This document shows positions 1-64,000 of a stretch of 64,000 nt of DNA, piece after piece. The translations under genes and the position numbers were made by a program. Origin of the DNA: Candidatus Omnitrophota bacterium. Its GTDB lineage: Bacteria > Omnitrophota > Gorgyraeia > Gygaellales > Profunditerraquicolaceae. The stretch is from the NCBI GenBank assembly GCA_026387335.1, contig JAPLLX010000001.1, forward strand, positions 16,489-80,488, written 5' to 3'. Position 1 is the first letter of the stretch. Each line of letters starts with the position of its first letter. The notes below the pieces were generated by a model. The model was not told where the DNA came from and did not search any database. It saw nothing but the letters and a program-made list of their open reading frames with translations.

Positions 1-215
1 CTGCTGAAATATCTCCGGCAATGGGCCTGTTGCAGATAAAATCTATTTTGCTTGGACTTTTAATCGCGGGTGGAATGCTTATACCGGGTAATATCCCGAA
101 TATTATTTCAGCAGGCAAGCTTAAGATAAAGAGCTCAGAGTGGGCAAAAGTCGGAGTGCCTCTTGGGCTGGCAGTAATGGCGGTATATTTCATTTTACTT
201 ATTTTCATAAGGTAA
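1..215 (+). CDS. hypothetical small hydrophobic protein; may be the 3' end of a longer membrane-protein gene, since the frame is open to the window edge
   Basis: ORF 21..215 with hydrophobic stretches (LLGLLIAGGMLIPG, LGLAVMAVYFILLIF). The frame has no stop between nt 3 and 21, so it may continue upstream of the window. Confidence 0.25.
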   Translation, partial: AEISPAMGLLQIKSILLGLLIAGGMLIPGNIPNIISAGKLKIKSSEWAKVGVPLGLAVMAVYFILLIFIR

Positions 216-230
216 CAACTATTCTAATAT

Positions 231-602
231 ATGAAAAAGGCTAAGAAGAGAAGAGCGAAATTAGATATTGATTGTTTTGTCTGTAAATCCCAGGCCCATT
301 GCTGTAAATTCGGCGCCTGGATCGACCTGGAAGAAGCGAAAAAGATTTTGTCCCTGGGAATCAAGGGCGATTTTTTTCATTTAGAGATAGACAAGGATTT
401 TCCTTCCGGGTATTGCGTTGGGACAAGCTACGAGGATGAAGCCTGTTCTTTCCTCAGGCCTGACGGGCTGTGCGCGATACATAAAGTTGATTACCGGCAT
501 AAGCCCAAGACCTGCAAAGATTTTCCTTACGAAAACAACAAAATCTCTCCTTTAGTAGATGTCTTATGCACGGAATTTAAACCTAAAAGAAAGAAAAAAT
601 AA
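231..602 (+). CDS. Cys-rich YkgJ/UPF0153-like putative Fe-S/zinc-binding protein (CxxCxxCC motif)
   Basis: CFVCKSQAHCC motif near the N-terminus plus further conserved Cys. The size (123 aa) fits the CxxCxxCC zinc/iron-chelating domain family. Confidence 0.45.
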   Translation: MKKAKKRRAKLDIDCFVCKSQAHCCKFGAWIDLEEAKKILSLGIKGDFFHLEIDKDFPSGYCVGTSYEDEACSFLRPDGLCAIHKVDYRHKPKTCKDFPYENNKISPLVDVLCTEFKPKRKKK

Positions 603-614
603 CGCATTTTTTAC

Positions 615-642
615 TGGACAAGACCTTAAAAAGTGTTATACT
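615..642 (+). promoter_or_regulatory. sigma70-like promoter with extended -10 (TGGACA-N16-TGtTATACT) upstream of cspA, giving a ~110-nt 5' UTR
   Basis: TGGACA at 615-620 and TATACT at 637-642 with TG at 634-635. A long 5' UTR is typical of cold-shock genes. Confidence 0.35.
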
Positions 643-766
643 CATCACAGTAGTAAATAAGGGATTAGAGGTCTTGAGGCCGCATGGTGTACATGACTAA
701 CCTTGTGGCTTTTTTTGTATCTGCCGTTATTTGCTATAAATTAAACAAGGAAGGAGGTAGTAAATA

Positions 767-967
767 ATGGCAAAAGGAAAAGTAAAGTGGTTTTCAGACC
801 AGAAAGGTTTTGGATTTATCACACCCGAGTCCGGTAACGACGTATTTGTGCATCACAGCGCGATTCAAGGCGAGGGCTATAAATCTTTAGCTGAAGGTCA
901 GGAAGTGGAATTCAACATTGAAAAAGGTCCTAAAGGTGAACAAGCTACTAATGTAGTGAAGTTATAA
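767..967 (+). CDS. cspA: cold-shock protein (CspA family)
   Basis: [17 protein letters not shown]...[13 protein letters not shown]1/RNP2 cold-shock domain motifs. Strong RBS GGAGG upstream. Confidence 0.9.
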
Positions 968-975
968 CCAAGGGT

Positions 976-1013
976 AAGCCCGGCTCTTTTAACAAGGGCC
1001 GGGCTTGTTTTTA
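976..1013 (+). terminator. rho-independent terminator after the first csp gene
   Basis: Stem aagcccggc/gccgggctt with a 13-nt loop, followed by tgttttt. Confidence 0.5.
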
Positions 1014-1026
1014 AAAAGGAGAAGGA

Positions 1027-1227
1027 ATGGCTACAGGAAAAATAAAGAAGTTAGTCCGCGACAGAGGATTCGGTTTTATCGCTGATGCGGATGGCAAAGA
1101 GGTATTTTTTCATCAGTCCGGCCTTGTGGATGTTACATTTGAAAGTTTAAACGAGGACCAGGCAGTAACTTATGATGTCGAAAAATCCGATAAGGGCCCG
1201 CGCGCAGTAAACGTGCACGTTGCCTAA
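1027..1227 (+). CDS. cold-shock domain protein, second paralog
   Basis: KIKKLVRDRGFGFIADADGKEVFFHQS: cold-shock domain. Confidence 0.85.
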   Translation: MATGKIKKLVRDRGFGFIADADGKEVFFHQSGLVDVTFESLNEDQAVTYDVEKSDKGPRAVNVHVA

Positions 1228-1246
1228 AAAGTAAGAAATAGACAAA

Positions 1247-1283
1247 AAATCCCAGGCATGAAATTTATGCTTGGGATTTTTTG
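1247..1283 (+). terminator. rho-independent terminator after the second csp gene
   Basis: 13-bp stem aaatcccaggcat/atgcttgggattt (one G:U), 7-nt loop, T-run. Confidence 0.6.
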
Positions 1284-1287
1284 TTTA

Positions 1288-1315
1288 TTGAGATTTTTAA
1301 TTTTAAGGTTATAAT
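1288..1315 (+). promoter_or_regulatory. sigma70-like promoter TTGAGA-N16-TATAAT upstream of the acetolactate decarboxylase gene
   Basis: TTGAGA 1288-1293, perfect TATAAT 1310-1315, 16-nt spacer. Confidence 0.45.
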
Positions 1316-1353
1316 ATAACCTATGCAATACAGCAAATAGAAGGAGGCGGATT

Positions 1354-2088
1354 ATGAACAAAAAATATTTTGTCTTTTTACTGGCTTTGATTATCGCCTT
1401 ATCCAGCGGCTGCGCGCATTGCCGGAAAGATAAAGCAAAAATATTTCAGTATTCTACCGTCAATGCTTTCTACTCCGGGGTTTATGACGGAAAGCTTGCC
1501 TGTAAAGAACTCAAAAAACACGGCGACTTCGGTATGGGCACCTTTAACGGAGTTGACGGAGAGCTGATCCTTTTGGGAAAGGTTTGTTATCAGGCCAAAG
1601 CGGACGGAAGGATAGTTATAGCTAAAAATAATCTGGAGATCCCGTTTGCCACCGCTAATTATTTTAAGCCGTCAATCCACGCTGTTTTAGAGAAGCCTTT
1701 AGACTTAAAAGAAATCACTGAATACCTGGATCTGCTCTTACCGGATAAGAATTCAATTTTCGCGATCAAGTTAGAGGGAGAATTCGACTTTGTACAGACC
1801 AGGAGCATTGAAAAACAAAAGGAGCCGTATACGCCGTTTACCGAAGTGGCTAAAAATCAAAGCGTTTCCAAATTCAGCGGTATAAAAGGGACTTTAGTGG
1901 GGTATTATTTCCCCGAGTATATGAAAGAGCTTAATGTCGCGGGTTATCACCTGCATTTTATCTCCCGGGATAGAAAACACGGCGGCCACCTCTTGGATTG
2001 CAATATCTTAAAGGGAAGTATTGAGATGGAGCAGGTAAATAAAATCTTTATGGAATTAAACGACACCAAGAATCTAACGATAAAATAG
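1354..2088 (+). CDS. budA: alpha-acetolactate decarboxylase with N-terminal lipoprotein-type signal peptide
   Basis: IFQYSTVNAFYSGVYDG...GDFGMGTFNGVDGE...AGYHLHFISRDRKHGGHLLD matches conserved ALDC blocks (QYSTINAL, GLGT, PGFHLHF, SGGHVL). The N-terminus MNKKYFVFLLALIIALSSGC is a signal peptide with a lipobox-like Cys. Confidence 0.8.
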   Translation: MNKKYFVFLLALIIALSSGCAHCRKDKAKIFQYSTVNAFYSGVYDGKLACKELKKHGDFGMGTFNGVDGELILLGKVCYQAKADGRIVIAKNNLEIPFATANYFKPSIHAVLEKPLDLKEITEYLDLLLPDKNSIFAIKLEGEFDFVQTRSIEKQKEPYTPFTEVAKNQSVSKFSGIKGTLVGYYFPEYMKELNVAGYHLHFISRDRKHGGHLLDCNILKGSIEMEQVNKIFMELNDTKNLTIK

Positions 2089-2098
2089 GAGGAACAAA

Positions 2099-2644
2099 GT
2101 GGTCAGGAATATCACAGTCATTATATTTTCATTATTTTTTATTAACCAGTTAGCAGAAGGAGCATACGGAATGGATAAAAATATTGTAGTGTTGGAGACT
2201 ACCCAGGGTTCAATAGAGATTAAACTTATGCCGGAAGCCGCTCCTAAGGCTTGTGAGAATTTTACTAAACTGGTTGAGAAAGGTTATTATAACGGCCTCA
2301 TTTTTCACAGAGTGATAAAAGGCTTTATGATTCAGGGAGGAGACCCCACCGGAACAGGCGCGGGAGGAGAATCTGTTTGGGGAAAACCGTTTGAAGACGA
2401 GGTAAGTTCAGACGTTAAATTTGATAAAGCCGGGATTTTGGCTATGGCTAATGCCGGGCCCGGCACAAACGGCAGCCAGTTTTTTATTACCACTGCCGCA
2501 ACGCCTTGGTTAAATATGCGCCACACGATTTTTGGCGAAGTTATTTCTGGTTATGATGTAGTGCAAAAGATTGAGAATACCCAGACTTCCGGGTCTGACA
2601 AGCCGTTAGCTGAGCAGAAAATCATCAAGGCCTATTTAAAATAG
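2099..2644 (+). CDS. peptidyl-prolyl cis-trans isomerase, cyclophilin type, with signal peptide (periplasmic); GTG start
   Basis: FHRVIKGFMIQGGDPTGTGAGGES...MANAGPGTNGSQFFITT: cyclophilin signature. Strong RBS TAGGAGGA 5 nt before GTG 2099. Hydrophobic N-terminus. Confidence 0.85.
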   Translation: MVRNITVIIFSLFFINQLAEGAYGMDKNIVVLETTQGSIEIKLMPEAAPKACENFTKLVEKGYYNGLIFHRVIKGFMIQGGDPTGTGAGGESVWGKPFEDEVSSDVKFDKAGILAMANAGPGTNGSQFFITTAATPWLNMRHTIFGEVISGYDVVQKIENTQTSGSDKPLAEQKIIKAYLK

Positions 2645-2706
2645 GTTCGGAAAATAAAAATCCCGGATTAGGAATTATCTGATATAATTAAACAATGGGA
2701 GTGGAT

Positions 2707-3030
2707 ATGGAATTTAAGAGAATAAGGGATGAAGTAAAGTCTTTGAGCCCGGAGACCTTGCGTTCGGATAACAGCGATTATTTTGAGGCGGTTTTTATCA
2801 AGGGAGAGCTGGTTAAGCTTAACGCCAGATTAACGAATTTTTTCGGCGAGCCTGCCTGGCCCTCTAAGGATAAGTTGACCAGCCAGATGGATGAAGCGAT
2901 AAAGGATTTCGGCGGTATCCAGGGCGGACAAACCCTTTATTTTAAGGGCGTGGGTATCAATTCTTTGTTCGCTATGCTTTGGCCCTGGCAGGACGGGGTC
3001 CATACGACTATTAAGATTGCTTATAAATAA
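2707..3030 (+). CDS. hypothetical protein
   Basis: ORF 2695..3030. The ATG at 2707 is better placed relative to GGGAG. No recognisable motif. Confidence 0.3.
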   Translation: MEFKRIRDEVKSLSPETLRSDNSDYFEAVFIKGELVKLNARLTNFFGEPAWPSKDKLTSQMDEAIKDFGGIQGGQTLYFKGVGINSLFAMLWPWQDGVHTTIKIAYK

Positions 3031-3061
3031 AAGCCTGCCGTTACGGTAGGAAGGGAGTTTT

Positions 3062-4534
3062 ATGGAAAAAATAAAATTTGATTTTAATAATATGTTCAGC
3101 GCGAGTATCGGCAGCGCGCATGGCGTAAGCCAGCAGGATATTGATGAGATACTTCCGGAGGCGCGACTTTGCGCAGGGCACTTAAAGAAGATTATTGCCA
3201 ACCCTCAAGCAAGAGTCAATTTAGGCCTTGAGTGGGTGGTTCTTTTTAAGCAGGATAAAAAGGAGATCGCCAAGCTCCAGAAACTGGGGAAAGAGATCGC
3301 TAAAAAATATGAAAATGTCATTTCCTTGGGAATCGGTGGTTCATATTTAGGCCTGAAAGCCGCGCAGGATGCCTTGTGCGCGCCTTATTACAATGAATTT
3401 AAGCCCTTAAGAAAGAGATCGCCGCGGTTTTATTTGGAAGGTAATAATATGGATCCGGATACACTGCAGGTTTTATTAAAACACCTTTTACCTAAAAAAA
3501 CATTCGTCATTATTATCTCTAAATCCGGAGAAACCACAGAATCTAAGGCAGCCTTTGCGTTAGTTGAAGCTTGGCTGAAAAAAGGAGTAGGTAAGAGATA
3601 CGGCCGGCAGATTTTGGCGATTACCGATCCCCAATCCGGTACTTTGCGGGAAAAGGTAAAGCGTGAGCAAAAGAAAGATGCTTTAAGCTTTCGCGCGTTT
3701 CCGATTTTAAAAGGCGTAGGCGGAAGGTTCTCAGAGTTTAATATGGGTTTGATCCACCTGGCAATCGCGGGCGTAAATATCCAAGAACTTTTTTCGGGTG
3801 TTAAGGAGATGTTTGATCGCTGCAGTCAGGATGATATATTGAAGAACCCGGCGTATATGTACGCTTTATTGCATACAATTCTCTACCGTAAAAAGGCAAA
3901 ATCGTTAGCTATATTAATGCCCTTTTCGCAAACGCTTAAATCCACGGCAGATTGGTATGTGCAGCTTTTAGCGGAAAGCTTAGGTAAAAAATACCACCGT
4001 AAGATCGAGGTAGATAATGATGGAGTAGAAAATTGGCTGGCGGATGAAGGATCCTTATTTAGTAAGGGCAGGACTCCCATATCTGCCGCCGGAACCAACG
4101 ATCTGCATTCTATTCAGCAAAATAACGTTGAAGGAGAAGATAATAAAGTCCTTACTTTTATTCGGGTTGAGCATTTTAGGACAGATTTAAAAATACCGGG
4201 TAAAGGGGATCTGCTTTCCGGGAAAAGTTTTAGTGCGCTTATGCATTTGGCCCAGGAGGCAACAGAGTGGGCCTTGGCCAGCGAAAACCGGCCGAACTGT
4301 ACGATTATCATGCCTAGAGTATCCGCGTATAACTGGGGAGCGCTTTTATTTTTCTTTGAAATGGCAACAGCCTTTGAAGGCGAGCTGCTCAATATCAACG
4401 CTTTTGACCAGCCCGGAGTAGAAGGTTATAAAAATTATATGTATTATAAATTAGGCAAACCCGGTATCGCTCAAGATATAGCCAACGAAATCAAAAATCA
4501 CCCTCTTATCAAAGACCCCAAATACATCCTTTAA
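3062..4534 (+). CDS. pgi: glucose-6-phosphate isomerase
   Basis: ISLGIGGSYLGLKAA, IIISKSGETTES, GGRFSEFNMGL correspond to PGI conserved blocks (GIGGS, SKTFTT-like, GGRYS). Confidence 0.8.
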   Translation: MEKIKFDFNNMFSASIGSAHGVSQQDIDEILPEARLCAGHLKKIIANPQARVNLGLEWVVLFKQDKKEIAKLQKLGKEIAKKYENVISLGIGGSYLGLKAAQDALCAPYYNEFKPLRKRSPRFYLEGNNMDPDTLQVLLKHLLPKKTFVIIISKSGETTESKAAFALVEAWLKKGVGKRYGRQILAITDPQSGTLREKVKREQKKDALSFRAFPILKGVGGRFSEFNMGLIHLAIAGVNIQELFSGVKEMFDRCSQDDILKNPAYMYALLHTILYRKKAKSLAILMPFSQTLKSTADWYVQLLAESLGKKYHRKIEVDNDGVENWLADEGSLFSKGRTPISAAGTNDLHSIQQNNVEGEDNKVLTFIRVEHFRTDLKIPGKGDLLSGKSFSALMHLAQEATEWALASENRPNCTIIMPRVSAYNWGALLFFFEMATAFEGELLNINAFDQPGVEGYKNYMYYKLGKPGIAQDIANEIKNHPLIKDPKYIL

Positions 4535-4594
4535 TCAATGGCAATGTAGACAGTCTACGTAACTTACTGTAAATAATATTGTTACATAACAAAT

Positions 4595-5551
4595 ATGCTT
4601 AAAGTCGGCAATCTAAAATTAAAATCGAATCTTATTCTTGCGCCAATGGCGGGAGTTAGCGACTTGCCTTTTCGCTTGCTTAACCGGAAATTCGGGGCGG
4701 AACTGGCTTTTGTAGAGATGATTAATTGCCGCTCTATAAGCCATAAAAGTAAGCGGACGCAAAGCATGCTTAGCTCAACTCCTCAAGACAGGCCTTTAGG
4801 CTTGCAACTGTTAGGATGCGAAGATAAATACATCCTTAAGGCTCTGGATGTTTTAAAGAAATATAAATTTGAACTTATTGATTTTAACGCCGCCTGTCCG
4901 GCAAAAAAAGTTGTCCGCAGGCAAGAGGGAGCAGGACTATTAAAAGATCCCAAGAAATTAAAGAAGATACTTAAGCTAGTGGTGAAAAATTCCGCGGTCC
5001 CGGTTACGGTAAAGATCCGCACTGGCTGGGATAAGGATAATATTAACGCTAAAGAAGTAGCTCTTTACGCCCAGGATGCCGGAGTCAACGGTTTATTCAT
5101 CCACGGAAGGACTAAAACCCAGGGGTACAGCGGTAGTGTTGATTATAAGGTGATCCGGGAAGTGAAGAAGGCCTTAAGCATTCCGGTTATCGCCAGCGGA
5201 GATATATTGTCAGCGCAGTTAGCCAAAAAAATGTTTGATGAGACAGGTTGCGATGGCCTGGCTATTGCCCGCGGCGCGCTGGGAAACCCCTGGATATTTA
5301 AAGAGATAAAAGAATACTTAAATACAGGTAAGATTATCCCCAAGCCTGGCGAAGCTAAAATAGTTAAAATTATGCTTGAGCATTTAAACGCTTCAATAGC
5401 TTTTTATGGGGAGAGAAACGGCGTGATAATATTTCGCAAGTTCTTCGGTTGGTACACGAAAGGCTTTCGCCGGATACGTCCTTTAAGAGAAAAATCCTCC
5501 CGGGCCAAGAATAAAGAAGAAATGACGGCTATAATTGAGGGATGCAGGTAG
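4595..5551 (+). CDS. dusB: tRNA-dihydrouridine synthase
   Basis: LAPMAGVSDLPFRLL...DFNAACP...VTVKIRTGWD: Dus family TIM-barrel motifs. Confidence 0.85.
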   Translation: MLKVGNLKLKSNLILAPMAGVSDLPFRLLNRKFGAELAFVEMINCRSISHKSKRTQSMLSSTPQDRPLGLQLLGCEDKYILKALDVLKKYKFELIDFNAACPAKKVVRRQEGAGLLKDPKKLKKILKLVVKNSAVPVTVKIRTGWDKDNINAKEVALYAQDAGVNGLFIHGRTKTQGYSGSVDYKVIREVKKALSIPVIASGDILSAQLAKKMFDETGCDGLAIARGALGNPWIFKEIKEYLNTGKIIPKPGEAKIVKIMLEHLNASIAFYGERNGVIIFRKFFGWYTKGFRRIRPLREKSSRAKNKEEMTAIIEGCR

Positions 5552-5561
5552 CTATAAACAA

Positions 5562-5592
5562 AAAAGCCCCGATTACTTCCGGGGTCTTCTTG
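5562..5592 (+). terminator. possible weak terminator hairpin after dusB
   Basis: aagccccg...cggggtct imperfect stem preceded by an A-run and followed by tcttctt. Confidence 0.3.
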
Positions 5593-5705
5593 TAGGTGAT
5601 AGGCCTTTTAGCTTTCGCTATCTGCCTATTCCTCCTTGTTGCTTGTTCCTTTATCTTGCATAGTAAGTATGCCATATATTTTGCCGCATTTCAAGTCCCA
5701 TAGCA

Positions 5706-5783
5706 TAGGGACGGTTCTCAACTCCAAGCTAAAGCGTCCCCTGCCAGGGGACACTTTAAGATTAGCTTGAGAACCGTCCCTAA
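5706..5783 (+). repeat. 78-bp nested-palindrome intergenic repeat element, copy 1 (17-bp outer inverted repeat AGGGACGGTTCTCAA... plus inner GCGTCCCC/GGGGACAC hairpin)
   Basis: Near-identical copies at 16118-16195 and 36151-36227. The outer arms TAGGGACGGTTCTCAAC / GCTTGAGAACCGTCCCTAA are reverse complements. Confidence 0.75.
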
Positions 5784-5804
5784 TTCATAGTATAATATTT
5801 AATC

Positions 5805-7877
5805 ATGGATAAGCCCGAGCATATTTCTATCCGCTATTTAAAAGGCATCGGCCCGAAGAGGGAAAAGGTATTTGCCAAGGCCGGTATAAATACAATCAGC
5901 GACCTGATGTATTATTTCCCGCGCCGCTACGAAGACCGCACCCATCTTGTCCCGATTTCCCAGTTAAGGCCGGGGGAAACTCAGACCATTAAAGCCAAGG
6001 TCCTGGCCTTGGGCCAGCATAATTCCTGGCGCAGGCGCAGGTTTAATATAACCGAAGTAGCTGTCGGTGATGATACGGGGAGGGTATCCTGCGTATGGTT
6101 TAACCAGCCTTACTTAAAAGAATATTTTAAGCCGGGAACCGAAGTTATATTATACGGAAAGGTCGAGCTTTACGGAGCAAAACTTCAGATGAGTAACCCG
6201 GAGTTTGAAATTATTAATGATGCAACCGATTCTCAACTGAGCGTCGGCCGTCTGGTCCCGGTTTATTCTCTGCCGGAAGGTTTTTCGCAAAGGACCTTGC
6301 GCCGCTTAATCAAAAATACCCTGGATAAATATTTACCCAAACTAAAAGAGTGCCTGCCTTATGATATAAGGCGCAGGAATAACCTGCTTAATTTAGTCAA
6401 GAGCCTGTTAAATATACATTTTCCGGAGAACACCGAATTGCAAAAAGAGGCTTATACGCGCCTAAGCTTTGAAGAGTTTTTCTTATTTCAGCTTCCGCTG
6501 GTTTTGCGTAAATTAAAAAGGAAGGATAAGAGGGGGATCGCGCATAAGGTAGACGGAGAATTAGTTTCAGGTTTCATATCCGGCCTGCCTTTTAAGCTGA
6601 CCTGGGCCCAGGAAAAAGCATTAGAAGAAATAAAACTGGATATGGTTTCGCCTCAACCTATGCAGAGGATTTTACAGGGGGATGTGGGTTCAGGTAAGAC
6701 CGTTGTGGCGACTGCCGCCGGCTTAATGGCCATCCAGGGCGGCTACCAGGCTGCTTTTATGGTGCCTACGGAGATTTTGGCCTGGCAGCATTTTAATAAA
6801 ATCAAGGAGCAGGTCAAAGGCATAAGCGTAAGTTTACTAACCGGCAGTTCCGAAAAAAAAGAAAAAGATAAAATTTATAAGCAGATAGGTAGCGGCGATA
6901 TAGATTTAGTTATCGGAACGCACGCGTTATTAGAGGGCAAGGTAAAATTTAAGAATCTCGGTTTGGTAATCATTGATGAGCAGCATAAATTCGGGGTGGG
7001 CCAGCGCGCTCTTCTTCCGGCTAAAGGCCTAAATCCGGATGTCCTGATCATGACCGCCACTCCGATACCGCGGACCTTAGCTATTACTATATACGGAGAT
7101 TTAGATGATTCGGTCATTCATGAACTCCCGCCCGGCAGGCTCCCCATAAAAACAATTTTATTCGAACAGGCAGATAGAAGACAGGCTTACAAACTGGCAA
7201 AAGACGAATTAAAGTTAGGAAAACAGGTTTATATAATTTATCCGGTAATCGATGAATCTTATGTAATGGATATCGCCGGAGCCAAGAAGATGTACGTGGA
7301 TTTAAAAGCCGGAGAATTTAAGGATTTTAAGTTGGGGCTCATCCACGGCCGGCTTAAACAGGAAGAGCAGGATAAAGTTATGGATGAATTCAAGTCCGGC
7401 AAGATTGATTTGCTGGTTTCTACTACGGTGCTGGAGGTCGGCATTGATGTTCCTAACGCCACCTGTATGATCATTGAGTCGGCTGAGCGTTTTGGCCTGA
7501 GCCAATTACATCAGTTACGTGGAAGGGTGGGCAGGGGTAAAGATGAGTCAACTTGTGTGTTGATTTCCAATGCCCAGACCGAAGAGGCAAAACACCGTTT
7601 GAGCGCGATGGCCAAATATAGCGACGGTTTCAGGATAGCCGAGGAGGATTTAAGGATCCGCGGGCCGGGCGAGTTTTTCGGCAAGGAGCAGCATGGCCTA
7701 AGCGAGTTAAAAATAGCGAATCCTTTGAGTCAAATGCAGCTGTTAAAGAGAGCCAGGGAAGAGGCGCTAAAATTGCTGGGCGCGGATTTACGTTTAGAGT
7801 CCCGGCAAAATTTGCTTTTAAAAGAAAAGCTGTTGCAGAAGTTTCCTGAATATGAGAAATTAATGCTGGTGGGGTAA
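5805..7877 (+). CDS. recG: ATP-dependent DNA helicase RecG
   Basis: N-terminal wedge region, GDVGSGKT Walker A, DEQHKFGV, helicase C motifs. 690 aa. Confidence 0.9.
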   Translation: MDKPEHISIRYLKGIGPKREKVFAKAGINTISDLMYYFPRRYEDRTHLVPISQLRPGETQTIKAKVLALGQHNSWRRRRFNITEVAVGDDTGRVSCVWFNQPYLKEYFKPGTEVILYGKVELYGAKLQMSNPEFEIINDATDSQLSVGRLVPVYSLPEGFSQRTLRRLIKNTLDKYLPKLKECLPYDIRRRNNLLNLVKSLLNIHFPENTELQKEAYTRLSFEEFFLFQLPLVLRKLKRKDKRGIAHKVDGELVSGFISGLPFKLTWAQEKALEEIKLDMVSPQPMQRILQGDVGSGKTVVATAAGLMAIQGGYQAAFMVPTEILAWQHFNKIKEQVKGISVSLLTGSSEKKEKDKIYKQIGSGDIDLVIGTHALLEGKVKFKNLGLVIIDEQHKFGVGQRALLPAKGLNPDVLIMTATPIPRTLAITIYGDLDDSVIHELPPGRLPIKTILFEQADRRQAYKLAKDELKLGKQVYIIYPVIDESYVMDIAGAKKMYVDLKAGEFKDFKLGLIHGRLKQEEQDKVMDEFKSGKIDLLVSTTVLEVGIDVPNATCMIIESAERFGLSQLHQLRGRVGRGKDESTCVLISNAQTEEAKHRLSAMAKYSDGFRIAEEDLRIRGPGEFFGKEQHGLSELKIANPLSQMQLLKRAREEALKLLGADLRLESRQNLLLKEKLLQKFPEYEKLMLVG

Positions 7878-7895
7878 AACCGGAGATTAGCTATT

Positions 7896-8441
7896 ATGCG
7901 CATAACTACGGGTAAATATAAGGGCAGGAGCCTTAAAATGCCTAAGGGTATCCGGCCAACGCAGGATAAGGTAAGGAAGGCTATTTTTGATATTCTGGGC
8001 GATATTGCAGGTTTGACGTTTTTAGAGCTTTTTGCCGGTTCGGGAGCCGTAGGGTTGGAAGCTTTATCCCGCGGAGCCAAGGGGGTAGTTCTGGTGGAAG
8101 CTAATCCCGAGAGTATACTTACTATAAAGGAAAATTTGGCTATACTTAAGCCTGAAAATTGCATTCTATACCCCTCTGATACGCAAAGAATAATAGAGAA
8201 TCTCCATAAAAGCCGCAAAACCTTTGATATTATCTTCTTTGACCCCCCTTATTATCAGGATTTGGCAAAAAAAACCTTGCAAACCCTGGAGGCTTATGAT
8301 ATATTAGCGCCCGATGGATTAATAATTGCGCAGCATTTTAAGAGAGAGAACCTCCCAGAGAACCTGGGAGTTTTAAGTTTAATCAGGCAGTATAAATATT
8401 CGGATACTTTTCTTTCTTTATATAGGAAAAAGGAGCCTTGA
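7896..8441 (+). CDS. rsmD: 16S rRNA (guanine966-N2)-methyltransferase
   Basis: RITTGKYKGRSL..RPT.DKVRKAIFDIL...FAGSGAVGLEALSRGA...FFDPPY: RsmD signature. Confidence 0.85.
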   Translation: MRITTGKYKGRSLKMPKGIRPTQDKVRKAIFDILGDIAGLTFLELFAGSGAVGLEALSRGAKGVVLVEANPESILTIKENLAILKPENCILYPSDTQRIIENLHKSRKTFDIIFFDPPYYQDLAKKTLQTLEAYDILAPDGLIIAQHFKRENLPENLGVLSLIRQYKYSDTFLSLYRKKEP

Positions 8442-8444
8442 GCT

Positions 8445-8933
8445 ATGTGTCAGGCGGCAATATATCCCGGGACATTTGATCCAGTAACCAACGGCCATAT
8501 TGACCTGATCAAAAGGGCGCATGAGATATTTTCTGAAGTGATTGTAGCGGTAGCGGCTAACCCCAGCAAAAAACCGCTTTTTGATATTAAAGAGAGGGTG
8601 GCTATGCTTAAAAAAGCTACTGCCGGTTTAAAAGGGGTGGAGGTAGTTGATTTTGACGGCTTAGTAGTGGATTTCGCGCGTAAGCAAAAGTCTAAAGTCC
8701 TGGTCAGAGGCATAAGGATGATCTCGGATTTCGAATACGAATTCCAGATGGCCCTGACCAATAGAAAGATCGCCGGCGACGTGGAAACTATTTTTCTTAT
8801 GCCCCATGAATCCTATAGCTATTTATCTTCCAAACTTTTAAAAGAAACAGCTTCTCTAGGAGCGGATTTATCCAGCTTTGTCCCGGATTTTGTGGAAAAA
8901 GCGCTTAAGGAAAAATTAAGCGCTAAGAAGTGA
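8445..8933 (+). CDS. coaD: phosphopantetheine adenylyltransferase
   Basis: AIYPGTFDPVTNGHIDLI: T/HxGH nucleotidyltransferase motif. 162 aa. Confidence 0.9.
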   Translation: MCQAAIYPGTFDPVTNGHIDLIKRAHEIFSEVIVAVAANPSKKPLFDIKERVAMLKKATAGLKGVEVVDFDGLVVDFARKQKSKVLVRGIRMISDFEYEFQMALTNRKIAGDVETIFLMPHESYSYLSSKLLKETASLGADLSSFVPDFVEKALKEKLSAKK

Positions 8934-9343
8934 AAATTGACACAAGGCAAATACCTGATGCAGGGTTAATCCTCACCGAAGAATTTAGCCCCTCGGCGTT
9001 AGATTTAGAGACCGAGATCATTAAATTCAGCGGGCCGCTAAAGGCCAAGGCGGTTGTCACCAAGAGTTATAACGCTATCGGCGTAGCCTTGGACTTAAAT
9101 GCTCCTATGCTTATCGTCTGCGGCCGTTGCCTGGAAGAGGCAAGCGCAAGTTTCAATAGGCAGACACAATTGCATTACGCTGTTGACAAGCTGGAGCCGA
9201 TAATCGAGCTGGATCCGGATATAAGAGAAGAGATAATTTTAAGCTATCCCATTAATCCTTTATGCAGCGATAACTGTAAAGGTTTATGCCCCAGATGCGG
9301 GCATAATTTAAACGAAGGAGGGTGTAACTGTGGCACTACCTAA
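8930..9343 (+). CDS. yceD: YceD/DUF177 family protein (large-subunit rRNA/ribosomal protein L32 accumulation)
   Basis: C-terminal Cys cluster CSDNCKGLCPRCGHNLNEGGCNCG. Conserved position immediately upstream of rpmF-plsX. Confidence 0.7.
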   Translation: MKIDTRQIPDAGLILTEEFSPSALDLETEIIKFSGPLKAKAVVTKSYNAIGVALDLNAPMLIVCGRCLEEASASFNRQTQLHYAVDKLEPIIELDPDIREEIILSYPINPLCSDNCKGLCPRCGHNLNEGGCNCGTT

Positions 9344-9530
9344 GAGAAGGCATTCTTCAGCGCGCGGCCGCAAGCGCCGTACACATTGGAAGATTAAAGC
9401 AAGTGGTCTTGCCCCTTGTCCGCAATGCAAACAGCCGAAATTGTCCAATCGGGTTTGTCCAATTTGCGGTTTTTATAAAGGCAAGCAAGTCATTGAGATT
9501 AAAGTAAAAGAAAAGAAAAAGAAGAAATAA
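9330..9530 (+). CDS. rpmF: 50S ribosomal protein L32
   Basis: ALPKRRHSSARGRKRRTHWK, CPxC...CPxC zinc ribbon. GTG start. Confidence 0.9.
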   Translation: MALPKRRHSSARGRKRRTHWKIKASGLAPCPQCKQPKLSNRVCPICGFYKGKQVIEIKVKEKKKKK

Positions 9531-9576
9531 ACCTGGGGGACGCTTCCCAAGGGGACACTCTGCGGAGAAATAACCA

Positions 9577-10566
9577 ATGAAAATAGTCGTTGATGCTATG
9601 GGCGGCGATTACGCGCCCGCAGTTGTAATTAACGGTACGCTGGCAGCGGTTAAAGAATACGGGGCTGAAGTAATCTTGGTGGGGGATGAGGCAAAAATCG
9701 CGCCCCTGCTTAAGAAAGCCAGGTATTCCGGAAGCAATATTGAAGTAGTCCACGCCCCGGAAACAATTGAGATGTGCGAGTCTGCCGCGTTAAGCGTGCG
9801 CAGGAAAAGAAATTCCTCTATTGTCATAGGAATAAATTTAGTTAAAGAAGGCAAAGCCGGAGCATTTTTTAGCGCAGGGAACACCGGCGCGGTTGTCTGT
9901 GCCGCGACTTTAGGTTTAAGGCTTATACCCGGAGTTGAGCGTCCCGGGATCGCCATTGTTACTCCTACTGTAAAAGGTACATCTTTGATTATTGATGTCG
10001 GCGCGAATATCGACCCTAAGCCCAACCAGCTTTTGCAATACGGCATTATGGGAGACGTTTACAGCCGGACTATTTTAAATAAAATTAATCCTTCCGTAGG
10101 GCTCTTGAATATCGGCGAGGAAGAGGCTAAAGGTACTGAATTTATGCGCGAAACGCATGAATTGCTTCAGAAGAGCCGGCTTAATTTTATAGGTAATATT
10201 GAAGGTAAAGACCTTTTCTCCGGTAAATGTGATGTTATTGTTTGCGATGGGTTTGTGGGGAATGTCGCGTTAAAAGTAGCCGAGAGCGCGGCTCAAGCGA
10301 TGCAGGTATTTTTAAAAAGGAATTTGTTAAGTAATACTATGGGTAAAATCGGGTTACTTTTTCTTTTACCCAGCTTAAAGCGTTTTAAGAAAGAGCTGGA
10401 TTATTCCGAATACGGCGGAGCGCCTCTATTGGGAGTCGATGGCGTAATTATCATCGGTCACGGTCGTTCCAATGTTAAGGCGATCAAGAACGCTATCAGA
10501 GTAGCTAAGGAAGAAGTAGAACGTAAGTTTAATGAGAAGATCTCAGAGGCGATTAAATTAACATGA
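9577..10566 (+). CDS. plsX: phosphate acyltransferase PlsX
   Basis: MKIVVDAMGGDYAP...: PlsX N-terminus. Conserved operon context. Confidence 0.9.
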   Translation: MKIVVDAMGGDYAPAVVINGTLAAVKEYGAEVILVGDEAKIAPLLKKARYSGSNIEVVHAPETIEMCESAALSVRRKRNSSIVIGINLVKEGKAGAFFSAGNTGAVVCAATLGLRLIPGVERPGIAIVTPTVKGTSLIIDVGANIDPKPNQLLQYGIMGDVYSRTILNKINPSVGLLNIGEEEAKGTEFMRETHELLQKSRLNFIGNIEGKDLFSGKCDVIVCDGFVGNVALKVAESAAQAMQVFLKRNLLSNTMGKIGLLFLLPSLKRFKKELDYSEYGGAPLLGVDGVIIIGHGRSNVKAIKNAIRVAKEEVERKFNEKISEAIKLT

Positions 10567-11540
10567 AAAAAGTAGGCATCATCGGAGTCGGAGAGTATCT
10601 ACCGGAAAGAGTCCTGACCAACGCGGATTTAGAGAAGATGGTGGATACTTCTAATGAATGGATAACTACCCGCACCGGGATAAAAGAACGCAGGCTCGCC
10701 TCTAGCAGTGAAGCTACTTCGGATCTGGCTCTTGCCGCCGCGAAAGAAGCCTTGAGCAATGCCAAATTAGCGCCCGAAGATTTAGATTTAATTATTGTAG
10801 CGACTATTACTCCGGATATGCCTTTTCCTTCGGTTGCCTCCATTCTTCAGAACGCATTATCCGCCAAAAAAGCCGCCTGTTTTGATATATCTGCCGCTTG
10901 CGCGGGTTTTGTTTACGCGCTCTCCATCGCCCAGCAGTTTATTGCCTGCGGAACCTATAAGAACGCGTTGGTTATCGGCGCTGAAAAGCTTTCTTCTATC
11001 ACGGATTGGAAGGACAGGAATACCTGTGTATTGTTTGGAGACGGAGCCGGCGCCTGTGTCTTAGGGGAGGTTAAGGATGGCGGCATAATCTCTACTTTTC
11101 TTGGCTGCGACGGTTCAAGTTTAGGATTATTAAATCTTCCTGCCGGCGGTTCGCGGAAGCCAGCTACCCAGGAAACAGTTGAGCAGCGCCTGCATTATAT
11201 TAAAATGAACGGAAACGAATTATTTAAGATTGCCGTCAGGACTATGACTGACGCGGCCCTCACAGTTTTAGAGAAGGCCGGTTTGAAATTTTCCGATATT
11301 GACCTGATAATACCGCATCAGGCAAATTCGCGGATCATCATGGCGGTTGCCAAAAGATTAGGCCTGAGCGGGGACCAGATTTTTCTTAATATAGAGAAGT
11401 ACGGGAATATGTCCAGCGCTTCTACTGTCACAGCTTTAGTGGAAGCAGCAAAAGAGGGCAGGATTAAAAAAGGCGATATTGTTCTTCTGGATTCTTTCGG
11501 CGCCGGGCTGGTCTGGGGAGCAGCTGTTATCAAATGGTAG
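10563..11540 (+). CDS. fabH: 3-oxoacyl-ACP synthase III
   Basis: ITTRTGIKERR, active-site CAGFVYAL, HQAN, GNMSSAS motifs. Confidence 0.9.
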   Translation: MKKVGIIGVGEYLPERVLTNADLEKMVDTSNEWITTRTGIKERRLASSSEATSDLALAAAKEALSNAKLAPEDLDLIIVATITPDMPFPSVASILQNALSAKKAACFDISAACAGFVYALSIAQQFIACGTYKNALVIGAEKLSSITDWKDRNTCVLFGDGAGACVLGEVKDGGIISTFLGCDGSSLGLLNLPAGGSRKPATQETVEQRLHYIKMNGNELFKIAVRTMTDAALTVLEKAGLKFSDIDLIIPHQANSRIIMAVAKRLGLSGDQIFLNIEKYGNMSSASTVTALVEAAKEGRIKKGDIVLLDSFGAGLVWGAAVIKW

Positions 11541-12433
11541 CTTTTTTATTTGCCGGCCAAGGCAGCCAATATGCGGGAATGGGAAAAGATTTATACGAAA
11601 ATTTTCCCGCAGCCCGGGCCATATTTGACCGGGCGCAAACCGTGTTAGGTTTTGACCTTAAACAGATCTGCTTTGAAGGCTCGGAAGAGCAACTTAAAAT
11701 AACCAAGATTTCTCAGCCGGCGATAGTTACGGTAAGTATTGCCGCTTACGAAGCCTTTAAATCCAAAAACAAAGTTACCCCGGCCTATATGGCGGGTTTG
11801 AGTTTAGGTGAATACAGCGCTTTAATCGCCTCCGGTAGCCTAGCTTTTGAGGATGGTATTCGGCTAATTAAGAGAAGAGGCGAGTTAATGGATGAAGCAG
11901 CGAAGAAATATCCGGGTAAAATGGCTGCTGTTTTGGATTTAGCGGTTGATAAGATTAAAGAGATTTGCCTGGTCAGCGGTGCTGAAATCGCCAATTTAAA
12001 TTGCCCGGGGCAGACTGTTATTTCCGGTAAAAGTGAAGCCATAGATAAAGCGGTTATTTTATGTACTGAGGCAGGCGCGAAAAGAGTGCTACCGCTGGAA
12101 GTCAGCGGAGCTTTTCATTCTTCTCTTATGTCTGAAGCCACGGAAGGCCTTAAGCAAGCGCTGGAGAAAACCAATATTACCAGCCCTTCTGTGCCGGTTA
12201 TAAGTAATTATACGGCTTGGCCTCAGGATAAAACCAGTCAAATTAAAGAAAATCTGGTTTATCAGGTGCGTTCTTCGGTAAGATGGGAAGATTCAATGCG
12301 TTTCATTCTTGCAAAAGGAGTTACGCAGTTTTACGAATTCGGCCCGGGCAAGGTCCTTAAAGGTTTGCTGCGTAAGATAGATTCTACTGCGCAGGTTACG
12401 AATATAGAGAAAAGCGCGGATATAGGGGGATAA
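11534..12433 (+). CDS. fabD: malonyl-CoA:ACP transacylase
   Basis: [14 protein letters not shown]...[10 protein letters not shown]: GHSxG-type active site. Confidence 0.9.
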
Positions 12434-12434
12434 T

Positions 12435-13178
12435 ATGAAACTAGAAGGTAAAGTAGCGTTTATCACTGGCGGCGCAAGAGGCATAGGCCAGGCCATTGCT
12501 ATGACTTTTGCCAGGGAAGGCGCGGATATCGTGGTGGCGGATGTAAATTTAGAAGTAGCTCAGAAGACAGCCTCGGAAATCGAGGCTTTAGGCAGAAAAG
12601 CCCTGGCCCTGGAGATGGATGTTACGGATTACGCCAAAGTAGAAGACGGGGTGAACAAAATTCTTGACAAATTCGGAAAGGTTGATATATTAGTTAACAA
12701 CGCTGGGATTACCAAAGACAATCTGATACTCAGGATGTCCCAGGCTGAGTGGGATGCGGTAATAAACGTGAACCTTAAAGGCACGTTTAACTGCATCAAA
12801 GCAGTCTCCCGGCCGATGGTCAAACAGAGAAGCGGTAAGATTATAAGTATCGCTTCCATTATCGGCTTAATGGGGAATGCGGGGCAGGCAAATTATGCCG
12901 CCTCTAAAGCCGGAATAATCGCTCTTACAAAGACTATAGCTAAAGAATTGGCAAGCCGCAATGTTAATGCCAATGCAGTAGCCCCCGGGTTCATCCAGAC
13001 CGAGATGACGGCCAAGCTTCCTGAAGCTGTAAAAGCTAAAATGCTGGAAGCAATACCCTTGGCTAAGTTAGGTACGCCCCAGGATGTGGCAAATGTCTGT
13101 TTATTCCTGGCCAGCGCTGATTCAAATTATATCACCGGGCAGGTAATTACTGTTGATGGCGGCATGGTTATGGCATAA
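12435..13178 (+). CDS. fabG: 3-oxoacyl-ACP reductase
   Basis: [12 protein letters not shown]ossmann fold, NNAGI, YAASKAG catalytic tetrad. SDR family in fab cluster. Confidence 0.9.
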
Positions 13179-13202
13179 GTATCCTAAAAGGAGGAAAAAA
13201 GA

Positions 13203-13442
13203 ATGGCAGTTCAAGAGAAGGTTAAGTCTATAATCGCGGAACAGTTAGGGGTAAAACCCGAAGAGGTCACTCCCGAGGCATCATTCGTGGATGATTTAGG
13301 GGCAGACTCTTTGGATACCGTAGAGTTGGTTATGGCATTAGAAGAGGAATTTGGCATTGAGATACCCGATGAGGATGCTGAGAAGATAGCCACTGTCGGC
13401 GATGCTATGAAGTATATTGAAGAAAAAAGCGCTAACAAATAA
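13203..13442 (+). CDS. acpP: acyl carrier protein
   Basis: [20 protein letters not shown]: phosphopantetheine attachment Ser motif. Confidence 0.9.
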
Positions 13443-13468
13443 TAATTTATATAGATAAGCCGCAAAAT

Positions 13469-13501
13469 ACCCCGCTATTTCTATTTAGCGGGGTAAGTTT
13501 T
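13469..13501 (+). terminator. putative partial terminator / attenuating hairpin between acpP and fabF
   Basis: 9-bp stem accccgcta/tagcggggt, 8-nt loop, short T-run. Confidence 0.35.
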
Positions 13502-13543
13502 AAATGAGGACATAAGTCTCAAGTTAAGTGTCCATATTAAAAT

Positions 13544-14791
13544 ATGCATGAAAACAGAGTAGTAATCACGGGGTTAGGGATAATTTCTTCGGTAGGCAAT
13601 GATGTCGCTACTTTTTGGCAGGCATTAAAGGAGGGGAAGAGCGGCGTAGGGCCATTAACCACCTTTGACGCTAGCAAGTTTGATTCGCGCGTTGCCGGAG
13701 AAGTAAAAGGTTTTAACCCGGCTTTAGGCGATATAGATTTTAAGGAAGCCCGGCGCACCGCTAGGTTTGTCCAATATGCCTTGGTTGCGGCTAAGCAGGC
13801 TATAGTTTCTTCAGGTTTGGATCTGGATAAGGGGAATAAAGAGAGGTTTGGAGTATTAATCGGTTCAGGTATAGGCAGCCTGCATACAATAGAAGAGGAG
13901 CATAAGATCTTCTTAACTAAAGGGCCATCGCGCCTGTCGCCTTTTCTAATTCCCATGTTGATTGTTAATGAAGCCAGCGGTTTAGTGGCGATTAAATATG
14001 GTTTTAAAGGCCCTAATTCCTGCGTGGCTACTGCTTGCGCTTCCGGCTCGCATGCCATAGGGGATGCGTTCAGGATCATAGAGCGCGGGGATGCTGATGT
14101 AATGATTACCGGAGGGACGGAAAGCTGTATTGTGGCTACGTCTCTGGGAGGATTCTGCGCCTTAAAGGCGCTTTCTAAGAAAAATGATTTTCCGCAAAAG
14201 GCATCCCGGCCGTTTGACAAAGAGCGGGATGGCTTTGTTATGGCCGAAGGTTGCGGTTTAGTGGTTCTGGAGAGTTTAGAGCATGCCAAAAAACGCAATG
14301 CTCCTATCATCGCTGAAATTATCGGTTTTGGGATGACCTGCGACGCGTATCATATAACCGCTCCTGACCCTGAAGGCGAAGGTGCCGGACGGGCGATGAA
14401 ATTGGCTTTGGCCGATGCTAGACTTAATCCCGAAGACGTGGATTATATTAACGCGCACGGTACTTCCACTAAACTTAATGATAAGATTGAGACCTTTTCC
14501 ATGAAGAGGGCTTTTGGAGCTCATGCCAAGAAAGTTATGGTTTCTTCAACTAAATCCATGATCGGCCATGCCTTGGGCGCTGCCGGTGGAATGGAATTTG
14601 TGGTTTGTTGTTTGAGTATCAGAGACGGCATAGTGCATCCCACGATAAACTATGAACATCCTGATCCTGAATGTGATCTGGATTATGTCCCCAATGTTTC
14701 CCGCAAGGCCGAGGTCAAAGTTTGTATGTCCAATTCTTTAGGTTTTGGCGGACACAATGCCTCCCTCATTGTAAAGAAATTCGATAAATAG
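13544..14791 (+). CDS. fabF: 3-oxoacyl-ACP synthase II
   Basis: Active-site Cys (ATACASGSHAIG), HAT/NAHGTST and GHxLGAAG motifs. 415 aa. Confidence 0.9.
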   Translation: MHENRVVITGLGIISSVGNDVATFWQALKEGKSGVGPLTTFDASKFDSRVAGEVKGFNPALGDIDFKEARRTARFVQYALVAAKQAIVSSGLDLDKGNKERFGVLIGSGIGSLHTIEEEHKIFLTKGPSRLSPFLIPMLIVNEASGLVAIKYGFKGPNSCVATACASGSHAIGDAFRIIERGDADVMITGGTESCIVATSLGGFCALKALSKKNDFPQKASRPFDKERDGFVMAEGCGLVVLESLEHAKKRNAPIIAEIIGFGMTCDAYHITAPDPEGEGAGRAMKLALADARLNPEDVDYINAHGTSTKLNDKIETFSMKRAFGAHAKKVMVSSTKSMIGHALGAAGGMEFVVCCLSIRDGIVHPTINYEHPDPECDLDYVPNVSRKAEVKVCMSNSLGFGGHNASLIVKKFDK

Positions 14792-14848
14792 GGACAGCGA
14801 CCATTTTTCTTGGTCGCATAGATAGAAAAATGGTCGCTGTCCCTATTT
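14786..14848 (+). repeat. perfect 23-bp inverted repeat (AAATAGGGACAGCGACCATTTTT / AAAAATGGTCGCTGTCCCTATTT) with 17-nt loop and downstream T-run; probable intrinsic terminator / REP-like element; the fabF TAG stop lies inside the left arm
   Basis: Arms at 14786-14808 and 14826-14848 are exact reverse complements, followed by ttatttt. Shares the TAGGGAC(A/G)G start with the 78-bp repeat family. Confidence 0.6.
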
Positions 14849-14851
14849 ATT

Positions 14852-16120
14852 TTGGATAATATGCCTTATACAATCGCAGAAAAAATATTAATGGCGCATA
14901 CCGGTAAGACCGATATTAAGCCGGGAGAATTTATTGAGGCCAATGTTGACATTGCCCTCGGAAATGATATTACCGCGCCTTTAGCGATCGAAGAATTTAA
15001 GAAATCCGGATTTAAGAACGTATTTGATAAAAACAAGATCGTTCTTGTGCCGGACCATTTTGCGCCGGCAAAAGATTTAAGGAGCGCGAATCAGTGTAAG
15101 ATATTAAGTAATTTTGCTGCTGAGCAGAAGATAAAAAATTATTTTGAAGTCGGCTGCATGGGGATAGAGCATGCGCTTCTGCCGGAGTTGGGTTTAGTCG
15201 GCCCGGGAGACCTGGTTATCGGCGCGGATTCACATACGTGTACCTACGGCGCGTTAGGGGCGTATTCCACGGGTATAGGTTCCACGGATTTAGCCCGCGC
15301 GTTTATTGACGGAAAATGCTGGTTTAAAGTTCCGGCTTCAGTTAAATTCATTTATAACGGCAAGCTGAATAAATGGGTCGGCGGCAAAGACCTGATTCTT
15401 TTTACTATCGGTAAAATCGGAGTGGACGGGGCATTGTATCAAGCTATGGAATTTTCCGGGCCGGTAATCCGGAAATTGAGCATGGATGACCGGTTTTCCA
15501 TGAGCAATATGGCTATTGAGGCCGGAGCGCGCGCAGGGATAATTGAGCCGGATGAGATCACCAAAAAATACGTCTCCCAATTTAAGCGGAAGTTTAAATT
15601 TTATCAATCCGATAGCGCTGCCCAATACGCTAAAATTTACGAGTGGGATGTGACGGATCTAGAGCCGCAGGTAGCTTGTCCGCATTTACCGAGCAATGTT
15701 CAGCCGGTAAGCGACTTAAAAGATGTTAAGCTGGATCAGGTGGTTATTGGTTCCTGCACTAACGGCAGGATCTCGGATTTAAGGGCCAGCGCCAAAATCC
15801 TTAAAGGGAAGAAAGTTAAACCCGGCTTAAGATTGATTGTAATTCCGGCTACTCAGAAGATTTATTTAGAGGCGGTGAAAGAGGGATTAGCCGAAATATT
15901 TGTTAAAGCCGGCGCAGTTTTCTCTACGCCGACCTGCGGGCCCTGCCTCGGAGGGCATATGGGTATTTTAACTGAAGGAGAAGTCGCCCTGGCCACTACT
16001 AACCGTAATTTTATCGGCAGAATGGGTAGTCCTAAGAGTTTTGTATATTTATCTAACCCTGTCGTGGCAGCAGCTTCGGCGATTACAGGCAGGATCACGC
16101 ATCCTAAGGAGATAAATTAG
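14852..16120 (+). CDS. leuC: 3-isopropylmalate dehydratase large subunit (short, archaeal-type LeuC)
   Basis: Aconitase-family Cys ligands (GSCTNGR, CGPCLG). 422 aa, followed by leuD. Confidence 0.9.
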   Translation: MDNMPYTIAEKILMAHTGKTDIKPGEFIEANVDIALGNDITAPLAIEEFKKSGFKNVFDKNKIVLVPDHFAPAKDLRSANQCKILSNFAAEQKIKNYFEVGCMGIEHALLPELGLVGPGDLVIGADSHTCTYGALGAYSTGIGSTDLARAFIDGKCWFKVPASVKFIYNGKLNKWVGGKDLILFTIGKIGVDGALYQAMEFSGPVIRKLSMDDRFSMSNMAIEAGARAGIIEPDEITKKYVSQFKRKFKFYQSDSAAQYAKIYEWDVTDLEPQVACPHLPSNVQPVSDLKDVKLDQVVIGSCTNGRISDLRASAKILKGKKVKPGLRLIVIPATQKIYLEAVKEGLAEIFVKAGAVFSTPTCGPCLGGHMGILTEGEVALATTNRNFIGRMGSPKSFVYLSNPVVAAASAITGRITHPKEIN

Positions 16121-16195
16121 GGACGGTTCTCAAGCCAAAGCAAAAGCGTCCCCGTTAAGGGGACAGTTTAAGATTAGCTTGAGAACCGTCCCTAA
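16118..16195 (+). repeat. 78-bp nested-palindrome repeat element, copy 2; its first 3 nt (TAG) are the leuC stop codon
   Basis: TAGGGACGGTTCTCAAGCCAAAGCAAAAGCGTCCCCGTTAAGGGGACAGTTTAAGATTAGCTTGAGAACCGTCCCTAA. The 17-bp outer arms are perfect reverse complements. Confidence 0.75.
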
Positions 16196-16203
16196 AAAAG
16201 AAT

Positions 16204-16695
16204 ATGATCATAAAAGGTAAAGTGCATAAATTCGGGGATGACATAAATACCGATGATATCATCTCGGCGAAATATCTTGTTTCTACTGACGCCAAAGAGT
16301 TGGGTGCGCATTGCCTGGAAGCAATAGCTCCGGATTTTGTGAAGAAGGTTACACCCGGAGATATAATCGTGGCGGGGAATAATTTTGGCTGCGGTTCGTC
16401 CCGCGAGCACGCGCCGGTAGCGATCAAAGGAGCGGGGATTCAGGCGGTTATTGCCAAAAGTTTTGCCGCGATTTTCTTCAGGAATGCCATAAATATAGGG
16501 TTACCCTTCCTAGAATCAGATGACGCGACAAAGATAAAAGAAGGGGATTTGATTGAAATAGACTTAGACGGTGGTATAATAAAAAACCTGACCCAAAATG
16601 TTACCTATAAGACTCAAGAATTCCCTGAATTTCTGCAGGCGCTGGTAAAAGAGGGCGGTTTGCTGAATTGGATCAAGGCAAAAAAGGAGCGCTAG
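16204..16695 (+). CDS. leuD: 3-isopropylmalate dehydratase small subunit
   Basis: KFGDDINTDDIISAKYL, GCGSSREHA: LeuD/aconitase swivel-domain motifs. Confidence 0.9.
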   Translation: MIIKGKVHKFGDDINTDDIISAKYLVSTDAKELGAHCLEAIAPDFVKKVTPGDIIVAGNNFGCGSSREHAPVAIKGAGIQAVIAKSFAAIFFRNAINIGLPFLESDDATKIKEGDLIEIDLDGGIIKNLTQNVTYKTQEFPEFLQALVKEGGLLNWIKAKKER

Positions 16696-16944
16696 ATGAT
16701 GAACATAGATAAGCAAAAGCTAAAAGTCCAGATTATCACCGGGGAAGGCCTTTCCGTAAAAGGTTTCATGTATGTTGATCAGGGTATGCGGCTGAATGAT
16801 TTTTTAAACAGCCGTAAGGATGATTTTCTAGCTGTTACCGAAGCCCGGATCAAGGGCGCAGGGTCATTTTTAGGAATGTGCCGTAATAAAAAAATAGTAT
16901 TTATCAATAAAAATTTTATTAAACTTATTGAGGAGTGCGGATAG
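16696..16944 (+). CDS. hypothetical 82-aa protein translationally coupled between leuD and leuB
   Basis: AAGGAG RBS 8 nt before the ATG, and the ATG abuts the leuD stop. No recognisable motif. Confidence 0.35.
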   Translation: MMNIDKQKLKVQIITGEGLSVKGFMYVDQGMRLNDFLNSRKDDFLAVTEARIKGAGSFLGMCRNKKIVFINKNFIKLIEECG

Positions 16945-16956
16945 AAAGAGGAGAAA

Positions 16957-18006
16957 ATGTATAAACTAGCGGTTATTCCGGGAGATGGCACTGGTCCGGA
17001 GGTGGTTAGAGAGGGCCTGAAGGTCTTAAAGGCAGCCGCCCAGAAATTCAAATTTGAATATACAACCAAAGAATTTGATTTTAGCGGAGCCAGGTTTCTA
17101 AAGTCCGGAAAGTTAGTGGATGCTCAAGATATCAAAGAATTAAAGAAGTATGCCGCGATTTACCTGGGGGCAGTCGGCGATCCTAATGTGAAACCCGGCA
17201 TCATTGAGACAGGCGTATTGTTAAAACTAAGGTTTGCCCTGGACCAGTATATAAACTTAAGGCCGGTCAAGCTTTATAATTCTAATTTTTGCCCGTTAAA
17301 AGATAAGAAGCCGGAAGATATTGATTTTGTAGTTGTGCGCGAAAATTCCGAAGGCCTGTATAAAGGTATGGGTGAGTTTAAAGATAAAGGAACTAAGGAG
17401 GAAGTCGCGATCCAAACCTCCTATAATACGCGTAAGGGTGTCGAGCGTTGTATCCGCTATGCCTTTGAATATACCCGTAAGCGCGACAAAAGAAAGAAAC
17501 TTACTCTTTGCGGAAAAACCAATGTATTGACTTTTGCCTGGGATCTCTGGGAGAGGGTTTTTTACGAGGTGGCCAAGGAATATCCTGATATTACCACGGA
17601 TTACGCGCATGTGGACGCGACAACTATGTGGTTTGTGAAGAACCCGGAGTGGTTTGACGTTATTGTTACCGATAATATGTTCGGCGACATCATTACTGAC
17701 CTGGGCGCGATGATCCAGGGCGGGATGGGAATTGCCGCGGGCGGAAACATTAATCCTGAAGGCGTTTCCATGTTTGAGCCTATCGGCGGAAGCGCTCCCA
17801 AATATACGGGTAAAAATGTAATCAATCCGCTGGCGGCGATTTGCGCCGCGGGGATGATGTTAGAGAATTTAGGGGAAGCTAAGGCGGGTAAGGCAGTTGA
17901 GGATGCGGTCATCAAGGTTGCCAGCCAGAAATTAACGTCTCTAGCCGCGGGTAAAATGGGTTATTCTACGACCGAGGTCGGAGATTTAGTGGTGGAGAAT
18001 ATTTAA
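16957..18006 (+). CDS. leuB: 3-isopropylmalate dehydrogenase
   Basis: [32 protein letters not shown]: isocitrate/isopropylmalate DH family. Assigned LeuB from leuCD context. Confidence 0.85.
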
Positions 18007-18008
18007 AA

Positions 18009-19040
18009 ATGAAAAAACTAAAATATAATGTGGCGGTAATCGGAGTGGGGGTAGTCGGGATTGAAATGCTGCGCGTATTAAAAGAGCGCAATTTTCCGGT
18101 CGGAGAACTGCGGGTTTTTGCCCGCTCTGCCCGCGATATAGATGTAGATGGTATAAAATATTCAGTAAAACCGATTTCCCCGGAAGGTTTTGAGGGCATA
18201 GATATCGCTTTATTCGCCGGGACCGAGGGAGAGAAGGGCGCGGCGGTTGCTTACGCGCAGGAGGCGGTAAAAAGAGGCGCGGTAGTCATTGATAATGGCG
18301 CGGATTTCCGGATGGACCCGAGCGTGCCTTTGGTTGTCCCGGAAGTAAATGCGGCGGATGTTAAGAAACATAAAGGAATTATTGCCAATCCTAATTGTTC
18401 AACTATCCAGATGGTTGTAGCGTTAAACCCGATTCATAAGAAGGCCGGCATTAAAAGGATAATCGTCACTACCCTGCAAGCTGCCAGCGGCGCGGGGAAG
18501 GGCGCGGTTGAGCAATTGAAGGAAGAGACTTCTTTAATAGCGCAGGGTGGTTTTAGCAATGTGCGCGTAAGCGCGGTCAATAAATCTATGCCGCAACAGC
18601 TGGCCTATAATGTTTTTCCGCATATCGGTTCTTTTGTCGAAGGAGACTATACTAACGAAGAATGGAAACTGGTCAAAGAAACTCATAAAATAATGCACGC
18701 GCCGAAAATTAAAATTTCAGCAACCACGGTAAGGGTCCCGGTGCGGACCGGACATTCAGAGTCAGTTTATATTGAAACTTCGCGCTCCATTTCGGTGGAT
18801 AAAGTTAAAGCCATTCTTTCTAAGGCGCCGGGAATAATTTTAATGGATGAGCCTAAGAATAATCTTTATCCTATGCCTAAAGATGTAGAGGGTAAGGATG
18901 AGACTTTTGTTGGCCGGATACGCCAAGATGCATTTGTAAAAAATGGCTTATGGTTATGGGTTGTGGCTGATAACCTGCGTAAAGGCGCCGCTACCAACGC
19001 AGTGCAAATAGCCGAATGCGTAATCTCAAGCTCAAAATAG
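18009..19040 (+). CDS. asd: aspartate-semialdehyde dehydrogenase
   Basis: VAVIGVGVVGIEM, IANPNCSTI active-site Cys, 343 aa. Confidence 0.9.
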   Translation: MKKLKYNVAVIGVGVVGIEMLRVLKERNFPVGELRVFARSARDIDVDGIKYSVKPISPEGFEGIDIALFAGTEGEKGAAVAYAQEAVKRGAVVIDNGADFRMDPSVPLVVPEVNAADVKKHKGIIANPNCSTIQMVVALNPIHKKAGIKRIIVTTLQAASGAGKGAVEQLKEETSLIAQGGFSNVRVSAVNKSMPQQLAYNVFPHIGSFVEGDYTNEEWKLVKETHKIMHAPKIKISATTVRVPVRTGHSESVYIETSRSISVDKVKAILSKAPGIILMDEPKNNLYPMPKDVEGKDETFVGRIRQDAFVKNGLWLWVVADNLRKGAATNAVQIAECVISSSK

Positions 19041-19756
19041 AATACGACGGGACGCATTACGCGGGCTGGCAGGTCCAGCCTAAGGGCCGCGGTAAAACAA
19101 TCCAGGCAGTAATCGAAAAAACCCTCCGCAAGATCCTCCAGGAAAAAATAAAATTAATTGTTTCAGGCAGGACTGACGCCGGCGTGCATGCCCGCGGACA
19201 GGTAGCTAATTTTCTTACCCGTTCCAATCTTCCTTTATCCAGATTAAAGATAGCCTTAAACGGGCTTTTACCCGAGGATATAAAGGTCATTAGTTTAAGC
19301 GCAGCTGCTCTTGATTTTAATAGCCGTTTTTGCGCCAAGGCAAAAGTTTACCGTTATACAATATTAAACCGGGATTATTCTTCTCCTTTGCTAAGGAGCA
19401 CGGTTTTTTTCTATCCGCATCCTTTAGATGCGCAACTTATGCGTAAGGAAGCCAGGATTTTGTTGGGAAAACATAATTTTAGCGCTTTTGCGGCTAGCCG
19501 GGGTAAAGAGAAGAATCCGGTAAAAGTGATAAAAAAGATAGCGGTCAGGAAAAGAAATAGTCTTATCCATATTGATATAGAAGCTGATGGATTCTTATAT
19601 AATATGGTAAGAAATATAGTGGGGACGTTAATTGAAATAGGAAGAGGGAGGCTTGCTCCAGGCTCCTTAAAAAAGATATTGCTTGCGCGTAACCGGATGC
19701 TCGCCGGCCAAACTGCTTCTCCAAGGGGCCTTTGCCTGCTGAAAGTAAAATATTAA
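19016..19756 (+). CDS. truA: tRNA pseudouridine(38-40) synthase
   Basis: KLKIEYDGTHYAGWQ.Q...RTDAGVHARGQVANF: catalytic Asp motif. Overlaps asd 3' end by 25 nt. Confidence 0.85.
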   Translation: MRNLKLKIEYDGTHYAGWQVQPKGRGKTIQAVIEKTLRKILQEKIKLIVSGRTDAGVHARGQVANFLTRSNLPLSRLKIALNGLLPEDIKVISLSAAALDFNSRFCAKAKVYRYTILNRDYSSPLLRSTVFFYPHPLDAQLMRKEARILLGKHNFSAFAASRGKEKNPVKVIKKIAVRKRNSLIHIDIEADGFLYNMVRNIVGTLIEIGRGRLAPGSLKKILLARNRMLAGQTASPRGLCLLKVKY

Positions 19757-19759
19757 CTC

Positions 19760-21286
19760 ATGATTGACCAACACCCAAGAAATATCTCCTGGGATTTTTT
19801 CGCTAAGGCTGCAATTTTTACTTTTTTTCTTCTCCAATGTATCCGTTGGAGCGTTTTATTGCAATCTATGGATATTTATTACCATCTTTTGACTGCCTGG
19901 GGTTTTATCCAGGCAGGAGGATATAGCGGCTGGGATTTTTGGCAATACGCGCCGGTGGGAAGGATCCATGTCTACCCGCCGTTTTTTCATTTGATGCTCG
20001 CGGGAATGCTTAAGTCAGGCGTAAGCCAGATAATCATAGCGAAATTATGCGAAGTTATTATTCCAACTATATTTTTAGGAGTTTTGTGGAATTTTATCAG
20101 AGTGAATTTCAGCAAGAGGCTTGCTTTTTTTGTCTTATTTATGTTTTTTTCTTCATTTTCTTTTTATCTATCCCTGACCAACCATATTCCGGCGACACTG
20201 GCGTTTATATTCGGAATTTTATCTCTGGGTCAGTTCTTTAAAAACAGGCTCATCCGTTCGTCTATATTGTTGGTTCTTTGTTTTTATACGCATATAGGGT
20301 TATCCTGGTTTTTTATTTTAGGCCTTATCCTCTATGGAGTATTTAATAAGGAGGCAAGAAGGGAAGCTTTATTTGTTTGCGCTGTTGCTTTTGTTCTGGC
20401 CATACCTATGGTTATCCAGGAATTGAGCGGGCTAAAATCTATGATAGCTGTAGGGCCTAATTTAAACGAAAAATACTTATCCCAAGTCAAGGTAGTGGAT
20501 TTATTATTGGCGGTTTTGGGATTAAGCGTAGCCCTGAAGATGGAAAGAAAGTATTATTTATTTCCGGCCTTGCTCGTGGCCGGTTTTATATTTATTATTT
20601 ATCCTTACCGTTTCCTTTCTGGCGAAGGTTATTTTTCGCTGATTTTACTCTCCGCGCTTTTTTTAGACCGTTTATATAACGCGCTCAACAAAAAATATGT
20701 GATTTTGATAATTGTCGTATTCATGTTGGTAATCTCTCCTACCTGGGTAATGTATAAGAGCATGGGCGATAAGAAATTAAGCTATAAAATAAATGTTTTG
20801 GATTCCGGTTTGATTAATTTAGTCTTGTCTAAAGGCCAGGTATTATGGTTCCCGAAACAATATCTTTCCGCCGCTAATATTGTCAGGGAAAATTCAGAGG
20901 ATAAGGATATAGTTTTTAGTTCCCTGAATTTTATAGGCTTAACAGTCTCCAGCCTTGCCGGAAGAGCGACCGCTAACGCCCTACTGCCGGAGATGAGGCT
21001 GCCTGAGAACTATAACCCGCTTACCTCTTCCAAGATAATAATATTCTCTCAGATAGACGACCCCAGTGTGACTAGTAAAATAATAGACGCTCTCAAGCTG
21101 GTTAAAGCAGGAGAAAATGATTTCTTTATAGTGTATAAAAATCCCGGCTGTGAGGTTAAGGCCAGAATAAGGAAGGCGGGGTTGCCTTTTGCGTGGATTT
21201 TAAGCCTGGGGTTAGTGGCTTTATTGGCCTTTTGGCAAGCCGGAAGGCTGGAGGAGACATTGTATAAAACTATAAAAAATATTTGA
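19760..21286 (+). CDS. hypothetical polytopic membrane protein (possibly a GT-C-like glycosyltransferase; unassigned)
   Basis: 508 aa, with more than 10 predicted hydrophobic helices. No diagnostic motif recognised. Confidence 0.4.
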   Translation: MIDQHPRNISWDFFAKAAIFTFFLLQCIRWSVLLQSMDIYYHLLTAWGFIQAGGYSGWDFWQYAPVGRIHVYPPFFHLMLAGMLKSGVSQIIIAKLCEVIIPTIFLGVLWNFIRVNFSKRLAFFVLFMFFSSFSFYLSLTNHIPATLAFIFGILSLGQFFKNRLIRSSILLVLCFYTHIGLSWFFILGLILYGVFNKEARREALFVCAVAFVLAIPMVIQELSGLKSMIAVGPNLNEKYLSQVKVVDLLLAVLGLSVALKMERKYYLFPALLVAGFIFIIYPYRFLSGEGYFSLILLSALFLDRLYNALNKKYVILIIVVFMLVISPTWVMYKSMGDKKLSYKINVLDSGLINLVLSKGQVLWFPKQYLSAANIVRENSEDKDIVFSSLNFIGLTVSSLAGRATANALLPEMRLPENYNPLTSSKIIIFSQIDDPSVTSKIIDALKLVKAGENDFFIVYKNPGCEVKARIRKAGLPFAWILSLGLVALLAFWQAGRLEETLYKTIKNI

Positions 21287-21319
21287 CTTAAAGTATAAAT
21301 GTGTTATACTTAACAATCT

Positions 21320-21751
21320 ATGAAAAAGACTTACGTAGCCAAAAAAGAGGATATCAAGAGGGTTTGGTATTTAGTTGACGCCAAGGATAAGATACTCGGC
21401 CGGGTAGCGGCTAAGGTAGCGTCTATCTTAAGGGGTAAGCATAAAGCGATTTTTACCCCGCATATAGATACCGGAGATGCCGTCATTGTGATTAATGCCG
21501 CTCAAATCAGGCTTAGCGGCAGGAAGACTAAGCAAAAGGTATACCGGCGTTATTCAGGGTATCCGGGTGGTCTAAGAGAAGTCTCTTTTGAGAAGATGTT
21601 TAAGAATAAGCCGACGACCGTATTTAAGCTGGCAGTCCGGCGCATGCTTCCCAAGGGCTCGTTAAGCCATGATATGTTAAAGAAACTAAAGATTTATGCT
21701 GATGATAAGCATACGCAGAAAGCGCAGAACCCGCAAGTTTTGGAGGTATAA
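21320..21751 (+). CDS. rplM: 50S ribosomal protein L13
   Basis: KRVWYLVDAKDKILGRVA...VIVINA: L13 signature. Confidence 0.9.
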   Translation: MKKTYVAKKEDIKRVWYLVDAKDKILGRVAAKVASILRGKHKAIFTPHIDTGDAVIVINAAQIRLSGRKTKQKVYRRYSGYPGGLREVSFEKMFKNKPTTVFKLAVRRMLPKGSLSHDMLKKLKIYADDKHTQKAQNPQVLEV

Positions 21752-21761
21752 AACAAAATAA

Positions 21762-22157
21762 ATGAGTGATCAAGTTAAATATAGCGCGGTAGGCAGACGT
21801 AAAGAATCAGTAGCCAGGGTCTGTCTTGTTCCCGGCAAAGGCGATTTTTTGGTTAATAGACGGCCATATGAAAAATATTTCTTGAGGGAGACAGACAGGA
21901 TTATAGTAAAACAACCTTTAGACGTGACTAATAATATGAATAAATACGATGTAATTGCTAATATATCAGGAGGCGGACTTACCGGCCAGGCAGGGGCTTT
22001 AAGGCTGGGTATTTCGCGGGCGTTGATTTCTATTGACCCGGCGTTAAAGGACCTATTGCGTAAGCAAGGGTATTTAACGCGTGACCCTCGGGCAAAGGAA
22101 CGCAAGAAGTACGGCCAGAAGGGCGCGCGCAAACGCTTCCAGTGGACTAAGAGGTAA
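21762..22157 (+). CDS. rpsI: 30S ribosomal protein S9
   Basis: GGGLTGQAGALRLGISRAL...KYGQKGARKRFQWTKR: S9 C-terminus. Confidence 0.9.
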   Translation: MSDQVKYSAVGRRKESVARVCLVPGKGDFLVNRRPYEKYFLRETDRIIVKQPLDVTNNMNKYDVIANISGGGLTGQAGALRLGISRALISIDPALKDLLRKQGYLTRDPRAKERKKYGQKGARKRFQWTKR

Positions 22158-22202
22158 AACTATTAGACTTATTTGAAATAGATACATAGATCTAAGAATA
22201 GG

Positions 22203-22236
22203 AAATCCCGCTGAAAGCCAGCGGGATTTTTTATTT
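22203..22236 (+). terminator. rho-independent terminator after rplM-rpsI
   Basis: aaatcccgctg / cagcgggattt 9-10 bp stem, 5-9 nt loop, then TTTTTT. Confidence 0.65.
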
Positions 22237-22258
22237 ATATATTCCGACGAGAAAATTC

Positions 22259-22287
22259 TTGACTACGACGGGTTTTTATTCTAATAT
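22259..22287 (+). promoter_or_regulatory. sigma70-like promoter TTGACT-N17-TAATAT upstream of the arg/lys/dap gene run
   Basis: TTGACT 22259-22264, TAATAT 22282-22287, 17-nt spacer. About 30 nt upstream of the argC RBS. Confidence 0.45.
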
Positions 22288-22315
22288 TAACCTATTATAG
22301 AGGAGCGCGTTAAAC

Positions 22316-23338
22316 ATGGTAAATATCGGGATTGTGGGAGTATCGGGTTACACGGGAGAAGAATTGATCCGGATTCTCCTGAAGCACCCGGGAGTAAAAA
22401 TATCCGGGCTTTTTTCCAGAAGTTCATACAATAAACCTCTGGCTGAGGTATTTCCGGAATTCGCCTCCCGCTTAAATTTAGTCTGCTTAAAGCCGGATAT
22501 AGAAAACATCGTCGGTAAATGCGATGTGGTATTTTTGGCCCTTCCGCATACCACTTCTATGGATTTAGTCCCTAAGCTATTGAAGGCGGGCAAAAGGGTT
22601 ATTGATTTAAGCGCTGACTACAGGCTTAAAGATTCTAAGATCTACGCTAAATTTTATCAGTATAAACATAAAGATAAGAAGAATCTTCAAGGCTCTGTTT
22701 ACGGTTTGCCGGAATTATGCCGGGCCCAGATTAAAAACGCGAAAATCGTGGCTAACCCGGGGTGTTATCCGACGGCAGCCATACTGGCTTTAGCGCCTTT
22801 AATTTCTGCTGATCTGGCGGATTTAAATTCCATAATTATTGACGCCAAATCCGGAGTAAGCGGGGCGGGCAAAAAAACAGCCGAAGAGTTTTTTTCTTCA
22901 GAGGACAAAGAGGATTTTAAGGCTTATAAAGTCGGCGCGCATCAGCATACCCCGGAAATCAATCAGGAGTTATCAGCCTTAGCCGGAAAAAAGGTCAAGG
23001 TGACTTTTGTACCGCATCTTTTACCGGTGAACAGGGGAATATTAGAGACGATATATGTGAAGAAAAGTAAAAAGTCAAAAGTAAAAAGTAAAAACCTGGT
23101 TCAGTTATATAAAAAGTTTTATAAGAAAGAGCCGTTTGTAAGAATAAAAGCTGAGGGAGAATTCCCGAGGTTAAAAGATGTCGTGGGGACGAACTTTTGC
23201 GATATCGGGATCAAGGATAATTCGGATAGCCTGATTATAATCAGCGCGATTGATAATCTGGTCAAGGGCGCCTCGGGTCAGGCAGTGCAGAACATGAATA
23301 TAATGTATAAGTTTCCGGAAACAACTGGATTACTATGA
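22316..23338 (+). CDS. argC: N-acetyl-gamma-glutamyl-phosphate reductase
   Basis: IGIVGVSGYTGEELIR, catalytic Cys in ANPGCYPTA. Contains a Lys/Ser-rich insertion (KKSKKSKVKSKN). Confidence 0.9.
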   Translation: MVNIGIVGVSGYTGEELIRILLKHPGVKISGLFSRSSYNKPLAEVFPEFASRLNLVCLKPDIENIVGKCDVVFLALPHTTSMDLVPKLLKAGKRVIDLSADYRLKDSKIYAKFYQYKHKDKKNLQGSVYGLPELCRAQIKNAKIVANPGCYPTAAILALAPLISADLADLNSIIIDAKSGVSGAGKKTAEEFFSSEDKEDFKAYKVGAHQHTPEINQELSALAGKKVKVTFVPHLLPVNRGILETIYVKKSKKSKVKSKNLVQLYKKFYKKEPFVRIKAEGEFPRLKDVVGTNFCDIGIKDNSDSLIIISAIDNLVKGASGQAVQNMNIMYKFPETTGLL

Positions 23339-24471
23339 AAAAATATAAAGATGGAGTTTTACCGCTAGGTTTTCAGGCCAGCGGGATATCCTGCGGCCTA
23401 AAAAGATCAGGGAAGCCGGACTTGGCTTTATTTTTTTCGGAAAAGCCGGCCAAGGCCAGCGGCCTCTTTACAACTAATAATATCTTAGCCGCGCCGGTAG
23501 CCTTAAGCCAGGCTTACTTAAAAAATAATAATAAATTTCAGGCGATTATCGCTAACAGCGGAAACGCGAATTGTTTTAACGGTAAGACCGGTTTAAAGGA
23601 CGCCTTAAGCACTGTTAAGGCGTTAGCCGCGGTTTTAAACTTAAAGAAGGAAGATGTTTTAGTAGCTTCCACCGGAATAATCGGCAAGAGGCTGCCTGTT
23701 CTTAAAATTAAACTGGGAATACCCGGTTTGGTTAAGAAATTATCCAAAAAAGGCATAGCTGAAGCGGCAAGAGCGATAATGACAACTGATACTTGGCCCA
23801 AAGCCTTTACGGTAAAATTTAATCTCGGGCCTAAGGTACTTACTATATGCGGGGTAGCCAAAGGCGCCGGGATGATTTCTCCGAATATGGCTACTTTACT
23901 CAGTTTTATTTTTACAGACGCTGATATTACGCAGGGAGCGCTAAATAAGGCTTTGAAAGCCGCCGTAGAGAGTTCTTTTAATTCCATAACGGTAGATGGA
24001 TGCATGAGCACGAATGATTCGGTAATACTCTTGGCAAACGGCCAGGCGGCCAATGCTTTGATCAGCAAAGGAAAAAGTTTAGATTTATTCACCCAGGCTT
24101 TAAGTTTAGTCTGCCTGGAATTGGCTAAAATGATTGTCCGGGACGCTGAAGGCGCCAGCAAATTTATTAAGATCAGCGTTGAGTCGGCCAGAAACTATAA
24201 AGTAGCCAAGGCGGTGGCTTTAAACATAGCTAATTCCAATCTTTTTAAAACAGCGGTCTATGGCCAGAATCCGAATTTTGGCAGGATCGCTTCTGCCGCC
24301 GGCTCAATCGGGGCAGGGGTCAAAGAAGAAGCTTTAAAGATCAAAGTGAGTTCTTTAATGAAAAGAGATATAGTTGTCAACGTTGCGTTAAATCAGGGTA
24401 AGGCTTGCGCGGTTATTTATACTTCAGACCTGACTCCTGAATACATTAAGATTAACGCCGAATATAATTAA
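23335..24471 (+). CDS. argJ: bifunctional glutamate N-acetyltransferase / amino-acid acetyltransferase
   Basis: PNMATLLSFIFTDA autoproteolytic Thr motif (ATML-type). Confidence 0.9.
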   Translation: MKKYKDGVLPLGFQASGISCGLKRSGKPDLALFFSEKPAKASGLFTTNNILAAPVALSQAYLKNNNKFQAIIANSGNANCFNGKTGLKDALSTVKALAAVLNLKKEDVLVASTGIIGKRLPVLKIKLGIPGLVKKLSKKGIAEAARAIMTTDTWPKAFTVKFNLGPKVLTICGVAKGAGMISPNMATLLSFIFTDADITQGALNKALKAAVESSFNSITVDGCMSTNDSVILLANGQAANALISKGKSLDLFTQALSLVCLELAKMIVRDAEGASKFIKISVESARNYKVAKAVALNIANSNLFKTAVYGQNPNFGRIASAAGSIGAGVKEEALKIKVSSLMKRDIVVNVALNQGKACAVIYTSDLTPEYIKINAEYN

Positions 24472-24479
24472 GCGGGGGT

Positions 24480-25340
24480 TTGGATATGGAAGAAGCAATC
24501 AGAAAAGCGGATGTATTAATCGAAGCGCTGCCTTATATCAAGAAGTTTCATAAGAAAATAATTGTCATAAAATACGGCGGAAGCATTTTGGGCGAGGAGA
24601 AAATACGCAAGGGTGTATTGGAAGATATTGTTTTCCTGAATTTTATGGGATTAAAACCCGTGTTGGTCCACGGAGGCGGCCCGAATATAAGCGACCGGAT
24701 AAGGCTCTCGGGAAAGAAGACTGAATTTGTGGATGGTATGCGCGTTACCGATGAAGAAACGCTGGTGGTGGTAGAAGAAGAGCTGCAGGCCTTGAATGAT
24801 ATTATCGTTAAAGAGATTTCGGAATTAGGGGCGAAGGCAGCCAGTTTAAACGGGAAAAAGGCTCAGCTGATCCAGGCTGAAAAGAAAAAAGCCAAGATAG
24901 ATTTAGGCCTGGTCGGCCATATTGTCGGCGTGAACGCGGAAATAATTTTAGAGGAATTAAAGAAAGATAAAATAGCCGTAATTTTACCGATGGCCAGCGA
25001 TAAAGATAAGAAGGCCTACAACGTCAACGCGGATGAGGCGGCCGCAAGCGTAGCCGGGGCGCTGGAGGCGGAAAAGTTTGTTTTATTGACCAATGTTAAG
25101 GGTATTTTGCGTAACCCTGAGGACCAGCACTCATTTATATCGACATTGACCACTAAGGAAGCCAAAGGTTTGGTGGAAGACAATATCATACAACAGGGGA
25201 TGATCCCAAAAGTCAAGGCCTGTATCGATGCTTTGAAAAAGGGGGTTAAAAAGACGCACATTATTGATGCCCGCACGCCTCACGGTTTATTGCTGGAAAT
25301 ATTTACCGATCAGGGTATCGGCACGGAGATCATTCAATGA
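24480..25340 (+). CDS. argB: acetylglutamate kinase
   Basis: IVIKYGGSIL, VLVHGGGP: amino-acid kinase family. Confidence 0.9.
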   Translation: MDMEEAIRKADVLIEALPYIKKFHKKIIVIKYGGSILGEEKIRKGVLEDIVFLNFMGLKPVLVHGGGPNISDRIRLSGKKTEFVDGMRVTDEETLVVVEEELQALNDIIVKEISELGAKAASLNGKKAQLIQAEKKKAKIDLGLVGHIVGVNAEIILEELKKDKIAVILPMASDKDKKAYNVNADEAAASVAGALEAEKFVLLTNVKGILRNPEDQHSFISTLTTKEAKGLVEDNIIQQGMIPKVKACIDALKKGVKKTHIIDARTPHGLLLEIFTDQGIGTEIIQ

Positions 25341-26560
25341 AGTTGGAAGAAGTTTTTGCAAGTTATAAAGAAAATATAATGCCGACTTATACCAAGATGC
25401 CCTTGGTATTTGTTAAGGGGAAAGGTTCTAAACTTTGGGATATCCATAACAAGGTATATCTGGATTTTTTCCCGGGTTGGGGGGTTTGTAACCTCGGGCA
25501 TTGCCATCCGAAAGTAATGCAGGCAGTGCGGGACCAGATTTCCAAGTTAATTTTTATACCGAATAACTACTACCATATCCCTCAGGCAAAATTAGCCAAA
25601 GAGATGGTCTATTGGTCGTATCCGGCAAAGGTATTCTTTTGTAATTCCGGCGCGGAGGCAAATGAGGGAGCGATTAAGTTTGTCCGAAAGTTCGGCTCCT
25701 CATCTGAACTCAGCGCCGATGGCGAGCAGAGGCGAGCCACCGGGCAGGGCAGGTATGAAATAATAACTTTTGAAAATTCTTTCCACGGAAGGACATTGGC
25801 TACGGTTACCGCGACCGGACAGAAAAAATACCAGGAAGGCTTTAGTCCTTTACCGGAAGGTTTTAAAACCGTTAAGTTTAATGATATAGAAGTCCTGAAA
25901 CAGGCGGTTAGCGATAAAACAATTGCCATAATGTTAGAGCTTGTGCAGGGCGAAGGCGGGATAAATGTCGCCTCTAAAGATTTTGTTCTGGCTTTAAGGA
26001 AATTATGCGCTGAAAAAAAATTGCTGCTTATTGTGGATGAGGTTCAGACCGGAATGGGCAGGACCGGAAAATTATTCGCTTATCAGCATTACGGAATGAC
26101 TCCGGATATAATGACTTTAGCTAAGTCATTAGGCGGAGGCCTGCCAATCGGCGCGATGGTGGTAAAAAAAGAGATCGCGGATACCTTAGGGCCCGGAATG
26201 CACGCTTCCACTTTTGGGGGTGGTCCGGTTATCGCCAGGGCGGCTCTAGCCGTCTTTAAGGCGATACAAAAAGAAAAAATGCTTAAGAACGCTAATTTAA
26301 TGGGAGAATATTTATTCACGAAGCTAAATGCCCTGAAAGAAAAGCATACTATAATAAAAGAAATAAGGGGTTTGGGTTTAATGGTCGGAGTGGAATTGAA
26401 TATTGCAGGGAAAAATATAATCGAGAAGTGTATTGAAAAGGGGCTCCTGATTAATTGTACCCACGAAAATGTCTTAAGGCTTATGCCGGCGTTAAATGTG
26501 ACCAAGAAAGATATTGATAAGGCAATGGGTATATTAAAAAGCGTATTGGAGAGAGCATGA
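25337..26560 (+). CDS. argD: acetylornithine aminotransferase
   Basis: Class III aminotransferase: DEVQTGMGRTGK, MTLAKSLGGGLPIGA. Confidence 0.85.
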   Translation: MKLEEVFASYKENIMPTYTKMPLVFVKGKGSKLWDIHNKVYLDFFPGWGVCNLGHCHPKVMQAVRDQISKLIFIPNNYYHIPQAKLAKEMVYWSYPAKVFFCNSGAEANEGAIKFVRKFGSSSELSADGEQRRATGQGRYEIITFENSFHGRTLATVTATGQKKYQEGFSPLPEGFKTVKFNDIEVLKQAVSDKTIAIMLELVQGEGGINVASKDFVLALRKLCAEKKLLLIVDEVQTGMGRTGKLFAYQHYGMTPDIMTLAKSLGGGLPIGAMVVKKEIADTLGPGMHASTFGGGPVIARAALAVFKAIQKEKMLKNANLMGEYLFTKLNALKEKHTIIKEIRGLGLMVGVELNIAGKNIIEKCIEKGLLINCTHENVLRLMPALNVTKKDIDKAMGILKSVLERA

Positions 26561-27474
26561 AAAAAGACCTGCTTACGATAAAAGATTTAACCGCAAAAGA
26601 AATCGCCGAGTTATTCAGCCTTACGGACAAGCTCAAGAAGAATAAGGCTAAGTTTGGCCAAGCGCTTTTCGGTAAAACCCTGGCCCTTATTTTTCAAAAG
26701 CCTTCCAACAGGACGCGGGTTTCTTTTGAAGTGGGGATGTTCCAACTAGGAGGGCATTCCTTATATTTAGCGCCCAATGAAATAAATTTAGGCGTAAGGG
26801 AATCTATCGCCGATGTGGCTAAAACCCTCTCTAGATACGTTGACGGAATTGTTTTAAGGACATTTGAGCACAAGAATTGCCTAGAAATGTCCAAGGCAGC
26901 GTTGATCCCGGTGATCAACGGGCTTTCGGATTTTTCGCATCCTTGTCAGGCGTTAGCGGACCTGTATACGGTGCAAGAAAAACTAAAAACTCTTAAAGGC
27001 ATTACCCTGGCTTATGTCGGGGACGGAAATAATGTCTGTAATTCGTTGATTTTTATTTGCGCGAAGCTGGGAGTAAATATGAATGTGGGTTGTCCGCAAG
27101 GATACGAGCCGGATAGCGGAGTATTAAAAGAAGCTCAGGCTCTGGCCCAAGAAACAGGGGGAGTCATAAATTTATTTAACGATTCCTCTAACGCGGTTAA
27201 AGGCGCAGATGTCATTTATACCGATGTCTGGGCAAGTATGGGCCAGGAGGATGAGGTTAAGATAAGAAAAGAGGCTTTTAAGAATTTTCAGGTGAATAAA
27301 GAATTGCTAAGTTTAGCCAAAAAAGATGCTTTGATTATGCATTGCCTTCCGGCGCACAGGGGAGAAGAAATAACCGGGGAGGTTTTAGATAGCCGGAACG
27401 CGGTCGTCTTTGACGAAGCAGAGAATAGGATGCACGTGCAAAAAGCGATATTAATAAAATTATTAGGGAGATAA
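26557..27474 (+). CDS. argF: ornithine carbamoyltransferase
   Basis: STRTRVSFE carbamoyl-phosphate binding, HCLPAHRGEE ornithine binding. Confidence 0.9.
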   Translation: MKKDLLTIKDLTAKEIAELFSLTDKLKKNKAKFGQALFGKTLALIFQKPSNRTRVSFEVGMFQLGGHSLYLAPNEINLGVRESIADVAKTLSRYVDGIVLRTFEHKNCLEMSKAALIPVINGLSDFSHPCQALADLYTVQEKLKTLKGITLAYVGDGNNVCNSLIFICAKLGVNMNVGCPQGYEPDSGVLKEAQALAQETGGVINLFNDSSNAVKGADVIYTDVWASMGQEDEVKIRKEAFKNFQVNKELLSLAKKDALIMHCLPAHRGEEITGEVLDSRNAVVFDEAENRMHVQKAILIKLLGR

Positions 27475-27478
27475 TTAG

Positions 27479-28660
27479 ATGAAGAAAGTGGTGCTAGCGT
27501 ATTCAGGCGGTTTGGATACATCCTGTATAGTCAGATGGCTTAAGGATAAAGGTTATGAAGTCATCTGTTTTATGGCGGATTTAGGCCAGGGTTTAGGCCA
27601 AGGTGAAGACTTAGAGGCAATTGAGGCCAGGGCCCTGGCTGCCGGCGCAACAAAAGTTTACATTAAGGACCTGCAGGATGAGTTTGTGGAAGATTTTGTC
27701 ACTCCGGCTTTACAGGCAAACGCCATTTATGAAGGTAAATATTTATTGGCTACTGCTTTAGGCAGGCCTCTAATCGCCAAATACCTTGTCGAGATCGCCC
27801 ATAAAGAAAAAGCGGACGCAGTGGCCCATGGCTGCACCGGTAAAGGCAATGATCAGGTAAGGATTGAAGTTGCCGCGGGTATCCTTGACCCAAAGTTAGA
27901 TATTCTGGCTCCGGTGAGGACCTGGGAATTTAAATCCAGGGAGGAAGAAATAGAATATGCCAAAGCGCGCAATATCCCGATAGATGTTACGAAGAAAAAA
28001 CCTTATAGTATTGACAGGAATATCTGGGGGATAAGCATTGAGGCGGGCGTATTGGAGGATTTGTCTCAGGAGCCTCCGGAAGACGCCTATATGATTACCA
28101 AGAACCCGATTACGCAGGCAAGTTACCCTAAATATATTGAAGTTTATTTTGAAAAGGGAGTACCGAAGAAAATAGACGGTAAATCCTATAAATTAAAAAA
28201 ACTTATCACGTATTTAAATGAGGTCGGCGGATGTTACGGGGTAGGCAGGTCGGATATGGTTGAAAACAGGCTGGTCGGGATCAAGTCCAGGGAGATCTAT
28301 GAGGCGCCGGCGGCGACGATTTTATATACTGCTCATAAAGAATTAGAAGCGCTGGTATTGGACAGGGAGTCAAGCCACTTTAAGGATATTATCAGCCTTA
28401 AATATGCGGAACTGGTATATAACGGTCTCTGGTTTTCTCCGCTTAAACAGGCAATAGACGGTTTTGTAAAATCAACCCAAAAGCATGTAACCGGTTCGAT
28501 CAGGTTGAAATTATTCAAAGGCAGTTGCGTGGCAGTGGGAAGAAAGTCGCCGCATTCGCTTTATAAAAAAGAGTTGAGCACTTACGGCAAAGAAGATAAG
28601 TTTGACCAGTCGCTTGCCGAGGGGTTTATAAAGATTTGGGGGATGCCTTATAAAAGGTAG
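27479..28660 (+). CDS. argG: argininosuccinate synthase
   Basis: VVLAYSGGLDTS PP-loop, GCTGKGNDQVR. Confidence 0.9.
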   Translation: MKKVVLAYSGGLDTSCIVRWLKDKGYEVICFMADLGQGLGQGEDLEAIEARALAAGATKVYIKDLQDEFVEDFVTPALQANAIYEGKYLLATALGRPLIAKYLVEIAHKEKADAVAHGCTGKGNDQVRIEVAAGILDPKLDILAPVRTWEFKSREEEIEYAKARNIPIDVTKKKPYSIDRNIWGISIEAGVLEDLSQEPPEDAYMITKNPITQASYPKYIEVYFEKGVPKKIDGKSYKLKKLITYLNEVGGCYGVGRSDMVENRLVGIKSREIYEAPAATILYTAHKELEALVLDRESSHFKDIISLKYAELVYNGLWFSPLKQAIDGFVKSTQKHVTGSIRLKLFKGSCVAVGRKSPHSLYKKELSTYGKEDKFDQSLAEGFIKIWGMPYKR

Positions 28661-28680
28661 TAATAGAGGAGAGCGCAATA

Positions 28681-30057
28681 ATGTCAAAAAAACTTTGGGG
28701 AACAAGATTTTCAAAAAAAACAAATTTGCTCACGGATAAGTTTACTTCCAGCATATCTTTTGATAAAAGGCTGGCTAAGTATGATGTCTTAGGGAGTATT
28801 GCCCACGCTAAGATGCTGGGGAAGCAGGGTATAATTCCTAAGTCCGATTCCGCGTCGATTGTTAAGGGGCTTAATTCTATTCTACAGGATTTAAAGAATG
28901 GTAAATTTAAAATTGATCTGGGAGCCGAAGATATTCATTCTAATATTCAGGAGGTTCTTTCTAAGAAAATAGGCAAGGCTGCTTTTAAGCTCCATACGGC
29001 CAGATCCAGAAATGACCAGATAGCCTTGGATATAAAAATGTATATAAAGGATGAGATAGATAATCTGACAGAGTTTGTCTCAGAGCTGCAGAAGGCAATT
29101 TTAAAGCTGGCGGATAAAAACTTTAAGGTGATTATCCCCGGTTATACGCATTTACAGGTGGCCCAATGCGTATTACTGGCGCATCATTTGTTAGCTTATG
29201 TTGAAGGTTTAGAGAGGGATAAAACAAGATTATCCGACGCTAAAGATAGATTAGATTCAATGCCTTTAGGCGCTTGCGCGTTTTCCGGGACCGGCCTGGC
29301 GATCGATAGAAATTATGTCGCTAAAGAACTTGGGTTTAAAAAAGTGAGCGCCAACAGCATAGATTCGGTAAGCGACCGGGATTTTATTATCGAGACCTTG
29401 GCGGCATTGTCCATTCTATCTGTACATCTTTCCAGGATGGCTGAGGACCTGATCCTCTGGTCCACTAAAGAATTTTCTTTTATTGATATTGATTTTTCTT
29501 TTTGCACCGGCTCAAGCATTATGCCGCATAAAAAGAACCCGGATATATTAGAATTAATCCGAGGCTCAGTCGGCAAGATCCAGGGAGACCTCTCCAGCGT
29601 CCTGATATTAATGAAGGGCCTGCCTTCTTCGTATAACCGGGATTTACAGCTGGATAAACCTCCGCTTTTTGACGCGGTAGATACGGTCAAGGATATTCTG
29701 GAGATTTTTGTCGCCTTGTTTGAAAACATTGTCATTGAAAAAGAGGCTGTCGCCAGCCGCTTAGGCGATGAAGCCTTATTTTCAGTCGATGTTGTAGAAT
29801 ACCTGATTAAAAAAGGCATATCCTATAGGGAGGCGCATGATATCGTGGGTTCAATGGTCAGGGACTGCCTGGATAAGGGTAAGAAGATATCCAGTTTAAG
29901 CGCGGCCGAGTTAAAAAAATATTCGGTTAAGCTGCTGCCCGATGTTAAAAGAATATTAAATGCCTGGGCCTCAGTCAACCTAAAGCAATCTTTTGGCAGT
30001 ACAAGCCCGAAGCTAGTGCAAAGAGAGTTGCGGGCCTGGCAGAGAAAGCTGGGATAA
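28681..30057 (+). CDS. argH: argininosuccinate lyase
   Basis: Fumarate-lyase signature GSSIMPHKKNPD. 458 aa. Confidence 0.9.
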   Translation: MSKKLWGTRFSKKTNLLTDKFTSSISFDKRLAKYDVLGSIAHAKMLGKQGIIPKSDSASIVKGLNSILQDLKNGKFKIDLGAEDIHSNIQEVLSKKIGKAAFKLHTARSRNDQIALDIKMYIKDEIDNLTEFVSELQKAILKLADKNFKVIIPGYTHLQVAQCVLLAHHLLAYVEGLERDKTRLSDAKDRLDSMPLGACAFSGTGLAIDRNYVAKELGFKKVSANSIDSVSDRDFIIETLAALSILSVHLSRMAEDLILWSTKEFSFIDIDFSFCTGSSIMPHKKNPDILELIRGSVGKIQGDLSSVLILMKGLPSSYNRDLQLDKPPLFDAVDTVKDILEIFVALFENIVIEKEAVASRLGDEALFSVDVVEYLIKKGISYREAHDIVGSMVRDCLDKGKKISSLSAAELKKYSVKLLPDVKRILNAWASVNLKQSFGSTSPKLVQRELRAWQRKLG

Positions 30058-30061
30058 TTAT

Positions 30062-31312
30062 ATGCACGAATTCAAATTTAAAAGAAATAATTTATATTGC
30101 GAAGAACTGAAAGTGCAGGATTTAGCCAAAAAATTCGGCACCCCGCTTTATATCTATAGTTACCAAACTTTACTCGAACATTTTATTAAGCTGGAGCAGG
30201 CCTTTAGGTCGATTCATCCGCTTATATGCTATTCGGTAAAAGCGAATTCTAATTTAGCTGTTCTTAAAGCTTTGGTAAAAAAAGGGGCGGGGCTGGATGT
30301 TGTTTCGGGGGGTGAGTTATTCCGCGGCTTAAAAGCGGGTTGTCCTCCCGGACGAATAGTTTATGCCTCAGTCGGTAAGACTGACTATGAAATAGAAGAA
30401 GCGATTAAATCGGGTATTTTATTTTTTAATGTCGAGTCTTCTTCGGAATTAAAAAATATCCAGCATATTGCCCGCCGCCTGAAAAGACGCGTAAATGTGG
30501 CTTTGCGCATTAATCCTGACGTTGAACCTAAAACGCATAAATATATTACTACGGGAAAACTGACTAATAAATTCGGAATAGATTTTAAAACCGCCAAACG
30601 GATTATTTTGTTAGCCAGGGGTTTTTCGCATGTAAAAATATCCGGGTTGCATATCCATATCGGGTCGCAAATAACTGCCCCTGAGCCGTTTGTGGCAGCT
30701 ATAGCCAAAGTAACAAGATTTATCTCAAGACTAAGGAAAGAGGGGATAATATTAGAATATTTAAATATCGGAGGAGGCTTGGGGATTATTTATGACAAAG
30801 AAACCCCGCAGACCGCGCTAAAATTTGCCGCTAAGATCCTGCCTTTATTAAGAAAGACAGGCCTTAAGATAATCATGGAGCCGGGCAGGTTTATTGTTGG
30901 CAATGCCGGAATATTAGTAACGAAAGTCCTTTATGTTAAAAATACCCCGAAAAAGAAATTTATTATTGTGGACAGCGGTATGAATGATTTGATCCGTCCG
31001 GCATTATACGAGGCGTATCACAATATAGTGGCTTTAAGTAAAATAAATAGAACTGAGAAAGCGGATGTTGTCGGGCCAATATGCGAGAGCGGAGATTTTT
31101 TTGCTAAAGACAGGACTTTGCCTAAAGTGGAAGAGGGAAGTTATCTGGCGGTTATGGGAGCGGGCGCGTACGGTTTCAGTATGTCCAGCAATTATAACTC
31201 TCGGCGCAGGGCCCAAGAGGTAATGGTAATCAAAGATAAAGTATTTGTAATCCGTAAACGGGAAACTTATGAGGATCTAACGCGTAATGAAGTTATCCCC
31301 GCGTTTTTATAG
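30062..31312 (+). CDS. lysA: diaminopimelate decarboxylase
   Basis: YSVKANSNLAVL PLP-Lys region, HIGSQI, EPGR, CESGD. Confidence 0.9.
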   Translation: MHEFKFKRNNLYCEELKVQDLAKKFGTPLYIYSYQTLLEHFIKLEQAFRSIHPLICYSVKANSNLAVLKALVKKGAGLDVVSGGELFRGLKAGCPPGRIVYASVGKTDYEIEEAIKSGILFFNVESSSELKNIQHIARRLKRRVNVALRINPDVEPKTHKYITTGKLTNKFGIDFKTAKRIILLARGFSHVKISGLHIHIGSQITAPEPFVAAIAKVTRFISRLRKEGIILEYLNIGGGLGIIYDKETPQTALKFAAKILPLLRKTGLKIIMEPGRFIVGNAGILVTKVLYVKNTPKKKFIIVDSGMNDLIRPALYEAYHNIVALSKINRTEKADVVGPICESGDFFAKDRTLPKVEEGSYLAVMGAGAYGFSMSSNYNSRRRAQEVMVIKDKVFVIRKRETYEDLTRNEVIPAFL

Positions 31313-31315
31313 AAT

Positions 31316-32122
31316 ATGATTAAAAAAATAGAATTTACTAAAATGGTGGCTTCCGGGAATGATTTTGTAGTCATTAAGTCGGAGCCGGAGTCCGTTTCTT
31401 TAAAGAAACTGGCAAGAGAGATTTGCGACAGGAAATTCGGGGTTGGCGCAGACGGCTTGCTTGTTTTAAGCAGGATTAGTCCGGATACTATCCGTATGCG
31501 GATTTTTAATAGCGACGGTTCAGAGGCTCAGATGTGCGGTAACGGCTCACGCTGCGCCGCGCTTTACACCGGAAAAAAGGATATTAAAATTAAGACCTTG
31601 GCCGGGATTATCATGGCTAAAGTAAACGCGGATAATGTTAAAGTAAGACTTTCTAAGCCTAAAGATTTAAAATTGGGTATTCCCATTAAGGTCAGCGGCA
31701 GGAGCTTAGCGGTTAATTTTATTAATACCGGAGTCCCGCATACGGTAATATTTGTTGAAGGGATAGAGAAGATAAATGTGCAAGAAATCGGTAGAGAAAT
31801 ACGCCGGCATAAAAAATTTCTCCCCGCCGGAACAAACGTTGATTTTGTGGAAATCCTGAGTAAGGATTCCTTAAGGATCCGTACCTATGAAAGAGGGGTT
31901 GAGGATGAAACTCTTGCCTGTGGGACAGGAAGCGTTGCCGCCGCGTTAATTTTTGCTTTAAAGACGCATAGTGTTTTGCCTAAAATCAATATGCATACAA
32001 AAAGCGGAGAAATCCTGAAAGTATATTTTAAAAAGGATGGGCTTAAATTTTCAGAAGCCTGGCTGGAAGGAAAAGCGAAAATAGTTTATAGAGGAGAATA
32101 CCTATGTTTAAAGGCTCGATAG
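31316..32122 (+). CDS. dapF: diaminopimelate epimerase
   Basis: FTKMVASGNDFVVI and catalytic Cys motifs CGNGSRC / ACGTGS. Confidence 0.9.
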   Translation: MIKKIEFTKMVASGNDFVVIKSEPESVSLKKLAREICDRKFGVGADGLLVLSRISPDTIRMRIFNSDGSEAQMCGNGSRCAALYTGKKDIKIKTLAGIIMAKVNADNVKVRLSKPKDLKLGIPIKVSGRSLAVNFINTGVPHTVIFVEGIEKINVQEIGREIRRHKKFLPAGTNVDFVEILSKDSLRIRTYERGVEDETLACGTGSVAAALIFALKTHSVLPKINMHTKSGEILKVYFKKDGLKFSEAWLEGKAKIVYRGEYLCLKAR

Positions 32123-32979
32123 TTGCTATTGTAACGCCATTTAGAAATGGCAAAGTTGATGAAAAGAAACTGCGGGAGCTCATTGATTTTCAGATTAAAA
32201 ACGGTTCCAGAGGGATTGTGCCTTGCGGGACAACCGGGGAGTCGGCTACTTTGTCTTTTGAGGAACATGAACGGGTAATTGAAATTACTATTGAGCAGGT
32301 CAATAAAAGAGTTCCGGTTATCGCCGGGACAGGCTCTAATTCTACGCAAGAGGCTATAATGTTAACTAAACAGGCGGCTAGTTCCGGAGCAGACGCGTCG
32401 TTACAGGTCTCTCCGTATTATAACCGTCCGACCCAAAAGGGCCTGTATGAACATTTTAAGGCCGTCGCGGATTCAGTTAAAATCCCGATCATTCTTTATA
32501 ATATTGCTGGTAGGACCGGGGTTAATATTGAGCCGGAGACAATCGCGAAGCTAGCTAATGATTGCAAAAATATCGTGGCAGTAAAAGAGGCATCGGGAAA
32601 TTTGGAGCAGATGTCGCGGATAAAAGCGCTCTGTCCCCCAAATTTCCAACTTACTTCCGGAGATGACGGACTGACGCTTCCGGTATTAAGTATCGGCGGA
32701 GTGGGGATAATCTCGGTAGTAGCCAATATTGTGCCGGCAGATGTGGCGAATTTAGTCAGCGCGTTTGAAAAAGGGGATATTAAGCAAGCGCAAAGCCTGC
32801 ATTATAAATTACTGCCGTTAGTCAAAGCCATTTTTATTGAAACTAATCCTATTCCGGTTAAGACCGCGTTGGGATTAATGGGTATGTGTGAGCCGGATTT
32901 ACGTCTACCGATGTGCGCGATGTCGGCTGATAATCTGGAGAAACTTAAAAAAGCCTTAAGGGATTACAGGCTTCTCTAA
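32104..32979 (+). CDS. dapA: 4-hydroxy-tetrahydrodipicolinate synthase
   Basis: GSIVAIVTPF, GTTGES, active-site Lys in VAVKEASG. Confidence 0.9.
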   Translation: MFKGSIVAIVTPFRNGKVDEKKLRELIDFQIKNGSRGIVPCGTTGESATLSFEEHERVIEITIEQVNKRVPVIAGTGSNSTQEAIMLTKQAASSGADASLQVSPYYNRPTQKGLYEHFKAVADSVKIPIILYNIAGRTGVNIEPETIAKLANDCKNIVAVKEASGNLEQMSRIKALCPPNFQLTSGDDGLTLPVLSIGGVGIISVVANIVPADVANLVSAFEKGDIKQAQSLHYKLLPLVKAIFIETNPIPVKTALGLMGMCEPDLRLPMCAMSADNLEKLKKALRDYRLL

Positions 32980-32995
32980 AAAAGAGGAGAAAATA

Positions 32996-33706
32996 ATGAT
33001 AAAGTTGGGAGTTGCGGGTGTCTGCGGAAAAATGGGGAGGCGTATTTTTGAGCTAGCCTCATTTGATAAAGATTTTGAACTGGCTCTGGCCCTGGAGAAA
33101 AAAGGGACTCCAGCCATAGGTAAGGATATAGGAAAACTAAAAATATCCTCTACCCAGGACGGGCTGTTTCTTGTTGATGTGCTGGTGGATTTTACCGTGC
33201 CTGAGGCAACTGAAGCGAATCTTGATTATGTCGCCAAATATAAGAAAGCGCTTGTGCTGGGGACAACCGGTTTAAGTGAGGCGCAGATAAAAAAAGTGGA
33301 AGAGGTTTCCGGCGTTGTGCCGGTAGTCTTTACTCCGAATATGGCTATAGGCGTAAATGTATTATTCTCAATCTTACCGGATATAGCTAAAAGGTTAGGT
33401 CCGGATTACAGTATTGAGATAGTGGAGGCGCATCATAAAACCAAAAAAGACGCTCCTTCGGGAACAGCTAAAAAATTAGCCGCCATACTTAATGAAGTTA
33501 GTAAAAAAGCGGTGCCTACGCATTCAGTCCGCTTGGGAGATATTGTGGGTGACCATACGGTTATATTCTGCGGAAATTCCGAGCGCATTGAAATTAAGCA
33601 TCAGGCGCATTCGCGGGATTTATTTGCTTTAGGCGCTTTGAAGGCGGCGAAATGGGTTTTGGGAAAACCCGCCGGACTTTATTCCATGCAAGATGTACTA
33701 AAATAA
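32996..33706 (+). CDS. dapB: 4-hydroxy-tetrahydrodipicolinate reductase
   Basis: KLGVAGVCGKMGRR, EAHHKTKKDAPSGTA signature. Confidence 0.9.
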   Translation: MIKLGVAGVCGKMGRRIFELASFDKDFELALALEKKGTPAIGKDIGKLKISSTQDGLFLVDVLVDFTVPEATEANLDYVAKYKKALVLGTTGLSEAQIKKVEEVSGVVPVVFTPNMAIGVNVLFSILPDIAKRLGPDYSIEIVEAHHKTKKDAPSGTAKKLAAILNEVSKKAVPTHSVRLGDIVGDHTVIFCGNSERIEIKHQAHSRDLFALGALKAAKWVLGKPAGLYSMQDVLK

Positions 33707-33714
33707 GGACAGTT

Positions 33715-34872
33715 ATGTTTAAACTATCTAAAAAATTACAGGCATTACCCGAGTATTTATTTCTGGAAATCGACAAAGCTAAAAGGCAGGCCCGCGCGCA
33801 AGGCCGCGATATTATTGACTTAGGAATTGGTGACCCTGACCAGCCTACGCCTAAACATATAGTGGAAGCATTGTATCAGGCAGCGCTTGAGCCGGCTAAC
33901 CACCGTTACGCGTTAGACCAGGGTATGCCGGTTTTACGCCGTTCAATCGCAGCCTGGTATAAACAAAGGTTTAAAGTCAGTCTTAATCCGGATTCCCAGA
34001 TCCTTCCGTTAATAGGTTCCAAAGAAGGTCTCGCCCATTTTCCTCTCGCCTTCTTAAATCCGGGAGATTACTCTTTAGTCCCGGACCCCTGTTATCCTCC
34101 TTATAAAGGCGGGACAATTTTAGCCGGAGGCTTGCCCTATCTTATGCCGCTCATTGAAAAAAATGCCTTTCTGCCGGATTTAAAGAAAATACCGTTAAGC
34201 GCGCGCAAAAAAGCAAAAATAATCTTTGTTAATTATCCTAATAATCCGACTTCCGCGACCGCGGACAAAAATTTCTATAAAGAACTTATTGATTTTGCGC
34301 ATAAAAATAAAGTTATTATTATCTCGGACCTGGCTTATTCTGAAATGTGCTATGACGGGTATCGTGCGCAAAGCATATTGGAATTTGACGGGGCTCGAGA
34401 AGTCGCGATAGAATTTCATTCGTTATCCAAGACTTATAATATGACCGGTTGGCGCGTAGGCTGGGCCTGCGGAAACGAAAAATTAATCGCGGCTTTAGCC
34501 AAAGTTAAGTCTAATATTGATTCCGGGATCTTCTCGGCGGTGCAGTTGGCCGGGATTGCCGCGCTGAGTGGCCCGCAAGAGCACATTGAACACATGTGCA
34601 CCCTCTACCAAGAGAGGCGGGATGTCCTGATGCATGGTTTAGATTCTTTAGGCTGGCAGCTAAATTGCCCCAAGGCCACATTTTATGTCTGGATTAAAGT
34701 CCCTAAAGGAAAAGATTCTATAAAGTTCTCGGGTAGGTTATTAGAGAAGGCCAACATCGTCGTTACTCCCGGGGTTGGATTTGGTAAATTTGGTGAAGGC
34801 TACATTCGGATGGCGCTTACCGTGAACAAAGAACGGATAAGAGAAGCGCTGGATAGGTTAAAACACATTTAA
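33715..34872 (+). CDS. dapL: LL-diaminopimelate aminotransferase (DapL-type) / class I aminotransferase
   Basis: LPEYLFLEID N-terminal motif typical of DapL. PLP Lys in SLSKTYNMTGWR. ATG 33715 preferred over the upstream in-frame extension, since RBS AAGGA sits just before it and the dapB stop is at 33706. Confidence 0.75.
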   Translation: MFKLSKKLQALPEYLFLEIDKAKRQARAQGRDIIDLGIGDPDQPTPKHIVEALYQAALEPANHRYALDQGMPVLRRSIAAWYKQRFKVSLNPDSQILPLIGSKEGLAHFPLAFLNPGDYSLVPDPCYPPYKGGTILAGGLPYLMPLIEKNAFLPDLKKIPLSARKKAKIIFVNYPNNPTSATADKNFYKELIDFAHKNKVIIISDLAYSEMCYDGYRAQSILEFDGAREVAIEFHSLSKTYNMTGWRVGWACGNEKLIAALAKVKSNIDSGIFSAVQLAGIAALSGPQEHIEHMCTLYQERRDVLMHGLDSLGWQLNCPKATFYVWIKVPKGKDSIKFSGRLLEKANIVVTPGVGFGKFGEGYIRMALTVNKERIREALDRLKHI

Positions 34873-34920
34873 TAAAACGTCATTGCGAAGCGCCGTAGGC
34901 GCTGAAGCAATCCCTGAATT

Positions 34921-35322
34921 ATGGTAACTTGCTATCTAGGAGTTGGCTCAAACTTAGGCAATAGACGCAAGAACATCAAGGAAGCCGTTAGGAAAATAAA
35001 TTTGTTGAAAAACACAAGAGTATTAAAACAATCCCGGTTAATCCTCACAAATCCCGTCGGAGGCCCTGGCGGGCAGCCTAAATTTTTAAACGCGGCTTTT
35101 AAGATCAAGACCGGCCTTACGCCTTTTGGTCTTCTAAAAGCGCTGAAGAATATTGAAAAACAATTAGGCCGCCTAACTTCCGTTAGAAACGGTCCGCGCA
35201 AAATAGATTTGGATATCTTACTTTACGGGGATAAGATTATAGACCGCAAAGGGCTGATTATCCCTCATCCGCGCCTGTTCACCAGAGATTTTGTGATCAG
35301 GCCGTTAATAGAGGTAATATGA
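34921..35322 (+). CDS. folK: 2-amino-4-hydroxy-6-hydroxymethyldihydropteridine pyrophosphokinase
   Basis: YLGVGSNLGNR...KIDLDILLYGD..IPHPR: HPPK motifs. Confidence 0.8.
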   Translation: MVTCYLGVGSNLGNRRKNIKEAVRKINLLKNTRVLKQSRLILTNPVGGPGGQPKFLNAAFKIKTGLTPFGLLKALKNIEKQLGRLTSVRNGPRKIDLDILLYGDKIIDRKGLIIPHPRLFTRDFVIRPLIEVI

Positions 35323-36203
35323 AGATAATAAAAGCGCCGGATAAGTTGTTTAAAGATCTTAAAAAGTTTAAAATTTCCGGCAAGTCCATTGGTTTTGTCC
35401 CGACTATGGGCGCTTTACATGCCGGGCATTTAAGTTTAATTGCCCAAGCGCGCAAAGAGAATAAAATCGTGGTTGTAAGCATATTCGTAAACCCCAAGCA
35501 ATTCGGCCCTCAAGAAGACTTAAAGGTTTATCCCCGTCCGCTAAAAAAAGACCTGTTACTCTGTAAAAAAGAAAAAGTTGATTATGTTTTCCTTCCCGGA
35601 GCAAATGCTCTGTACGCCGAGGGTTTTTCCACTTATGTAGATGTTGAGGGTTTAAGCGCAGTGCTTTGTGGAAAGTCCCGCCCGGGACATTTTCGCGGCG
35701 TGGCCACGATAGTAACGAAGTTATTTAACCTTGTCCAACCGGATGTTGCTTATTTCGGGCAGAAAGACGCGCAACAGGCAAGCATCATCAAAAAAATGAC
35801 AAAAGACTTAAACTTTCCGGTTAAAATAAAAATTATGCCTACTCTGCGTGAAAAAGACGGTTTGGCCATGAGTTCAAGGAATGCGTATCTGGGGAAACAG
35901 GAGAGGAAAGATGCCTTGGTGTTATCCCGCGCGTTAAACTTAGCTAAAGTTTTAATCAGGGGAGGGGCTAAGGATACGGTTAGGATTATTAGCCGGATGA
36001 AACAGTTGATCAGCAAGAATAAAAACGCAAAGCTTGATTATATCGCTATTGTTGATTCAGAAAACCTAAAACCTCTTAAAATAATTTCCGGTAATTATTT
36101 GATTGCTTTAGCGCTAAATATTAAAAAGGTGCGTTTAATAGATAATTTTCAGGGACGGTTCTCAACTCAAAGCAAAAGTGTCCCCAATATGGGGACACTT
36201 TAA
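35319..36203 (+). CDS. panC: pantoate--beta-alanine ligase; the last ~17 codons are read from the 78-bp repeat
   Basis: FVPTMGALHAGHLSLI HxGH motif. 294 aa ORF ends inside repeat copy 3. Confidence 0.85.
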   Translation: MKIIKAPDKLFKDLKKFKISGKSIGFVPTMGALHAGHLSLIAQARKENKIVVVSIFVNPKQFGPQEDLKVYPRPLKKDLLLCKKEKVDYVFLPGANALYAEGFSTYVDVEGLSAVLCGKSRPGHFRGVATIVTKLFNLVQPDVAYFGQKDAQQASIIKKMTKDLNFPVKIKIMPTLREKDGLAMSSRNAYLGKQERKDALVLSRALNLAKVLIRGGAKDTVRIISRMKQLISKNKNAKLDYIAIVDSENLKPLKIISGNYLIALALNIKKVRLIDNFQGRFSTQSKSVPNMGTL

Positions 36204-36227
36204 GATTGGCTTGAGAACCGTCCCTAA
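36151..36227 (+). repeat. 78-bp nested-palindrome repeat element, copy 3 (overlaps panC 3' end)
   Basis: AGGGACGGTTCTCAACTCAAAGCAAAAGTGTCCCCAATATGGGGACACTTTAAGATTGGCTTGAGAACCGTCCCTAA. Inner 11-bp stem is perfect here (AAAGTGTCCCC/GGGGACACTTT). Confidence 0.75.
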
Positions 36228-36233
36228 ATAGAT

Positions 36234-37052
36234 ATGGATAAACTAAAAATCGGAATTGTCGGCTGCGGGGCGATAGGAAGTTCCTTGGCTAAGGTAATTG
36301 TTAAGGAGTTTTCTAAAGAAGCCAAGCTTGGCGGGCTTTATGACCTGGATAAGAAGAAGACTAAAGATTTATCTAAAAAATTATCCGGCTCTTCTTTAGC
36401 AATGGATAATCTTAAACAGCTGATTAACAAATCAGAGTTAGTGGTTGAAGCTGCTTCGGCAAAAGTATCCTGGGATATAGCTAAATATGCGTTAGCCAGC
36501 GGTAAAGATATTATGATTATGAGCGTGGGCGGGGTAGCCAACCGTCTTAAGCAGCTGACCGCGTTAGCTAAAAAGAATGGCGGTCGGGTTTATATACCCA
36601 GCGGCGCTCTCTGCGGGATTGACGCTGTAAAAGCTGCCAGCGTGGGGAAGATAAAAAAAGTTACCCTTACTACTACTAAGCACCCGTTATCTTTTAAGGG
36701 AGTCAAGTTTGTCGAGGATAAAAGAATAAAGCTATCCGGGATAAAGAAAGATACGCTCTTATTCTCAGGCACGGCCCGCGAGGCAGTCAAGTTTTTCCCT
36801 CAAAATATCAATGTTGCCGCGGTGTTAGGCCTGGCCGGCGTAGGCGTAAATAATACTTATGTCAGGATCATTGCTTCGCCGAAAGCCACCAAGAATATAC
36901 ATGAAGTAAGGGTAGAAGCTGAAGCCGGAAATATCTCTACTCGCACTGAGAATATTTTACATCCGGATAACCCTAAGACTAGCTTTCTGGCGGTCTTATC
37001 AGCGATTGCAACTTTAAAGCAGATTTTGCAGCCGGTCAAAATTGGAACTTAA
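36234..37052 (+). CDS. nadX: L-aspartate dehydrogenase (NadX family)
   Basis: KIGIVGCGAIGS, PSGALCGIDAV, FPQNINVAAVLG, NIHEV, HPDNPKTSF match NadX blocks known from Thermotoga-type enzymes. Confidence 0.7.
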   Translation: MDKLKIGIVGCGAIGSSLAKVIVKEFSKEAKLGGLYDLDKKKTKDLSKKLSGSSLAMDNLKQLINKSELVVEAASAKVSWDIAKYALASGKDIMIMSVGGVANRLKQLTALAKKNGGRVYIPSGALCGIDAVKAASVGKIKKVTLTTTKHPLSFKGVKFVEDKRIKLSGIKKDTLLFSGTAREAVKFFPQNINVAAVLGLAGVGVNNTYVRIIASPKATKNIHEVRVEAEAGNISTRTENILHPDNPKTSFLAVLSAIATLKQILQPVKIGT

Positions 37053-37103
37053 ATAAATATGTTGGATACATAATTTATAAAAAGAAGGGGGGTGAATCAG
37101 AAA

Positions 37104-37343
37104 ATGGCAGACAAAGTAATGAAAGTAGGAGTAAAGAGGGCGAAAGGTTATCTCTATTATATTGACAAACAGGGTGATGTCTCTTGCGCTAAGATGGCCA
37201 GAGGCTCTAAAAAGGGAGGTAGCCCCAAGAAGGTAGCGAAATGCGGTATCAAAAGAAAAGTAGGCTACCTTTATTTCTTGGATAAGAAGGGTGATGTTTC
37301 CTGCGCCAAGATGAAAAGAGGCGGGAAGAAGAAAAAGAGATAA
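37104..37343 (+). CDS. small (80 aa) highly basic protein made of two tandem ~35-aa repeats (KxGxKRxxGYLYxxDKxGDVSCAKMxRGxKK); function unknown
   Basis: ATG 37104 preceded by GAAGGGGGG RBS. Internal repeat visible at the protein level. Followed by a strong terminator. Confidence 0.45.
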   Translation: MADKVMKVGVKRAKGYLYYIDKQGDVSCAKMARGSKKGGSPKKVAKCGIKRKVGYLYFLDKKGDVSCAKMKRGGKKKKR

Positions 37344-37355
37344 TATGCAGTCAAA

Positions 37356-37412
37356 AAAGAAGCCCCTGTAAGTTATAGTCTTATCTAAACATTTACAGGG
37401 GCTTCTTTTTTT
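37356..37412 (+). terminator. rho-independent terminator (16-bp perfect stem, 21-nt loop, T8 run)
   Basis: aaagaagcccctgtaa / ttacaggggcttcttt, then tttttttg. Confidence 0.6.
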
Positions 37413-37428
37413 GTTATAATCTAATCCT

Positions 37429-38190
37429 ATGTTAGAAGGAAAAAAGATCATAGTGGTAATGCCGGCTTATAATGCCGAACACACCTTAGAGCAGACTTAC
37501 CTGGATATTCCCCGGAGCCTGGTTGATGAAATATTAGTCATCGATGACCATAGCCGGGATAAGACCGTGGAAGTCTGCCGTAAGTTAGGCCTGCAGGTAT
37601 TTGTGCATAAGAAAAATAAGGGCTATGGCGCCAACCAAAAAACTTGTTATAAAGAAGCGTTAAGCAGGGGGGCGGATATAGTAATTATGCTCCATCCTGA
37701 CTACCAATACCCGCCTAAGTTAATCAACGCTATGGCTGCCTTGGTCGGCTCAGGGATGTTTGATATTGTCTTAGGCTCAAGGATTTTAGGCGGTTTTGCC
37801 TTAAAGGGCGGCATGCCCAGGTATAAATATATAGCTAACCGTTTGCTTACTTTTTTCCAGAATATAATCTTAGGCCAGAAACTCTCCGAATATCATACCG
37901 GCTATAGGGCGTTTTCCAAAGAGGTCTTACTTAAACTGCCGTTATTGGAGAATTCGGATGATTTTGTTTTTGATAATCAAATCCTGGCGCAGGCAGTACA
38001 CTTTGGGTTTCGTATAGGCGAAATAACCGCGCCTTCGCGCTATACCCGGGAATCATCGTCTATATCGTTAAAGAGGAGTATCGTCTACGGCTTTAGCGTG
38101 ATTGGGACAACCGGGGCATTTTTAGCGGAAAAGTTAAAACTAGCTAAATTTAAAATATTTAGTCCCCATGGCCACAAAATCGACTTATAA
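37429..38190 (+). CDS. family 2 glycosyltransferase (polyprenyl-phosphate sugar synthase, DPM1/ArnC-like)
   Basis: IIVVMPAYNAE...IDDHSRDKT...DxD-like and QxxRW-region features of GT2. 253 aa. Confidence 0.8.
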   Translation: MLEGKKIIVVMPAYNAEHTLEQTYLDIPRSLVDEILVIDDHSRDKTVEVCRKLGLQVFVHKKNKGYGANQKTCYKEALSRGADIVIMLHPDYQYPPKLINAMAALVGSGMFDIVLGSRILGGFALKGGMPRYKYIANRLLTFFQNIILGQKLSEYHTGYRAFSKEVLLKLPLLENSDDFVFDNQILAQAVHFGFRIGEITAPSRYTRESSSISLKRSIVYGFSVIGTTGAFLAEKLKLAKFKIFSPHGHKIDL

Positions 38191-39367
38191 ATTAATTTTT
38201 TTCTTAGTCCTTGTTTTAGCGGTCACCTGTATTTCGGGGAGCCTGAAAAATGTGCAATTCGCTTCCGGGGCGGATGAGGGGTATTATTTTCAGTATGCCT
38301 CTTATATAGGGCAGAACGGTCTTCAGGGGTTCGCGGGTCTTTTTAAGGAATATACCCAAAATCAGCAGCATTGGCTTTTTCCTAACCCCTTAAGGATAGG
38401 TTTTATTATTTTATCCAGTCTCTGGCTTAAGGCCTTCGGGTACTCCTTTATAAATTTAGCCTACCTTTCTTTATTTTGTTATCTTCTTTTCTTAGGCGTA
38501 TCGTATTATTTCTCCAGGAAATATTTAGGCGAAAATCTAGCTTTGTTATTTGTGATCCTATTGGCCTTTTCTCCGCTTCAAATGGCCATGGCCAGGCGCG
38601 CGCTGATAGAGAGCGCCGTGATTTTATTTTTAAGTCTAGCGGTATGGTTATTCTGGGATTTCCTAAAATCCAGAAGCAGGTTAAAATTCGCGCTTTTTAT
38701 TGCCGCCTATTCCTTAAGCATTTTAATTAAAGAGACCAGCGTATTATTGACTCTTGTTTTTTTATCTTTTCTTATCGTGGATAAACTTGTCTGTAAAAAG
38801 GAATTCAACTTCAAGGAATTCGCCGCCATCTTATTTCTACCGTTTATTTGCGTAGGCTTGGTTTATCTGGTTTTAGGTTGCCTGCCTTATATGCCTAGCG
38901 CTATAAAAATAATCTTAAATTCGCCTCAGGCTAATACCTACGCCCTTCTTTTTGGCTCCGGGCCCTGGTATCGCTACTTAATAGATTATGCGCTGCTTTC
39001 TCCCTGGGTGGTTATTTTAACTATTAGCTTTATCTTTTGTTATTTTGTAAACAAAGAAACCGATGATTTGCCGCTATATTTTATAATTGTCTTCCTGGTT
39101 AATTTTATCTTGTTTGATATTTTCACCAAGAATCTGCGTTACGTGATTATTTTAGATATACCCATGCGTTTATTCTCGGTCCTTATGCTGCAGAAAATCG
39201 CCCGGAGGATTACTTGGCGTTACGCTATCCCGTTAGCCTGTATGTTAGTAATCGGGATCGCGCTATCCGATTATTTTAATTTTCGTCATTTATTTGTCCA
39301 AGTTGGTATCTATGACCCGGTAAGTTTCCTCTTGCTCCAAGCCAAACACATCATTCCGCATAATTAG
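38168..39367 (+). CDS. polytopic membrane GT-C-type glycosyltransferase (PMT_2 / ArnT-like)
   Basis: About 11 TM helices. DE motif (GADEGYY) in first extracytoplasmic loop, as in PMT/ArnT family. Overlaps GT2 gene end. Confidence 0.5.
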   Translation: MATKSTYKLIFFLVLVLAVTCISGSLKNVQFASGADEGYYFQYASYIGQNGLQGFAGLFKEYTQNQQHWLFPNPLRIGFIILSSLWLKAFGYSFINLAYLSLFCYLLFLGVSYYFSRKYLGENLALLFVILLAFSPLQMAMARRALIESAVILFLSLAVWLFWDFLKSRSRLKFALFIAAYSLSILIKETSVLLTLVFLSFLIVDKLVCKKEFNFKEFAAILFLPFICVGLVYLVLGCLPYMPSAIKIILNSPQANTYALLFGSGPWYRYLIDYALLSPWVVILTISFIFCYFVNKETDDLPLYFIIVFLVNFILFDIFTKNLRYVIILDIPMRLFSVLMLQKIARRITWRYAIPLACMLVIGIALSDYFNFRHLFVQVGIYDPVSFLLLQAKHIIPHN

Positions 39368-39371
39368 AAAA

Positions 39372-40793
39372 ATGCACAGAAAATTTATAATTTTATTATT
39401 GCTAGCGGTGCTTTTGATTTATTCCAGCTCCCTGCGTAACGGTTTTGTTTTAGACGACCAGGTTTTAATTGTGGAGAACCCCTTGATTAAATCCGGGGAG
39501 GCTAAAGCAATTTTTAGTTCCAGTATTTACGATTTGCCTAAAACCTACAGGCCCATTCAGCAGCTCAGCTATTCTTTAGATTATAAAATATGGGGGCTTA
39601 ATCCGTTCGGTTTTCATTTAAGCAATATCATCCTGCATATTTTAAACAGCGTTTTAGTTTATTTTATTATTTGTTTAATAGCGACTATTCCCCTGGCCCA
39701 AGCAGCCAGCCTGATGTTCGCGGTCCATCCGGTTAATTCCTCGGTTGTCGCCTATATAGGAGGGAGGGCGGATAGCTTAGCGGCTTTATGCATGCTTTTA
39801 AGTATCCTGTTTTTCAGAAGATTCACCCTGCCAAGTTCTAAAAAGAATTATATTTTAAGTTTATTGTTTGCGTGGCTGGCGCTTTTATGCCGCGAAAGTT
39901 CCCTGATCCTTCCTTTGTTGTTATTCCTAGTTTTATCTATTAACCCTTCGGGCCTTAAGAGGTTTAAATATATTCTTCCTTTTTTGGCGCTGGATTTAGC
40001 GTATATCATTTTAAGGGTAAAAGTATTTGGAGCTCAGGCATTCTGGTTGCCCTTTAGCGGACTGCCCCTGTTCTTTAACGCGCTGAATTTTCTTTATATA
40101 ATCTTAAAATATTTAAATATTTTGATTCTACCGTTAAACCTGCATATGCTCAGGACAACCCCTTTTATAATAAGTTTATTAGATCCTCGAGTTTTATTTA
40201 CTTTTCTGATCCTTACTTTACTTGGTTTCTTTTTGTTTAAGGAAAGGAAAAATAAGCTAGTCCTTTTTGGGGCGGCTTGGTTTTTTTGCGGGCTTATCCC
40301 TGTTTTCTTTCTTTTATCCGCTTACCCCTGGCTTAAAGCGGCGCTGCTAGCGGAAAGCTGGTTGTATTTACCCTGCGTAGGGGTATTTCTTCTGGTCGCG
40401 CTTATCATGAAAAAGTTATCCCGCGTAGGAAAGTTTTTGTTTATAATAGTTGTTATTATATTTTCATTATTGACTTATCAGGCCAACGACTATTGGAAAG
40501 ATAATCTCAGCGTTTACCGGAATATATTGAAGTATCTGCCCCAAGAGAATCCCGTGCGCAAAAATTTAATCCGGGAATATTTACGCCTCGGGATGTATGC
40601 TGAAGCAGCGACGGAATTAAAAAAATTCAGCCAAAGCTATCCGGAAAGCAGCGAGCGTTTTGTATTAGAGGGTGATTATTATTTTGCCAAGGGGGAACTG
40701 GCGCAAGCCCGGAATAGTTATACCGAGGCTTTGCTAATTAACAAATATGACCCCCAAGCCCTGGAGAAATTAAGAATATTACAAGAGCGATAA
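39372..40793 (+). CDS. TMTC-like membrane glycosyltransferase (DUF1736 domain) with C-terminal TPR repeats
   Basis: N-terminal FVLDDQVLIVENP...YRPIQQLSYSLDYKIWGLNPFGFHLSNIILH is the hallmark DUF1736/PMT-like block. TPR repeats in the last ~100 aa. Confidence 0.6.
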   Translation: MHRKFIILLLLAVLLIYSSSLRNGFVLDDQVLIVENPLIKSGEAKAIFSSSIYDLPKTYRPIQQLSYSLDYKIWGLNPFGFHLSNIILHILNSVLVYFIICLIATIPLAQAASLMFAVHPVNSSVVAYIGGRADSLAALCMLLSILFFRRFTLPSSKKNYILSLLFAWLALLCRESSLILPLLLFLVLSINPSGLKRFKYILPFLALDLAYIILRVKVFGAQAFWLPFSGLPLFFNALNFLYIILKYLNILILPLNLHMLRTTPFIISLLDPRVLFTFLILTLLGFFLFKERKNKLVLFGAAWFFCGLIPVFFLLSAYPWLKAALLAESWLYLPCVGVFLLVALIMKKLSRVGKFLFIIVVIIFSLLTYQANDYWKDNLSVYRNILKYLPQENPVRKNLIREYLRLGMYAEAATELKKFSQSYPESSERFVLEGDYYFAKGELAQARNSYTEALLINKYDPQALEKLRILQER

Positions 40794-40795
40794 AA

Positions 40796-43582
40796 ATGCA
40801 GAATGAATTTATGATTATCCGCGGAGCCAAAGAGCACAACCTTAAGAATATAAGCCTTAAGCTTCCCCGCAATAAACTTATAGTGGTCACCGGTTTATCC
40901 GGTTCAGGCAAATCCAGCCTCGCCTTTGATACTATTTACGCCGAGGGCCAGCGCAGGTTTATGGAGAGCCTTTCCAGTTATGCCCGCCAGTTCCTGGAGC
41001 AACTGCAGAAACCGGATGTAGAATATATATCCGGGCTTTCTCCTTCGATCGCTATTGAGCAGAGAAAAGCGGGAAGCAACCCCCGTTCTACTGTGGCCAC
41101 CCAGACAGAGATCTACGATTATTTCCGGCTTTTGTTTGCCCGCGTCGGTAAAATATTTTGTTATCGCTGCGGCGCTCAGATAGAAAGGCAAAGCGCGCAG
41201 GAGATTGTTGAAAGAATAATGGCGCTTCCCCAAGGCACGGATATTCAGATACTGGCGCCCTTGGTCCGGGGTAGAAAAGGGGAGTATAAAGATATATTTA
41301 GCGGGATTCAAAAGTCCGGGTTTGCGCGGGTGCGCCTGGATGGCAAAATTTATGAGTTGCCCCTTAAGGTTGAATTAGCCAAATATAAAACCCATAATAT
41401 AGAAGTTGTGGTGGACAGGCTGACCATTAAAGACGGGCTGAAAAACCGGCTTACCGATTCAGTGGAAACAGCGCTAAAGGCTGGTAAGGGCATTGTGATT
41501 ATAAGCGCTAAGGAAGATATGGTTTTTAGCGAGCAATACGCCTGTTCAAAATGCGGGGTAAATTACGCGGAGGTAGAGCCGCGCGTTTTTTCTTTTAATT
41601 CGCCTTATGGGGCCTGCGCTGAGTGTAATGGCCTGGGGACCAAGATTAAATTTAATCTGGATTTGGTTATTCCCGATAAAAGTAAATCCATCAACGCGGG
41701 AGCCATTGCTCCCTGGAAAAGAGGAGGCCGGGGCTACATCCTTTATTACCGTTGGCTCATCCGGGAATTAGCCGCCAAGCGGCGTTTTAATCTGGATACC
41801 CCGTTCAATAAATTATCTAAAGAAAATCAGCAGGCGATACTTTATGGCTCAGAGGAATTTATAGGTAATAAGCCATTTGAGGGAGTGATCCCGCATCTGG
41901 AAAGGTTATTCCGCGAATCAGATAGCGATTATCTGAAAGAAGAGATTTCCAAATTTATGTCTAGTTCAGCCTGTCCTTTGTGTAAAGGAGCCCGGCTTAA
42001 GAAAGAGAGCCTGGCGGTTAGGATTAGCGGCAGGAACATCTGGGAGATTAGTTCGATGTCCATTAAAGAAGCGCGTAATTTCTTTACCGGCCTTAAACTA
42101 AACGCTAAGGAAAAGCTGATCGCCCGGCAGGTTTTAAAAGAGATAACCCAAAAGCTGAAATTCTGTATTGATGTCGGGTTAGACTATTTGACCTTGGATA
42201 GAAAAAGCGCCACCCTTTCCGGGGGCGAGGCACAGAGGATCCGCCTGGCTACTCAGGTTGGCTCAGGCCTAGTCGGCGTATTATATATATTGGATGAGCC
42301 CAGCATTGGTTTACACCAGCGGGATAACGCTAAGTTGCTGGCTACCCTTAAATCATTAAGGGATTTAGGCAATACCCTGCTGGTAGTCGAGCATGACGAG
42401 GCGACTATACTCAACGCGGATTATATTGTGGATTTGGGCCCCGGGGCAGGCAGGCATGGCGGAGAGGTAGTTTTCTCGGGGACAAAAGAGGAGCTCTTAA
42501 AGGATGAGCGTTCTTTGACCGCTAAATATCTAAGGCGGGAATTGAAAATAGATTTACCCAAGGCCAGGAGAAGCTGGCAGAGCAGAAAAGTTTTGGAGAT
42601 AAAAGGGGCAGCTGAACATAATCTTAAAAATATCAATGTTAAATTCCCTTTAGGCACTTTTATCGGAGTCACCGGTGTATCGGGTTCAGGAAAATCTACA
42701 CTTATTGATGAAACATTGTACCGCGCGCTGACGCAAAAGCTTTACCAGTCCAAAGAAAAGCCCGGGCTTTTTAAAAAAATTACAGGAGCGGAGTTTATTG
42801 ACAAGGTTATTGTGGTGGACCAGTCGCCAATCGGCAGGACCCCCCGCTCAAACCCGGCTACCTACACGGGTGTTTTTAGCCATATACGGGATATATTCGC
42901 GCGTCTTCCGGAGTCGCGCGTCCGGGGATTTAAACCCGGAAGATTTTCTTTTAATGTTAAGGGAGGCCGCTGCGAGGCTTGTAGGGGTGACGGGATAAAG
43001 AAGATCGAGATGCATTTTCTTCCTGATGTCTATGTGAAATGCGATATTTGTAAAGGTTTAAGGTTTAATGAGGCGACTTTAGCCGTGAAATATAAAGGTA
43101 AATCTATCGCCCAGGTTTTGGAGATGACTATAGAAGAAGCCCGGGAATTATTCAGTAATATTCCAAAAATAAAGAATACGCTGGCTTATCTATTTGATGT
43201 CGGGTTAGGCTATATTCAGCTTGGGCAATCCGCGACCACCTTATCCGGCGGAGAGGCGCAGAGGATTAAGCTTTCCAGCGAATTAAGCCGGCGCTCAACC
43301 GGAAACACGCTTTATATGCTGGATGAACCGACTACGGGTCTGCATTTTGCCGATGTAGATAAACTAATCAACGTATTGCAAAGGTTGGTAGATAAGGGCA
43401 ATACCGTGATTGTAATCGAGCATAATTTAGAGGTGATCAAGAGTGTTGATTATATTATTGATCTGGGCCCGGAAGGCGGAGACAAGGGAGGCCAGCTTTT
43501 GGCAGCCACCAGCCCCGATGAGCTTATTAAGAACCAAAGATCCTACACGGCGCAATCCTTAAGAAAGGTGTTGCTAGATTGA
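40796..43582 (+). CDS. uvrA: excinuclease ABC subunit A
   Basis: Two ABC ATPase modules (GLSGSGKSSLAF, GVSGSGKSTL), LSGGEAQR signatures, zinc-finger Cys clusters. 928 aa. Confidence 0.95.
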   Translation: MQNEFMIIRGAKEHNLKNISLKLPRNKLIVVTGLSGSGKSSLAFDTIYAEGQRRFMESLSSYARQFLEQLQKPDVEYISGLSPSIAIEQRKAGSNPRSTVATQTEIYDYFRLLFARVGKIFCYRCGAQIERQSAQEIVERIMALPQGTDIQILAPLVRGRKGEYKDIFSGIQKSGFARVRLDGKIYELPLKVELAKYKTHNIEVVVDRLTIKDGLKNRLTDSVETALKAGKGIVIISAKEDMVFSEQYACSKCGVNYAEVEPRVFSFNSPYGACAECNGLGTKIKFNLDLVIPDKSKSINAGAIAPWKRGGRGYILYYRWLIRELAAKRRFNLDTPFNKLSKENQQAILYGSEEFIGNKPFEGVIPHLERLFRESDSDYLKEEISKFMSSSACPLCKGARLKKESLAVRISGRNIWEISSMSIKEARNFFTGLKLNAKEKLIARQVLKEITQKLKFCIDVGLDYLTLDRKSATLSGGEAQRIRLATQVGSGLVGVLYILDEPSIGLHQRDNAKLLATLKSLRDLGNTLLVVEHDEATILNADYIVDLGPGAGRHGGEVVFSGTKEELLKDERSLTAKYLRRELKIDLPKARRSWQSRKVLEIKGAAEHNLKNINVKFPLGTFIGVTGVSGSGKSTLIDETLYRALTQKLYQSKEKPGLFKKITGAEFIDKVIVVDQSPIGRTPRSNPATYTGVFSHIRDIFARLPESRVRGFKPGRFSFNVKGGRCEACRGDGIKKIEMHFLPDVYVKCDICKGLRFNEATLAVKYKGKSIAQVLEMTIEEARELFSNIPKIKNTLAYLFDVGLGYIQLGQSATTLSGGEAQRIKLSSELSRRSTGNTLYMLDEPTTGLHFADVDKLINVLQRLVDKGNTVIVIEHNLEVIKSVDYIIDLGPEGGDKGGQLLAATSPDELIKNQRSYTAQSLRKVLLD

Positions 43583-46065
43583 AGATGAGAATGACTCGGA
43601 TAATTTTAGTCTTTCTGTTGGCCTGGGCTCCTTTAACCCAGGTGTTTCCTGACGATATTTCGTCAGCTGCCTCTAAGCCTAAAGAAGAAGAGACGCTTTT
43701 TATGGCTAAAAAGGCCCTGGAAGATGGTTTTTATGAGGTCAGCCTCGGACTTTTAGAGCGCTTTCTGAATAATTACCCGGATTCTCCTTCGGTTATAGAA
43801 GCAAATTTATTAGTTGGCGAATGCTACTTTCATCAGAATAAGTTTATGGATGCCCTGCTCAAGTTTGAGATGCTTTTAAAAGACTCCCGTTCAAAAAATA
43901 TCAGAGACGCTCTCTATTATTGGATTGCCGAAGTCAATTTTAAAGGTAATAATTTTAATCAGGCTATTCTGAATTATAAGAAGATTATCCGGGAGTTTCC
44001 GGCGTCTTCCTATGTGCCTGTTGCTTATTATTCTTTGGGTTGGTGTTTATTCCAGGAACAGAAATTTAAAAGCGCGTTGGAATATTTTAGGGCTTTAGCA
44101 GAAAAATACCCTAAGGAGCCTCAGAGCAAGGACGCCTTGTTTAAGATTATAGAGTGCCTGTACAGCTTAAAGGATTACACCGGTTTAAAAAATAGGATAA
44201 GCCCCTCTATAGCGGCTTTAGCAAAAGACCCCCTGCGCCTGGCCTACCTTTATTTCTATTTAGGCGAAGCCAACTATTATCTGGGTAACTTTGAAGAAGC
44301 GCTCGCCGCGTATGCTAAAGTTTTAGGGCTTAATCCGGATGAAAAAATGCAGGCTTTATGCAAACTGGATTTAGCCTGGAGCTACCTGAAATTAAAACGC
44401 TATAAAGAGGCTGAAGATGTTTTCTGGAGTTTAAAGCAGGAGGATTTGGAGAAGCGCAGCCGGGATATTCTATTGTTAGGTAAAGCCCTGCTTTTTATGG
44501 AGACTAACCGGATAAATGAGGCTATAAAATTATACGAAGAATTATTAGCGCTAACTAATGACCCTTTAATTTCCGCTCAGGGTAGTATCGGCAGGGCGGA
44601 TGCCCTCTATAATTTGGCGGATTACTCGCTTGCTTCCGGGGCCTATAAAGACGCGTTAGCCAAAATAAATCTTAAAGATATGCCTGCTCAAGCGGTTGAC
44701 AAATTGCGTTATAACTTAGGATGGTCTTTATTCAAACAGGGAGATACTAAAGGGGCGATTAAAGAATTTCAAAAGGTGGTTGATTCGAGCGCCGATACTA
44801 CGCTTAAATTGAGCGCTCTTTGTCAGATAGGAGACGCCTATCAGGAAGGCGCGGATTTTAAGGGATCCGAAGAAGCGTATAGTTTATTATTAAAGGAATA
44901 CCCGGGTTCTGCTTATAGCGATTACGCCCTCTATCAACTAGGGGCGGTATTTTTAAAAGATTCCCAAACCGATCAAGCTATTTTAAACCTTGCTAATTTA
45001 GTAAAGAGTTTTCCTGAGTCGCAATTTTTTGATGATGCTGTCTATACCCTGGGGTTGGCTTATTTTAACGCGCAGGATTATAATTCCGCTAAAAATACCC
45101 TCAAAAAATTCTTGCTTGAACTAAAGGATAGCGGTTTAAAACCCAAGGCGCTTTATCTATTGGGTAATTGCTATTATAATTTAGGGGATTATTCTTCGGC
45201 AATACAAACTTTTAAGGAGGTTACTAAGCTTTCCGGATCACAGGTACAGCTATCCCAGAAAGCCGAATATGGGGTTGCGGATTCTCTTTATCAGGCGGGG
45301 GAAGAAAAAGAGGCCTTGGCTAGGTTTAAGGCCCTGCGTTCAAAATATCCGGATTCTGCTTTCACTCCCGAGATCATTTGGTGGCTGGGCAGTTTTTATT
45401 ATCAACACGCTGAGCCGGATCTGGCAGCCAGGTATTTTTCCTCGCTTATCCGGGATTTTTCCGGTAGTTATCTGTTAGCGGATGCCTATTACGCGCTGGG
45501 TTTGGTTTTCGCCGAGGAGTCCAAGAATAAAGAGGCTTTGGAGAGTTTTCAGAAAGCCCTGGATTTAAATAAACCGGAGATTTTGCCTAAAGCCTCTTTA
45601 GCCATAGCGGACATATATACGCTTGAAGGTAAATTTGATTTAGCCTTGGATTTATATAAAGATGTGGCTAGGAATTATCCCAATTTAAGCGACTCTATTT
45701 CTTTAAAAATAGCGGAAGGTTTAGCCAAAAAAGGCGATTACAATGCTGCCTTGGATTACTACCGTAATGGCTTAAAAGGCGTAGCTCTAAAAGACGCCCA
45801 AAAATTGCATTTTAAAGTGGCTGAGATCCAGGAGGAGAGGGGTAATATTGATGACGCGATAAAAGAATATCTTGAGGCGGTTAATTCTGCCCAGCAGGAT
45901 AATGTTTTAACGGCGGAAGCGTTTTTTAGATTAGGACAGATTTATGAAGATAGGGATAACTCTCCAGAGGCCCTGAGCATATATAAAAAGATATTGCAGA
46001 TGAATATAGCGGAATCCGGGAGCGCGCAGGAAAGGATAAATCGGATTGAAGCAGCGGCAAAATAA
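43579..46065 (+). CDS. secreted tetratricopeptide-repeat protein (YbgF/Tol-Pal-like TPR arrays)
   Basis: Signal peptide, then repeated TPR-like motifs (YxLGxxYY.., A...Y) throughout 828 aa. Confidence 0.7.
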   Translation: MKMRMTRIILVFLLAWAPLTQVFPDDISSAASKPKEEETLFMAKKALEDGFYEVSLGLLERFLNNYPDSPSVIEANLLVGECYFHQNKFMDALLKFEMLLKDSRSKNIRDALYYWIAEVNFKGNNFNQAILNYKKIIREFPASSYVPVAYYSLGWCLFQEQKFKSALEYFRALAEKYPKEPQSKDALFKIIECLYSLKDYTGLKNRISPSIAALAKDPLRLAYLYFYLGEANYYLGNFEEALAAYAKVLGLNPDEKMQALCKLDLAWSYLKLKRYKEAEDVFWSLKQEDLEKRSRDILLLGKALLFMETNRINEAIKLYEELLALTNDPLISAQGSIGRADALYNLADYSLASGAYKDALAKINLKDMPAQAVDKLRYNLGWSLFKQGDTKGAIKEFQKVVDSSADTTLKLSALCQIGDAYQEGADFKGSEEAYSLLLKEYPGSAYSDYALYQLGAVFLKDSQTDQAILNLANLVKSFPESQFFDDAVYTLGLAYFNAQDYNSAKNTLKKFLLELKDSGLKPKALYLLGNCYYNLGDYSSAIQTFKEVTKLSGSQVQLSQKAEYGVADSLYQAGEEKEALARFKALRSKYPDSAFTPEIIWWLGSFYYQHAEPDLAARYFSSLIRDFSGSYLLADAYYALGLVFAEESKNKEALESFQKALDLNKPEILPKASLAIADIYTLEGKFDLALDLYKDVARNYPNLSDSISLKIAEGLAKKGDYNAALDYYRNGLKGVALKDAQKLHFKVAEIQEERGNIDDAIKEYLEAVNSAQQDNVLTAEAFFRLGQIYEDRDNSPEALSIYKKILQMNIAESGSAQERINRIEAAAK

Positions 46066-46070
46066 AGATG

Positions 46071-46098
46071 TTGACTTAAGCGGCATTTCTTATAAAAT
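46071..46098 (+). promoter_or_regulatory. possible sigma70 promoter TTGACT-N16-TAAAAT
   Basis: TTGACT 46071-46076, TAAAAT 46093-46098, just upstream of the wHTH ORF. Confidence 0.3.
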
Positions 46099-46116
46099 GA
46101 AGGCCTGGAGGAGAAA

Positions 46117-46323
46117 ATGATTACAGAAATCGGTATAGTTGCTGGTGATATATGGCATTTCCTGGATCAGCACGGAGAGGCCACCTTGACTGAATTGGGC
46201 AAGGGAGTAGATAAATCCCGCGACAATCTTCTTATGAGCCTGGGTTGGTTGGCCAGGGAAGGTCACGTAGTTTTGCAACGGGCAGGCAATGACTATAAGA
46301 TATCTTTAAGAAAAGATGCCTAA
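46117..46323 (+). CDS. small winged-helix-like protein (68 aa), hypothetical
   Basis: Size and pattern (TLTELGKGVDKSRDNLLMSLGWLAREGHV) suggest a wHTH fold. Overlaps next ORF start. Confidence 0.35.
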   Translation: MITEIGIVAGDIWHFLDQHGEATLTELGKGVDKSRDNLLMSLGWLAREGHVVLQRAGNDYKISLRKDA

Positions 46324-46723
46324 TCCGGAAGCTAACGAAAGCGGCATAGTCCTAATCATCGTTCTAGCTATAATATTAGTCGTGGTTATCTTGTCCGGCG
46401 CTATGCTCAGGACCATTATCAGCCAGTCCCGTTTGACGCATCATCAGGTAAGCAGGATCAAAGCTTATTATGCCGGTAAAGGCATGATGAATTATGTCCA
46501 GGATATGCTTAGAAAGGGGACCTGGACAGCGGATACCACTAACAAAAAATACGCCTGTCATAGAGATTGCTCTGGTTTAGGCGTTCCCGCGCCCAACTAT
46601 ATAATACCTACTGATAACGATATCCTCTATAATATTCTAGTTACTATTTATCCCCTTAACCAGGCTTTAAGTAATACAGTTACCCAGTTAGATATAAAAA
46701 CAGAATATACCTACACTCCATAA
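46316..46723 (+). CDS. PilX N-terminal-domain-like membrane-anchored protein (putative pilus-associated minor component)
   Basis: ESGIVLIIVLAIILVVVILSGAMLRT resembles the PilX_N hydrophobic segment. No canonical G/FTLIE prepilin site. Confidence 0.35.
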   Translation: MPNPEANESGIVLIIVLAIILVVVILSGAMLRTIISQSRLTHHQVSRIKAYYAGKGMMNYVQDMLRKGTWTADTTNKKYACHRDCSGLGVPAPNYIIPTDNDILYNILVTIYPLNQALSNTVTQLDIKTEYTYTP

Positions 46724-46726
46724 TAA

Positions 46727-46735
46727 CCCCCCCCC
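46727..46735 (+). repeat. homopolymeric C9 tract immediately after the stop codon and ~45 nt upstream of the pilus-operon promoter
   Basis: ccccccccc at 46727-46735. Confidence 0.9.
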
Positions 46736-46779
46736 AAGTAACTTCCGGTAAGTCCATCGTAGTCTAAGTAAGAAAACAC

Positions 46780-46808
46780 TTGACAATGTAAGTCTTTTAT
46801 GTTTTAAT
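46780..46808 (+). promoter_or_regulatory. sigma70-like promoter TTGACA-N17-TTTAAT for the pilus operon
   Basis: Perfect -35 TTGACA 46780-46785. TTTAAT 46803-46808. Confidence 0.45.
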
Positions 46809-46846
46809 TAAATCCATCGTTGTTTATTATAATATAAGAAAGGGCT

Positions 46847-47038
46847 ATGACTAGACTTATAGACATTGATGAATTAGCAGAATATCTTAAGCTCAAGAAG
46901 CAGACTATATATAACTGGTTGAGCCAGGGAAAGATCTCCGGTATTAAGGTGGGAGGAGTCTGGAGGTTTGACCGTAAAGATGTGGATAACTGGCTTCAGA
47001 GCAGTAAGCGCATGTCCAAGACAGGAGTAAACCAATGA
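46847..47038 (+). CDS. excisionase-family (HTH_17/MerR-like) DNA-binding protein, first gene of pilus operon
   Basis: LIDIDELAEYLKLKKQTIYNWLSQGKISGIKVGGVWRFDRKDVDNWL: classic Xis/AlpA-type HTH. Stop overlaps the pilM ATG (ATGA). Confidence 0.6.
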   Translation: MTRLIDIDELAEYLKLKKQTIYNWLSQGKISGIKVGGVWRFDRKDVDNWLQSSKRMSKTGVNQ

Positions 47039-48585
47039 GTGACCTGGGCATATATTTTGGGCCTAAGGCTATAGATGTTTCCGAGGTTAAGGCTAGAAAA
47101 CTGCTAAATTCTATCCAGATACCCCTCTTAGGGATTACCGGCAATGAATTAGATGAGAAAGTCCCTACCGAGATAAAACTGGTAGCTTCTTTTAATGACG
47201 CTTTTAGAAGAAACAAGATTGAAGCCAGGGAAGCAGCGCTTTGTCTTTCCGGAAAAGACCTGATTATCAGGACTTTTGAGATCCCGATATTACCTAAAGA
47301 TGAACAGCAGGGAGCCATAAACTTTGAAGCTAAGAAATACATACCGTTTAAGGTTGAAGAGCTCATCTCAGACTATCAAGTTGAGCTGGATAAGTTAAGC
47401 CGGACCAATATAGTGCTTTTCATGGGTATCAAGAAGGATACCTTTGATAAGTACTTCTCCATACTTAACCAGTTAAATATAAAGATAAGCTCAATAGAAT
47501 ATTCCGGTTTTAGCGTATTAAGAGTATTAAAACTGGCCGGGATCAGAGAAAACGGGGTGATGAGCATCTTGACTTTTGACTCTCAGGCCCAGGATGAAAT
47601 AAATTTCGCGGTTTTGGAAAACGGTTTTCCTTTATTTAGCCGCGATATAAATTTAACCAGCGGGCCTTCTGATCTGGACCAGATAGATGGGTCTTTCGCA
47701 GCGTTATCTATGGATAAATTGAAGGCGGAGATCCGCGTATCGCTGGATTATTACCACCGTAAATTTCCCGCTAAGCCCTTAAAAAATATCTTTGTTTTTG
47801 CTAACTCTGATTGGCGTAAAGAACTGGAGGCGTTTATAAATGAGTTAGGCCTGCCCGGTAAGTTCATTGATATCACTAGGATCGCCGGCAAGCCCATGGC
47901 CTTTTCTTCGGGGTTTGTAAAGAGCTATAGCGTAGCTATTGCTAAGAGCGTAGCTACTAAAATAAGGCTGGATTTAATTGAAAGTAAGACAAGGGTGGAT
48001 AAGCCGTCGGCTGCGGTAGGGCTGGCCCTGGCTGGTTTATTCAAAAAGATAAAAATAGATTTTCGTTTTCTGCTTATGGGGGTATTCATTTGCATCGCTG
48101 CCTTTGCTTACGGAGTTTCCCGGGAGGCGCCCTTAAAACAGGATCTGAATAAAATAATAAGCCAAAGGATAAAAGTCAGCGATATTCACTCCGATACTAG
48201 CTTCGAAATGTTAAATACAATCAGTCTAAAAGACAGGAAGACCTTGGAGAGTTTAGATAATCTTATCCGCAAGCAGTTGTATGTTACGGAAGTCCTGGAT
48301 ATTATCCCCCGCTTTATGCCGGATGGCATATGGCTCTCCAAATTTGCTTTAAATAAGAACGCAGGAGAGGGGCTGGAACTTACATTAGAAGGAATGAGCT
48401 ATTTAGGGGATAGTAACGATGAATTCCAGGCGGTAAATAAATTCTTCAACGTTTTAAAAGAGAATACGGTGTTTGCCAAATATTTTAAAGATATAAGCTT
48501 GGTATCCATAGATCGCGCCCAGTTTTCCGGCGCCACTGTAACTAAATTTTTGATGTCTTGCAAGACCTATAAAGAGAGAAAATAA
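47035..48585 (+). CDS. pilM: type IV pilus assembly protein PilM fused to PilN
   Basis: N-terminal ~340 aa actin-like PilM-type domain. Single TM (FRFLLMGVFICIAAFAYGV). C-terminal PilN-like periplasmic region (GIWLSKF...LELTLEGMS). Confidence 0.6.
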   Translation: MSDLGIYFGPKAIDVSEVKARKLLNSIQIPLLGITGNELDEKVPTEIKLVASFNDAFRRNKIEAREAALCLSGKDLIIRTFEIPILPKDEQQGAINFEAKKYIPFKVEELISDYQVELDKLSRTNIVLFMGIKKDTFDKYFSILNQLNIKISSIEYSGFSVLRVLKLAGIRENGVMSILTFDSQAQDEINFAVLENGFPLFSRDINLTSGPSDLDQIDGSFAALSMDKLKAEIRVSLDYYHRKFPAKPLKNIFVFANSDWRKELEAFINELGLPGKFIDITRIAGKPMAFSSGFVKSYSVAIAKSVATKIRLDLIESKTRVDKPSAAVGLALAGLFKKIKIDFRFLLMGVFICIAAFAYGVSREAPLKQDLNKIISQRIKVSDIHSDTSFEMLNTISLKDRKTLESLDNLIRKQLYVTEVLDIIPRFMPDGIWLSKFALNKNAGEGLELTLEGMSYLGDSNDEFQAVNKFFNVLKENTVFAKYFKDISLVSIDRAQFSGATVTKFLMSCKTYKERK

Positions 48586-48586
48586 G

Positions 48587-49105
48587 ATGGTGCAATTAGG
48601 GCAAATAGATAAATATAAGAATAAGATTATTAATTTAGTGATAATTCTTATTGCCCTGCTTATTGCCCTGAATATCTATAAAGATAGGCTCGCTCAGATT
48701 GAGTCCTTAAAAGTAAAGATAAGCGAAGAAGCGAAGAAAAACAACGAGTTGGAAAAGATAGCCCGAATGAAGCTAAAGATAAATTCCTATAAAGAATTAC
48801 TCACCAAGCGCGAGGCCAGCCTGGTTATGGCTGATTTAAGCGAAATCTCGAAAGGCGCGGAGGTGAAAGTTTTATCCGTTAAGCCGTATCAAAAAGAATC
48901 CGCAGGCGACTACAATAGAGAAGTCTTTGAAGTGAATATTAATGCGCCGTCTTATGACTCCTTGGGTAAGTTTATTAACGCGTTGGAATCTTATAAAAAC
49001 GTTTATATGGTTGACGGCATAGATATAAGCAGCCAGGGTGTCCTTAATAAAAAGGGCTTAACGGTTAATTTGCATATAAGTTCTGTTGCTCTAACGGACC
49101 AATGA
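48587..49105 (+). CDS. pilO: type IV pilus assembly protein PilO-like
   Basis: N-terminal TM, coiled-coil segment, then ferredoxin-like C-terminal region. Position between pilMN and pilP. Confidence 0.55.
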   Translation: MVQLGQIDKYKNKIINLVIILIALLIALNIYKDRLAQIESLKVKISEEAKKNNELEKIARMKLKINSYKELLTKREASLVMADLSEISKGAEVKVLSVKPYQKESAGDYNREVFEVNINAPSYDSLGKFINALESYKNVYMVDGIDISSQGVLNKKGLTVNLHISSVALTDQ

Positions 49106-49635
49106 AAAAGATGAATAAAATTCCTGGGTCAATTTTTATTTTATGCGCATTATTGATAGCAGGATTATTTTGTTCGGAATCTTTAGGCTCTATGCAATGG
49201 GATTATGATGCTTCCAAAGGGCCTGATGCAGGCTCGGCCAAGAATGTAGCGGTTAAGGATAGCGCTCTCCAGCAGGAGGCGGTCATCCGGCCTAAAGTTG
49301 AGTATAGGGCGCAGGGGTTAAAGGATCCTTTCCAGCCGCTGGTTATCGAAGAAGAGGCTGTCAACTCTGTAGTGGCCAGCCCGGTTAAAATAAAACAGTT
49401 GCCTGCTTTGACTATTCAGGGTTTAATCTGGGGAGGAGATTTTCCTCAGGCGATTATAAATAATAAAGTAGTAAAGATAGGAGACCAAATCGCAGACGCA
49501 GAAGTAGTAGCAATAGATAAAGAAGGGGTCATCTTGCTTTATGCCAACAAAAAATATAAATTGTCCTCTCCGGCCCTGATGGGCCCGCGGAAAGAAAAGC
49601 AAACAGAAGGAGGAAATAATGAGAAGTCAAATTAA
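49102..49635 (+). CDS. pilP: type IV pilus assembly lipoprotein PilP-like
   Basis: Signal/lipoprotein N-terminus. Conserved LKDPFQP motif characteristic of PilP. Position directly before secretin. Confidence 0.6.
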   Translation: MKKMNKIPGSIFILCALLIAGLFCSESLGSMQWDYDASKGPDAGSAKNVAVKDSALQQEAVIRPKVEYRAQGLKDPFQPLVIEEEAVNSVVASPVKIKQLPALTIQGLIWGGDFPQAIINNKVVKIGDQIADAEVVAIDKEGVILLYANKKYKLSSPALMGPRKEKQTEGGNNEKSN

Positions 49636-51172
49636 GTCAGTTGTTTTTATTTTCATTTTGCTCAGCCTTATTTTTGCCCACAGGGTAAGCGCCTCAGACG
49701 AGGCGTCTATTTTGAACGGTAGAGACTCGACCATCTCTATGGATTTACAGGATACGCCCCTAAAGAGCGTGCTGAAGCTTCTATCCATACAGTCGGGCTT
49801 AAATTTTATTGCTTCCGAGGGTCTCCAGGACAGGAGTATAACTTTGTATTTGGATAAGGTACCCTTGAAGGAGGCAATGGATAAGATATTCAAGGCGAAT
49901 AATCTCTCGTATGATTTAGACAAAGAGTCCAATATTTTCATTGTCAATGATTGGGGGAAGCCGACAACCCAGACCATAACTAAAGTTTTTTACTTAAAAC
50001 ATGCTACGGTTTCTTCTTCTTCATTGATGGAAGAGCTGAAAAACAATAAAGAAAACAATGCTACCAGTACTTCCAGCTATTCAACCAGTTCATCCAGTAG
50101 TTCTTCTTCAAGTACCACCGATAACGGCAAATGGAAAGTCGAAGAAGACGCGGGGATCACTCAGGTAGTAAAGAAGCTTTTATCAAAAGATGGTTCAGTA
50201 ATTGAGGATTTTCGCACCAACAGCCTTACGGTTACCGATACTCCTGGAAGGATTGAAGTTATCTCTCAGGTAATCGCCTCGTTGGATATTTCAATTCCGG
50301 AAGTCATGCTGGAAGTAGAGATGCTGGATGTAAGCAAAAATGTTGTGGATAAGTTAGGTTTTAAATTCGGCCAGACTCCCTTCTCAGTCGCCTTCACCGG
50401 CAGTACCGCGGCTGCCGGTTTTCCGTATCAGAGCTGGACAAAGATAATCGGAGGCGAAAGCTCTCTGGATGTAAACAACGCTAATACCGCCGGCGGCGCG
50501 TATAAAATACAGTTAGATTTTCTGCGCACACAGACAGACACCAAGTTTTTAGCTCGCCCCAGGATCATGACTCTGAATAACGAGACTGCCGAAATCAAGA
50601 TTACTTCTAATGAAACTATAGGTATAACCAGCATACAGCAGGGGCAGGGATCTGCGGCGTCCACTACTACCGAGGCGGAAAGGGCGGAGACAGGAGTAAG
50701 CTTAAGGGTTACTCCTCAAGTTGATGTGGAAGCCGGAGAAATTACGATGTTTATTATTCCTACGGTAAAAGATACCGCAGTCAGCTCCATTCCTATCGGC
50801 GGCACAGGCAGCAATTTTTATAAGGATCCGGAAGAGCGGACGACTAAGTCCACGGTGCGGGTTAAAGACGGAGAAACTGTTGTCCTGGGGGGCCTGATCC
50901 GCAACCAGAATACGACTATTGTTACCAAGCTGCCTATTTTAGGGGATATACCTTTATTGGGAATGCTCTTTAGGCATAAAGAACAGTCTCCGGGCAGAGA
51001 GCGCGAACTCTTGGTTTTTATAACCCCGCACATTATGAAAAACGTTAAGTCCGAGCCGACTCCGGTTAAGAAAAAAACAGTTCTCCCGTTAAGAGAACAG
51101 GCTAAATTTGTTCCTCTTACCCGGCAGCAGAACATTAGCGCCTATTTGAATAATTTTGATGCTAAGCGCTAA
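49619..51172 (+). CDS. pilQ: type IV pilus secretin PilQ
   Basis: Signal peptide. Secretin C-terminal domain (VVLGGLIRNQNTTIVTKLPILGDIPLLGMLFRHKEQSPGRERELLVFITPHI). Ser-rich low-complexity linker. Confidence 0.85.
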   Translation: MRSQIKSVVFIFILLSLIFAHRVSASDEASILNGRDSTISMDLQDTPLKSVLKLLSIQSGLNFIASEGLQDRSITLYLDKVPLKEAMDKIFKANNLSYDLDKESNIFIVNDWGKPTTQTITKVFYLKHATVSSSSLMEELKNNKENNATSTSSYSTSSSSSSSSSTTDNGKWKVEEDAGITQVVKKLLSKDGSVIEDFRTNSLTVTDTPGRIEVISQVIASLDISIPEVMLEVEMLDVSKNVVDKLGFKFGQTPFSVAFTGSTAAAGFPYQSWTKIIGGESSLDVNNANTAGGAYKIQLDFLRTQTDTKFLARPRIMTLNNETAEIKITSNETIGITSIQQGQGSAASTTTEAERAETGVSLRVTPQVDVEAGEITMFIIPTVKDTAVSSIPIGGTGSNFYKDPEERTTKSTVRVKDGETVVLGGLIRNQNTTIVTKLPILGDIPLLGMLFRHKEQSPGRERELLVFITPHIMKNVKSEPTPVKKKTVLPLREQAKFVPLTRQQNISAYLNNFDAKR

Positions 51173-51189
51173 ACTATACCCCGACATCT

Positions 51190-52923
51190 ATGTTGAATAA
51201 AGGAAGATACCTAAGGTTAGGCGAGCTTCTGGTCAAAGAAGGCTTACTTAACGAAGTCCAGCTGGAAAAAGCCATAGCCACTCAACGCCAGGAAGGCGGC
51301 AGGTTGGGTGAGGTATTGGTTAAGCTGGGCATTGTCAAAGAAGACCAGATGGTAGCGGTTTTAGGCAAGCAGCTGAATGTCCCCTATTTTTCGCTGGGCA
51401 CCGGGATGCTTAAACCCGCGGCAGACCAGGGCCTTGAGCGGCTTATCCCGCACGAGTTTGCCCTGAAGAATTCCATTCTGCCTTTGTCGCGCACTTTGCG
51501 TTCTTTAACCGTAGCTATGTCTGATCCGTTGGATCTGATCTTAATTGATAATTTAGGAAGGCTGACTAATTGCGAAATTAATCCGGTTATTGCCACAAAA
51601 TCCGATATTGTCAAGGCAATAGAAGATTTCTATGGTAAATCCGCGATGTTAAAACAAGCGGTAGACGCCAGCTATGATGTTTCTGCCGCTGACCTTGCCT
51701 CCGCGGCCACGACCGGGGAAGAAACGCCTGACCAGGAATTAAGTTTGGATAAATTAGTTGCCCGGGCCGAAGAAGCGCCGGTAGTAAAACTGGTGGATTT
51801 AATCATCAGACAGGCGATTGATGAGCGCGCTTCCGATATTCATATTGAGCCTTTTAATAATAAAATATCATTAAGATACCGTATTGACGGCAAATTGTAT
51901 GAAATACCTCCGCCGGCAAAACACCTGCATTTACCGATCATTTCGCGCATTAAAATTTTAGCCAAACTGGATATTGCCGAGAAACGTCTTCCTCAGGACG
52001 GAGCTTTTATGGTCAGGATCGGGGAAAGGCCCATAGATATCCGGGTTTCTTCAATACCTACGATATACGGAGAAAAAATCGCTATGCGGTTACTGGACCG
52101 CAGCCAGGTGGTCCTTGACCTTAACCAGTTGGGTTTTGATCTTAAACAGCTGGAGCTTATCCGTAAATGCATAAGTACTCCTTACGGTTTAATATTCCTG
52201 ACCGGGCCCACGGGTAGCGGCAAAACCACTACTTTGTACGCCATCTTAAATGAAATAAAGAGCCCCACTAAAAATATTGTTACAATTGAGGATCCTGTAG
52301 AGTATAAATTAGATGGGATTAATCAGGTGCAGATTAAGCCTGAAATAGGCCTGACTTTTGCTTCCGCCTTGCGCAGTTTCTTAAGGCAGGATCCTGATAT
52401 AATGCTGGTAGGAGAGGTGCGGGATTTAGAGACTGCCCAGATATGCGTACGTTCCGCTCTTACCGGGCGCCTGGTTTTAAGCACGCTACATACTAATGAT
52501 GCACCCACTGCCGTAAGCCGGCTTATGGATATAGGTATTGAGCCCTATATGCTTTCTTCGTCTCTAGTCGCGATAATATCCCAGCGTTTAGTAAGGAAAC
52601 TCTGTCCGGATTGTAAAGAGGCGTATGAATCCGGAGAGCAGGAGACCAAGAATATTAAATTAAAAGCAGAATTAATTTATAAGGCCAAAGGTTGCGCCAG
52701 CTGTAATAATACGGGCTATAAAGGCAGGATATGTATTTCCGAGATCATGATCCTGAATGAAGAACTGAAAAACCTGATCAGCCAAAGGGCTTCCTTCCAA
52801 AAGATAAGGGAGGTTGCCCGGGCTAACGGTATGCAGACTTTATACGAATCCGCGTTAAAAAAAGTAGAAGAAGGCTCGACTTCCCTGGAAGACGCGCTTT
52901 CGATTACTCTGGGGGCGGACTAA
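51190..52923 (+). CDS. pilB: type IV pilus assembly ATPase PilB (GspE family)
   Basis: N-terminal GspII_E domain. Walker A LTGPTGSGKTTTL. Asp box, His box, tetracysteine motif (CPDC...CASC). Confidence 0.9.
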   Translation: MLNKGRYLRLGELLVKEGLLNEVQLEKAIATQRQEGGRLGEVLVKLGIVKEDQMVAVLGKQLNVPYFSLGTGMLKPAADQGLERLIPHEFALKNSILPLSRTLRSLTVAMSDPLDLILIDNLGRLTNCEINPVIATKSDIVKAIEDFYGKSAMLKQAVDASYDVSAADLASAATTGEETPDQELSLDKLVARAEEAPVVKLVDLIIRQAIDERASDIHIEPFNNKISLRYRIDGKLYEIPPPAKHLHLPIISRIKILAKLDIAEKRLPQDGAFMVRIGERPIDIRVSSIPTIYGEKIAMRLLDRSQVVLDLNQLGFDLKQLELIRKCISTPYGLIFLTGPTGSGKTTTLYAILNEIKSPTKNIVTIEDPVEYKLDGINQVQIKPEIGLTFASALRSFLRQDPDIMLVGEVRDLETAQICVRSALTGRLVLSTLHTNDAPTAVSRLMDIGIEPYMLSSSLVAIISQRLVRKLCPDCKEAYESGEQETKNIKLKAELIYKAKGCASCNNTGYKGRICISEIMILNEELKNLISQRASFQKIREVARANGMQTLYESALKKVEEGSTSLEDALSITLGAD

Positions 52924-54167
52924 TGGCTAACTATTATTATATTGCCAGGAATAAGGCCGGAAATAAGATTAGCGGAGTTGAAGAAGGCTCGACCCAGGAT
53001 GAAGCGCTTAACCGGCTGCAGGCCAGAGGACTTGTGGTGGTGAGTATCTCTGTTGATGCGGGTAAAAATATCCCTACCCAGCCTGAAGCAAGCACGGGAG
53101 CAAAGGAAAAGGTCGGCTATAAACACAATAGGATTTCCGGGACGGATCTGACTCTTTTTTCCCGTCAGTTAGCCACGCTTTTGGGCGCCGGGGTAACTAT
53201 TCTAAAAAGCCTGAGTATTATCTCGCAGCAGGTCGCCAGTAAGCGTTTATACCTTGTGATTAAAGACTTGGAAAAAAATATGGAATCCGGTTTAAGCTTC
53301 CATGAGGCGATGGCTAAACACCCTGAGGTTTTTACTGAGCTTTGGATCCATCTGGTAGAGAGCGGAGAAGCCAGCGGTAACCTAGCGGTTGTTTTATCAC
53401 GCTTAGCCGGATACCTCGAGAGATACGCTTCTTTTAAGAAAAAAATTATATCCGCCCTGATTTATCCGGCGATACTATTTTGCGCCGGCATATTAGCGCT
53501 CTTGTTTATGACCATTAAGATCATTCCTACTTTTGCCGAAGTCTTCAGCGGTTTTAATATAAAACTGCCTTTTTTGACCCTTCTTTTGATTAGTGTAAGC
53601 AAGATCATTCGGGGGTATTTTTTGTTGATTATCGCGGTTTTAGTGGGAGCTATCTGGTTTTTCCGTAAGTTTATTTCGACTAAAAACGGCAAGAGGGCAT
53701 ATGAGGAATTCCTCTTGAAGTTGCCGGTCTTTGGAGAATTCTTTCATACTCTCATCATCGAGCGGTTCACTTCTGAGATGTCCACTCTTGTGGAAAGCGG
53801 GGTGCCCATACTTTATTCCCTGGAGATCGCGGAGCGCAGCGTGGATAACCTTGTTTTAGGGGAAATTGTCCGCAACATAAAGGATGATGTGCGGGAAGGA
53901 AAAGCTTTGGGTAAATCCCTGGAGAAGAGTAATTTTTTTGATCCGATGGCCGTGCAGATGATTAACATAGGAGAAGAAATCGGAGAATTATCCAACATGT
54001 TTAAGCGGCTGAATACATTTTATCAGGAATACCTGGATACGTTCCTGACCCGTTTTACCGCTATGTTTGAGCCGGTTATGCTGGTTTTTATCGGAGCGGT
54101 TATCGGCATAATGGTCATCGGGATGTTTTTGCCGATTTTTGAAATTTCTCAGATTGGCAGCAAGTAG
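52923..54167 (+). CDS. pilC: type IV pilus inner-membrane platform protein PilC (GspF family)
   Basis: Two GspF repeats with 3 TM helices. 414 aa. Confidence 0.9.
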   Translation: MANYYYIARNKAGNKISGVEEGSTQDEALNRLQARGLVVVSISVDAGKNIPTQPEASTGAKEKVGYKHNRISGTDLTLFSRQLATLLGAGVTILKSLSIISQQVASKRLYLVIKDLEKNMESGLSFHEAMAKHPEVFTELWIHLVESGEASGNLAVVLSRLAGYLERYASFKKKIISALIYPAILFCAGILALLFMTIKIIPTFAEVFSGFNIKLPFLTLLLISVSKIIRGYFLLIIAVLVGAIWFFRKFISTKNGKRAYEEFLLKLPVFGEFFHTLIIERFTSEMSTLVESGVPILYSLEIAERSVDNLVLGEIVRNIKDDVREGKALGKSLEKSNFFDPMAVQMINIGEEIGELSNMFKRLNTFYQEYLDTFLTRFTAMFEPVMLVFIGAVIGIMVIGMFLPIFEISQIGSK

Positions 54168-54174
54168 AAATGTT

Positions 54175-54203
54175 TTGTAATTCTTAAAAAATAGTATTAG
54201 AAT
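54175..54203 (+). promoter_or_regulatory. possible internal promoter TTGTAA-N17-TAGAAT upstream of the pilin gene block
   Basis: Located in the 86-nt pilC-pilin spacer. Confidence 0.3.
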
Positions 54204-54253
54204 ATAGGAGAGGGTGAGGTTAAAACAATAGCATAAAGAAGGGGGCGAGGAGA

Positions 54254-54646
54254 ATGAAAAAAAATAGGAAGGGTTTTACTTTAATCGAGTTGATTATTGT
54301 CGTCGTAATTGTAGGTATATTAGCCCTGGTCGCTATCCCGAGGTATTTCGCCAATATTGAGAAAGCCAGAAAAGCGGAAGCGCTTTCCAGTATGCGCTCT
54401 ATAAGAGAAGCGATAATGGGTTACTATGCCGCAAATAACGCTTATCCTACCGCGAATTCTTTCCCCATTACCGTAAATATTGACGGAGATGACGTAATGG
54501 TGGTAGAGCAGCCTTCTTCCACTAATTTTGCCTATAGCTACACTTCTACCGTGATTACAGCTGCGCATACAGGGGCAGGAGTCTGTACTTATACTATGAA
54601 TATCGCTTCCGGATCAATTGGTAAATCTCCCGCATCGTGCCCTTAG
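54254..54646 (+). CDS. type IV pilin-like protein (prepilin N-terminal cleavage/methylation domain), paralog 1
   Basis: MKKNRKG|FTLIELIIVVVIVGILA class III signal. C-terminal Cys pair (CTYT...SPASCP) forming a D-region loop. Confidence 0.8.
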   Translation: MKKNRKGFTLIELIIVVVIVGILALVAIPRYFANIEKARKAEALSSMRSIREAIMGYYAANNAYPTANSFPITVNIDGDDVMVVEQPSSTNFAYSYTSTVITAAHTGAGVCTYTMNIASGSIGKSPASCP

Positions 54647-54667
54647 TAGCTTAGGATATTTATAAAG

Positions 54668-55045
54668 ATGCCAAAACGGATTTATGCTTTTACGCTGATC
54701 GAATTAATTATCACGGTTGCAATCGTGTTGATTTTGGCGGGGTTTGCTTTAGTCAAGTATTCTAATGTTATTGAAAAGGCGCGCTCCGCAGAAGCCTACG
54801 CCGTATTAGCCGATATTGCTGCCGCGGAAAACGGTTATTATGTAGAGTATAATACTTATACTAATGTTTGGGCAAATCTGGATAGGTATAGTTCGGCACC
54901 GGTCAGCCAAAATTTTGATTTTTCTTCGGCTTTAAGCTCTTTGGGCAGTGGTTATGTACAGGCTACTCATGTTATCGGGACTCTAGACTATTATATGTGT
55001 ATAAAAGGAGGCGGCAAGGGGACAACTGCTCCGTCTTGCCCTTAA
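54668..55045 (+). CDS. type IV pilin-like protein, paralog 2 (Ala at -1)
   Basis: IYA|FTLIELIITVAIVLILA. C-terminal CIKGGGKGTTAPSCP. Confidence 0.75.
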   Translation: MPKRIYAFTLIELIITVAIVLILAGFALVKYSNVIEKARSAEAYAVLADIAAAENGYYVEYNTYTNVWANLDRYSSAPVSQNFDFSSALSSLGSGYVQATHVIGTLDYYMCIKGGGKGTTAPSCP

Positions 55046-55046
55046 G

Positions 55047-55463
55047 ATGAAGAAGAGAGGCGCCTTTACCCTGATTGAGCTTATTGTGGTAGTTGTAATA
55101 ATTATTACGCTGGCTTTAATAGCTATTCCCAGTTATAGCAAATCCAAGAACAGGGCAATACAAAAAGAAGCAATTTCCAACCTTAAGCTTATTGCGGCAG
55201 CGGAGAGAATATACAGGATGGAAAATAATGTTTATGTTGCCTGCAGTTGTTCTAGTCCTGCAGTTTGCGCCAATGCCACGACCGGATGCAACCCTTTGCT
55301 TAAACTTATGTTAAATAACGCTAACTGGTCCTATACCGTGACTGCTGCAGCCGGGACCAGCTGCGCAATTACGGCCGCGTCAACAGGCATAGGTTGCACC
55401 TATACTTTAAATAGCGCAGATTTTGACACCCTGGATTATTCAACGGCATCAGGCTGCAGTTAA
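55047..55463 (+). CDS. type IV pilin-like protein, paralog 3 (Ala at -1)
   Basis: KRGA|FTLIELIVVVVII. C-terminal Cys pair. Confidence 0.75.
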   Translation: MKKRGAFTLIELIVVVVIIITLALIAIPSYSKSKNRAIQKEAISNLKLIAAAERIYRMENNVYVACSCSSPAVCANATTGCNPLLKLMLNNANWSYTVTAAAGTSCAITAASTGIGCTYTLNSADFDTLDYSTASGCS

Positions 55464-55464
55464 C

Positions 55465-55794
55465 ATGAATAAAAGAGCCTTGACCCTGCTGGAAATTATT
55501 GTTTCTACGATTATCCTGGCTTTAGTTATGACGGGGTTGATTAATGTCATTGTAGCCGGCAGGCAGCTCCTCCAGCATAGCCGTAACCGTATGGGTGCGG
55601 GAGAAATAGGAAAGAGGTTTATTGATCCCCTCCAGAATCAGGTAAGACAGGACACCTGGAGCAGCAGTTGTTTCGGCACGGATAGCCTGACTAATTCCAT
55701 CAGCGGTATGTATACCGCTTCATATACTATCAACACGCATCCTTCCGACGCGCAGATCAAGAAAGTAAAGACCAAAGTAAGCTGGACAGAATAA
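55465..55794 (+). CDS. minor pilin / pseudopilin-like protein
   Basis: MNKRA|LTLLEIIVSTIILALV prepilin-like N-terminus. ATG 55465 overlaps the preceding stop. Confidence 0.5.
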   Translation: MNKRALTLLEIIVSTIILALVMTGLINVIVAGRQLLQHSRNRMGAGEIGKRFIDPLQNQVRQDTWSSSCFGTDSLTNSISGMYTASYTINTHPSDAQIKKVKTKVSWTE

Positions 55795-56378
55795 TGCCTC
55801 TTTATTCCCGGAAATCAATCACCCTTATAGAATTATTAATTGCGATGGTTTTGCTGGCGGTAATAATCTTAGCTATTAATAATGTGAATGTCTTCAGCCG
55901 TTATCATTTTATCTCTACTGACCGCCGGGCAAAAATCCAGAATGACGCCTCCCGCTGCCTTGAGCATATAACCAAATATGCCTCTCAGGCAATAGGCAAT
56001 GAGGCTGTTTTCGGAGGGGCCTCTGCCGTATATGCCGGCACTAATGTCCTGTCTTTTTTTATGGATGTCAACGCTAATGGTTTAAGGGATACGGCGGGCG
56101 AGGATTATTGGGTTGGTTACAGGCTCAATAATTCAACTTATCAACTTGGCTATTGTAGCCATTGTAGCGACTATTCTTGTTCGACTTGTAGCAGCGCTAT
56201 AGAATACTTGGCTAATGATATAACTGTTTTTTCCGCTACTAATAATGGCAATTACGTGAACGCGGATATCACTGCTTGTTGGAACCCCGCGGGAACTATA
56301 GCGGCCTGCAATACTCCGGATAACCCCAGCGTTACAATGAATTCCAGTATCCACTTACCCTCTGTCGCCACCAATTAA
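55794..56378 (+). CDS. minor pilin / pseudopilin-like protein with Cys cluster (CSHCSDYSCSTC)
   Basis: RKS|ITLIELLIAMVLLAVII prepilin-like N-terminus with Ser at -1. 194 aa. Confidence 0.5.
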   Translation: MPLYSRKSITLIELLIAMVLLAVIILAINNVNVFSRYHFISTDRRAKIQNDASRCLEHITKYASQAIGNEAVFGGASAVYAGTNVLSFFMDVNANGLRDTAGEDYWVGYRLNNSTYQLGYCSHCSDYSCSTCSSAIEYLANDITVFSATNNGNYVNADITACWNPAGTIAACNTPDNPSVTMNSSIHLPSVATN

Positions 56379-56412
56379 ATAGGGACAGCGACCATTAATA
56401 TTGCCCCTATTT
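56377..56412 (+). repeat. degenerate/truncated copy of the 23-bp TAGGGACAGCGACCATT inverted-repeat element
   Basis: AAATAGGGACAGCGACCATT matches 20/20 of the left arm at 14786. Remnant right arm ttgcccctattt. Confidence 0.4.
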
Positions 56413-56454
56413 GTATTTACAAAATTGATAAAGTATGTTAAATTTAACCTCTAT

Positions 56455-56530
56455 GGGGCTGTAGCTCAGCTGGGAGAGCGCCTCGTTCGCAACGAGGAGG
56501 CCAGGAGTTCGATCCTCCTCAGCTCCACCA
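56455..56530 (+). tRNA. tRNA-Ala (anticodon CGC)
   Basis: GGGGCTGTAGCTCAGCTGGGAGAGCGCCTCGTTCGCAACGAGGAGGCCAGGAGTTCGATCCTCCTCAGCTCCACCA. Cloverleaf with G3:U70 alanine identity pair, anticodon loop TTCGCAA, encoded CCA. Confidence 0.9.
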
Positions 56531-56554
56531 AAATTTTCCGGCAAGGAAAATTTT
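56530..56554 (+). terminator. AT-rich hairpin immediately 3' of the tRNA (possible processing/termination signal)
   Basis: aaaattttcc ggcaa ggaaaatttt, 10-bp stem. No strong downstream T-run. Confidence 0.25.
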
Positions 56555-56605
56555 GGGGGCACTAAGCGAGCGTTAAACGCCCCGACAAGGGGCGTAGCGA
56601 GCGCA

Positions 56606-57721
56606 GTGCATACCGATATGAAGCATATTAATAAGTTAATCCTATCCACCGCGACCCTTTTTTCTTTATTTTTTCTTTGTATATTCCTACCCAGTCTATT
56701 CAGTTCTGAACAGCCGAAAGAAGCCTCATTCTACCAAAAGCTTAAGAACAATATAGTCCAATGCGGGCTTTGTCCCCGTCGCTGCACGATCCCTGAAGGC
56801 TTACGCGGGTATTGCCGGACGCGCGAAAACCGTAAGGGAGTATTGTATACTTTAGTTTACGCCAAACCCGTGGCGATACACATTGACCCTATAGAGAAAA
56901 AACCTCTGTTTCATTTCTTACCTTCGGCTAAGGCTTATTCTATCGCTACCGCGGGGTGCAACTTAAAATGTAAATTCTGCCAGAATTGGGAGATATCCCA
57001 GAGTAAACCCGAAGAGCTGGAGTATATTTATCTTACTCCAGCGGATTTAATAAAAAAGGTTAAAGAGTCAGGGACTGCGGTAATCGCTTACACCTATAAT
57101 GAGCCGACCATATTTTATGAATATATGCTGGAAACCGCCAAGCTCGCCCGTCAGCAGGGGATAAAGAATGTGATGCATTCTAACGGCTATATAAATGAGG
57201 CGCCGCTTAAGGAGCTAGCTAAATATCTTGACGCAGCTAATATTGACTTAAAGGGATTTAGCGAAGAATATTACGCAAAACTTACGGAAGGGAGCCTGGC
57301 GCCGGTATTAAATTCCCTTAAGGTATTAAAGAGCCAGGGTGTGCACATTGAGATAACTACCTTGCTTCTTTCCGGTTTTAACGACGACGCAGCCGTCTTA
57401 AAAAAGATGTGCCTTTGGATTAAGGACAATTTAGGCCCGGATACCCCGTTGCATTTTTCCAGGTTTTTCCCGATGTATAAATTGACTAGCCTTAACCCTA
57501 CTCCCCTAGATTCTCTTGAGCGGGCCAGAAGAATAGCCATTGAATGCGGATTAAAATATGTTTATATCGGCAATATTTCGCCGAATCCAGCGGAAAATAC
57601 GTATTGTCCCGGTTGCGGAAAAATAGTTATTGAGCGTAACGGTTATTTTGTTAGGCAGGACAACTTAAAAAAAGGAAGGTGCAAATTCTGTGGAGAAGAA
57701 ATTGCGGGTATATGGAATTAG
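56606..57721 (+). CDS. amrS: AmmeMemoRadiSam system radical SAM enzyme (AmrS) with an unusual ~30-aa N-terminal hydrophobic leader
   Basis: QCGLCPRRCTIPEGLRGYCRTREN...DPIEKKPLFHFLP...GCNLKCKFCQNWEIS: the AmrS-specific double Cys-cluster signature. Confidence 0.85.
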   Translation: MHTDMKHINKLILSTATLFSLFFLCIFLPSLFSSEQPKEASFYQKLKNNIVQCGLCPRRCTIPEGLRGYCRTRENRKGVLYTLVYAKPVAIHIDPIEKKPLFHFLPSAKAYSIATAGCNLKCKFCQNWEISQSKPEELEYIYLTPADLIKKVKESGTAVIAYTYNEPTIFYEYMLETAKLARQQGIKNVMHSNGYINEAPLKELAKYLDAANIDLKGFSEEYYAKLTEGSLAPVLNSLKVLKSQGVHIEITTLLLSGFNDDAAVLKKMCLWIKDNLGPDTPLHFSRFFPMYKLTSLNPTPLDSLERARRIAIECGLKYVYIGNISPNPAENTYCPGCGKIVIERNGYFVRQDNLKKGRCKFCGEEIAGIWN

Positions 57722-59168
57722 CGGGTTAATTTTTTTGTTTTTATTTTACACGCTGGCTTACTCGGAGAATATAAAAGAACCCTGCGTTGCCGGCACATTT
57801 TATCCGGATGACCCGGGGGAGTTATCCTTGATGATCGACACTTACCTTAAAAAAGCCGATCCTAAGCAATCGACTGCAGAGATATTCGCTTTAATCTCTC
57901 CTCACGCGGGTTACGGCTATTCCGGAGAGGTTGCCGCGTTTGGCTATAAACTGATTAAAGATAGGCCGTATAAGACGGTAGTCATCCTGGGTACAAGCCA
58001 CCGTTATTCTTTTAGCGGAGCTTCGGTTTACCCGCAAGGCGCATTTAAAACTCCGCTGGGCCTGGTCACAGTGGATAGTGAGTTTGCCGGAAAATTGCTG
58101 GGTAATGATCCGGAAATAATCTTTGCCGCGCAAGCCTTTAAAGAAGAGCATAGCGTAGAGGTGCAGCTGCCGTTTTTACAAAAGACGCTGGTTGATTTTA
58201 AGATTGTCCCGTTAGTTTTAGGTGATTGCACCTTATCTACTTGTAAAAGGTTAGCCAGCCTGCTGAATAAGGCGATCGGAGAGCGAAAAGATGTCTTAGT
58301 GATCGTTTCCACGGATATGTACCACGGATATGATTATGATGAGGCGGATAAGGTAGATAACCTTACTCTTAATGCCATAAGTAGTCTGGATGCCGAGGCC
58401 CTTTATTACGGCCTGCGCGACCAGAATTTACAGCTTTGCGGCGGCTTTGGCGCGGTAACTCTGCTTATGCTGGCCAAAAGCCTGGGCTATGACAAAATAA
58501 CGCTATTGAAGCATAGAAATTCCGCGGAAGTCACGGGAAATAAGAAAAAAGGTATTTGGACCGTAGGATACGCCAGCTGTGCGGTTAGCCAGCCAAAAGA
58601 AGGAGAAAGAGGCATGTTAAATAAATCCCAGAGAAAAAGATTACTGGAAATCGCGCGCAGTTCAATAGAAAAATATTTAAAGACGGGTAAGATTTTGGAG
58701 CTTACTGAACCTGACCCGTTCCTGTCAAAAGATATGGGGGCTTTTGTCACTTTGAATAAAAAGGGAGAGCTGCGCGGATGCATCGGCAATCTTATCGGCT
58801 CAAAAGCATTATATTTAACCATAAGGGATATGGCGGTTGCTGCCGCTACGGAAGATCCCCGTTTTAGCCGGGTAGAGCTTACGGAGCTAAAAGATATTAA
58901 TATTGAAATTTCTGTTTTATCTCCTATGGAGAGAATTGACAATCCTGATAAAATTAAACTTGGGGTTCACGGTGTTCTGGTGCGTAATGGTTTTAGAAGC
59001 GGGGTATTTCTCCCTCAGGTAGCTACTGAAACCGGTTGGTCTAAAGAGGAGTTTATGTCTAACCTGTGCCAACATAAAGCCGGGCTGGCCCCCGACGCCT
59101 GGAAAGATAAAGAGACCGAAATTTACATATTTAGCGCGGAAGTATTTTCAGAGAAAGAGCTTAAATAG
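57690..59168 (+). CDS. amrB: fusion of AmmeMemoRadiSam system protein B (MEMO1-like) and protein A (AMMECR1 domain), with N-terminal hydrophobic leader
   Basis: N-terminal half: GTFYPDDPGEL...ISPHAGYGYSG...ILGTSH (MEMO1/AmrB). C-terminal half: GAFVTLNKKGELRGCIGNL...EDPRFSRVE...GVFLPQVA (AMMECR1/AmrA). Confidence 0.8.
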   Translation: MEKKLRVYGISGLIFLFLFYTLAYSENIKEPCVAGTFYPDDPGELSLMIDTYLKKADPKQSTAEIFALISPHAGYGYSGEVAAFGYKLIKDRPYKTVVILGTSHRYSFSGASVYPQGAFKTPLGLVTVDSEFAGKLLGNDPEIIFAAQAFKEEHSVEVQLPFLQKTLVDFKIVPLVLGDCTLSTCKRLASLLNKAIGERKDVLVIVSTDMYHGYDYDEADKVDNLTLNAISSLDAEALYYGLRDQNLQLCGGFGAVTLLMLAKSLGYDKITLLKHRNSAEVTGNKKKGIWTVGYASCAVSQPKEGERGMLNKSQRKRLLEIARSSIEKYLKTGKILELTEPDPFLSKDMGAFVTLNKKGELRGCIGNLIGSKALYLTIRDMAVAAATEDPRFSRVELTELKDINIEISVLSPMERIDNPDKIKLGVHGVLVRNGFRSGVFLPQVATETGWSKEEFMSNLCQHKAGLAPDAWKDKETEIYIFSAEVFSEKELK

Positions 59169-59812
59169 TGGTTAAGGCAGCGGCGGAAAGTTTTATCCTC
59201 GGTTTATCGTTTGGCTGGGGGCCTTGTTTAGCCAGCTGCGGGCCGCTGCTTTTGGCCTATGTCGCCGGCACCAAAAAAGATGTTTTGCAAAGCGTGGGCG
59301 CCTATTTGCTATTTTCTCTTTCCCGGGTATTTGTTTATCTGGTTTTGGGGGCGTTAGTTTTCTTTTTAGGAAGATTTATTTTGGAAAGATCCGGCAGTTT
59401 TTTTAAATTTGTTTTGCTGGGTTCGGGAGTTTTTATTGTTTTGCTCGGGCTGCTTATGCTTTTAGGCCAAGAAATCAAATCCCATTCCTGCTCTTTTTTA
59501 TATAAGCATATTTTAGAAAAAGATAAAAAGAGCATAGTCATGCTTGGCCTGACTGCCGGATTATTGCCCTGCGCGCCGCTTATAACTATGTTTACCTATA
59601 CGGGGTTAGTTTCCCAGAACATTTTGGAAAATTTGTTATATACTTTAGCCTTCGGTTTAGGGACTGTTTTATCTCCTTTGATCATATTGGTGGCTTTAGC
59701 GGGAATATTGCCTAGACTGGTCAGGGGCGCTCTCCCTATGAAGTTATTTAATATTATCTGCGGCTTAATTATAATAATACTGGGCTTGCAATTAATCGGA
59801 AGGGCTGGCTAA
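59168..59812 (+). CDS. DsbD_2 / CcdA-like thiol:disulfide-transfer-type polytopic membrane protein
   Basis: Six hydrophobic helices. Cys motifs GLSFGWGPCLASCGP (TM1) and GLTAGLLPCAPL (TM4) resemble CcdA/DsbD SFxSPC and TPC motifs. Confidence 0.45.
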   Translation: MVKAAAESFILGLSFGWGPCLASCGPLLLAYVAGTKKDVLQSVGAYLLFSLSRVFVYLVLGALVFFLGRFILERSGSFFKFVLLGSGVFIVLLGLLMLLGQEIKSHSCSFLYKHILEKDKKSIVMLGLTAGLLPCAPLITMFTYTGLVSQNILENLLYTLAFGLGTVLSPLIILVALAGILPRLVRGALPMKLFNIICGLIIIILGLQLIGRAG

Positions 59813-60547
59813 ATGCATAAATTTTTTGTTCCCGCTGCGGGTATTTTGGCTGATAAAATAATTATTGAAGATAGAGAACAGACGCATCATATAAAAAATG
59901 TCCTTAAGCTTAAGGTGGGCGAGAAAGTAGCGGTCTTTGATGGATCCGGCAATGAGTATAATTGCGTTATCCGCGAGTTAAAAAATAAGATTTATCTTAA
60001 TATAGAAAAGAAGATCCCGGCTGATAATAGCCCAGAGAAAGTGAAATTGACTATTGCCTGCGCCATACCCAAAAAAGCCAAGATTGACGATATAATTGAT
60101 AAACTCGTGCAGCTAGGCGTATCCAGGATCATTCCTCTTATGACCGAGCGGGTAGTGGTGAAATTGGATAAACCTAAAGAGGCCTTACGTTATGAGCGCT
60201 GGAAGAAAATCGCGCTTAGCGCGGCTAAACAGTGTAAAAGGAATAGTCTGGTTGTAATTGAGCCGGTCAAAGATTTTAAAGATCTTATCAAGCAATCCCG
60301 GGAATTTGATTTAAAGCTTATCCCGCATTTACTCGGAGACCGGCAAAGCCTTAAGGAAATCCTCGCGGGCTCTGAGGCTTCCAACATATTAGTCCTGATT
60401 GGGCCGGAAGGCGATTTCTCCGAAAGAGAAGTAAGTCTGGCTATAGCTGCCGGATTTATTCCCGTTACGCTGGGGGATTTAGTCCTGCGTGTAGACACAG
60501 CGGCTATCGCAGCAGCCAGTTTTATTAGACTATATGCCCACCATTAA
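59813..60547 (+). CDS. rsmE: 16S rRNA (uracil1498-N3)-methyltransferase
   Basis: HKFFVP...HHI.NVLKLKVGEKVAVFDGSG.EY.C: RsmE PUA/SPOUT features. 244 aa. Confidence 0.85.
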   Translation: MHKFFVPAAGILADKIIIEDREQTHHIKNVLKLKVGEKVAVFDGSGNEYNCVIRELKNKIYLNIEKKIPADNSPEKVKLTIACAIPKKAKIDDIIDKLVQLGVSRIIPLMTERVVVKLDKPKEALRYERWKKIALSAAKQCKRNSLVVIEPVKDFKDLIKQSREFDLKLIPHLLGDRQSLKEILAGSEASNILVLIGPEGDFSEREVSLAIAAGFIPVTLGDLVLRVDTAAIAAASFIRLYAHH

Positions 60548-61745
60548 GTTCCATACCTTAGGTTGTAAAGTAAACCAATACGATACCCAGAGCATAAGAG
60601 AGCGTTTTCTGGAACATGGTTTCAGGGAGGCTGGGCCTGGGGAAAAGTCAGATTTTTATCTCATAAATACCTGCACTGTTACGGCCATAGCGGATCAAAA
60701 GTCGCGCGGGATCATCCATAGGTGCATCAATGAAAACCCTGGAGCAAAAGTAATTGTTACCGGTTGCCTGGTTAAAAAAGACAGAAGCCAGTTAACTAAA
60801 ATAAAAGGGGTCAGTTTTATCATAGAAAAAAGTTTTTTTGCCGAAGGAATAAGCAATTTCTGTTCGCATACTCGCGCATTCTTAAAGATTCAGGATGGCT
60901 GCGATAATTTCTGTTCTTATTGTAAAGTGCCTTTAGCCCGCGGGCGTTCAAGAAGCAAACCCTTAGAAGATGTAGTTAGAGAGGCGGCCAGGTTAGCCAA
61001 GAACGGGTTTAAAGAGATTGTCCTTACCGGGATTTGTTTGGGTAGCTATGGCCGGGATTTAAATCCTAAAATAAGCCTGGTTAAGGCGATTGAGGCGCTG
61101 GAAAAGATAGATAAAATCGTCAGGATAAGATTAAGTTCAATTGAAGCGGGAGACGTGACTAGCGCTTTGATCGAGAAGATGGCTAAATCTAGAAAGCTCT
61201 GCCCGCATTTACATATACCCATTCAAAGCGGCGATGACGAGATCTTAAAGAAGATGCGGCGCAGGTATTCGGCTGCTTTCTACCTTAAGCTTATCGGGAA
61301 AGCCAGAAAAAAGATCCCCAATTTAGCTATCACTACAGATTGCCTTGTCGGTTTCCCAGGGGAGCTGGAAAGGCATTTTAGGAACACCTTAAATTTAGTT
61401 AGAAAAATTTCTCCTTTAAGGGTGCACATATTTCCTTATTCCGCCAGGGAAGGGACTTTGGCTTATTCAAGTTTATCCGGGAGTATTCCGGCGCCCGTTA
61501 TAAGAGAGCGTGTTTCCAGGCTTAAAGAAGCCGCTGATTTAAGCGCTCAAAGCTATAAAAAGCTCTTTCTGGGTCGAAATCTACCCGTGCTCTTTGAGGC
61601 CAGGTCAAAAGAAATGAAAGGTTGTTGGGAAGGCTATGCGGATAATTATATAAAAGTCTTGTTTAAATCCCGGGGAATTTTAAGAAATAGATTAATCCGC
61701 GTAAGGCTTAAAGCGTTAGTAAAAGATGCTGTCTTAGCTTCTTAA
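60534..61745 (+). CDS. mtaB: MiaB-like tRNA methylthiotransferase, probably threonylcarbamoyladenosine methylthiotransferase MtaB
   Basis: UPF0004 N-terminal domain (TLGCKVNQYD...INTCTVT). Radical SAM CxxxCxxC (CDNFCSYC). rsmE-mtaB order as in Bacillus yqeU-yqeV. Confidence 0.75.
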   Translation: MPTIKFHTLGCKVNQYDTQSIRERFLEHGFREAGPGEKSDFYLINTCTVTAIADQKSRGIIHRCINENPGAKVIVTGCLVKKDRSQLTKIKGVSFIIEKSFFAEGISNFCSHTRAFLKIQDGCDNFCSYCKVPLARGRSRSKPLEDVVREAARLAKNGFKEIVLTGICLGSYGRDLNPKISLVKAIEALEKIDKIVRIRLSSIEAGDVTSALIEKMAKSRKLCPHLHIPIQSGDDEILKKMRRRYSAAFYLKLIGKARKKIPNLAITTDCLVGFPGELERHFRNTLNLVRKISPLRVHIFPYSAREGTLAYSSLSGSIPAPVIRERVSRLKEAADLSAQSYKKLFLGRNLPVLFEARSKEMKGCWEGYADNYIKVLFKSRGILRNRLIRVRLKALVKDAVLAS

Positions 61746-61782
61746 ATTAAGCTGTTTCTTAGGTTTAGAGAGAGAAAATTAC

Positions 61783-61811
61783 TTGACAAAACCGGCTAGA
61801 GATGTTATAAA
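61783..61811 (+). promoter_or_regulatory. strong sigma70-like promoter TTGACA-N17-TATAAA driving the solitary pilin gene, with ~155-nt leader
   Basis: Perfect -35 TTGACA at 61783-61788. TATAAA at 61806-61811. Confidence 0.5.
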
Positions 61812-61967
61812 TAAAAAAGCTTATTTAGAAGGGGGCTTACGCGCGCAGAAACAAGTAACCTCTTAAGGGAGCTGACAGAAGTTCTAATTTATCTAATAAC
61901 AAAAAAAGAGGTTAAGCAGCAAGATCGCGTAAAGTTAATCTTACCTTAGAAAGGGGGATTGCAGAAA

Positions 61968-62348
61968 ATGAATAGAAAAGGTTTTACATTAGTTGAAATC
62001 ATGATCGTAGTAGCCATCATCGCGTTATTAGCCGCTATCGCTATACCTAACTTGTTGAGCGCCAGGATTACCGCGAATACCGCGGCAGCCAAGGCGAATG
62101 TGCGTAGTCTGTCAACAGCGGCAGAAACATATTCAACCGCGAATAACGGCGGATATCCGGGTACTGTAACCGCGCTGGCAACTTTTATCGGCGCAGCAGA
62201 CAGCTATTGTAACAAAACAACTCAAGGCTACACCTATACCTGCACCTTAGCTACAACCGGTTATACTATTTCCGCGGCGCCACTTTCAACGCAAACCGGC
62301 ACCACGACTTACACTGCTACTACCGGAGGAGTGCTTACGCCATTATAA
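61968..62348 (+). CDS. pilA: type IV major pilin (PilA-like), canonical G|FTLVE prepilin signal, Thr-rich C-terminal region
   Basis: MNRKG|FTLVEIMIVVAIIALLAAIAIPNLL. ATG 61968 preferred over TTG 61959, with RBS GGGGGA 9 nt upstream. Monocistronic between a strong promoter and terminator. Confidence 0.85.
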   Translation: MNRKGFTLVEIMIVVAIIALLAAIAIPNLLSARITANTAAAKANVRSLSTAAETYSTANNGGYPGTVTALATFIGAADSYCNKTTQGYTYTCTLATTGYTISAAPLSTQTGTTTYTATTGGVLTPL

Positions 62349-62375
62349 AAAAGCGCTTCTTATGAAGAGTCAAAA

Positions 62376-62408
62376 AGAGGAGAGGAGAAAATCCTCTCCT
62401 CTTTTTTA
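62376..62408 (+). terminator. rho-independent terminator after pilA
   Basis: agaggagagg / cctctcctct 10-bp stem, 7-nt loop, TTTTTT. Confidence 0.6.
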
Positions 62409-62413
62409 TTGAA

Positions 62414-64000: not shown

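Follow-up and report, generated by a model that had tools for sequence, protein, structure and literature searches.

The 64,000-nt stretch of Omnitrophota DNA analyzed here (the window) raises the question of what three near-identical hairpins at gene 3' ends are, and how they came to lie where one gene stops and the next begins. It is very probable that the three sequences are non-autonomous, REPIN-like mobile repeats belonging to a RAYT/TIRYT-type system. All three copies claimed by the sequence-only reading are present, in one shared orientation, with the third beginning at 36150 (Table 1). The identity of more than 90% attributed to them holds when the hypervariable 5-nt loop is set aside (92 to 93%) but drops to 87 to 89% in pairwise comparison over the full 78 nt, the loops of copies 1, 2 and 3 being entirely unlike (TGCCA, GTTAA and AATAT). 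The outer inverted repeat, described as a uniform and perfect 17 bp, is perfect over 15 to 18 bp, varying by copy. The inner stem is indeed perfect in copy 3 and carries one mismatch in copy 1, as had been claimed, and it carries two in copy 2. The window contains the 15-mer AGGGACGGTTCTCAA six times and no more, namely as the two arms of each of the three copies, and the number of matches expected by chance with up to three mismatches is 0.96. When folded as RNA the copies reach -46 to -52 kcal/mol, with z scores of -8 to -11 relative to shuffled controls; both strands fold far better than the shuffles, and the antisense strand folds slightly better than the sense strand. As DNA, whole copies fold with -27 to -30 kcal/mol, and the individual units as single-stranded DNA fold weakly (-4 to -9 kcal/mol).

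Table 1. Repeat copies, related palindromes, empty sites and a promoter-like site in the window.
Feature	Coordinates	Strand	Description
Copy 1 of doublet element	5706..5783	+	left unit 5706-5741 (TAGGGACGGTTCTCAA...GCGTCCCC); loop 5742-5746, TGCCA; right unit 5747-5783 (GGGGACAC...TTGAGAACCGTCCCTAA)
Copy 2 of doublet element	16118..16195	+	opens with TAG, the stop codon of leuC; leuD start at 16204
Copy 3 of doublet element	36150..36227	+	36150-36200 are the last 17 PanC codons; stop 36201-36203; aspartate dehydrogenase start 36234
Second palindromic family, copy	14784..14850		perfect 27-nt arms, ATAAATAGGGACAGCGACCATTTTTCT; between the fabF stop (TAA, 14789-14791) and leuC
Second palindromic family, single arm (half copy)	56373..56400	+	AATTAAATAGGGACAGCGACCATTAAT; upstream of a tRNA gene
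Empty site	32977..32995	+	junction TAA/AAAAGAGGAG..ATG without element; filled in L217 (L217:1057-1133; 96.6% identical) and L142
Empty site	26525..26560	+	overlapping genes (ATGA) without element; filled in L195 (L195:9434-9510; 95% identical)
Promoter-like site	5767..5796	+	TTGAGA (-35, in right arm of copy 1), 18-nt spacer, TATAAT in the flank; just upstream of recG

The flanking genes named by the sequence-only reading were confirmed for all three copies, these being the genes for DusB and RecG, LeuC and LeuD, and PanC and aspartate dehydrogenase. Copy 1 has the longer spacer, lying 154 nt 3' of the dusB stop codon and 22 nt 5' of the recG start. The leuD start is found 9 nt past copy 2 and is without a Shine-Dalgarno-like motif. 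In copy 3 the final 17 residues of PanC (QGRFSTQSKSVPNMGTL) are encoded by the first 51 nt, and the PanC stop codon follows; the profile match of PanC (294 residues) extends to residue 277, and the start of the aspartate dehydrogenase gene is found 7 nt past the element. The window is syntenic, at approximately 74% nucleotide identity, with two Omnitrophota MAGs (L081 and L089), and three metagenome contigs (L155, L185 and L217) are nearly identical to it and carry its three copies. Copy 1 has a near-identical copy in L155 and a same-orientation orthologue in L081, where the flanks are 74% identical. Identical copies of copy 2 and copy 3 are present in L185 and L217, respectively, and the junction of copy 3 is also occupied in L089 (inverted), L135, L150, L157, L203 and L238.

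Stable G+C-rich hairpins at gene 3' ends could be transcription terminators or attenuators between genes, and outside Omnitrophota convergent gene pairs contain a modest excess of the related repeats (20 of 88 sites, versus 15% of background gene pairs). We nevertheless regard this explanation as extremely improbable. None of the three window copies is followed by a T-run, as had already been pointed out; copy 2 separates leuC from leuD, which encode subunits needing co-expression, and does so immediately before the leuD start; and the 13-nt core of the repeat, GGGGACGGTTCTC, is kept across phyla, which is not a property of terminators. The promoter-like site of copy 1 matches the consensus at 11 of 12 positions, which is a consensus match only, and the TTGAGA-N18-TATAAT arrangement before recG is repeated in L081. 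The -35-like hexamer that copy 1 and its orthologues place upstream of recG is a possible co-option. A general role of the TTGAGA arm as an outward promoter was rejected because only copy 1 and its orthologues fit, the start codon being too near elsewhere.

The three copies are members of a large repeat family. One genome per species was scanned with the pattern GGGACGGTTCTC-N40-60-GAGAACCGTCCC, giving at least 118 loci, and a stricter scan of metagenomes gave at least 120; both scans demanded exact arms, so that arm divergence is underestimated. The fetched loci contained 145 distinct elements, and 134 Omnitrophota-type copies were aligned. Common to these 134 copies is an architecture of outer arm, partly mismatched middle, near-invariant inner GTCCC/GGGAC stem and variable loop, and the conservation of the inner stem is a genuine observation because the search pattern did not impose it. 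The Omnitrophota element is a head-to-head doublet in which two inverted units of approximately 36 nt, YAGGGACGGTTCTCAA-N10-16-GTCCCC, are separated by a variable loop of 3 to 7 nt. The units begin YAGGGAC, are preceded by variable bases that are mostly AAT or AAC, and are without a 5' GT[AG]G tetranucleotide. The upstream end of the element is CA in 45% of cases, and at the gene-downstream end CCCTA is followed by A, giving TAA, in 65%. There are many dispersed extragenic copies (three in 64 kb of the window; 145 in the fetched loci), nearly all of them inverted doublets with a few single units, and when all fetched DNA was searched with a profile, degenerate copies proved few but several isolated half units were recovered. 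The second palindromic family in the window (Table 1) has the terminal TAGGGAC...GTCCCTA in common with the main family. Only two matches to the repeat were detected in viral contigs, and the repeat is therefore not phage-borne. A plasmid collection searched with copy 3 gave one chance match of 29 nt only, and a full-text search of the literature for the core sequence returned only an unrelated C. elegans primer.

The origin of the family is indicated by a locus in which the doublet is interrupted by a gene. It had been claimed that no transposase is nearby, which is correct for the 64-kb window; a cognate Y1 transposase exists, however, in the lineage. In locus L189 the left and right units are separated by a 161-aa ORF in place of the loop. 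This ORF matches the Pfam Y1_Tnp domain (E 2.9e-19), and its sole PDB match is the E. coli TnpA-REP (4ER8, E 0.004). Among NCBIfam models it scores best with NF047646, REP-associated tyrosine transposase, matched over its full length with 78.3 bits (cut-off 80), whereas the IS200 model scores 24.7 bits; the full-length NF047646 scores span 69 to 78 bits, just below the 80-bit cut-off. The ORF possesses an HUH motif (HVH) and a Y---NP motif, the latter being the tyrosine motif of class 2 of Quentin et al. (PMC6006769). A protein search from the L189 ORF found 432 homologues at E ≤1e-10; nearly all of the 120 listed are 156 to 162 aa long, and those among them with an NCBI name are from Omnitrophota MAGs. 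Each Y1 protein cluster is represented on one to seven contigs. Many of the transposase-carrying contigs are only approximately 1 kb long.

Five homologues were picked by protein similarity and for long contigs only, and their flanks were then fetched. Each of the five genes has YAGGGACGGTTCTCAA...GTGTCCCC on its upstream side and GGGGACAC...TTGAGAACCGTCCCTR on its downstream side, where the unit overlaps the transposase stop codon. Together with L189, the two units flank one Y1/HUH gene of approximately 158 aa in six of six related genomes, at one conserved chromosomal site where the gene is divergent from the adjoining mnmG/gidA. Since the same two units flank the gene, the element is a transposase locus with the gene swapped for a few bases. 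On sequence grounds, the 78-nt elements are non-autonomous doublets of the terminal repeats of a transposase, in a REPIN/RAYT arrangement. The suggestion that they resemble REP/BIME or MITE-like elements was therefore of the right kind, because they are doublets of inverted units that flank a RAYT-like Y1 gene in related genomes.

It could be argued instead that the elements are ordinary DDE-type MITEs, for example IS630/Tc1-like with TA duplication, and that the Y1 gene is merely a frequent insertion target. The long terminal inverted repeats would suit such an origin, as would the element ends, which are usually TA...TA or CA...TA, and the cleanest filled/empty pair can be read with a TAA or TA duplication or with none. 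However, CA at 45% of upstream ends is too frequent for a decayed TA duplication, and no recurrent DDE transposase was found near the elements in approximately 1.7 Mb of fetched loci. Clustering of the ORFs around the first 118 loci revealed no dominant transposase, one three-locus cluster being the Y1 gene, and the nearby element pairs in L028, L080 and L096 enclose ordinary genes. In all six genomes the Y1 gene occupies one conserved site and is enclosed precisely by a left and a right unit, the latter overlapping its stop codon; such an arrangement is that of an autonomous or parent element and not of chance insertions. A DDE-type origin is consequently very improbable.

Near-identical genomes differ in which junctions carry a copy, and this speaks for mobility. 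The window has two empty junctions at which relatives carry an element (Table 1), and the element in L195 supplies a new C-terminus to the upstream gene. Other filled and empty junctions have differing flanking bases (L180, L146 and L145 versus L171; L147 and L228 versus L138), which suggests independent events. L089 carries its copy at the panC junction in the opposite orientation to copy 3 of the window, and one further junction holds a main-family element in L141 and a second-family member, TAGGGACAGCGACCATT..., in L216. Neither a target duplication nor a target motif is clear in the filled/empty pairs that were compared. The repeat family is thus apparently mobile, and from these comparisons we infer gain or loss at each presence/absence site. 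Where copies are orthologous, they are approximately 95% identical outside the loop, versus 74% for the flanking genes, and this is not expected of a purely selfish, decaying element; purifying selection, gene conversion among copies or their repeated replacement would be required.

The position of the copies relative to genes was assessed with crude ORF calls at the loci (longest ORFs, earliest start codon). Although 117 of the 127 elements with callable neighbors lie between co-directional ORFs, this share equals the background because 92% of adjacent gene pairs in these genomes are co-directional. The distances are more telling. For most elements the distance to the upstream stop codon is -3 to +10 nt, and the downstream start is found 6 to 25 nt past the element. 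In 13 co-directional junctions, that of copy 2 after leuC included, the upstream gene ends with the TAG of TAGGGAC as its stop codon, and approximately 28 ORFs end within the element. Junctions with ≤40 nt of other spacer hold 82% of the elements (median 13 nt); gaps of this size make up only 5.3% of element-free intergenic nucleotides but 70% of element-free junctions, and the elements are therefore distributed per junction and not per nucleotide. Of the 46 genes that start ≤10 nt past an element, 41 are without a Shine-Dalgarno-like motif. The excess conservation of the copies, together with this distribution per junction, could result from selection, gene conversion, repeated re-insertion at a favored target, or a combination of these.

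The alternative that these observations bring forward is an intercistronic RNA element selected by the host, giving protection from 3' exonucleases, a processing site or translational coupling, with mobility being incidental or ancient. The tight spacing of stop and start codons around the stem foot, the concentration of copies in short junctions, the scarcity of Shine-Dalgarno-like motifs in the close downstream genes, the excess of copies in gene orientation, the conservation of orthologous copies beyond their flanks and the very stable RNA folds all agree with such a role, and the distribution per junction could equally reflect a host function. The tests for selection at the RNA level gave a different picture. 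The sequence-only reading had proposed selection for structure rather than sequence, but the variable stem positions of the 134 aligned copies do not covary: at the pair 30-54, for example, there are 36 GC, 33 CG, 32 CC and 22 GG combinations, and compensatory changes number zero. Stem mismatches on the sense strand, where an RNA signature was sought, consist of 194 G·U and 198 A·C and are without asymmetry, and it is the antisense strand that folds slightly better. At the gathering threshold no Rfam 15 family was found over the elements, and relaxing the threshold brought up nothing but generic hairpin models of microRNA precursors, well under their cut-offs. The presence of both orientations at one junction, the absence of copies from the same-gene junctions of close relatives and the identity of the units with the terminal repeats of a transposase gene likewise count against a host-selected RNA, which we judge to be unlikely. 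The palindrome looks like conserved sequence, with protein-recognition sites in both arms, and not like a maintained RNA helix. A role in RNA stabilization or processing may be a by-product, but nothing in these data requires it.

All three window copies are in the same orientation as the flanking genes, as had been claimed, but this cannot be extended to a rule for the family, because about 22% of the confidently oriented copies are inverted. The orientation relative to genes among confidently oriented copies is 63:18, or approximately 78% the same as the genes, and orientation is uncertain for about 30% of all copies because the element is nearly symmetric. GC skew is positive across the window, in the same direction as the genes. 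Single-stranded DNA is the substrate of HUH transposases in this superfamily, and insertion of IS608 is coupled to the lagging-strand template. The orientation bias and the positive GC skew fit strand-specific insertion by a single-stranded-DNA transposase, for which a role of RNA would not be needed.

The repeat core is not confined to Omnitrophota. Outside this phylum the scan matches resolve into a sharply bounded 13-mer, gGGGACGGTTCTc, with approximately 1.7 to 1.9 bits per position inside and near zero immediately outside. The core GGGGACGGTTCTC is common to the Omnitrophota elements and to repeats that flank homologous transposases in Bacillota. In the other phyla it sits within lineage-specific short inverted repeats, often in tandem arrays with a 20- to 22-nt period in which n direct copies are followed by n inverted copies; the array of the Micropruina locus L094 has up to 8 + 8 cores. 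Core matches are found in Clostridia, Bacilli (including the cultured Mesobacillus, Neobacillus and Halobacillus), Actinomycetota, Bacteroidales and others. The Bacillota loci L042, L048 and L049 encode transposase homologues of approximately 250 aa, each flanked by inverted cores, and four of four loci picked by protein (L246 to L249) have GGGGACGGTYC-type cores ≤230 nt from the gene. This protein family is large, with 6,490 proteins at E ≤1e-20, and no helix-turn-helix was detected by Pfam at E ≤0.1 in the extension of approximately 100 aa that the Bacillota homologues possess.

Among described systems the TIRtrons are closely similar. Di Nocera et al. (2013; PMC3733652) found RAYT-like genes that are flanked by long inverted repeats and not by GTAG REPs, and named them TIRtrons and TIRYTs. 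GGGGWSAS is present in many of the TIR repeats, whose spacing from the gene is similar; some genomes contain dispersed families of single, dimeric and clustered copies, the families being described as "moderately abundant" and present in few genomes (PMC3733652). Quentin et al. (2018; PMC6006769) regard their TnpA-Y1 subclass 2.1 as the probable counterpart of the TIRYTs; this subclass is without canonical REPs and has a C-terminal helix-turn-helix extension (Bac_DnaA_C, HTH_23 or HTH_28). In Omnitrophota there is likewise a RAYT-like Y1/HUH gene within long inverted repeats without a GTAG head, the 3' end of the gene and one of the repeats overlap, copies are dispersed and the transposase gene is apparently of low copy number. 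The arrangement is GTGTCCCC upstream and GGGGACAC/GGGGACAG at the stop codon; the gene-proximal GGGGACAC/GGGGACAG matches GGGGWSAS exactly, and the outer GGGGACGG at seven of eight positions. Unlike subclass 2.1, the Omnitrophota proteins are 156 to 161 aa long and consist of the Y1_Tnp domain only, without a helix-turn-helix extension. Unlike the TIR families, the Omnitrophota repeats are very abundant and almost all doublets, their copies are inside operons at stop-start junctions, and the conserved motif is a longer one, the 13-mer GGGGACGGTTCTC, found from Bacillota to Omnitrophota.

The REP/REPIN-RAYT systems of Pseudomonas and Enterobacteria (PMC2817692, Nunvar 2010; PMC3116915, Bertels and Rainey 2011; PMC5581495, Bertels 2017) resemble the Omnitrophota system in other respects. 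Both have inverted short imperfect palindromes in doublets that form a long hairpin, non-autonomous copies that persist at orthologous sites, and an apparently single-copy, unit-flanked Y1 gene at a conserved position, consistent with vertical inheritance. The Omnitrophota units differ in being without a GT[AG]G foot, in folding weakly as individual units and in belonging to another host phylum, and their copies lie between co-transcribed cistrons and not mainly after operon ends. By these sequence features the Omnitrophota system is one of the known REP/REPIN-type repeat systems, and it is unusual in its stop-to-start location. The CGTC-tagged REPs (PMC3733652) were considered and rejected, because in the Omnitrophota element CGTC is paired inside the stem and is not an unpaired head, and because those families are without a transposase.

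Several other palindromic elements are comparable in size or in location. ERIC/IRU and Correia (nemis) elements are MITE-like imperfect palindromes that are co-transcribed with flanking genes and can alter mRNA stability and create promoters. To our knowledge no transposase has been established for them, or a DDE enzyme with TA duplication is suspected. We take them to share with the present element a length of approximately 70 to 150 bp, a long imperfect palindrome, transcribed intergenic sites, insertion in either orientation and occasional overlap with ORF ends; they presumably have no sequence in common with it and are not confined to stop-start junctions. An integron attC site, suggested by the resemblance of TCTCAAC...GTTGAGA to R''/R', was rejected since the AAC is not conserved (CTCAA[C/G/A]) and the flanks are syntenic housekeeping genes. 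We know of no convincing likeness of the element to tRNA, tmRNA, rRNA or domain V of group II introns. Rickettsia palindromic elements (RPE) and intragenic REPs (PMC3733652) likewise become coding without destroying the gene. Comparable coding use is evident here in the 17 C-terminal residues gained by PanC and in the TAG stop codons of 13 junctions, with the difference that only gene 3' ends are affected, no in-frame internal insertions having been seen.

We propose a model in which the units containing GGGAC, folded into hairpins in single-stranded form, probably while the DNA is being replicated, would be recognized by a single-copy Y1 transposase. The transposase would then cut and rejoin the units, thereby moving gene-less doublets in trans. 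Copies persist almost only at the stop-start junctions of co-directional genes, and this position makes them part of the operon transcripts, as hairpins of high stability. They might be tolerated there because the closed hairpin would hold stop and start codons close together and so preserve translational coupling, although this last step is speculative. An E. coli REP within approximately 15 nt of a stop codon can reportedly stall terminating ribosomes and trigger tmRNA tagging, as Liang, Rudd and Deutscher are said to have found in 2015, and effects on the upstream protein are therefore also plausible here. It is conceivable, but in our estimation doubtful, that the hairpins have been taken over as a translational device by which a terminating ribosome could cross the closed hairpin to the next cistron, as a bacterial counterpart of ribosome shunting. 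In that case the vertically inherited transposase would have persisted with its repeats as a partly domesticated, long-lived system whose 13-nt core has been preserved from Bacillota to Omnitrophota. The geometry is shunt-like, with the stop codon 1 to 9 nt before the stem foot or inside the stem and a start codon without a Shine-Dalgarno motif 6 to 10 nt past the foot.

REPIN/RAYT-type systems have been studied almost only in Proteobacteria, and the repeats described here would represent a large and apparently active one in the uncultivated Omnitrophota, the genomes of which are compact and strongly co-directional. The 13-nt core GGGGACGGTTCTC is tied to one Y1 clade across distant phyla and is a candidate for the recognition sequence of the TIRYTs. 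For genome annotation it is relevant that the copies alter gene ends, by providing stop codons and C-terminal tails, and that they probably break assemblies. The geometry of stop codon, hairpin and start codon provides many natural cases in which downstream translation has to proceed past a hairpin of -50 kcal/mol.

A second family of palindromic repeats, of the form (A)ATAGGGACAGCGACCATT...AATGGTCGCTGTCCCTAT(T), was found in the window and in three loci from elsewhere, L216, L169 and L132. It shares with the main family of ~78-nt palindromic doublets the terminal TAGGGAC/GTCCCTA, and its members, like those of the main family, are placed directly 3' of stop codons, as with fabF in the window. 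At one junction, a second-family member is found in L216 where L141, an Omnitrophota-type contig, has a main-family element.

The setting of these repeats is a strongly co-directional one. All gene-like long ORFs across window positions 1-64000 lie on the plus strand. Each of the eight 8-kb bins shows a positive GC skew, between 0.08 and 0.19. Of the adjacent gene pairs in related contigs, 92% are co-directional, and at 38% of the junctions the genes overlap or abut.

The right arm of copy 1 of the main family supplies the TTGAGA of a sigma-70-like promoter match upstream of recG, followed by an 18-nt spacer and TATAAT. The same TTGAGA-N18-TATAAT arrangement is present in L155, a near-identical metagenome contig, and in the syntenic Omnitrophota MAG locus L081, the latter from a genome of only 74% identity. 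Copy 1 itself varies between the two near-identical genomes: one stem position is C in the window and T in L155, a difference that repairs the sole inner-stem mismatch but is a single event of no statistical weight, and one loop base also differs. Elsewhere in the window, an inverted repeat bordered on both sides by A and T runs resembles an ordinary bidirectional terminator and has no relation to the repeat family.

Coordinates of repeats, promoter-like site and Y1 transposase-like genes (local to each locus)
Feature	Locus	Position	Remarks
Second-family repeat	window	14784-14850	after fabF TAA
Second-family repeat	window	56373-56400	
Second-family repeats	L216	512-570, 3567-3625, 4812-4870	
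Second-family repeat	L169	1915-1970	
Second-family repeat	L132	508-590	
Main-family copy 1	window	5706-5783	
Main-family copy 1	L155	1558-1634	
Sigma-70-like promoter match	window	5767-5796	just upstream of recG; 11/12 consensus
Inverted repeat, 26 nt	window	1237-1289	AATAGACAAAAAATCCCAGGCATGAA / TTTATGCTTGGGATTTTTTGTTTATT; 88% complementary
Direct-then-inverted array	L094	4509-4931	
Y1 transposase	L141	3780-4463	227 aa
Y1_Tnp-like gene	L172	5128-6114	
Y1_Tnp-like gene	L165	~4194-5240	minus strand

Symmetric arrays represent another repeat arrangement. In L094, a Micropruina MAG, a 22-nt unit (GGGGACGGTTCTC and a spacer) is repeated up to eight times in direct orientation and then eight times in inverted orientation at a period of 22-30 nt; direct-then-inverted arrays also occur in L021, L085, L054 and L098.

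Among the listed homologues of the transposase gene flanked by main-family units, many lie on contigs of only ~0.7-2 kb, the pattern predicted if the flanking repeats cause assemblies to break. Other Y1-like genes were also encountered. L172 and L165 encode Y1_Tnp-like proteins of 328-348 aa with substituted HUH histidines (TESHLL) and a long charged C-terminal part; upstream of both genes is a conserved ~110-nt leader ending in a terminator-like hairpin, CCCCGGG...CCGGGGTTTTTTT, which may be a regulatory RNA. The L141 contig encodes a distinct Y1 transposase with an HYH motif. The inverted repeats on its two sides are of a different type and do start with GTAG (GTAGACAGTCTACGTAACCC), and therefore two transposase/repeat systems may coexist in the Omnitrophota.

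Follow-up and report, generated by a model that had tools for sequence, protein, structure and literature searches.

The palindrome that separates fabF from leuC in this Omnitrophota genome raises the question of whether it is a control device of the leu genes or a sequence that was brought there. The first-pass annotation of the window (the whole 64-kb stretch of DNA that was analysed) had described a perfect inverted repeat with 23-nt arms and a 17-nt loop. We recovered this palindrome, with its arms nested inside longer perfect arms of 27 nt, at 14784-14810 and 14824-14850, separated by a loop of 13 nt. The left arm (ATAAATAGGGACAGCGACCATTTTTCT, forward strand) is one copy of a terminal inverted repeat (TIR) that we assigned to family A, and is the perfect complement of the right arm, which carries the TIR in inverse orientation on the same strand and lies 11 nt upstream of the leuC ATG at 14862. 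The forward-strand loop (14811-14823, TGGTCGCATAGAT) holds an additional inverted piece of the TIR core, TGGTCGC. The TAG of TAGGGAC, at 14789-14791 of the forward strand, is supplied by the element and serves as the fabF stop codon, closing ORF 13544-14791, a feature overlooked in the earlier annotation. The fabF-leuC copy is ordinary among the 34 doublets (pairs of inverted arms) of the family, with its 27-nt arm and 13-nt loop against medians of 22 and 18 nt.

The arm corresponds to the terminal inverted repeat, with consensus WAAATAGGGACAGCGACCATTTWT (about 24 nt), of units of about 745 bp. In its full form the unit begins with a TIR and a promoter-like TTGACA...TATAAT; these precede the gene of a 220-aa Y1/HUH transposase, its stop codon and a second TIR. 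The 14784-14810 arm includes the 18-mer ATAGGGACAGCGACCATT, which borders Y1 transposase genes in other genomes, namely in 740-789-bp units with a 220-aa ORF at L019, L026, L030 and L067. The units of this size encode proteins of 220-222 aa of the form MPRIAR...NHVHF...HLWQGRF...RY(V/I)ENNP, and their stop codon touches the right TIR. Intact ends were also found enclosing truncated genes (L061, L035, L021). When homologues were picked on protein similarity alone, all four were bordered by TIRs with the GGGACAG core, three of them with GGGACAGCGACC.

The proteins matched Pfam Y1_Tnp above the cut-off (E 1e-15 to 1e-17) and fell slightly under that of NCBIfam REP_Tyr_transpos (74.5 bits for a cut-off of 80). 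Both NHVHF, the HUH motif, and RY(V/I)ENNP, with the catalytic tyrosine in Y...NP, are kept among the transposases of the family. The AlphaFold2 model (pLDDT 89) had as its best PDB match 4ER8, a complex of TnpA-REP with a REP hairpin (E 1e-8); the TnpA of IS608 and of ISDra2 came next. These matches came from the fold search, a PDB sequence search with one of the proteins having returned nothing at E <= 0.01. In the last 80 aa, Pfam recognised no HTH. We conclude that the enzyme of these units belongs to the RAYT clade of Y1/HUH tyrosine transposases and is of the TIRYT/TIRtron kind. TIRtrons, with their TIR-associated tyrosine transposases (TIRYT), and the TIR repeat families were described in 2013 (Di Nocera, De Gregorio and Rocco, PMC3733652).

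GTDB genomes gave more than 117 stretches (contigs of metagenome-assembled genomes) with the 18-mer, where a random 18-mer would be met about 17 times by chance, and these carry at least 14 phylum-level labels, a breadth that reflects the bins of these genomes, with some short contigs and possible mis-binning (for example the single archaeal case, L021). The phyla labels include Omnitrophota, Nitrospirota, Planctomycetota, Desulfobacterota, Clostridia and Elusimicrobia. Full units, internally deleted units and hairpin doublets of 41-70 bp were all recovered, coexisting in many genomes, and the paired ends fell into three size classes, 41-70 bp (n=33), 125-269 bp (n=10) and 740-789 bp (n=8). 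Conservation exceeds the 18-mer used as query: of 151 ends, 97% have A at position -1 and 91% have A at position -2, and the 18-mer is succeeded by a T-run. The end is thus near-invariant over these phylum-level groups, with proteins just 54-68% identical. The loops vary among the 34 doublets, in which the arm-to-arm distance ranges from 0 to 40 nt. Near-identical doublets, loops included, were found at separate loci within one genome (L041/L085 and L103a/b), as expected of mobility inside genomes. Many doublets of one genome have unrelated loops, which a single master element that is simply copied would explain less readily. One orthologous doublet site is common to three Omnitrophota species by vertical descent, the arms being conserved and the loop drifting. 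Tandem ends also occur in the family, and many contigs are about as long as the element. Viral contigs gave one match for family A and none for family B (see below), so that carriage by phages is not indicated.

The fabF-leuC junction itself was compared with that of relatives. The element is missing there in a 98%-identical strain (L141) and in two Omnitrophota of about 76% identity (L010 and L039), where fabF and leuC overlap through ATGA. The genomes of the latter two carry a doublet after leuB, a place without a doublet in the window. The empty-site comparison was provided by the JGI contig Ga0247841_10000005, which is 95-98% identical to the window. The empty allele of L141 reads ...AAGTTCACAGGGTAATATTTAAACCTGGATAATATG, with fabF ending in ...TTCACAGGGTAA without the element, and the window reads ...AAATTCGATAAATAGGG, then the element, then CCCTATTTATTTTGGATAATATG; the flank TGGATAATATG beside the right arm is common to both. 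About 10-19 nt of the junction also differ between the filled and empty alleles, beyond a clean insertion, and the boundaries and target motif are not readable from a single family-A pair. The element replaced the end of fabF, and its TAG is therefore now the fabF stop codon. On these sequence comparisons, we consider the fabF-leuC element to be a recent arrival in the lineage, because both the 98%-identical strain and the two more distant relatives lack it at the junction; the choice of an insertion rather than a loss in the sister strain depends on these outgroups.

Other copies are present in the window. The motif TAGGGAC(A/G)G, with which the element was said to start in the same way as the 78-bp repeats, occurs eight times in the window for 0.6 expected, and all eight sites are ends of the fabF-leuC element, of the three 78-bp repeats or of the copy at 56380. 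The latter belongs to a decayed family-A doublet (56373-56412, forward strand) that directly follows the last pilin-like ORF (55794-56378), whose stop codon is the TAA of TAAATAGGG. Its left arm is intact (AATTAAATAGGGACAGCGACCATT), 56373-56396 matching the fabF-leuC arm over 24 nt at 96%, and its right arm is reduced to the outer 8 nt, CCCTATTT, at 56405-56412. The decayed copy previously noticed at 56377 is thereby borne out.

The 78-bp repeats, all on the forward strand, formed the second family. The doublet at 5706-5782 consists of two TIRs of about 35 nt, head to head, of a second Y1 transposase unit, and half of it also borders TIRYT-B genes in five other loci (L230, L203, L164, L167, L209). 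The doublet at 16118-16194 lies between leuC and leuD; its TAG (16118-16120) is the leuC stop codon, it ends 9 nt before the leuD start, and L141, the strain of 98% identity, has it at this position too. The doublet at 36150-36226 has CAGGGAC as its left end and is entered by 54 nt by the panC ORF (35319-36203), whose Pantoate_ligase match stops at residue 277 of 294. The second transposase, whose TIRs make up the 78-bp repeats as doublets, is 35-41% identical to the family-A enzyme; like the fabF-leuC element, these repeats are polymorphic between 98%-identical strains. The family-A core was present in two family-B loci (L182 and L199), and the family-B core was found in none of the family-A loci. 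The small superfamily of TAGGGAC-terminated palindromes suggested by the first-pass annotation (the element, the 78-bp repeats and the pilin copy) is supported, both families being TIR doublets of two homologous Y1 units.

We therefore propose that 14784-14850 is very probably a non-autonomous, MITE-like, head-to-head TIR doublet of a small Y1 transposase element, recently inserted. Because its arms are identical to the TIRs of the transposase units and the same arms occur elsewhere, the palindrome did not evolve in place. A search of the 64-kb window with five TIRYT proteins (tblastn) found no TIRYT gene, and the enzyme, assumed to be encoded elsewhere in the genome, would act in trans on the single-stranded, hairpin-folded element. 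By analogy with the biochemistry of the TnpA of IS608 and ISDra2 and of the E. coli TnpA-REP, the predicted TIRYT would cut and rejoin near the conserved AAATAGGG end; the cleavage sites, the strand specificity and the moving form are likewise those that this analogy would predict for the subfamily. Arm identity may be maintained by template switching inside the hairpin, and fold-back synthesis of this kind may produce or repair doublets, as the perfectly mirrored, copy-specific inner arms hint. In the mRNA, the hairpin may damp read-through into leuC or its translation, as a by-product rather than a purpose.

A regulatory origin would give the same hairpin a purpose: an intrinsic, possibly bidirectional terminator or attenuator evolved to part fab from leu expression, with a 7-bp hairpin as the anti-terminator switch. 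We regard this as unlikely, although several features are those of a terminator. The RNA of 14784-14850 folds into a very stable hairpin (-48.1 kcal/mol, z = -10.6, none of 200 shuffles being as stable), with a GC-rich core ending in GUCCC and then UAUUUAUUUU; the opposite strand folds at -43.7 kcal/mol, and an A-tract precedes the hairpin, the form expected for a bidirectional terminator. In the minimum-energy fold, the U-tract is partly paired with this A-tract. Moreover, a stop codon lies 0-30 nt before 21 of the family's 34 doublets. Against this reading, neither L141 nor L010 nor L039 has the element at the orthologous junction, and more than 100 genomes, of at least 14 phylum-level groups, carry identical arms in contexts that are unrelated, so that a terminator or attenuator acting as a leuC switch, as first suggested, is not supported. 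The promoter/terminator scan made no call here, with counts at the shuffle level, its terminator consensus having limits that the loop and stem of the element exceed. The doublet between leuC and leuD splits two subunits of one enzyme, where efficient termination would be harmful. For a leucine-operon attenuator, there was neither an Rfam match nor a leader peptide, the Rfam scan of the whole window having returned a single tRNA and nothing else. As for the switch, the alternative hairpin that had been pointed out does exist. GCGACCA (14797-14803) and the TGGTCGC of the loop (14811-14817), where a piece of the TIR core recurs inverted, form a pairing worth -12.5 kcal/mol, and as long as the right arm has not been transcribed this is the minimum-energy fold of the RNA, a point in favour of a switch. 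In the ensemble of the full-length element, its probability is about 4e-13. Since the loops differ from copy to copy, this pairing is restricted to the present copy and not conserved. Being neither conserved nor more than negligible at equilibrium, the 7-bp hairpin leaves the attenuator reading, and the mutually exclusive switch proposed with it, without support.

Two other origins were weighed. The small size, the terminal inverted repeats, the intergenic position and the TA flanking the GGGAC...GTCCC core at both ends are also what would be seen in a MITE of a classical DDE transposon (IS630/Tc1-like, for example), the TA of TAGGGAC...GTCCCTA being then a target-site duplication. However, every full-length unit with these ends encodes a Y1/HUH transposase, conservation continues beyond the TA into AAA (91-97%), the right ends of family B are frequently CCCTG instead of CCCTA, and the comparison of filled and empty alleles showed no duplicated TA, all of which makes a DDE origin very improbable. 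Perfect dyad symmetry, together with the conserved arms and drifting loop at the site common to three Omnitrophota species, could also suggest an operator, bound by a regulator of the host or by a nucleoid protein, whose perfect palindrome is kept by selection for dimer binding. This is hard to reconcile with a distance between arms that varies from 0 to 40 nt across copies, with the presence of the same sequence at the ends of a transposase gene unit, and with unrelated contexts in which no regulator gene is consistently adjacent; we give it hardly any credence.

Among known systems, TIRtrons are the closest in organization: a RAYT-like Y1/HUH gene is bordered by TIRs rather than by REP hairpins, and the TIRs occur as dispersed repeat families, often as dimers. 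The motif GGGGWSAS has been published for most TIRYT ends (PMC3733652); the family-A core AGGGACAG fits it at 7 of 8 positions, and in family B the outer end AGGGACGG fits at 6 of 8 and the inner end, GGGGACA[CG], at all 8. Unlike in TIRtrons, the end described here hardly varies over uncultivated anaerobes of at least 14 phylum-level groups. Quentin et al. (2018, PMC6006769) discuss TIRYT within their TnpAY1 subclass 2.1; the key motifs here (NHVH, WQ and Y[VI]ENNP) are closer to the signatures published for subclasses 2.4 and 2.7 than to those of 2.1. A full-text literature search for GGGACAGCGACC found no searchable paper with this TIR sequence.

Members of the IS200/IS605 group (IS608, ISDra2) share the HUH motif, the catalytic tyrosine and the Y1 fold, and probably the single-strand "peel and paste" chemistry. 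They differ in having subterminal hairpins without TIRs and a Y...Q motif, in contrast to the TIRs and Y...NP (class 2 of Quentin et al.) observed here. MITEs such as the Correia elements of Neisseria, and the intergenic hairpins of REP/ERIC type with effects on mRNA, are likewise small, TIR-bounded, located between co-directional genes and able to form stable RNA hairpins and to donate stop codons or C-terminal tails to adjacent genes. These MITEs, however, depend on DDE transposases and produce target duplications, neither of which was seen here. The REPINs and their RAYTs (Bertels and Rainey 2011; Nunvar 2010) resemble the present family in that two inverted copies of a short repeat form a long hairpin, the copies are intergenic, and this repeat also borders the gene of the cognate Y1 transposase; the fold predicted here is nearest to the E. 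coli TnpA-REP (4ER8). However, the unit is not a GTAG-headed palindrome (AAATAGGGACAGCGACCATTTTT has a stem of AAAT/ATTT only, with head ATAG/TAGGG), its loops vary freely, and its ends appear to be common to many phyla instead of being lineage-specific, although the doublet site of the three Omnitrophota species was passed on vertically. RAYTs are usually single-copy and domesticated, whereas the units here look IS-like, with truncated copies, tandem ends and element-sized contigs.

The hairpin upstream of leuC thus corresponds to a mobile-element insertion and not to an operon control device, which removes a tempting false lead; this explanation holds for the 78-bp repeats too, and for the half copy beside the pilin genes. 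Such insertions reshape compact genomes: the start-stop overlap of fabF and leuC was broken, stop codons were given to fabF and leuC, and an 18-codon tail was added to panC. The family seems to be undescribed and unusually widespread, at least 7,800 protein clusters being named merely "transposase". Its repeats probably fragment metagenome assemblies, since many contigs are not longer than the element. The family also provides a clean enzyme/DNA pair on which RAYT-type transposition can be studied. Families A and B, each a Y1 transposase unit with its MITE-like doublets, could, more tentatively, represent a branch of the RAYT clade that is IS-like and still active, that kept a near-invariant end of about 20 nt with an enzyme diverged by about 45% and that spread horizontally over at least 14 phyla, a possibility to which we give somewhat less than even weight. 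If true, this branch would be a natural bridge between the selfish IS200-type elements and the domesticated RAYT/REPIN systems, and its substrate and enzyme would be a tractable pair for understanding how RAYT-type enzymes move repeats.

The inverted repeat between fabF and leuC was real and longer than the 23-nt arms reported by the first-pass annotation: two perfect 27-nt arms, at 14784-14810 and at 14824-14850, enclose a loop of 13 nt. Its RNA folded at -48.1 kcal/mol on the plus strand (z = -10.6, matched by 0 of 200 shuffles) and at -43.7 kcal/mol on the minus strand. The fabF-like ORF (13544-14791, Pfam ketoacyl-synt match) takes its stop codon from within the element, the TAG (14789-14791) of TAGGGAC, and the likely leuC start, an ATG at 14862, lies 11 nt downstream of the right arm. 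TAGGGAC(A/G)G occurred eight times in the window versus 0.6 expected, and all eight sites were ends of this element, of the three 78-bp repeats (5706-5782, 16118-16194, and 36150-36226) or of the copy at 56380. The latter, previously noted near 56377 past the last pilin-like ORF, was recovered with its left arm intact (56373-56396, 24 nt, 96%) and its right arm reduced to CCCTATTT (56405-56412).

The feature is very probably a recently inserted, non-autonomous doublet, i.e., two terminal inverted repeats (TIRs) head to head without a gene, derived from a Y1 transposase unit of the TIRYT (TIR-associated tyrosine transposase) type. The arm 18-mer ATAGGGACAGCGACCATT, searched against one genome per GTDB species, was found in at least 117 stretches, the chance expectation for a random 18-mer being ~17. 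In the 151 ends among the matches listed, the two positions bordering the 18-mer on its outer side were A in 91% and 97%, and a T-run came next on the inner side (consensus WAAATAGGGACAGCGACCATTTWT); such conservation beyond the 18-mer indicates that the matches were not due to chance. These ends (family A) formed, among the matches listed, 51 pairs in inverse orientation falling into three size classes, 41-70 bp (33 pairs), 125-269 bp (10 pairs), and 740-789 bp (8 pairs). The layout of the longest class was fixed: left end, TTGACA...TATAAT, an ORF of 220-222 aa beginning MPRIAR, and a stop codon touching the right end. Truncated genes stood between intact ends in L061, L035, and L021, and these units, together with the 125-269-bp class, thus bridge full units and gene-less doublets. 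The window copy was ordinary among family-A doublets, its 27-nt arm and 13-nt loop comparing with medians of 22 and 18 nt in 34 of them. Directly outside many family-A copies we observed "stutter" fragments of the end (AAATAGG, AAATAGGGA, AAATAGGGACAG), located in the outer flanks of loci L013, L041, L055, L057, L058, L067, L070, and L094, with further cases in L010 (TAGGGACTGTCCCA) and L065 (GGACAGCTGTCCCTATTT). Some were minimal palindromes that comprised just the end's first 7-9 nt. Such fragments may have been left behind where cleavage-joining at the terminus was abortive or took place repeatedly.

We identified the protein of the long units as a Y1 transposase from its Pfam match (Y1_Tnp, E 1e-15 to 1e-17), an NCBIfam "REP-associated tyrosine transposase" score of 74.5 bits, just under the cut-off of 80, the conserved motifs NHVH, HLWQGRF, and Y(V/I)ENNP, and its fold. 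The top PDB match of the AlphaFold2 model (pLDDT 89) was 4ER8, E. coli TnpA-REP with a REP hairpin (E 1e-8), followed by the TnpA of IS608 and of ISDra2; by analogy with these enzymes, the family-A system would share their transposition chemistry. Since the first loci had been chosen by an exact 18-mer, a second, independent sample was taken with one transposase protein query, which gave at least 7,817 clusters at E <= 1e-20, named only "transposase" or "putative transposase". Inverted ends with a GGGACAG core bounded all four homologues (57-64% identity) chosen blind to their flanks, three of them with GGGACAGCGACC. Five full-length family-A proteins were 54-68% identical in pairs while the end was near-constant, so that the end is far better conserved than the enzyme. 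No transposase gene was detected by tblastn within the 64-kb window. Numerous homologues lay on contigs of just 0.7-1.3 kb, and an independent assembly (L001, Logan contig, SRR20698650; compared with window 13410-14808), with a 100% identical fabF, ends at 14808, 20 nt into the left arm; family-A repeats seem to break metagenome assemblies.

At the fabF-leuC junction, the 704-kb JGI contig Ga0247841_10000005, 95-98% identical to the window, reads ...AAGTTCACAGGGTAATATTTAAACCTGGATAATATG without the element, whereas the window reads ...AAATTCGATAAATAGGG, the element, then CCCTATTTATTTTGGATAATATG. The element is thus polymorphic between strains ~2% apart, and in the window strain it has replaced the final codons and stop codon of fabF. 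The filled and empty junctions also differ at about 10-19 nt, so the exact boundaries and target motif are not readable from this single pair. Two more distant Omnitrophota relatives (L010 and L039), syntenic with the fab-leu region at ~76% identity, have no element at this junction, where the fabF stop overlaps the leuC start (ATGA); in both, leuB is followed by a family-A doublet, and the corresponding gap in the window is 2 nt long. A clean filled/empty pair was obtained for the 78-bp repeats (family B): the sister JGI contig (L150 1056-1135, 97% identical) has an extra 78-bp doublet right after a TAA stop codon, at a position empty in the window (32979|32980), and no target duplication was visible in this pair. 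Some doublets last over longer times, one intergenic site being occupied in three Omnitrophota species (L006 3330-3387, L068 465-524, and L082 1243-1302; 83-93% identical), with the arms kept and the loop drifted. At this site, an extended -10 motif (TGGTATAAT) follows the doublet and precedes the next ATG by 7-9 nt; the window doublet has the similar TGGATAAT after it, just 5' of the leuC ATG. Near-identical doublets, loops included, were present at separate loci of one genome (L041/L085 and L103a/b); in such a genome, further doublets had unrelated loops. Elsewhere, window 4535-4591 (57 nt, from the preceding ORF to a dus-like gene) corresponds to a different intergenic segment of ~110 nt in the sister contig (L132 334-443).

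The first-pass annotation had suggested a superfamily of TAGGGAC-terminated elements, which we could confirm and explain by two homologous transposase units. TAGGGACGGTTCTCAAGC was found in 113 metagenome stretches, mostly 75-80-bp doublets like the three family-B copies of the window. In L230, ~35-nt family-B halves bound a 160-aa protein beginning MPRTAR, and related genes adjoin the same end in L164, L167, L203, and L209. Compared with the family-A enzyme, this protein shows 35-41% identity (E 2e-32); the two repeat families are thus the ends of two homologous units. Terminal TAGGGAC(A/G)G is common to both, and the two families occur on the same contigs in L182 and L199. In the window, the TAG of doublet 16118-16194 is the leuC stop codon, and the left end of doublet 36150-36226 reads CAGGGAC, not TAGGGAC, so that the panC ORF continues 54 nt into it, as an 18-codon tail beyond the Pfam domain.

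The alternative hairpin behind the proposed regulatory switch, GCGACCA (14797-14803) with TGGTCGC (14811-14817), does form (-12.5 kcal/mol) and, until the right arm is made, is the optimal structure of the transcript. Its pair probability in the full-length ensemble is 4e-13, the loop TGGTCGC is one more piece of the TIR core, in inverse orientation, and the loops of other doublets are unrelated or absent, or hold direct partial TIR fragments (L009 and L028); with the orthologous junctions empty as well, a switch ahead of leuC was not supported. A conserved attenuator was ruled out by the absence of the element from these junctions and of any Rfam match in the window other than one tRNA.

The core stem ends with GUCCC followed by UAUUUAUUUU and has an A-tract upstream, making the hairpin terminator-like in both directions, and for about two thirds of the family-A doublets a stop codon is located 0-30 nt upstream. 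However, the window elements are 7-22 nt ahead of the next start codon, and one doublet separates leuC and leuD, two subunits of one enzyme, where efficient termination would be costly. In our view, any influence of the hairpin on read-through or on the translation of leuC would therefore be a by-product that is tolerated. Two other features of the window were noted. The hairpin at 1237-1289 (26-nt arms, AATAGACAAAAAATCCCAGGCATGAA and TTTATGCTTGGGATTTTTTGTTTATT, 88% complementary, 1-nt loop) has no relation to the TAGGGAC families and resembles an ordinary terminator, and the direct repeats at 37145-37214 and 37262-37331 (70 nt, 71% identical, 117 nt apart; GGTGATGT..TGCGC..AAGATG) probably represent a duplication within a coding region.

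By MAG label, the family-A loci among the matches listed belonged to Omnitrophota (37), Nitrospirota (22), Planctomycetota (14), Desulfobacterota-type bacteria (12), and Clostridia (8), with others labelled Elusimicrobia, Desantisbacteria, Aerophobetes, Chloroflexota, WOR-3, and more. This breadth depends on the labels; several matches are on 60-300-kb contigs, and the short contigs and single archaeal bin may be mis-binned. In that bin (L021, an 11-kb Aenigmatarchaeota MAG contig), a 23-codon transposase pseudogene comes after a family-A end, reflecting either cross-domain transfer or mis-binning. In the viral collection, the family-A 18-mer was present only in L232 (IMG/VR UViG 3300016469_000370, 12258-12275) and family B was not found.

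Di Nocera et al. (2013; PMC3733652) gave TIR-flanked RAYT-like genes the name TIRYT/TIRtrons. A GGGGWSAS motif is present in many of the TIRs, which sometimes form dispersed, dimer-rich families (PMC3733652). TIRYT were tentatively equated with TnpAY1 subclass 2.1 (Quentin et al., 2018; PMC6006769). The family-A enzyme has the class-2 Y...NP signature, and its motifs (NHVH, WQ, and Y[VI]ENNP) are closer to subclasses 2.4 and 2.7 than to 2.1. In contrast to classical REPIN/RAYT systems, the family-A repeat unit does not have the form of a GTAG-headed palindrome, its ends are common to several phyla, and its units are IS-like in appearance. The family-A end sequence had no match in the full text of the searchable literature. 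The kind of element is already known, as TIRYT, and family A itself appears to be an undescribed and unusually widespread family.

Follow-up and report, generated by a model that had tools for sequence, protein, structure and literature searches.

Gene organization and transcription signals

The window we have analyzed is a 64,000 nt stretch of DNA from the metagenome-assembled genome (MAG) of a Candidatus Omnitrophota bacterium. Its features are listed in Table 1. Three consecutive genes, G1, G2 and G3, lie among genes for fatty acid, Leu, Arg, Lys, folate and pantothenate metabolism and uvrA. A previous reading, made from the sequence alone, described them as overlapping. In fact, the overlap is limited to G1 and G2, which share 23 nt, and it is also found in L002, L003 and L088; G2 and G3 are 4 nt apart, and uvrA follows G3 after 2 nt. 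A large TPR protein gene comes after uvrA with equally tight spacing, so spacing by itself is no proof of an operon and we have set this argument aside. Close packing is typical of the whole compact, one-strand genome.

Table 1. Position of the genes and signals discussed in the text.
Feature	Position	Strand	Description
Intrinsic terminator	37347..37414	+	Strong hairpin and U-run, shortly before G1
Sigma-70-like promoter match	37392..37420	+	TTTACA-17-TATAAT with TG; consensus match only
G1	37429..38190	+	253 aa GT2, no TM segment; predicted polyprenyl-phosphate sugar synthase (donor maker)
G2	38168..39367	+	399 aa minimal GT-C glycosyltransferase, transmembrane core only
G3	39372..40793	+	473 aa TMTC/TfpW-like GT-C, about 3 C-terminal TPR-like hairpins
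Type IV pilin	61968..62348	+	N_methyl E 1.9e-9; Thr/Ser-rich C-terminal part; candidate acceptor of G3b
Intrinsic terminator	62372..62408	+	15-bp stem, dG -28.5 kcal/mol, z = -5.1; pilin/G3b boundary
G3b	62415..64000	+	Second TMTC/TfpW-like GT-C + TPR paralog, runs off the window end

The hairpin before G1 is very stable (dG -31.9 kcal/mol, z = -8.1, none of 200 shuffles equally stable). It ends an upstream unit which contains an aspartate dehydrogenase gene and a small basic ORF. The promoter-like site has 11 of 12 consensus matches, the best within 36000–47200. A distance of 8 nt separates it from the start codon of G1, and the predicted mRNA would thus be nearly leaderless. Together, these two signals directly 5' of G1 suggest that it may open its own transcription unit. 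An Rfam scan of the window gave one tRNA and nothing else.

The putative donor synthase

G1 matches PF00535 in Pfam with an E value of 2.5e-23. In NCBIfam, it comes closest to AglJ, PpgS and Dol-P-hexose transferase, but with scores far under the cutoffs, so it is an ortholog of none of the three. The best PDB match is the Pyrococcus DPMS (5mlz, E 5.6e-12); the match to ArnC is about 1e-4. The HPDYQYPP stretch of G1 aligns with DADLQHPP of DPMS, a D-x-Q-x-P-P motif. D39, D40 and D91 are invariant, the last one inside this stretch. Identity across Omnitrophota is 70–80%, and there is a weak match to PgfS (E 2.7e-8). The previous assignment of G1 as a GT2 of the polyprenyl-phosphate-sugar synthase type agrees with these results: judged by sequence similarity, its nearest characterized relatives are such synthases (DPMS, AglJ, PpgS), not ArnC. 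As the donor synthase is a GT2, the sugar carried by the donor is probably a hexose or a HexNAc.

We have rejected an ArnC/ArnT reading (lipid A modification with L-Ara4N). G1 reaches 21.1 bits on the ArnC model, whose cutoff is 529, and its PDB matches favor DPMS. Neither the window nor the neighborhoods scanned in related loci contain arnA/B/D or other arn-type context. The sequence-only reading had named an ArnC ortholog with arn context elsewhere as an outcome against it; our results do not show this outcome.

We have looked for hydrophobic segments of the transmembrane type in G1 and found none; the C-terminal TM helices through which GtrB, ArnC and the Pyrococcus DPMS associate with the membrane are absent. 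In this respect G1 resembles PpgS, which also lacks TM segments and has a similar length (253 aa against 226 model positions, match 3–216). Contact of G1 with the membrane would have to be peripheral or mediated by a partner.

The two GT-C glycosyltransferases

G2 matches PMT_2 (PF13231) over the gathering score, with an E value of 3.7e-10. Its predicted structure is a confident polytopic GT-C, consisting entirely of TM helices with short loops and no soluble domain. The middle gene is thus a GT-C and not a member of an unrelated transporter family, the other outcome which would have spoken against the previous reading. The DE loop motif reported for G2 is also conserved: D36 is invariant and E37 is present in at least 90% of 19 homologs. 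The pair is placed after TM1, in the predicted first external loop, and is presumed to be catalytic. The G2 family comprises about 436 clusters at 50% identity (E<=1e-30). G2 has no match to NCBIfam models or to the sequences of solved structures, either as a single sequence or as a profile.

Membership of G2 in the PMT/GT39 family was also rejected: PF02366 gives 20.4 bits, below the 22.7 cutoff, and the model has no MIR domain or beta-trefoil. The name used by NCBI, "glycosyltransferase family 39 protein", is a generic one. G2 contains no MIR, TPR or other acceptor-binding domain, which makes a lipid-linked acceptor more likely. Among 84 pooled neighbors of distant G2 homologs, a Pfam search for an acceptor signal found only GT2, TPR and methyltransferase as recurrent families, with GT9 twice. 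A 508 aa polytopic protein at 19760–21286 was considered as an additional GT-C: it is unrelated (hhalign probability 1.5%) and has no Pfam or NCBIfam match.

G3 has a PMT_2 match (E 3.6e-7) and TPR matches in Pfam. It had been described as a TMTC-like protein with DUF1736 and TPR. The TPR matches and the TMTC motifs agree with this description, but the DUF1736 call (PF08409) is below threshold: 16.9 bits with a cutoff of 27, E 0.006. This domain is also absent from the list of 25 families obtained in a scan of 30 members of the G3 family. The motifs of TMTC proteins have been defined, including the LFAVHPIHT stretch of TMTC3 (PMC7801869), and G3 carries the set: DD, YRP, FAVHP and K/R-E. Six residues do not vary among 30 homologs of the family (D28, D29, R60, P61, P120, E175), and H119 is nearly invariant. 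The predicted structure is a confident GT-C model, followed by helical hairpins with TPR matches (378–472), only about three repeats, C-terminal to the TM core. A profile of this family against solved structures gives matches swamped by TPR proteins.

The G2 and G3 families are related across their N-terminal 230 residues, approximately (hhalign 94.9%, E 4.6e-8). D36-E37 of G2 fall on D28-D29 of G3, and the KE(T/S) motifs also align. Structural matches leave the acceptor classes undistinguished.

The pilin gene and G3b

A second TMTC-like paralog had been reported after the pilin gene. It is indeed there: G3b lies directly 3' of the pilin and is 31% identical to G3. Its open reading frame starts at 62409 or 62415 and is incomplete at 64000. 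It has strong TPR matches (TPR_1/TPR_2, E ~1e-16), and the DD, YRP and KE motifs are visible in its sequence. The closest homolog of G3b, P0171, is also downstream of pilin genes. A tblastn search of plasmids with the membrane domain of G3b gave only one match, haloarchaeal and unannotated.

Against the models of Myxococcus PilA and of GspG, the pilin gives weak matches to their N-terminal part, with scores far under the cutoffs. S and T make up 26% of its residues, and 42% of the last 40. A pilin directly upstream of a TMTC-like gene is found in the window, in L090 and in 12 Chthoniobacterales loci (within L061–L085); the pairing is thus seen again on a different contig and in a different phylum. 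The verrucomicrobial pilins beside TMTC-like genes are not Ser/Thr-rich (13%).

Ser/Thr-rich secreted proteins of the window, the pilin and the linker of PilQ, had been suggested as targets. For the pilin and G3b, the suggestion gains support from the recurrent adjacency and the layout of pilin, terminator and TfpW-like gene. On the other hand, nothing ties the PilQ linker (secretin at 49619–51172, Ser/Thr linker SSYSTSSSSSSSSSTT) to an acceptor role. The same is true of G3, which has no adjoining pilin and no evidence linking it to any particular acceptor. O-glycosylation of proteins, in this case a pilin, by the TPR-bearing enzymes G3 and G3b is plausible.

Conservation of the linkage in related genomes

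A check of operon conservation had been proposed in the sequence-only reading. The GT2/GT-C linkage is conserved in Omnitrophota. About 14 species-level loci in this phylum have the order panC-aspDH-GT2-G2-uvrA with the 23 nt overlap of G1 and G2, and both overlap and pairing are kept across 45–63% G2 identity. What follows the conserved GT2 is variable: G2 alone, G3 alone, G2 and G3, or G2 and two copies of G3. The full trio is found in L088 and L007. In L086 and L087 the GT2 is followed by a G3 ortholog, with no G2. One Omnitrophota clade (L009–L011, L020, L025, L056 and L057) has G2 without an adjacent G1.

The linkage is also found outside this phylum. A Geobacteraceae MAG (L052) has the trio in a different order, with a G1 ortholog which is 58% identical; a second GT2 in this MAG carries a GtrA/DPMS TM domain as a fusion. 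In Verrucomicrobiota, Kiritimatiellae and Acidobacteriota, the neighbor of G2 homologs is a fusion of a methyltransferase and a G1-like GT2. GT2 is the commonest neighbor family of 21 distant G2 homologs, including those in other phyla. In Chthoniobacterales, a G2 homolog is found 2–5 kb from the pilin/TMTC-like pair. We should also note that TMTC-like genes are abundant: The 64-kb window has two, L091 has a tandem array of four, and others lie among housekeeping genes in L092. Since they are so numerous, some adjacencies could be due to chance or to simple shared descent.

The occurrence of GT2 with G2, with G3, or with both points to one donor synthase with interchangeable GT-Cs. The three genes had been proposed as one pathway, and a linear pathway does not agree with the distribution: in related genomes, a single GT2 is combined with G2 and G3 either as alternatives or additively.

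Comparison with known systems

TfpW acts in pilin O-arabinofuranosylation in Pseudomonas aeruginosa group IV, where it is encoded in a pilA-tfpW cassette. This GT-C is predicted to span the membrane 11 times. A DDx motif in its periplasmic loop 1 is essential, and its C-terminal TPR domain is likewise periplasmic. In pilin-accessory cassettes, a Rho-independent terminator separates the pilin gene from the accessory gene (PMC11841053). Our window has the same arrangement, a GT-C+TPR gene right after a pilin with a terminator between them. G3b is thus similar to TfpW in architecture, genomic position and terminator, and G3 in architecture; the likeness is one of described features. There are also differences. 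The D-Araf donor genes (PRPP transferase, DprE1/E2) are not found in the window, where the donor synthase is a GT2, and G3 has no pilin neighbor and only about three TPR hairpins.

Eukaryotic TMTC1-4, the ER protein O-mannosyltransferases of cadherins, combine a GT-C with a non-cytoplasmic TPR region, as G3 does. They share the loop-1 DD, (S)YRP, FAVHP and K/R-E motifs and the predicted donor class, a polyprenyl-phosphate monosaccharide. G3 differs in its sub-threshold DUF1736, its much shorter TPR region and its bacterial host. The likeness implies neither mannose specificity nor acceptors of the cadherin type.

In three-component systems (GtrA/GtrB/Gtr*, Citrobacter ORF12-15, mycobacterial PpgS/Rv3779 and Ppm1/Pmt), a cytoplasmic-face synthase makes a polyprenyl-P-sugar which is used outside by a variable GT-C (PMC11127046). 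The conserved synthase and the interchangeable GT-C genes in the same slot resemble these systems. Nevertheless, there is no adjacent GtrA/SMR/MATE flippase, the TM anchor of GtrB and ArnC is missing in G1, the module is outside any O-antigen locus, and two unlike GT-Cs are adjacent. In streptococci (Pgf, GtrB/PgtC2), a GT-A Und-P-sugar synthase and one or more GT-Cs O-glycosylate extracytoplasmic Ser/Thr-rich segments (PMC12041528). These GT-Cs belong to the YfhO family, they are not PMT_2/TMTC-like, and the host is Gram-positive. As for ArnT, G2 does not have its periplasmic C-terminal domain.

Proposed function and alternatives

We consider it probable that these genes form a module for glycosylation at the periplasmic face, of the Gtr, Ppm1-Pmt or Pgf type, in Omnitrophota, in which G2 and G3 are separate consumers of one donor. 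The enzyme activities, membrane sides and acceptors in this scheme are what we infer from the folds and motifs of the proteins and from the conserved gene linkage. By homology, G1 would load a single sugar, taken from a nucleotide sugar, onto polyprenyl phosphate on the inner side of the cytoplasmic membrane. The lipid-linked sugar would then be flipped by another protein; there is no flippase gene nearby, and none of the GtrA/SMR/MATE type is present among the window proteins scanned. The GT-C enzymes would use it at the outer face, where the first external loop of each would hold the catalytic acidic pair. In this scheme, G2 and G3 are two different users of the same donor, not consecutive steps. 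The Ppm1/Pmt logic invoked in the sequence-only reading can therefore be kept in part: a GT2 donor synthase followed by an outer-face GT-C fits the homology and the linkage, but G2 is not a Pmt/GT39 member and mannose specificity is unsupported.

G3 and G3b, with a predicted periplasmic TPR domain and TMTC/TfpW motifs, most likely O-glycosylate proteins. The likely acceptor of G3b would be the Thr-rich pilin encoded immediately 5', as in the pilA-tfpW cassette of Pseudomonas. For G2, a bare membrane core, a membrane-embedded or lipid-linked acceptor (a glycolipid, LPS or a lipid-linked glycan) or a role in glycan extension is more likely.

According to a different explanation, G1 and G2 are an envelope-lipid or polysaccharide modification pair, following the logic of ArnC/ArnT, RgtE/RgtA-D, LgmA/LgmB or GtrB/Gtr*. 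The sugar would be added to lipid A, to the LPS core or to a lipid-linked glycan, and G3 would be an unrelated bystander. Some of the related loci agree with this: the G2 homolog in L004 closes a polysaccharide cluster (Wzy_C, Bac_transf, GT1, epimerase), GT9 heptosyltransferase-like genes adjoin two distant G2 homologs, and one clade has G2 without adjacent G3 or G1. We nevertheless find it rather doubtful. G1 scores poorly on the ArnC model, G2 has no NCBIfam match, and arnA/B/D, lpx and O-antigen genes are not found in the window. The loci with GT2 followed by G3 without G2 (L086, L087) and the reordered trio of L052 speak for a GT2 shared by G3.

It is also unlikely that G2 and G3 are both protein O-glycosyltransferases in a single pathway, as the sequence-only reading had proposed, or in a complex, either as a heterodimer similar to Pmt1-Pmt2 or by priming and extending on pilins or other Ser/Thr-rich envelope proteins. 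They are homologous, and adjacent in four independent contexts (the window, L007, L088 and L052). Streptococcal PgfS, PgfM1 and PgfM2, one GT-A and two GT-Cs, do act on Ser/Thr-rich regions (PMC12041528), and the Chthoniobacterales G2 homolog is close to a pilin/TMTC-like pair. However, G2 has no acceptor-binding domain such as MIR or TPR, each GT-C is found beside GT2 without the other, and structural matches do not separate acceptor classes.

Finally, an adjacency of three independent glycosyltransferase genes without functional meaning, in a streamlined, co-directional and tightly packed genome, is very improbable: all neighboring genes share the strand and the close packing, and about one TMTC-like gene per 30 kb (a rough figure) would fairly often place one in a 6-kb block, but the G1/G2 overlap and pairing survive 45–63% G2 identity, GT2 is the commonest neighbor of distant homologs in other phyla, the trio is re-formed in another order in L052, and a terminator and a promoter-like site set off the 5' end of the unit.

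Returning to the module with one donor and separate consumers, its mechanism is a textbook one, a GT2 and a GT-C connected by a lipid-linked sugar; the families which make it here are uncharacterized. For a specialist, the result is plausible rather than surprising. We know of no experimental work on cell-surface glycosylation in Omnitrophota, and we have found no literature linking this phylum to pilus glycosylation. If the proposal is true, it provides a defined and testable set of donor synthase and transferases for an uncultured phylum, and TfpW-like pilin glycosylation reaches well beyond Proteobacteria. It would also offer a bacterial setting for the study of TMTC-type enzymes, whose catalysis in animals is still inferred.

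A wider suggestion is possible, although tentative: The G1 family, the minimal GT-C family of G2 and the bacterial TMTC/TfpW-like enzymes might constitute a conserved, undescribed protein O-glycosylation system in Omnitrophota, other bacteria of the PVC group and Geobacter-like bacteria. Each of the many TPR paralogs would select different envelope proteins, type IV pilins being one class. Such a system might serve as a shield in phage or prey interactions of ultra-small bacteria, and it might be the prokaryotic counterpart, perhaps the source, of the eukaryotic TMTC pathway. In any case, the G2 family, with no NCBIfam or solved-structure match, is a clean target for function discovery.

Gene organization

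The sequence-only reading had proposed a pathway for lipid-linked O-glycosylation encoded by three overlapping genes. All three open reading frames are present exactly where it had placed them: a GT2 glycosyltransferase (G1), a minimal GT-C membrane protein (G2) and a TMTC-like GT-C protein with TPRs (G3). Only the first two overlap, by 23 nt; the gaps between G2 and G3 and between G3 and uvrA are 4 and 2 nt. The observation is confirmed; its interpretation is supported in part.

The window belongs to a MAG of Candidatus Omnitrophota, G2 being 100% identical to a protein of an NCBI MAG. Its gene content is compact and of a housekeeping type, with nearly all genes on one strand: fatty-acid, leucine, arginine, lysine, folate and pantothenate genes, uvrA and a type IV pilus cluster. 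RNA folding detects a hairpin with a U-run 5' of G1 (dG -31.9 kcal/mol, z -8.1). The best sigma-70-like site of the region, with 11 of 12 consensus positions, leaves 8 nt between its end and the start codon of G1. Since this stable hairpin and the promoter-like site are found directly upstream, G1 is probably the first gene of its own transcription unit, which may continue into uvrA.

A very basic ORF lies between aspartate dehydrogenase and G1, with a strong terminator 3' of it. It consists of two internal repeats (…GYLY[YF][IL]DK.GDVSCAKM.RG.KK…) and 26 Omnitrophota loci have a homologue in the equivalent place; Pfam and PDB sequence searches give no match.

Features of the window and of related loci (L) in other genomes
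Feature	Source	Position	Strand	Description
G1	window	37429-38190	+	253-aa GT2
G2	window	38168-39367	+	399 aa, PMT_2 match
G3	window	39372-40793	+	473 aa, GT-C core and TPR-like hairpins
G3b	window	from 62415, cut by window end		paralog of G3 (31% identity), directly 3' of pilin gene
Pilin gene	window	61968-62348		
Basic ORF	window	37104-37343	+	79 aa
Polytopic protein	window	19760-21286	+	508 aa, between truA and rplM
All-TPR protein	window	43579-46065	+	828 aa
PilM-PilN fusion	window	47035-48585	+	516 aa
Secretin, PilQ-like	window	49619-51172	+	
Radical SAM, Memo-AMMECR1	window	56606-59168	+	fusion protein 492 aa
GT2-GtrA/DPMS-TM fusion	L052	5073-6116	+	second GT2 of the locus
GT2-methyltransferase	L085	9104-10732	-	500-540 aa
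GT2-methyltransferase	L036	9167-10666	+	500-540 aa
GT2-methyltransferase	L046	6125-7681	-	500-540 aa
TPR protein	L067	9140-10963	-	~600-640 aa
TPR protein	L085	5854-7785	+	~600-640 aa
G2 paralogs	L021	1-5173		three in tandem
TMTC-like/TPR genes	L091	1-7792		four in a row

Domains and conserved residues

The GT2 assignment of G1 holds (PF00535, E 2.5e-23 in Pfam). Its nearest characterised relatives are polyprenyl-phosphate sugar synthases: among curated families it matches AglJ, PpgS and a Dol-P-hexose transferase of haloarchaea best, in each case far below the ortholog cutoff. The best solved relative is the Pyrococcus dolichol-phosphate mannose synthase (DPMS; E 5.6e-12, compared with about 1e-4 for ArnC), whose DADLQHPP motif is aligned to HPDYQYPP in G1. 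We infer that G1 belongs to the polyprenyl-phosphate sugar synthase class. Its identity across Omnitrophota is 70-80%.

G2 matches PMT_2 in Pfam, with no match to NCBIfam models or PDB sequences. The protein consists of a helical membrane core alone, and its loops are short. The acidic pair noted earlier is conserved in the family (D36, with E37), and the homologue alignment also shows conservation of R76, R143/R144 and E189 of a KET motif. Like that of G2, the structure model of G3 is confident (pLDDT 93.2 for G3); in it, about three TPR-like hairpins come after the GT-C core. Within the G3 family, D28, D29, R60, P61, P120, D134 and E175 do not vary, and H119 and R132 hardly do. These conserved residues correspond to the DD, (S)YRP, FAVHP and KE motifs of the human enzymes TMTC1-4 (PMC7801869). 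The Pfam match of G3 to DUF1736, part of its earlier description, is below threshold. Distant homology links the G2 and G3 families across their catalytic N-terminal halves (hhalign 94.9%).

Elsewhere in the window, a polytopic protein was rejected as a relative of the G2 family (hhalign probability 1.5%); it has no Pfam or NCBIfam match.

Distribution in other genomes

A scan of species-representative genomes gave 80 loci, whose ORFs were then screened with the window proteins. In Omnitrophota there is a conserved block: panC, aspartate dehydrogenase, the small basic ORF, [GT2], G2, [TMTC-like], uvrA and a large TPR protein, where brackets mark variable members. About 14 loci contain GT2 and G2 with the same overlap as the window, and one clade has G2 with GT2 missing from the block. 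In L086 and L087 a G3 ortholog (53-60% identical) comes straight after GT2, in the absence of G2. L088 and L007 have the complete trio, the latter with two TMTC-like genes. In L021 the tandem G2 paralogs precede a TMTC-like gene and uvrA. A row of TMTC-like/TPR genes is also seen in L091. Both GT-C families are multi-copy in Omnitrophota. The large protein 3' of uvrA, kept throughout the Omnitrophota loci, has only TPRs, with YbgF/BamD-like repeats; in the window there is an overlap of 4 nt with the uvrA stop.

Outside this phylum, a Geobacteraceae MAG (L052) has the order GT2+GtrA-TM fusion, TMTC-like, G2-like and G1 ortholog (58% identical). The fusion may represent a membrane-anchored or flippase-like part which is absent from the window. 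In Verrucomicrobiota, Kiritimatiellae and Acidobacteriota, the neighbour of the G2 homologue is a GT2 resembling G1 that carries a fused SAM-dependent methyltransferase domain. This may indicate that the sugar or lipid donor is methylated in these lineages. GT2 is also the commonest family among 84 pooled neighbours of 21 distant G2 homologues.

A linear three-step pathway does not fit these loci, which have GT2 with G2, GT2 with a G3 ortholog, or the trio. The locus patterns in Omnitrophota and other phyla are those of a donor synthase that is kept while the GT-C enzymes using its product can be exchanged, much as gtr clusters are built. The Omnitrophota genomes compared contain so many TMTC-like genes that adjacency there is by itself weakly significant: most weight for a functional linkage is borne by the cross-phylum recurrences. 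The system is a variant of the well-known scheme of a GT2 lipid-sugar synthase plus GT-C, made of uncharacterised families.

The pilin gene and G3b

As had been noted, a second TMTC-like paralog, G3b, follows the pilin gene. Ser and Thr make up 42% of the last 40 residues of this pilin, and a terminator separates both genes (15-bp stem, dG -28.5, z -5.1 by RNA folding). In Pseudomonas, tfpW is found directly 3' of pilA, and its product is needed for pilin O-glycosylation. TfpW is an 11-TM GT-C whose loop 1 bears an essential DDx motif and which also has a periplasmic TPR domain. Pilin-accessory cassettes have been described as typically having a terminator 3' of the pilin gene (PMC11841053). 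The window reproduces this layout in architecture and gene order. The order pilin, TMTC-like is also found on the contig bearing the best G3b homologue, and in 12 Chthoniobacterales loci, 2-5 kb from a G2 homologue and a GT2-methyltransferase gene. A TfpW-like pilin cassette is the most concrete prediction of this system.

In Chthoniobacterales (L067, L085) the pilin-TMTC-like pair and the G2 homologue have a gene for an extra protein between them. This protein has C-terminal TPRs and an N-terminal region without a family match, and may be a further GT-C+TPR enzyme.

Proposed mechanism

The most likely order of events would start with G1 loading a monosaccharide onto polyprenyl phosphate. A putative flippase would bring the lipid-linked sugar to the outer face. 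There G3 and G3b, guided by their TPRs, would move the sugar onto Ser/Thr of envelope proteins, the acceptor of G3b being the neighbouring pilin. G2 would pass the sugar to a membrane-embedded acceptor or lengthen a glycan. The weak points of this scheme are that G1 has no membrane anchor, as no transmembrane segment was found from the hydrophobicity of its sequence, and that no flippase gene was found near the trio among the window proteins scanned. The target of G2 may be LPS or a glycolipid, because G2 has no acceptor-binding domain, one homologue sits in an O-antigen-like cluster and two are near GT9 genes.

Other genes in the window

The pilus cluster includes a PilM-PilN fusion, also found in L002 and L088. 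The secretin has a Ser/Thr-rich linker (residues ~131-168, SSYSTSSSSSSSSSTT) between STN/N-domains, which the sequence-only reading had also picked out. The radical SAM gene followed by Memo-AMMECR1 corresponds to the known AmmeMemoRadiSam association, with two of its parts fused here.
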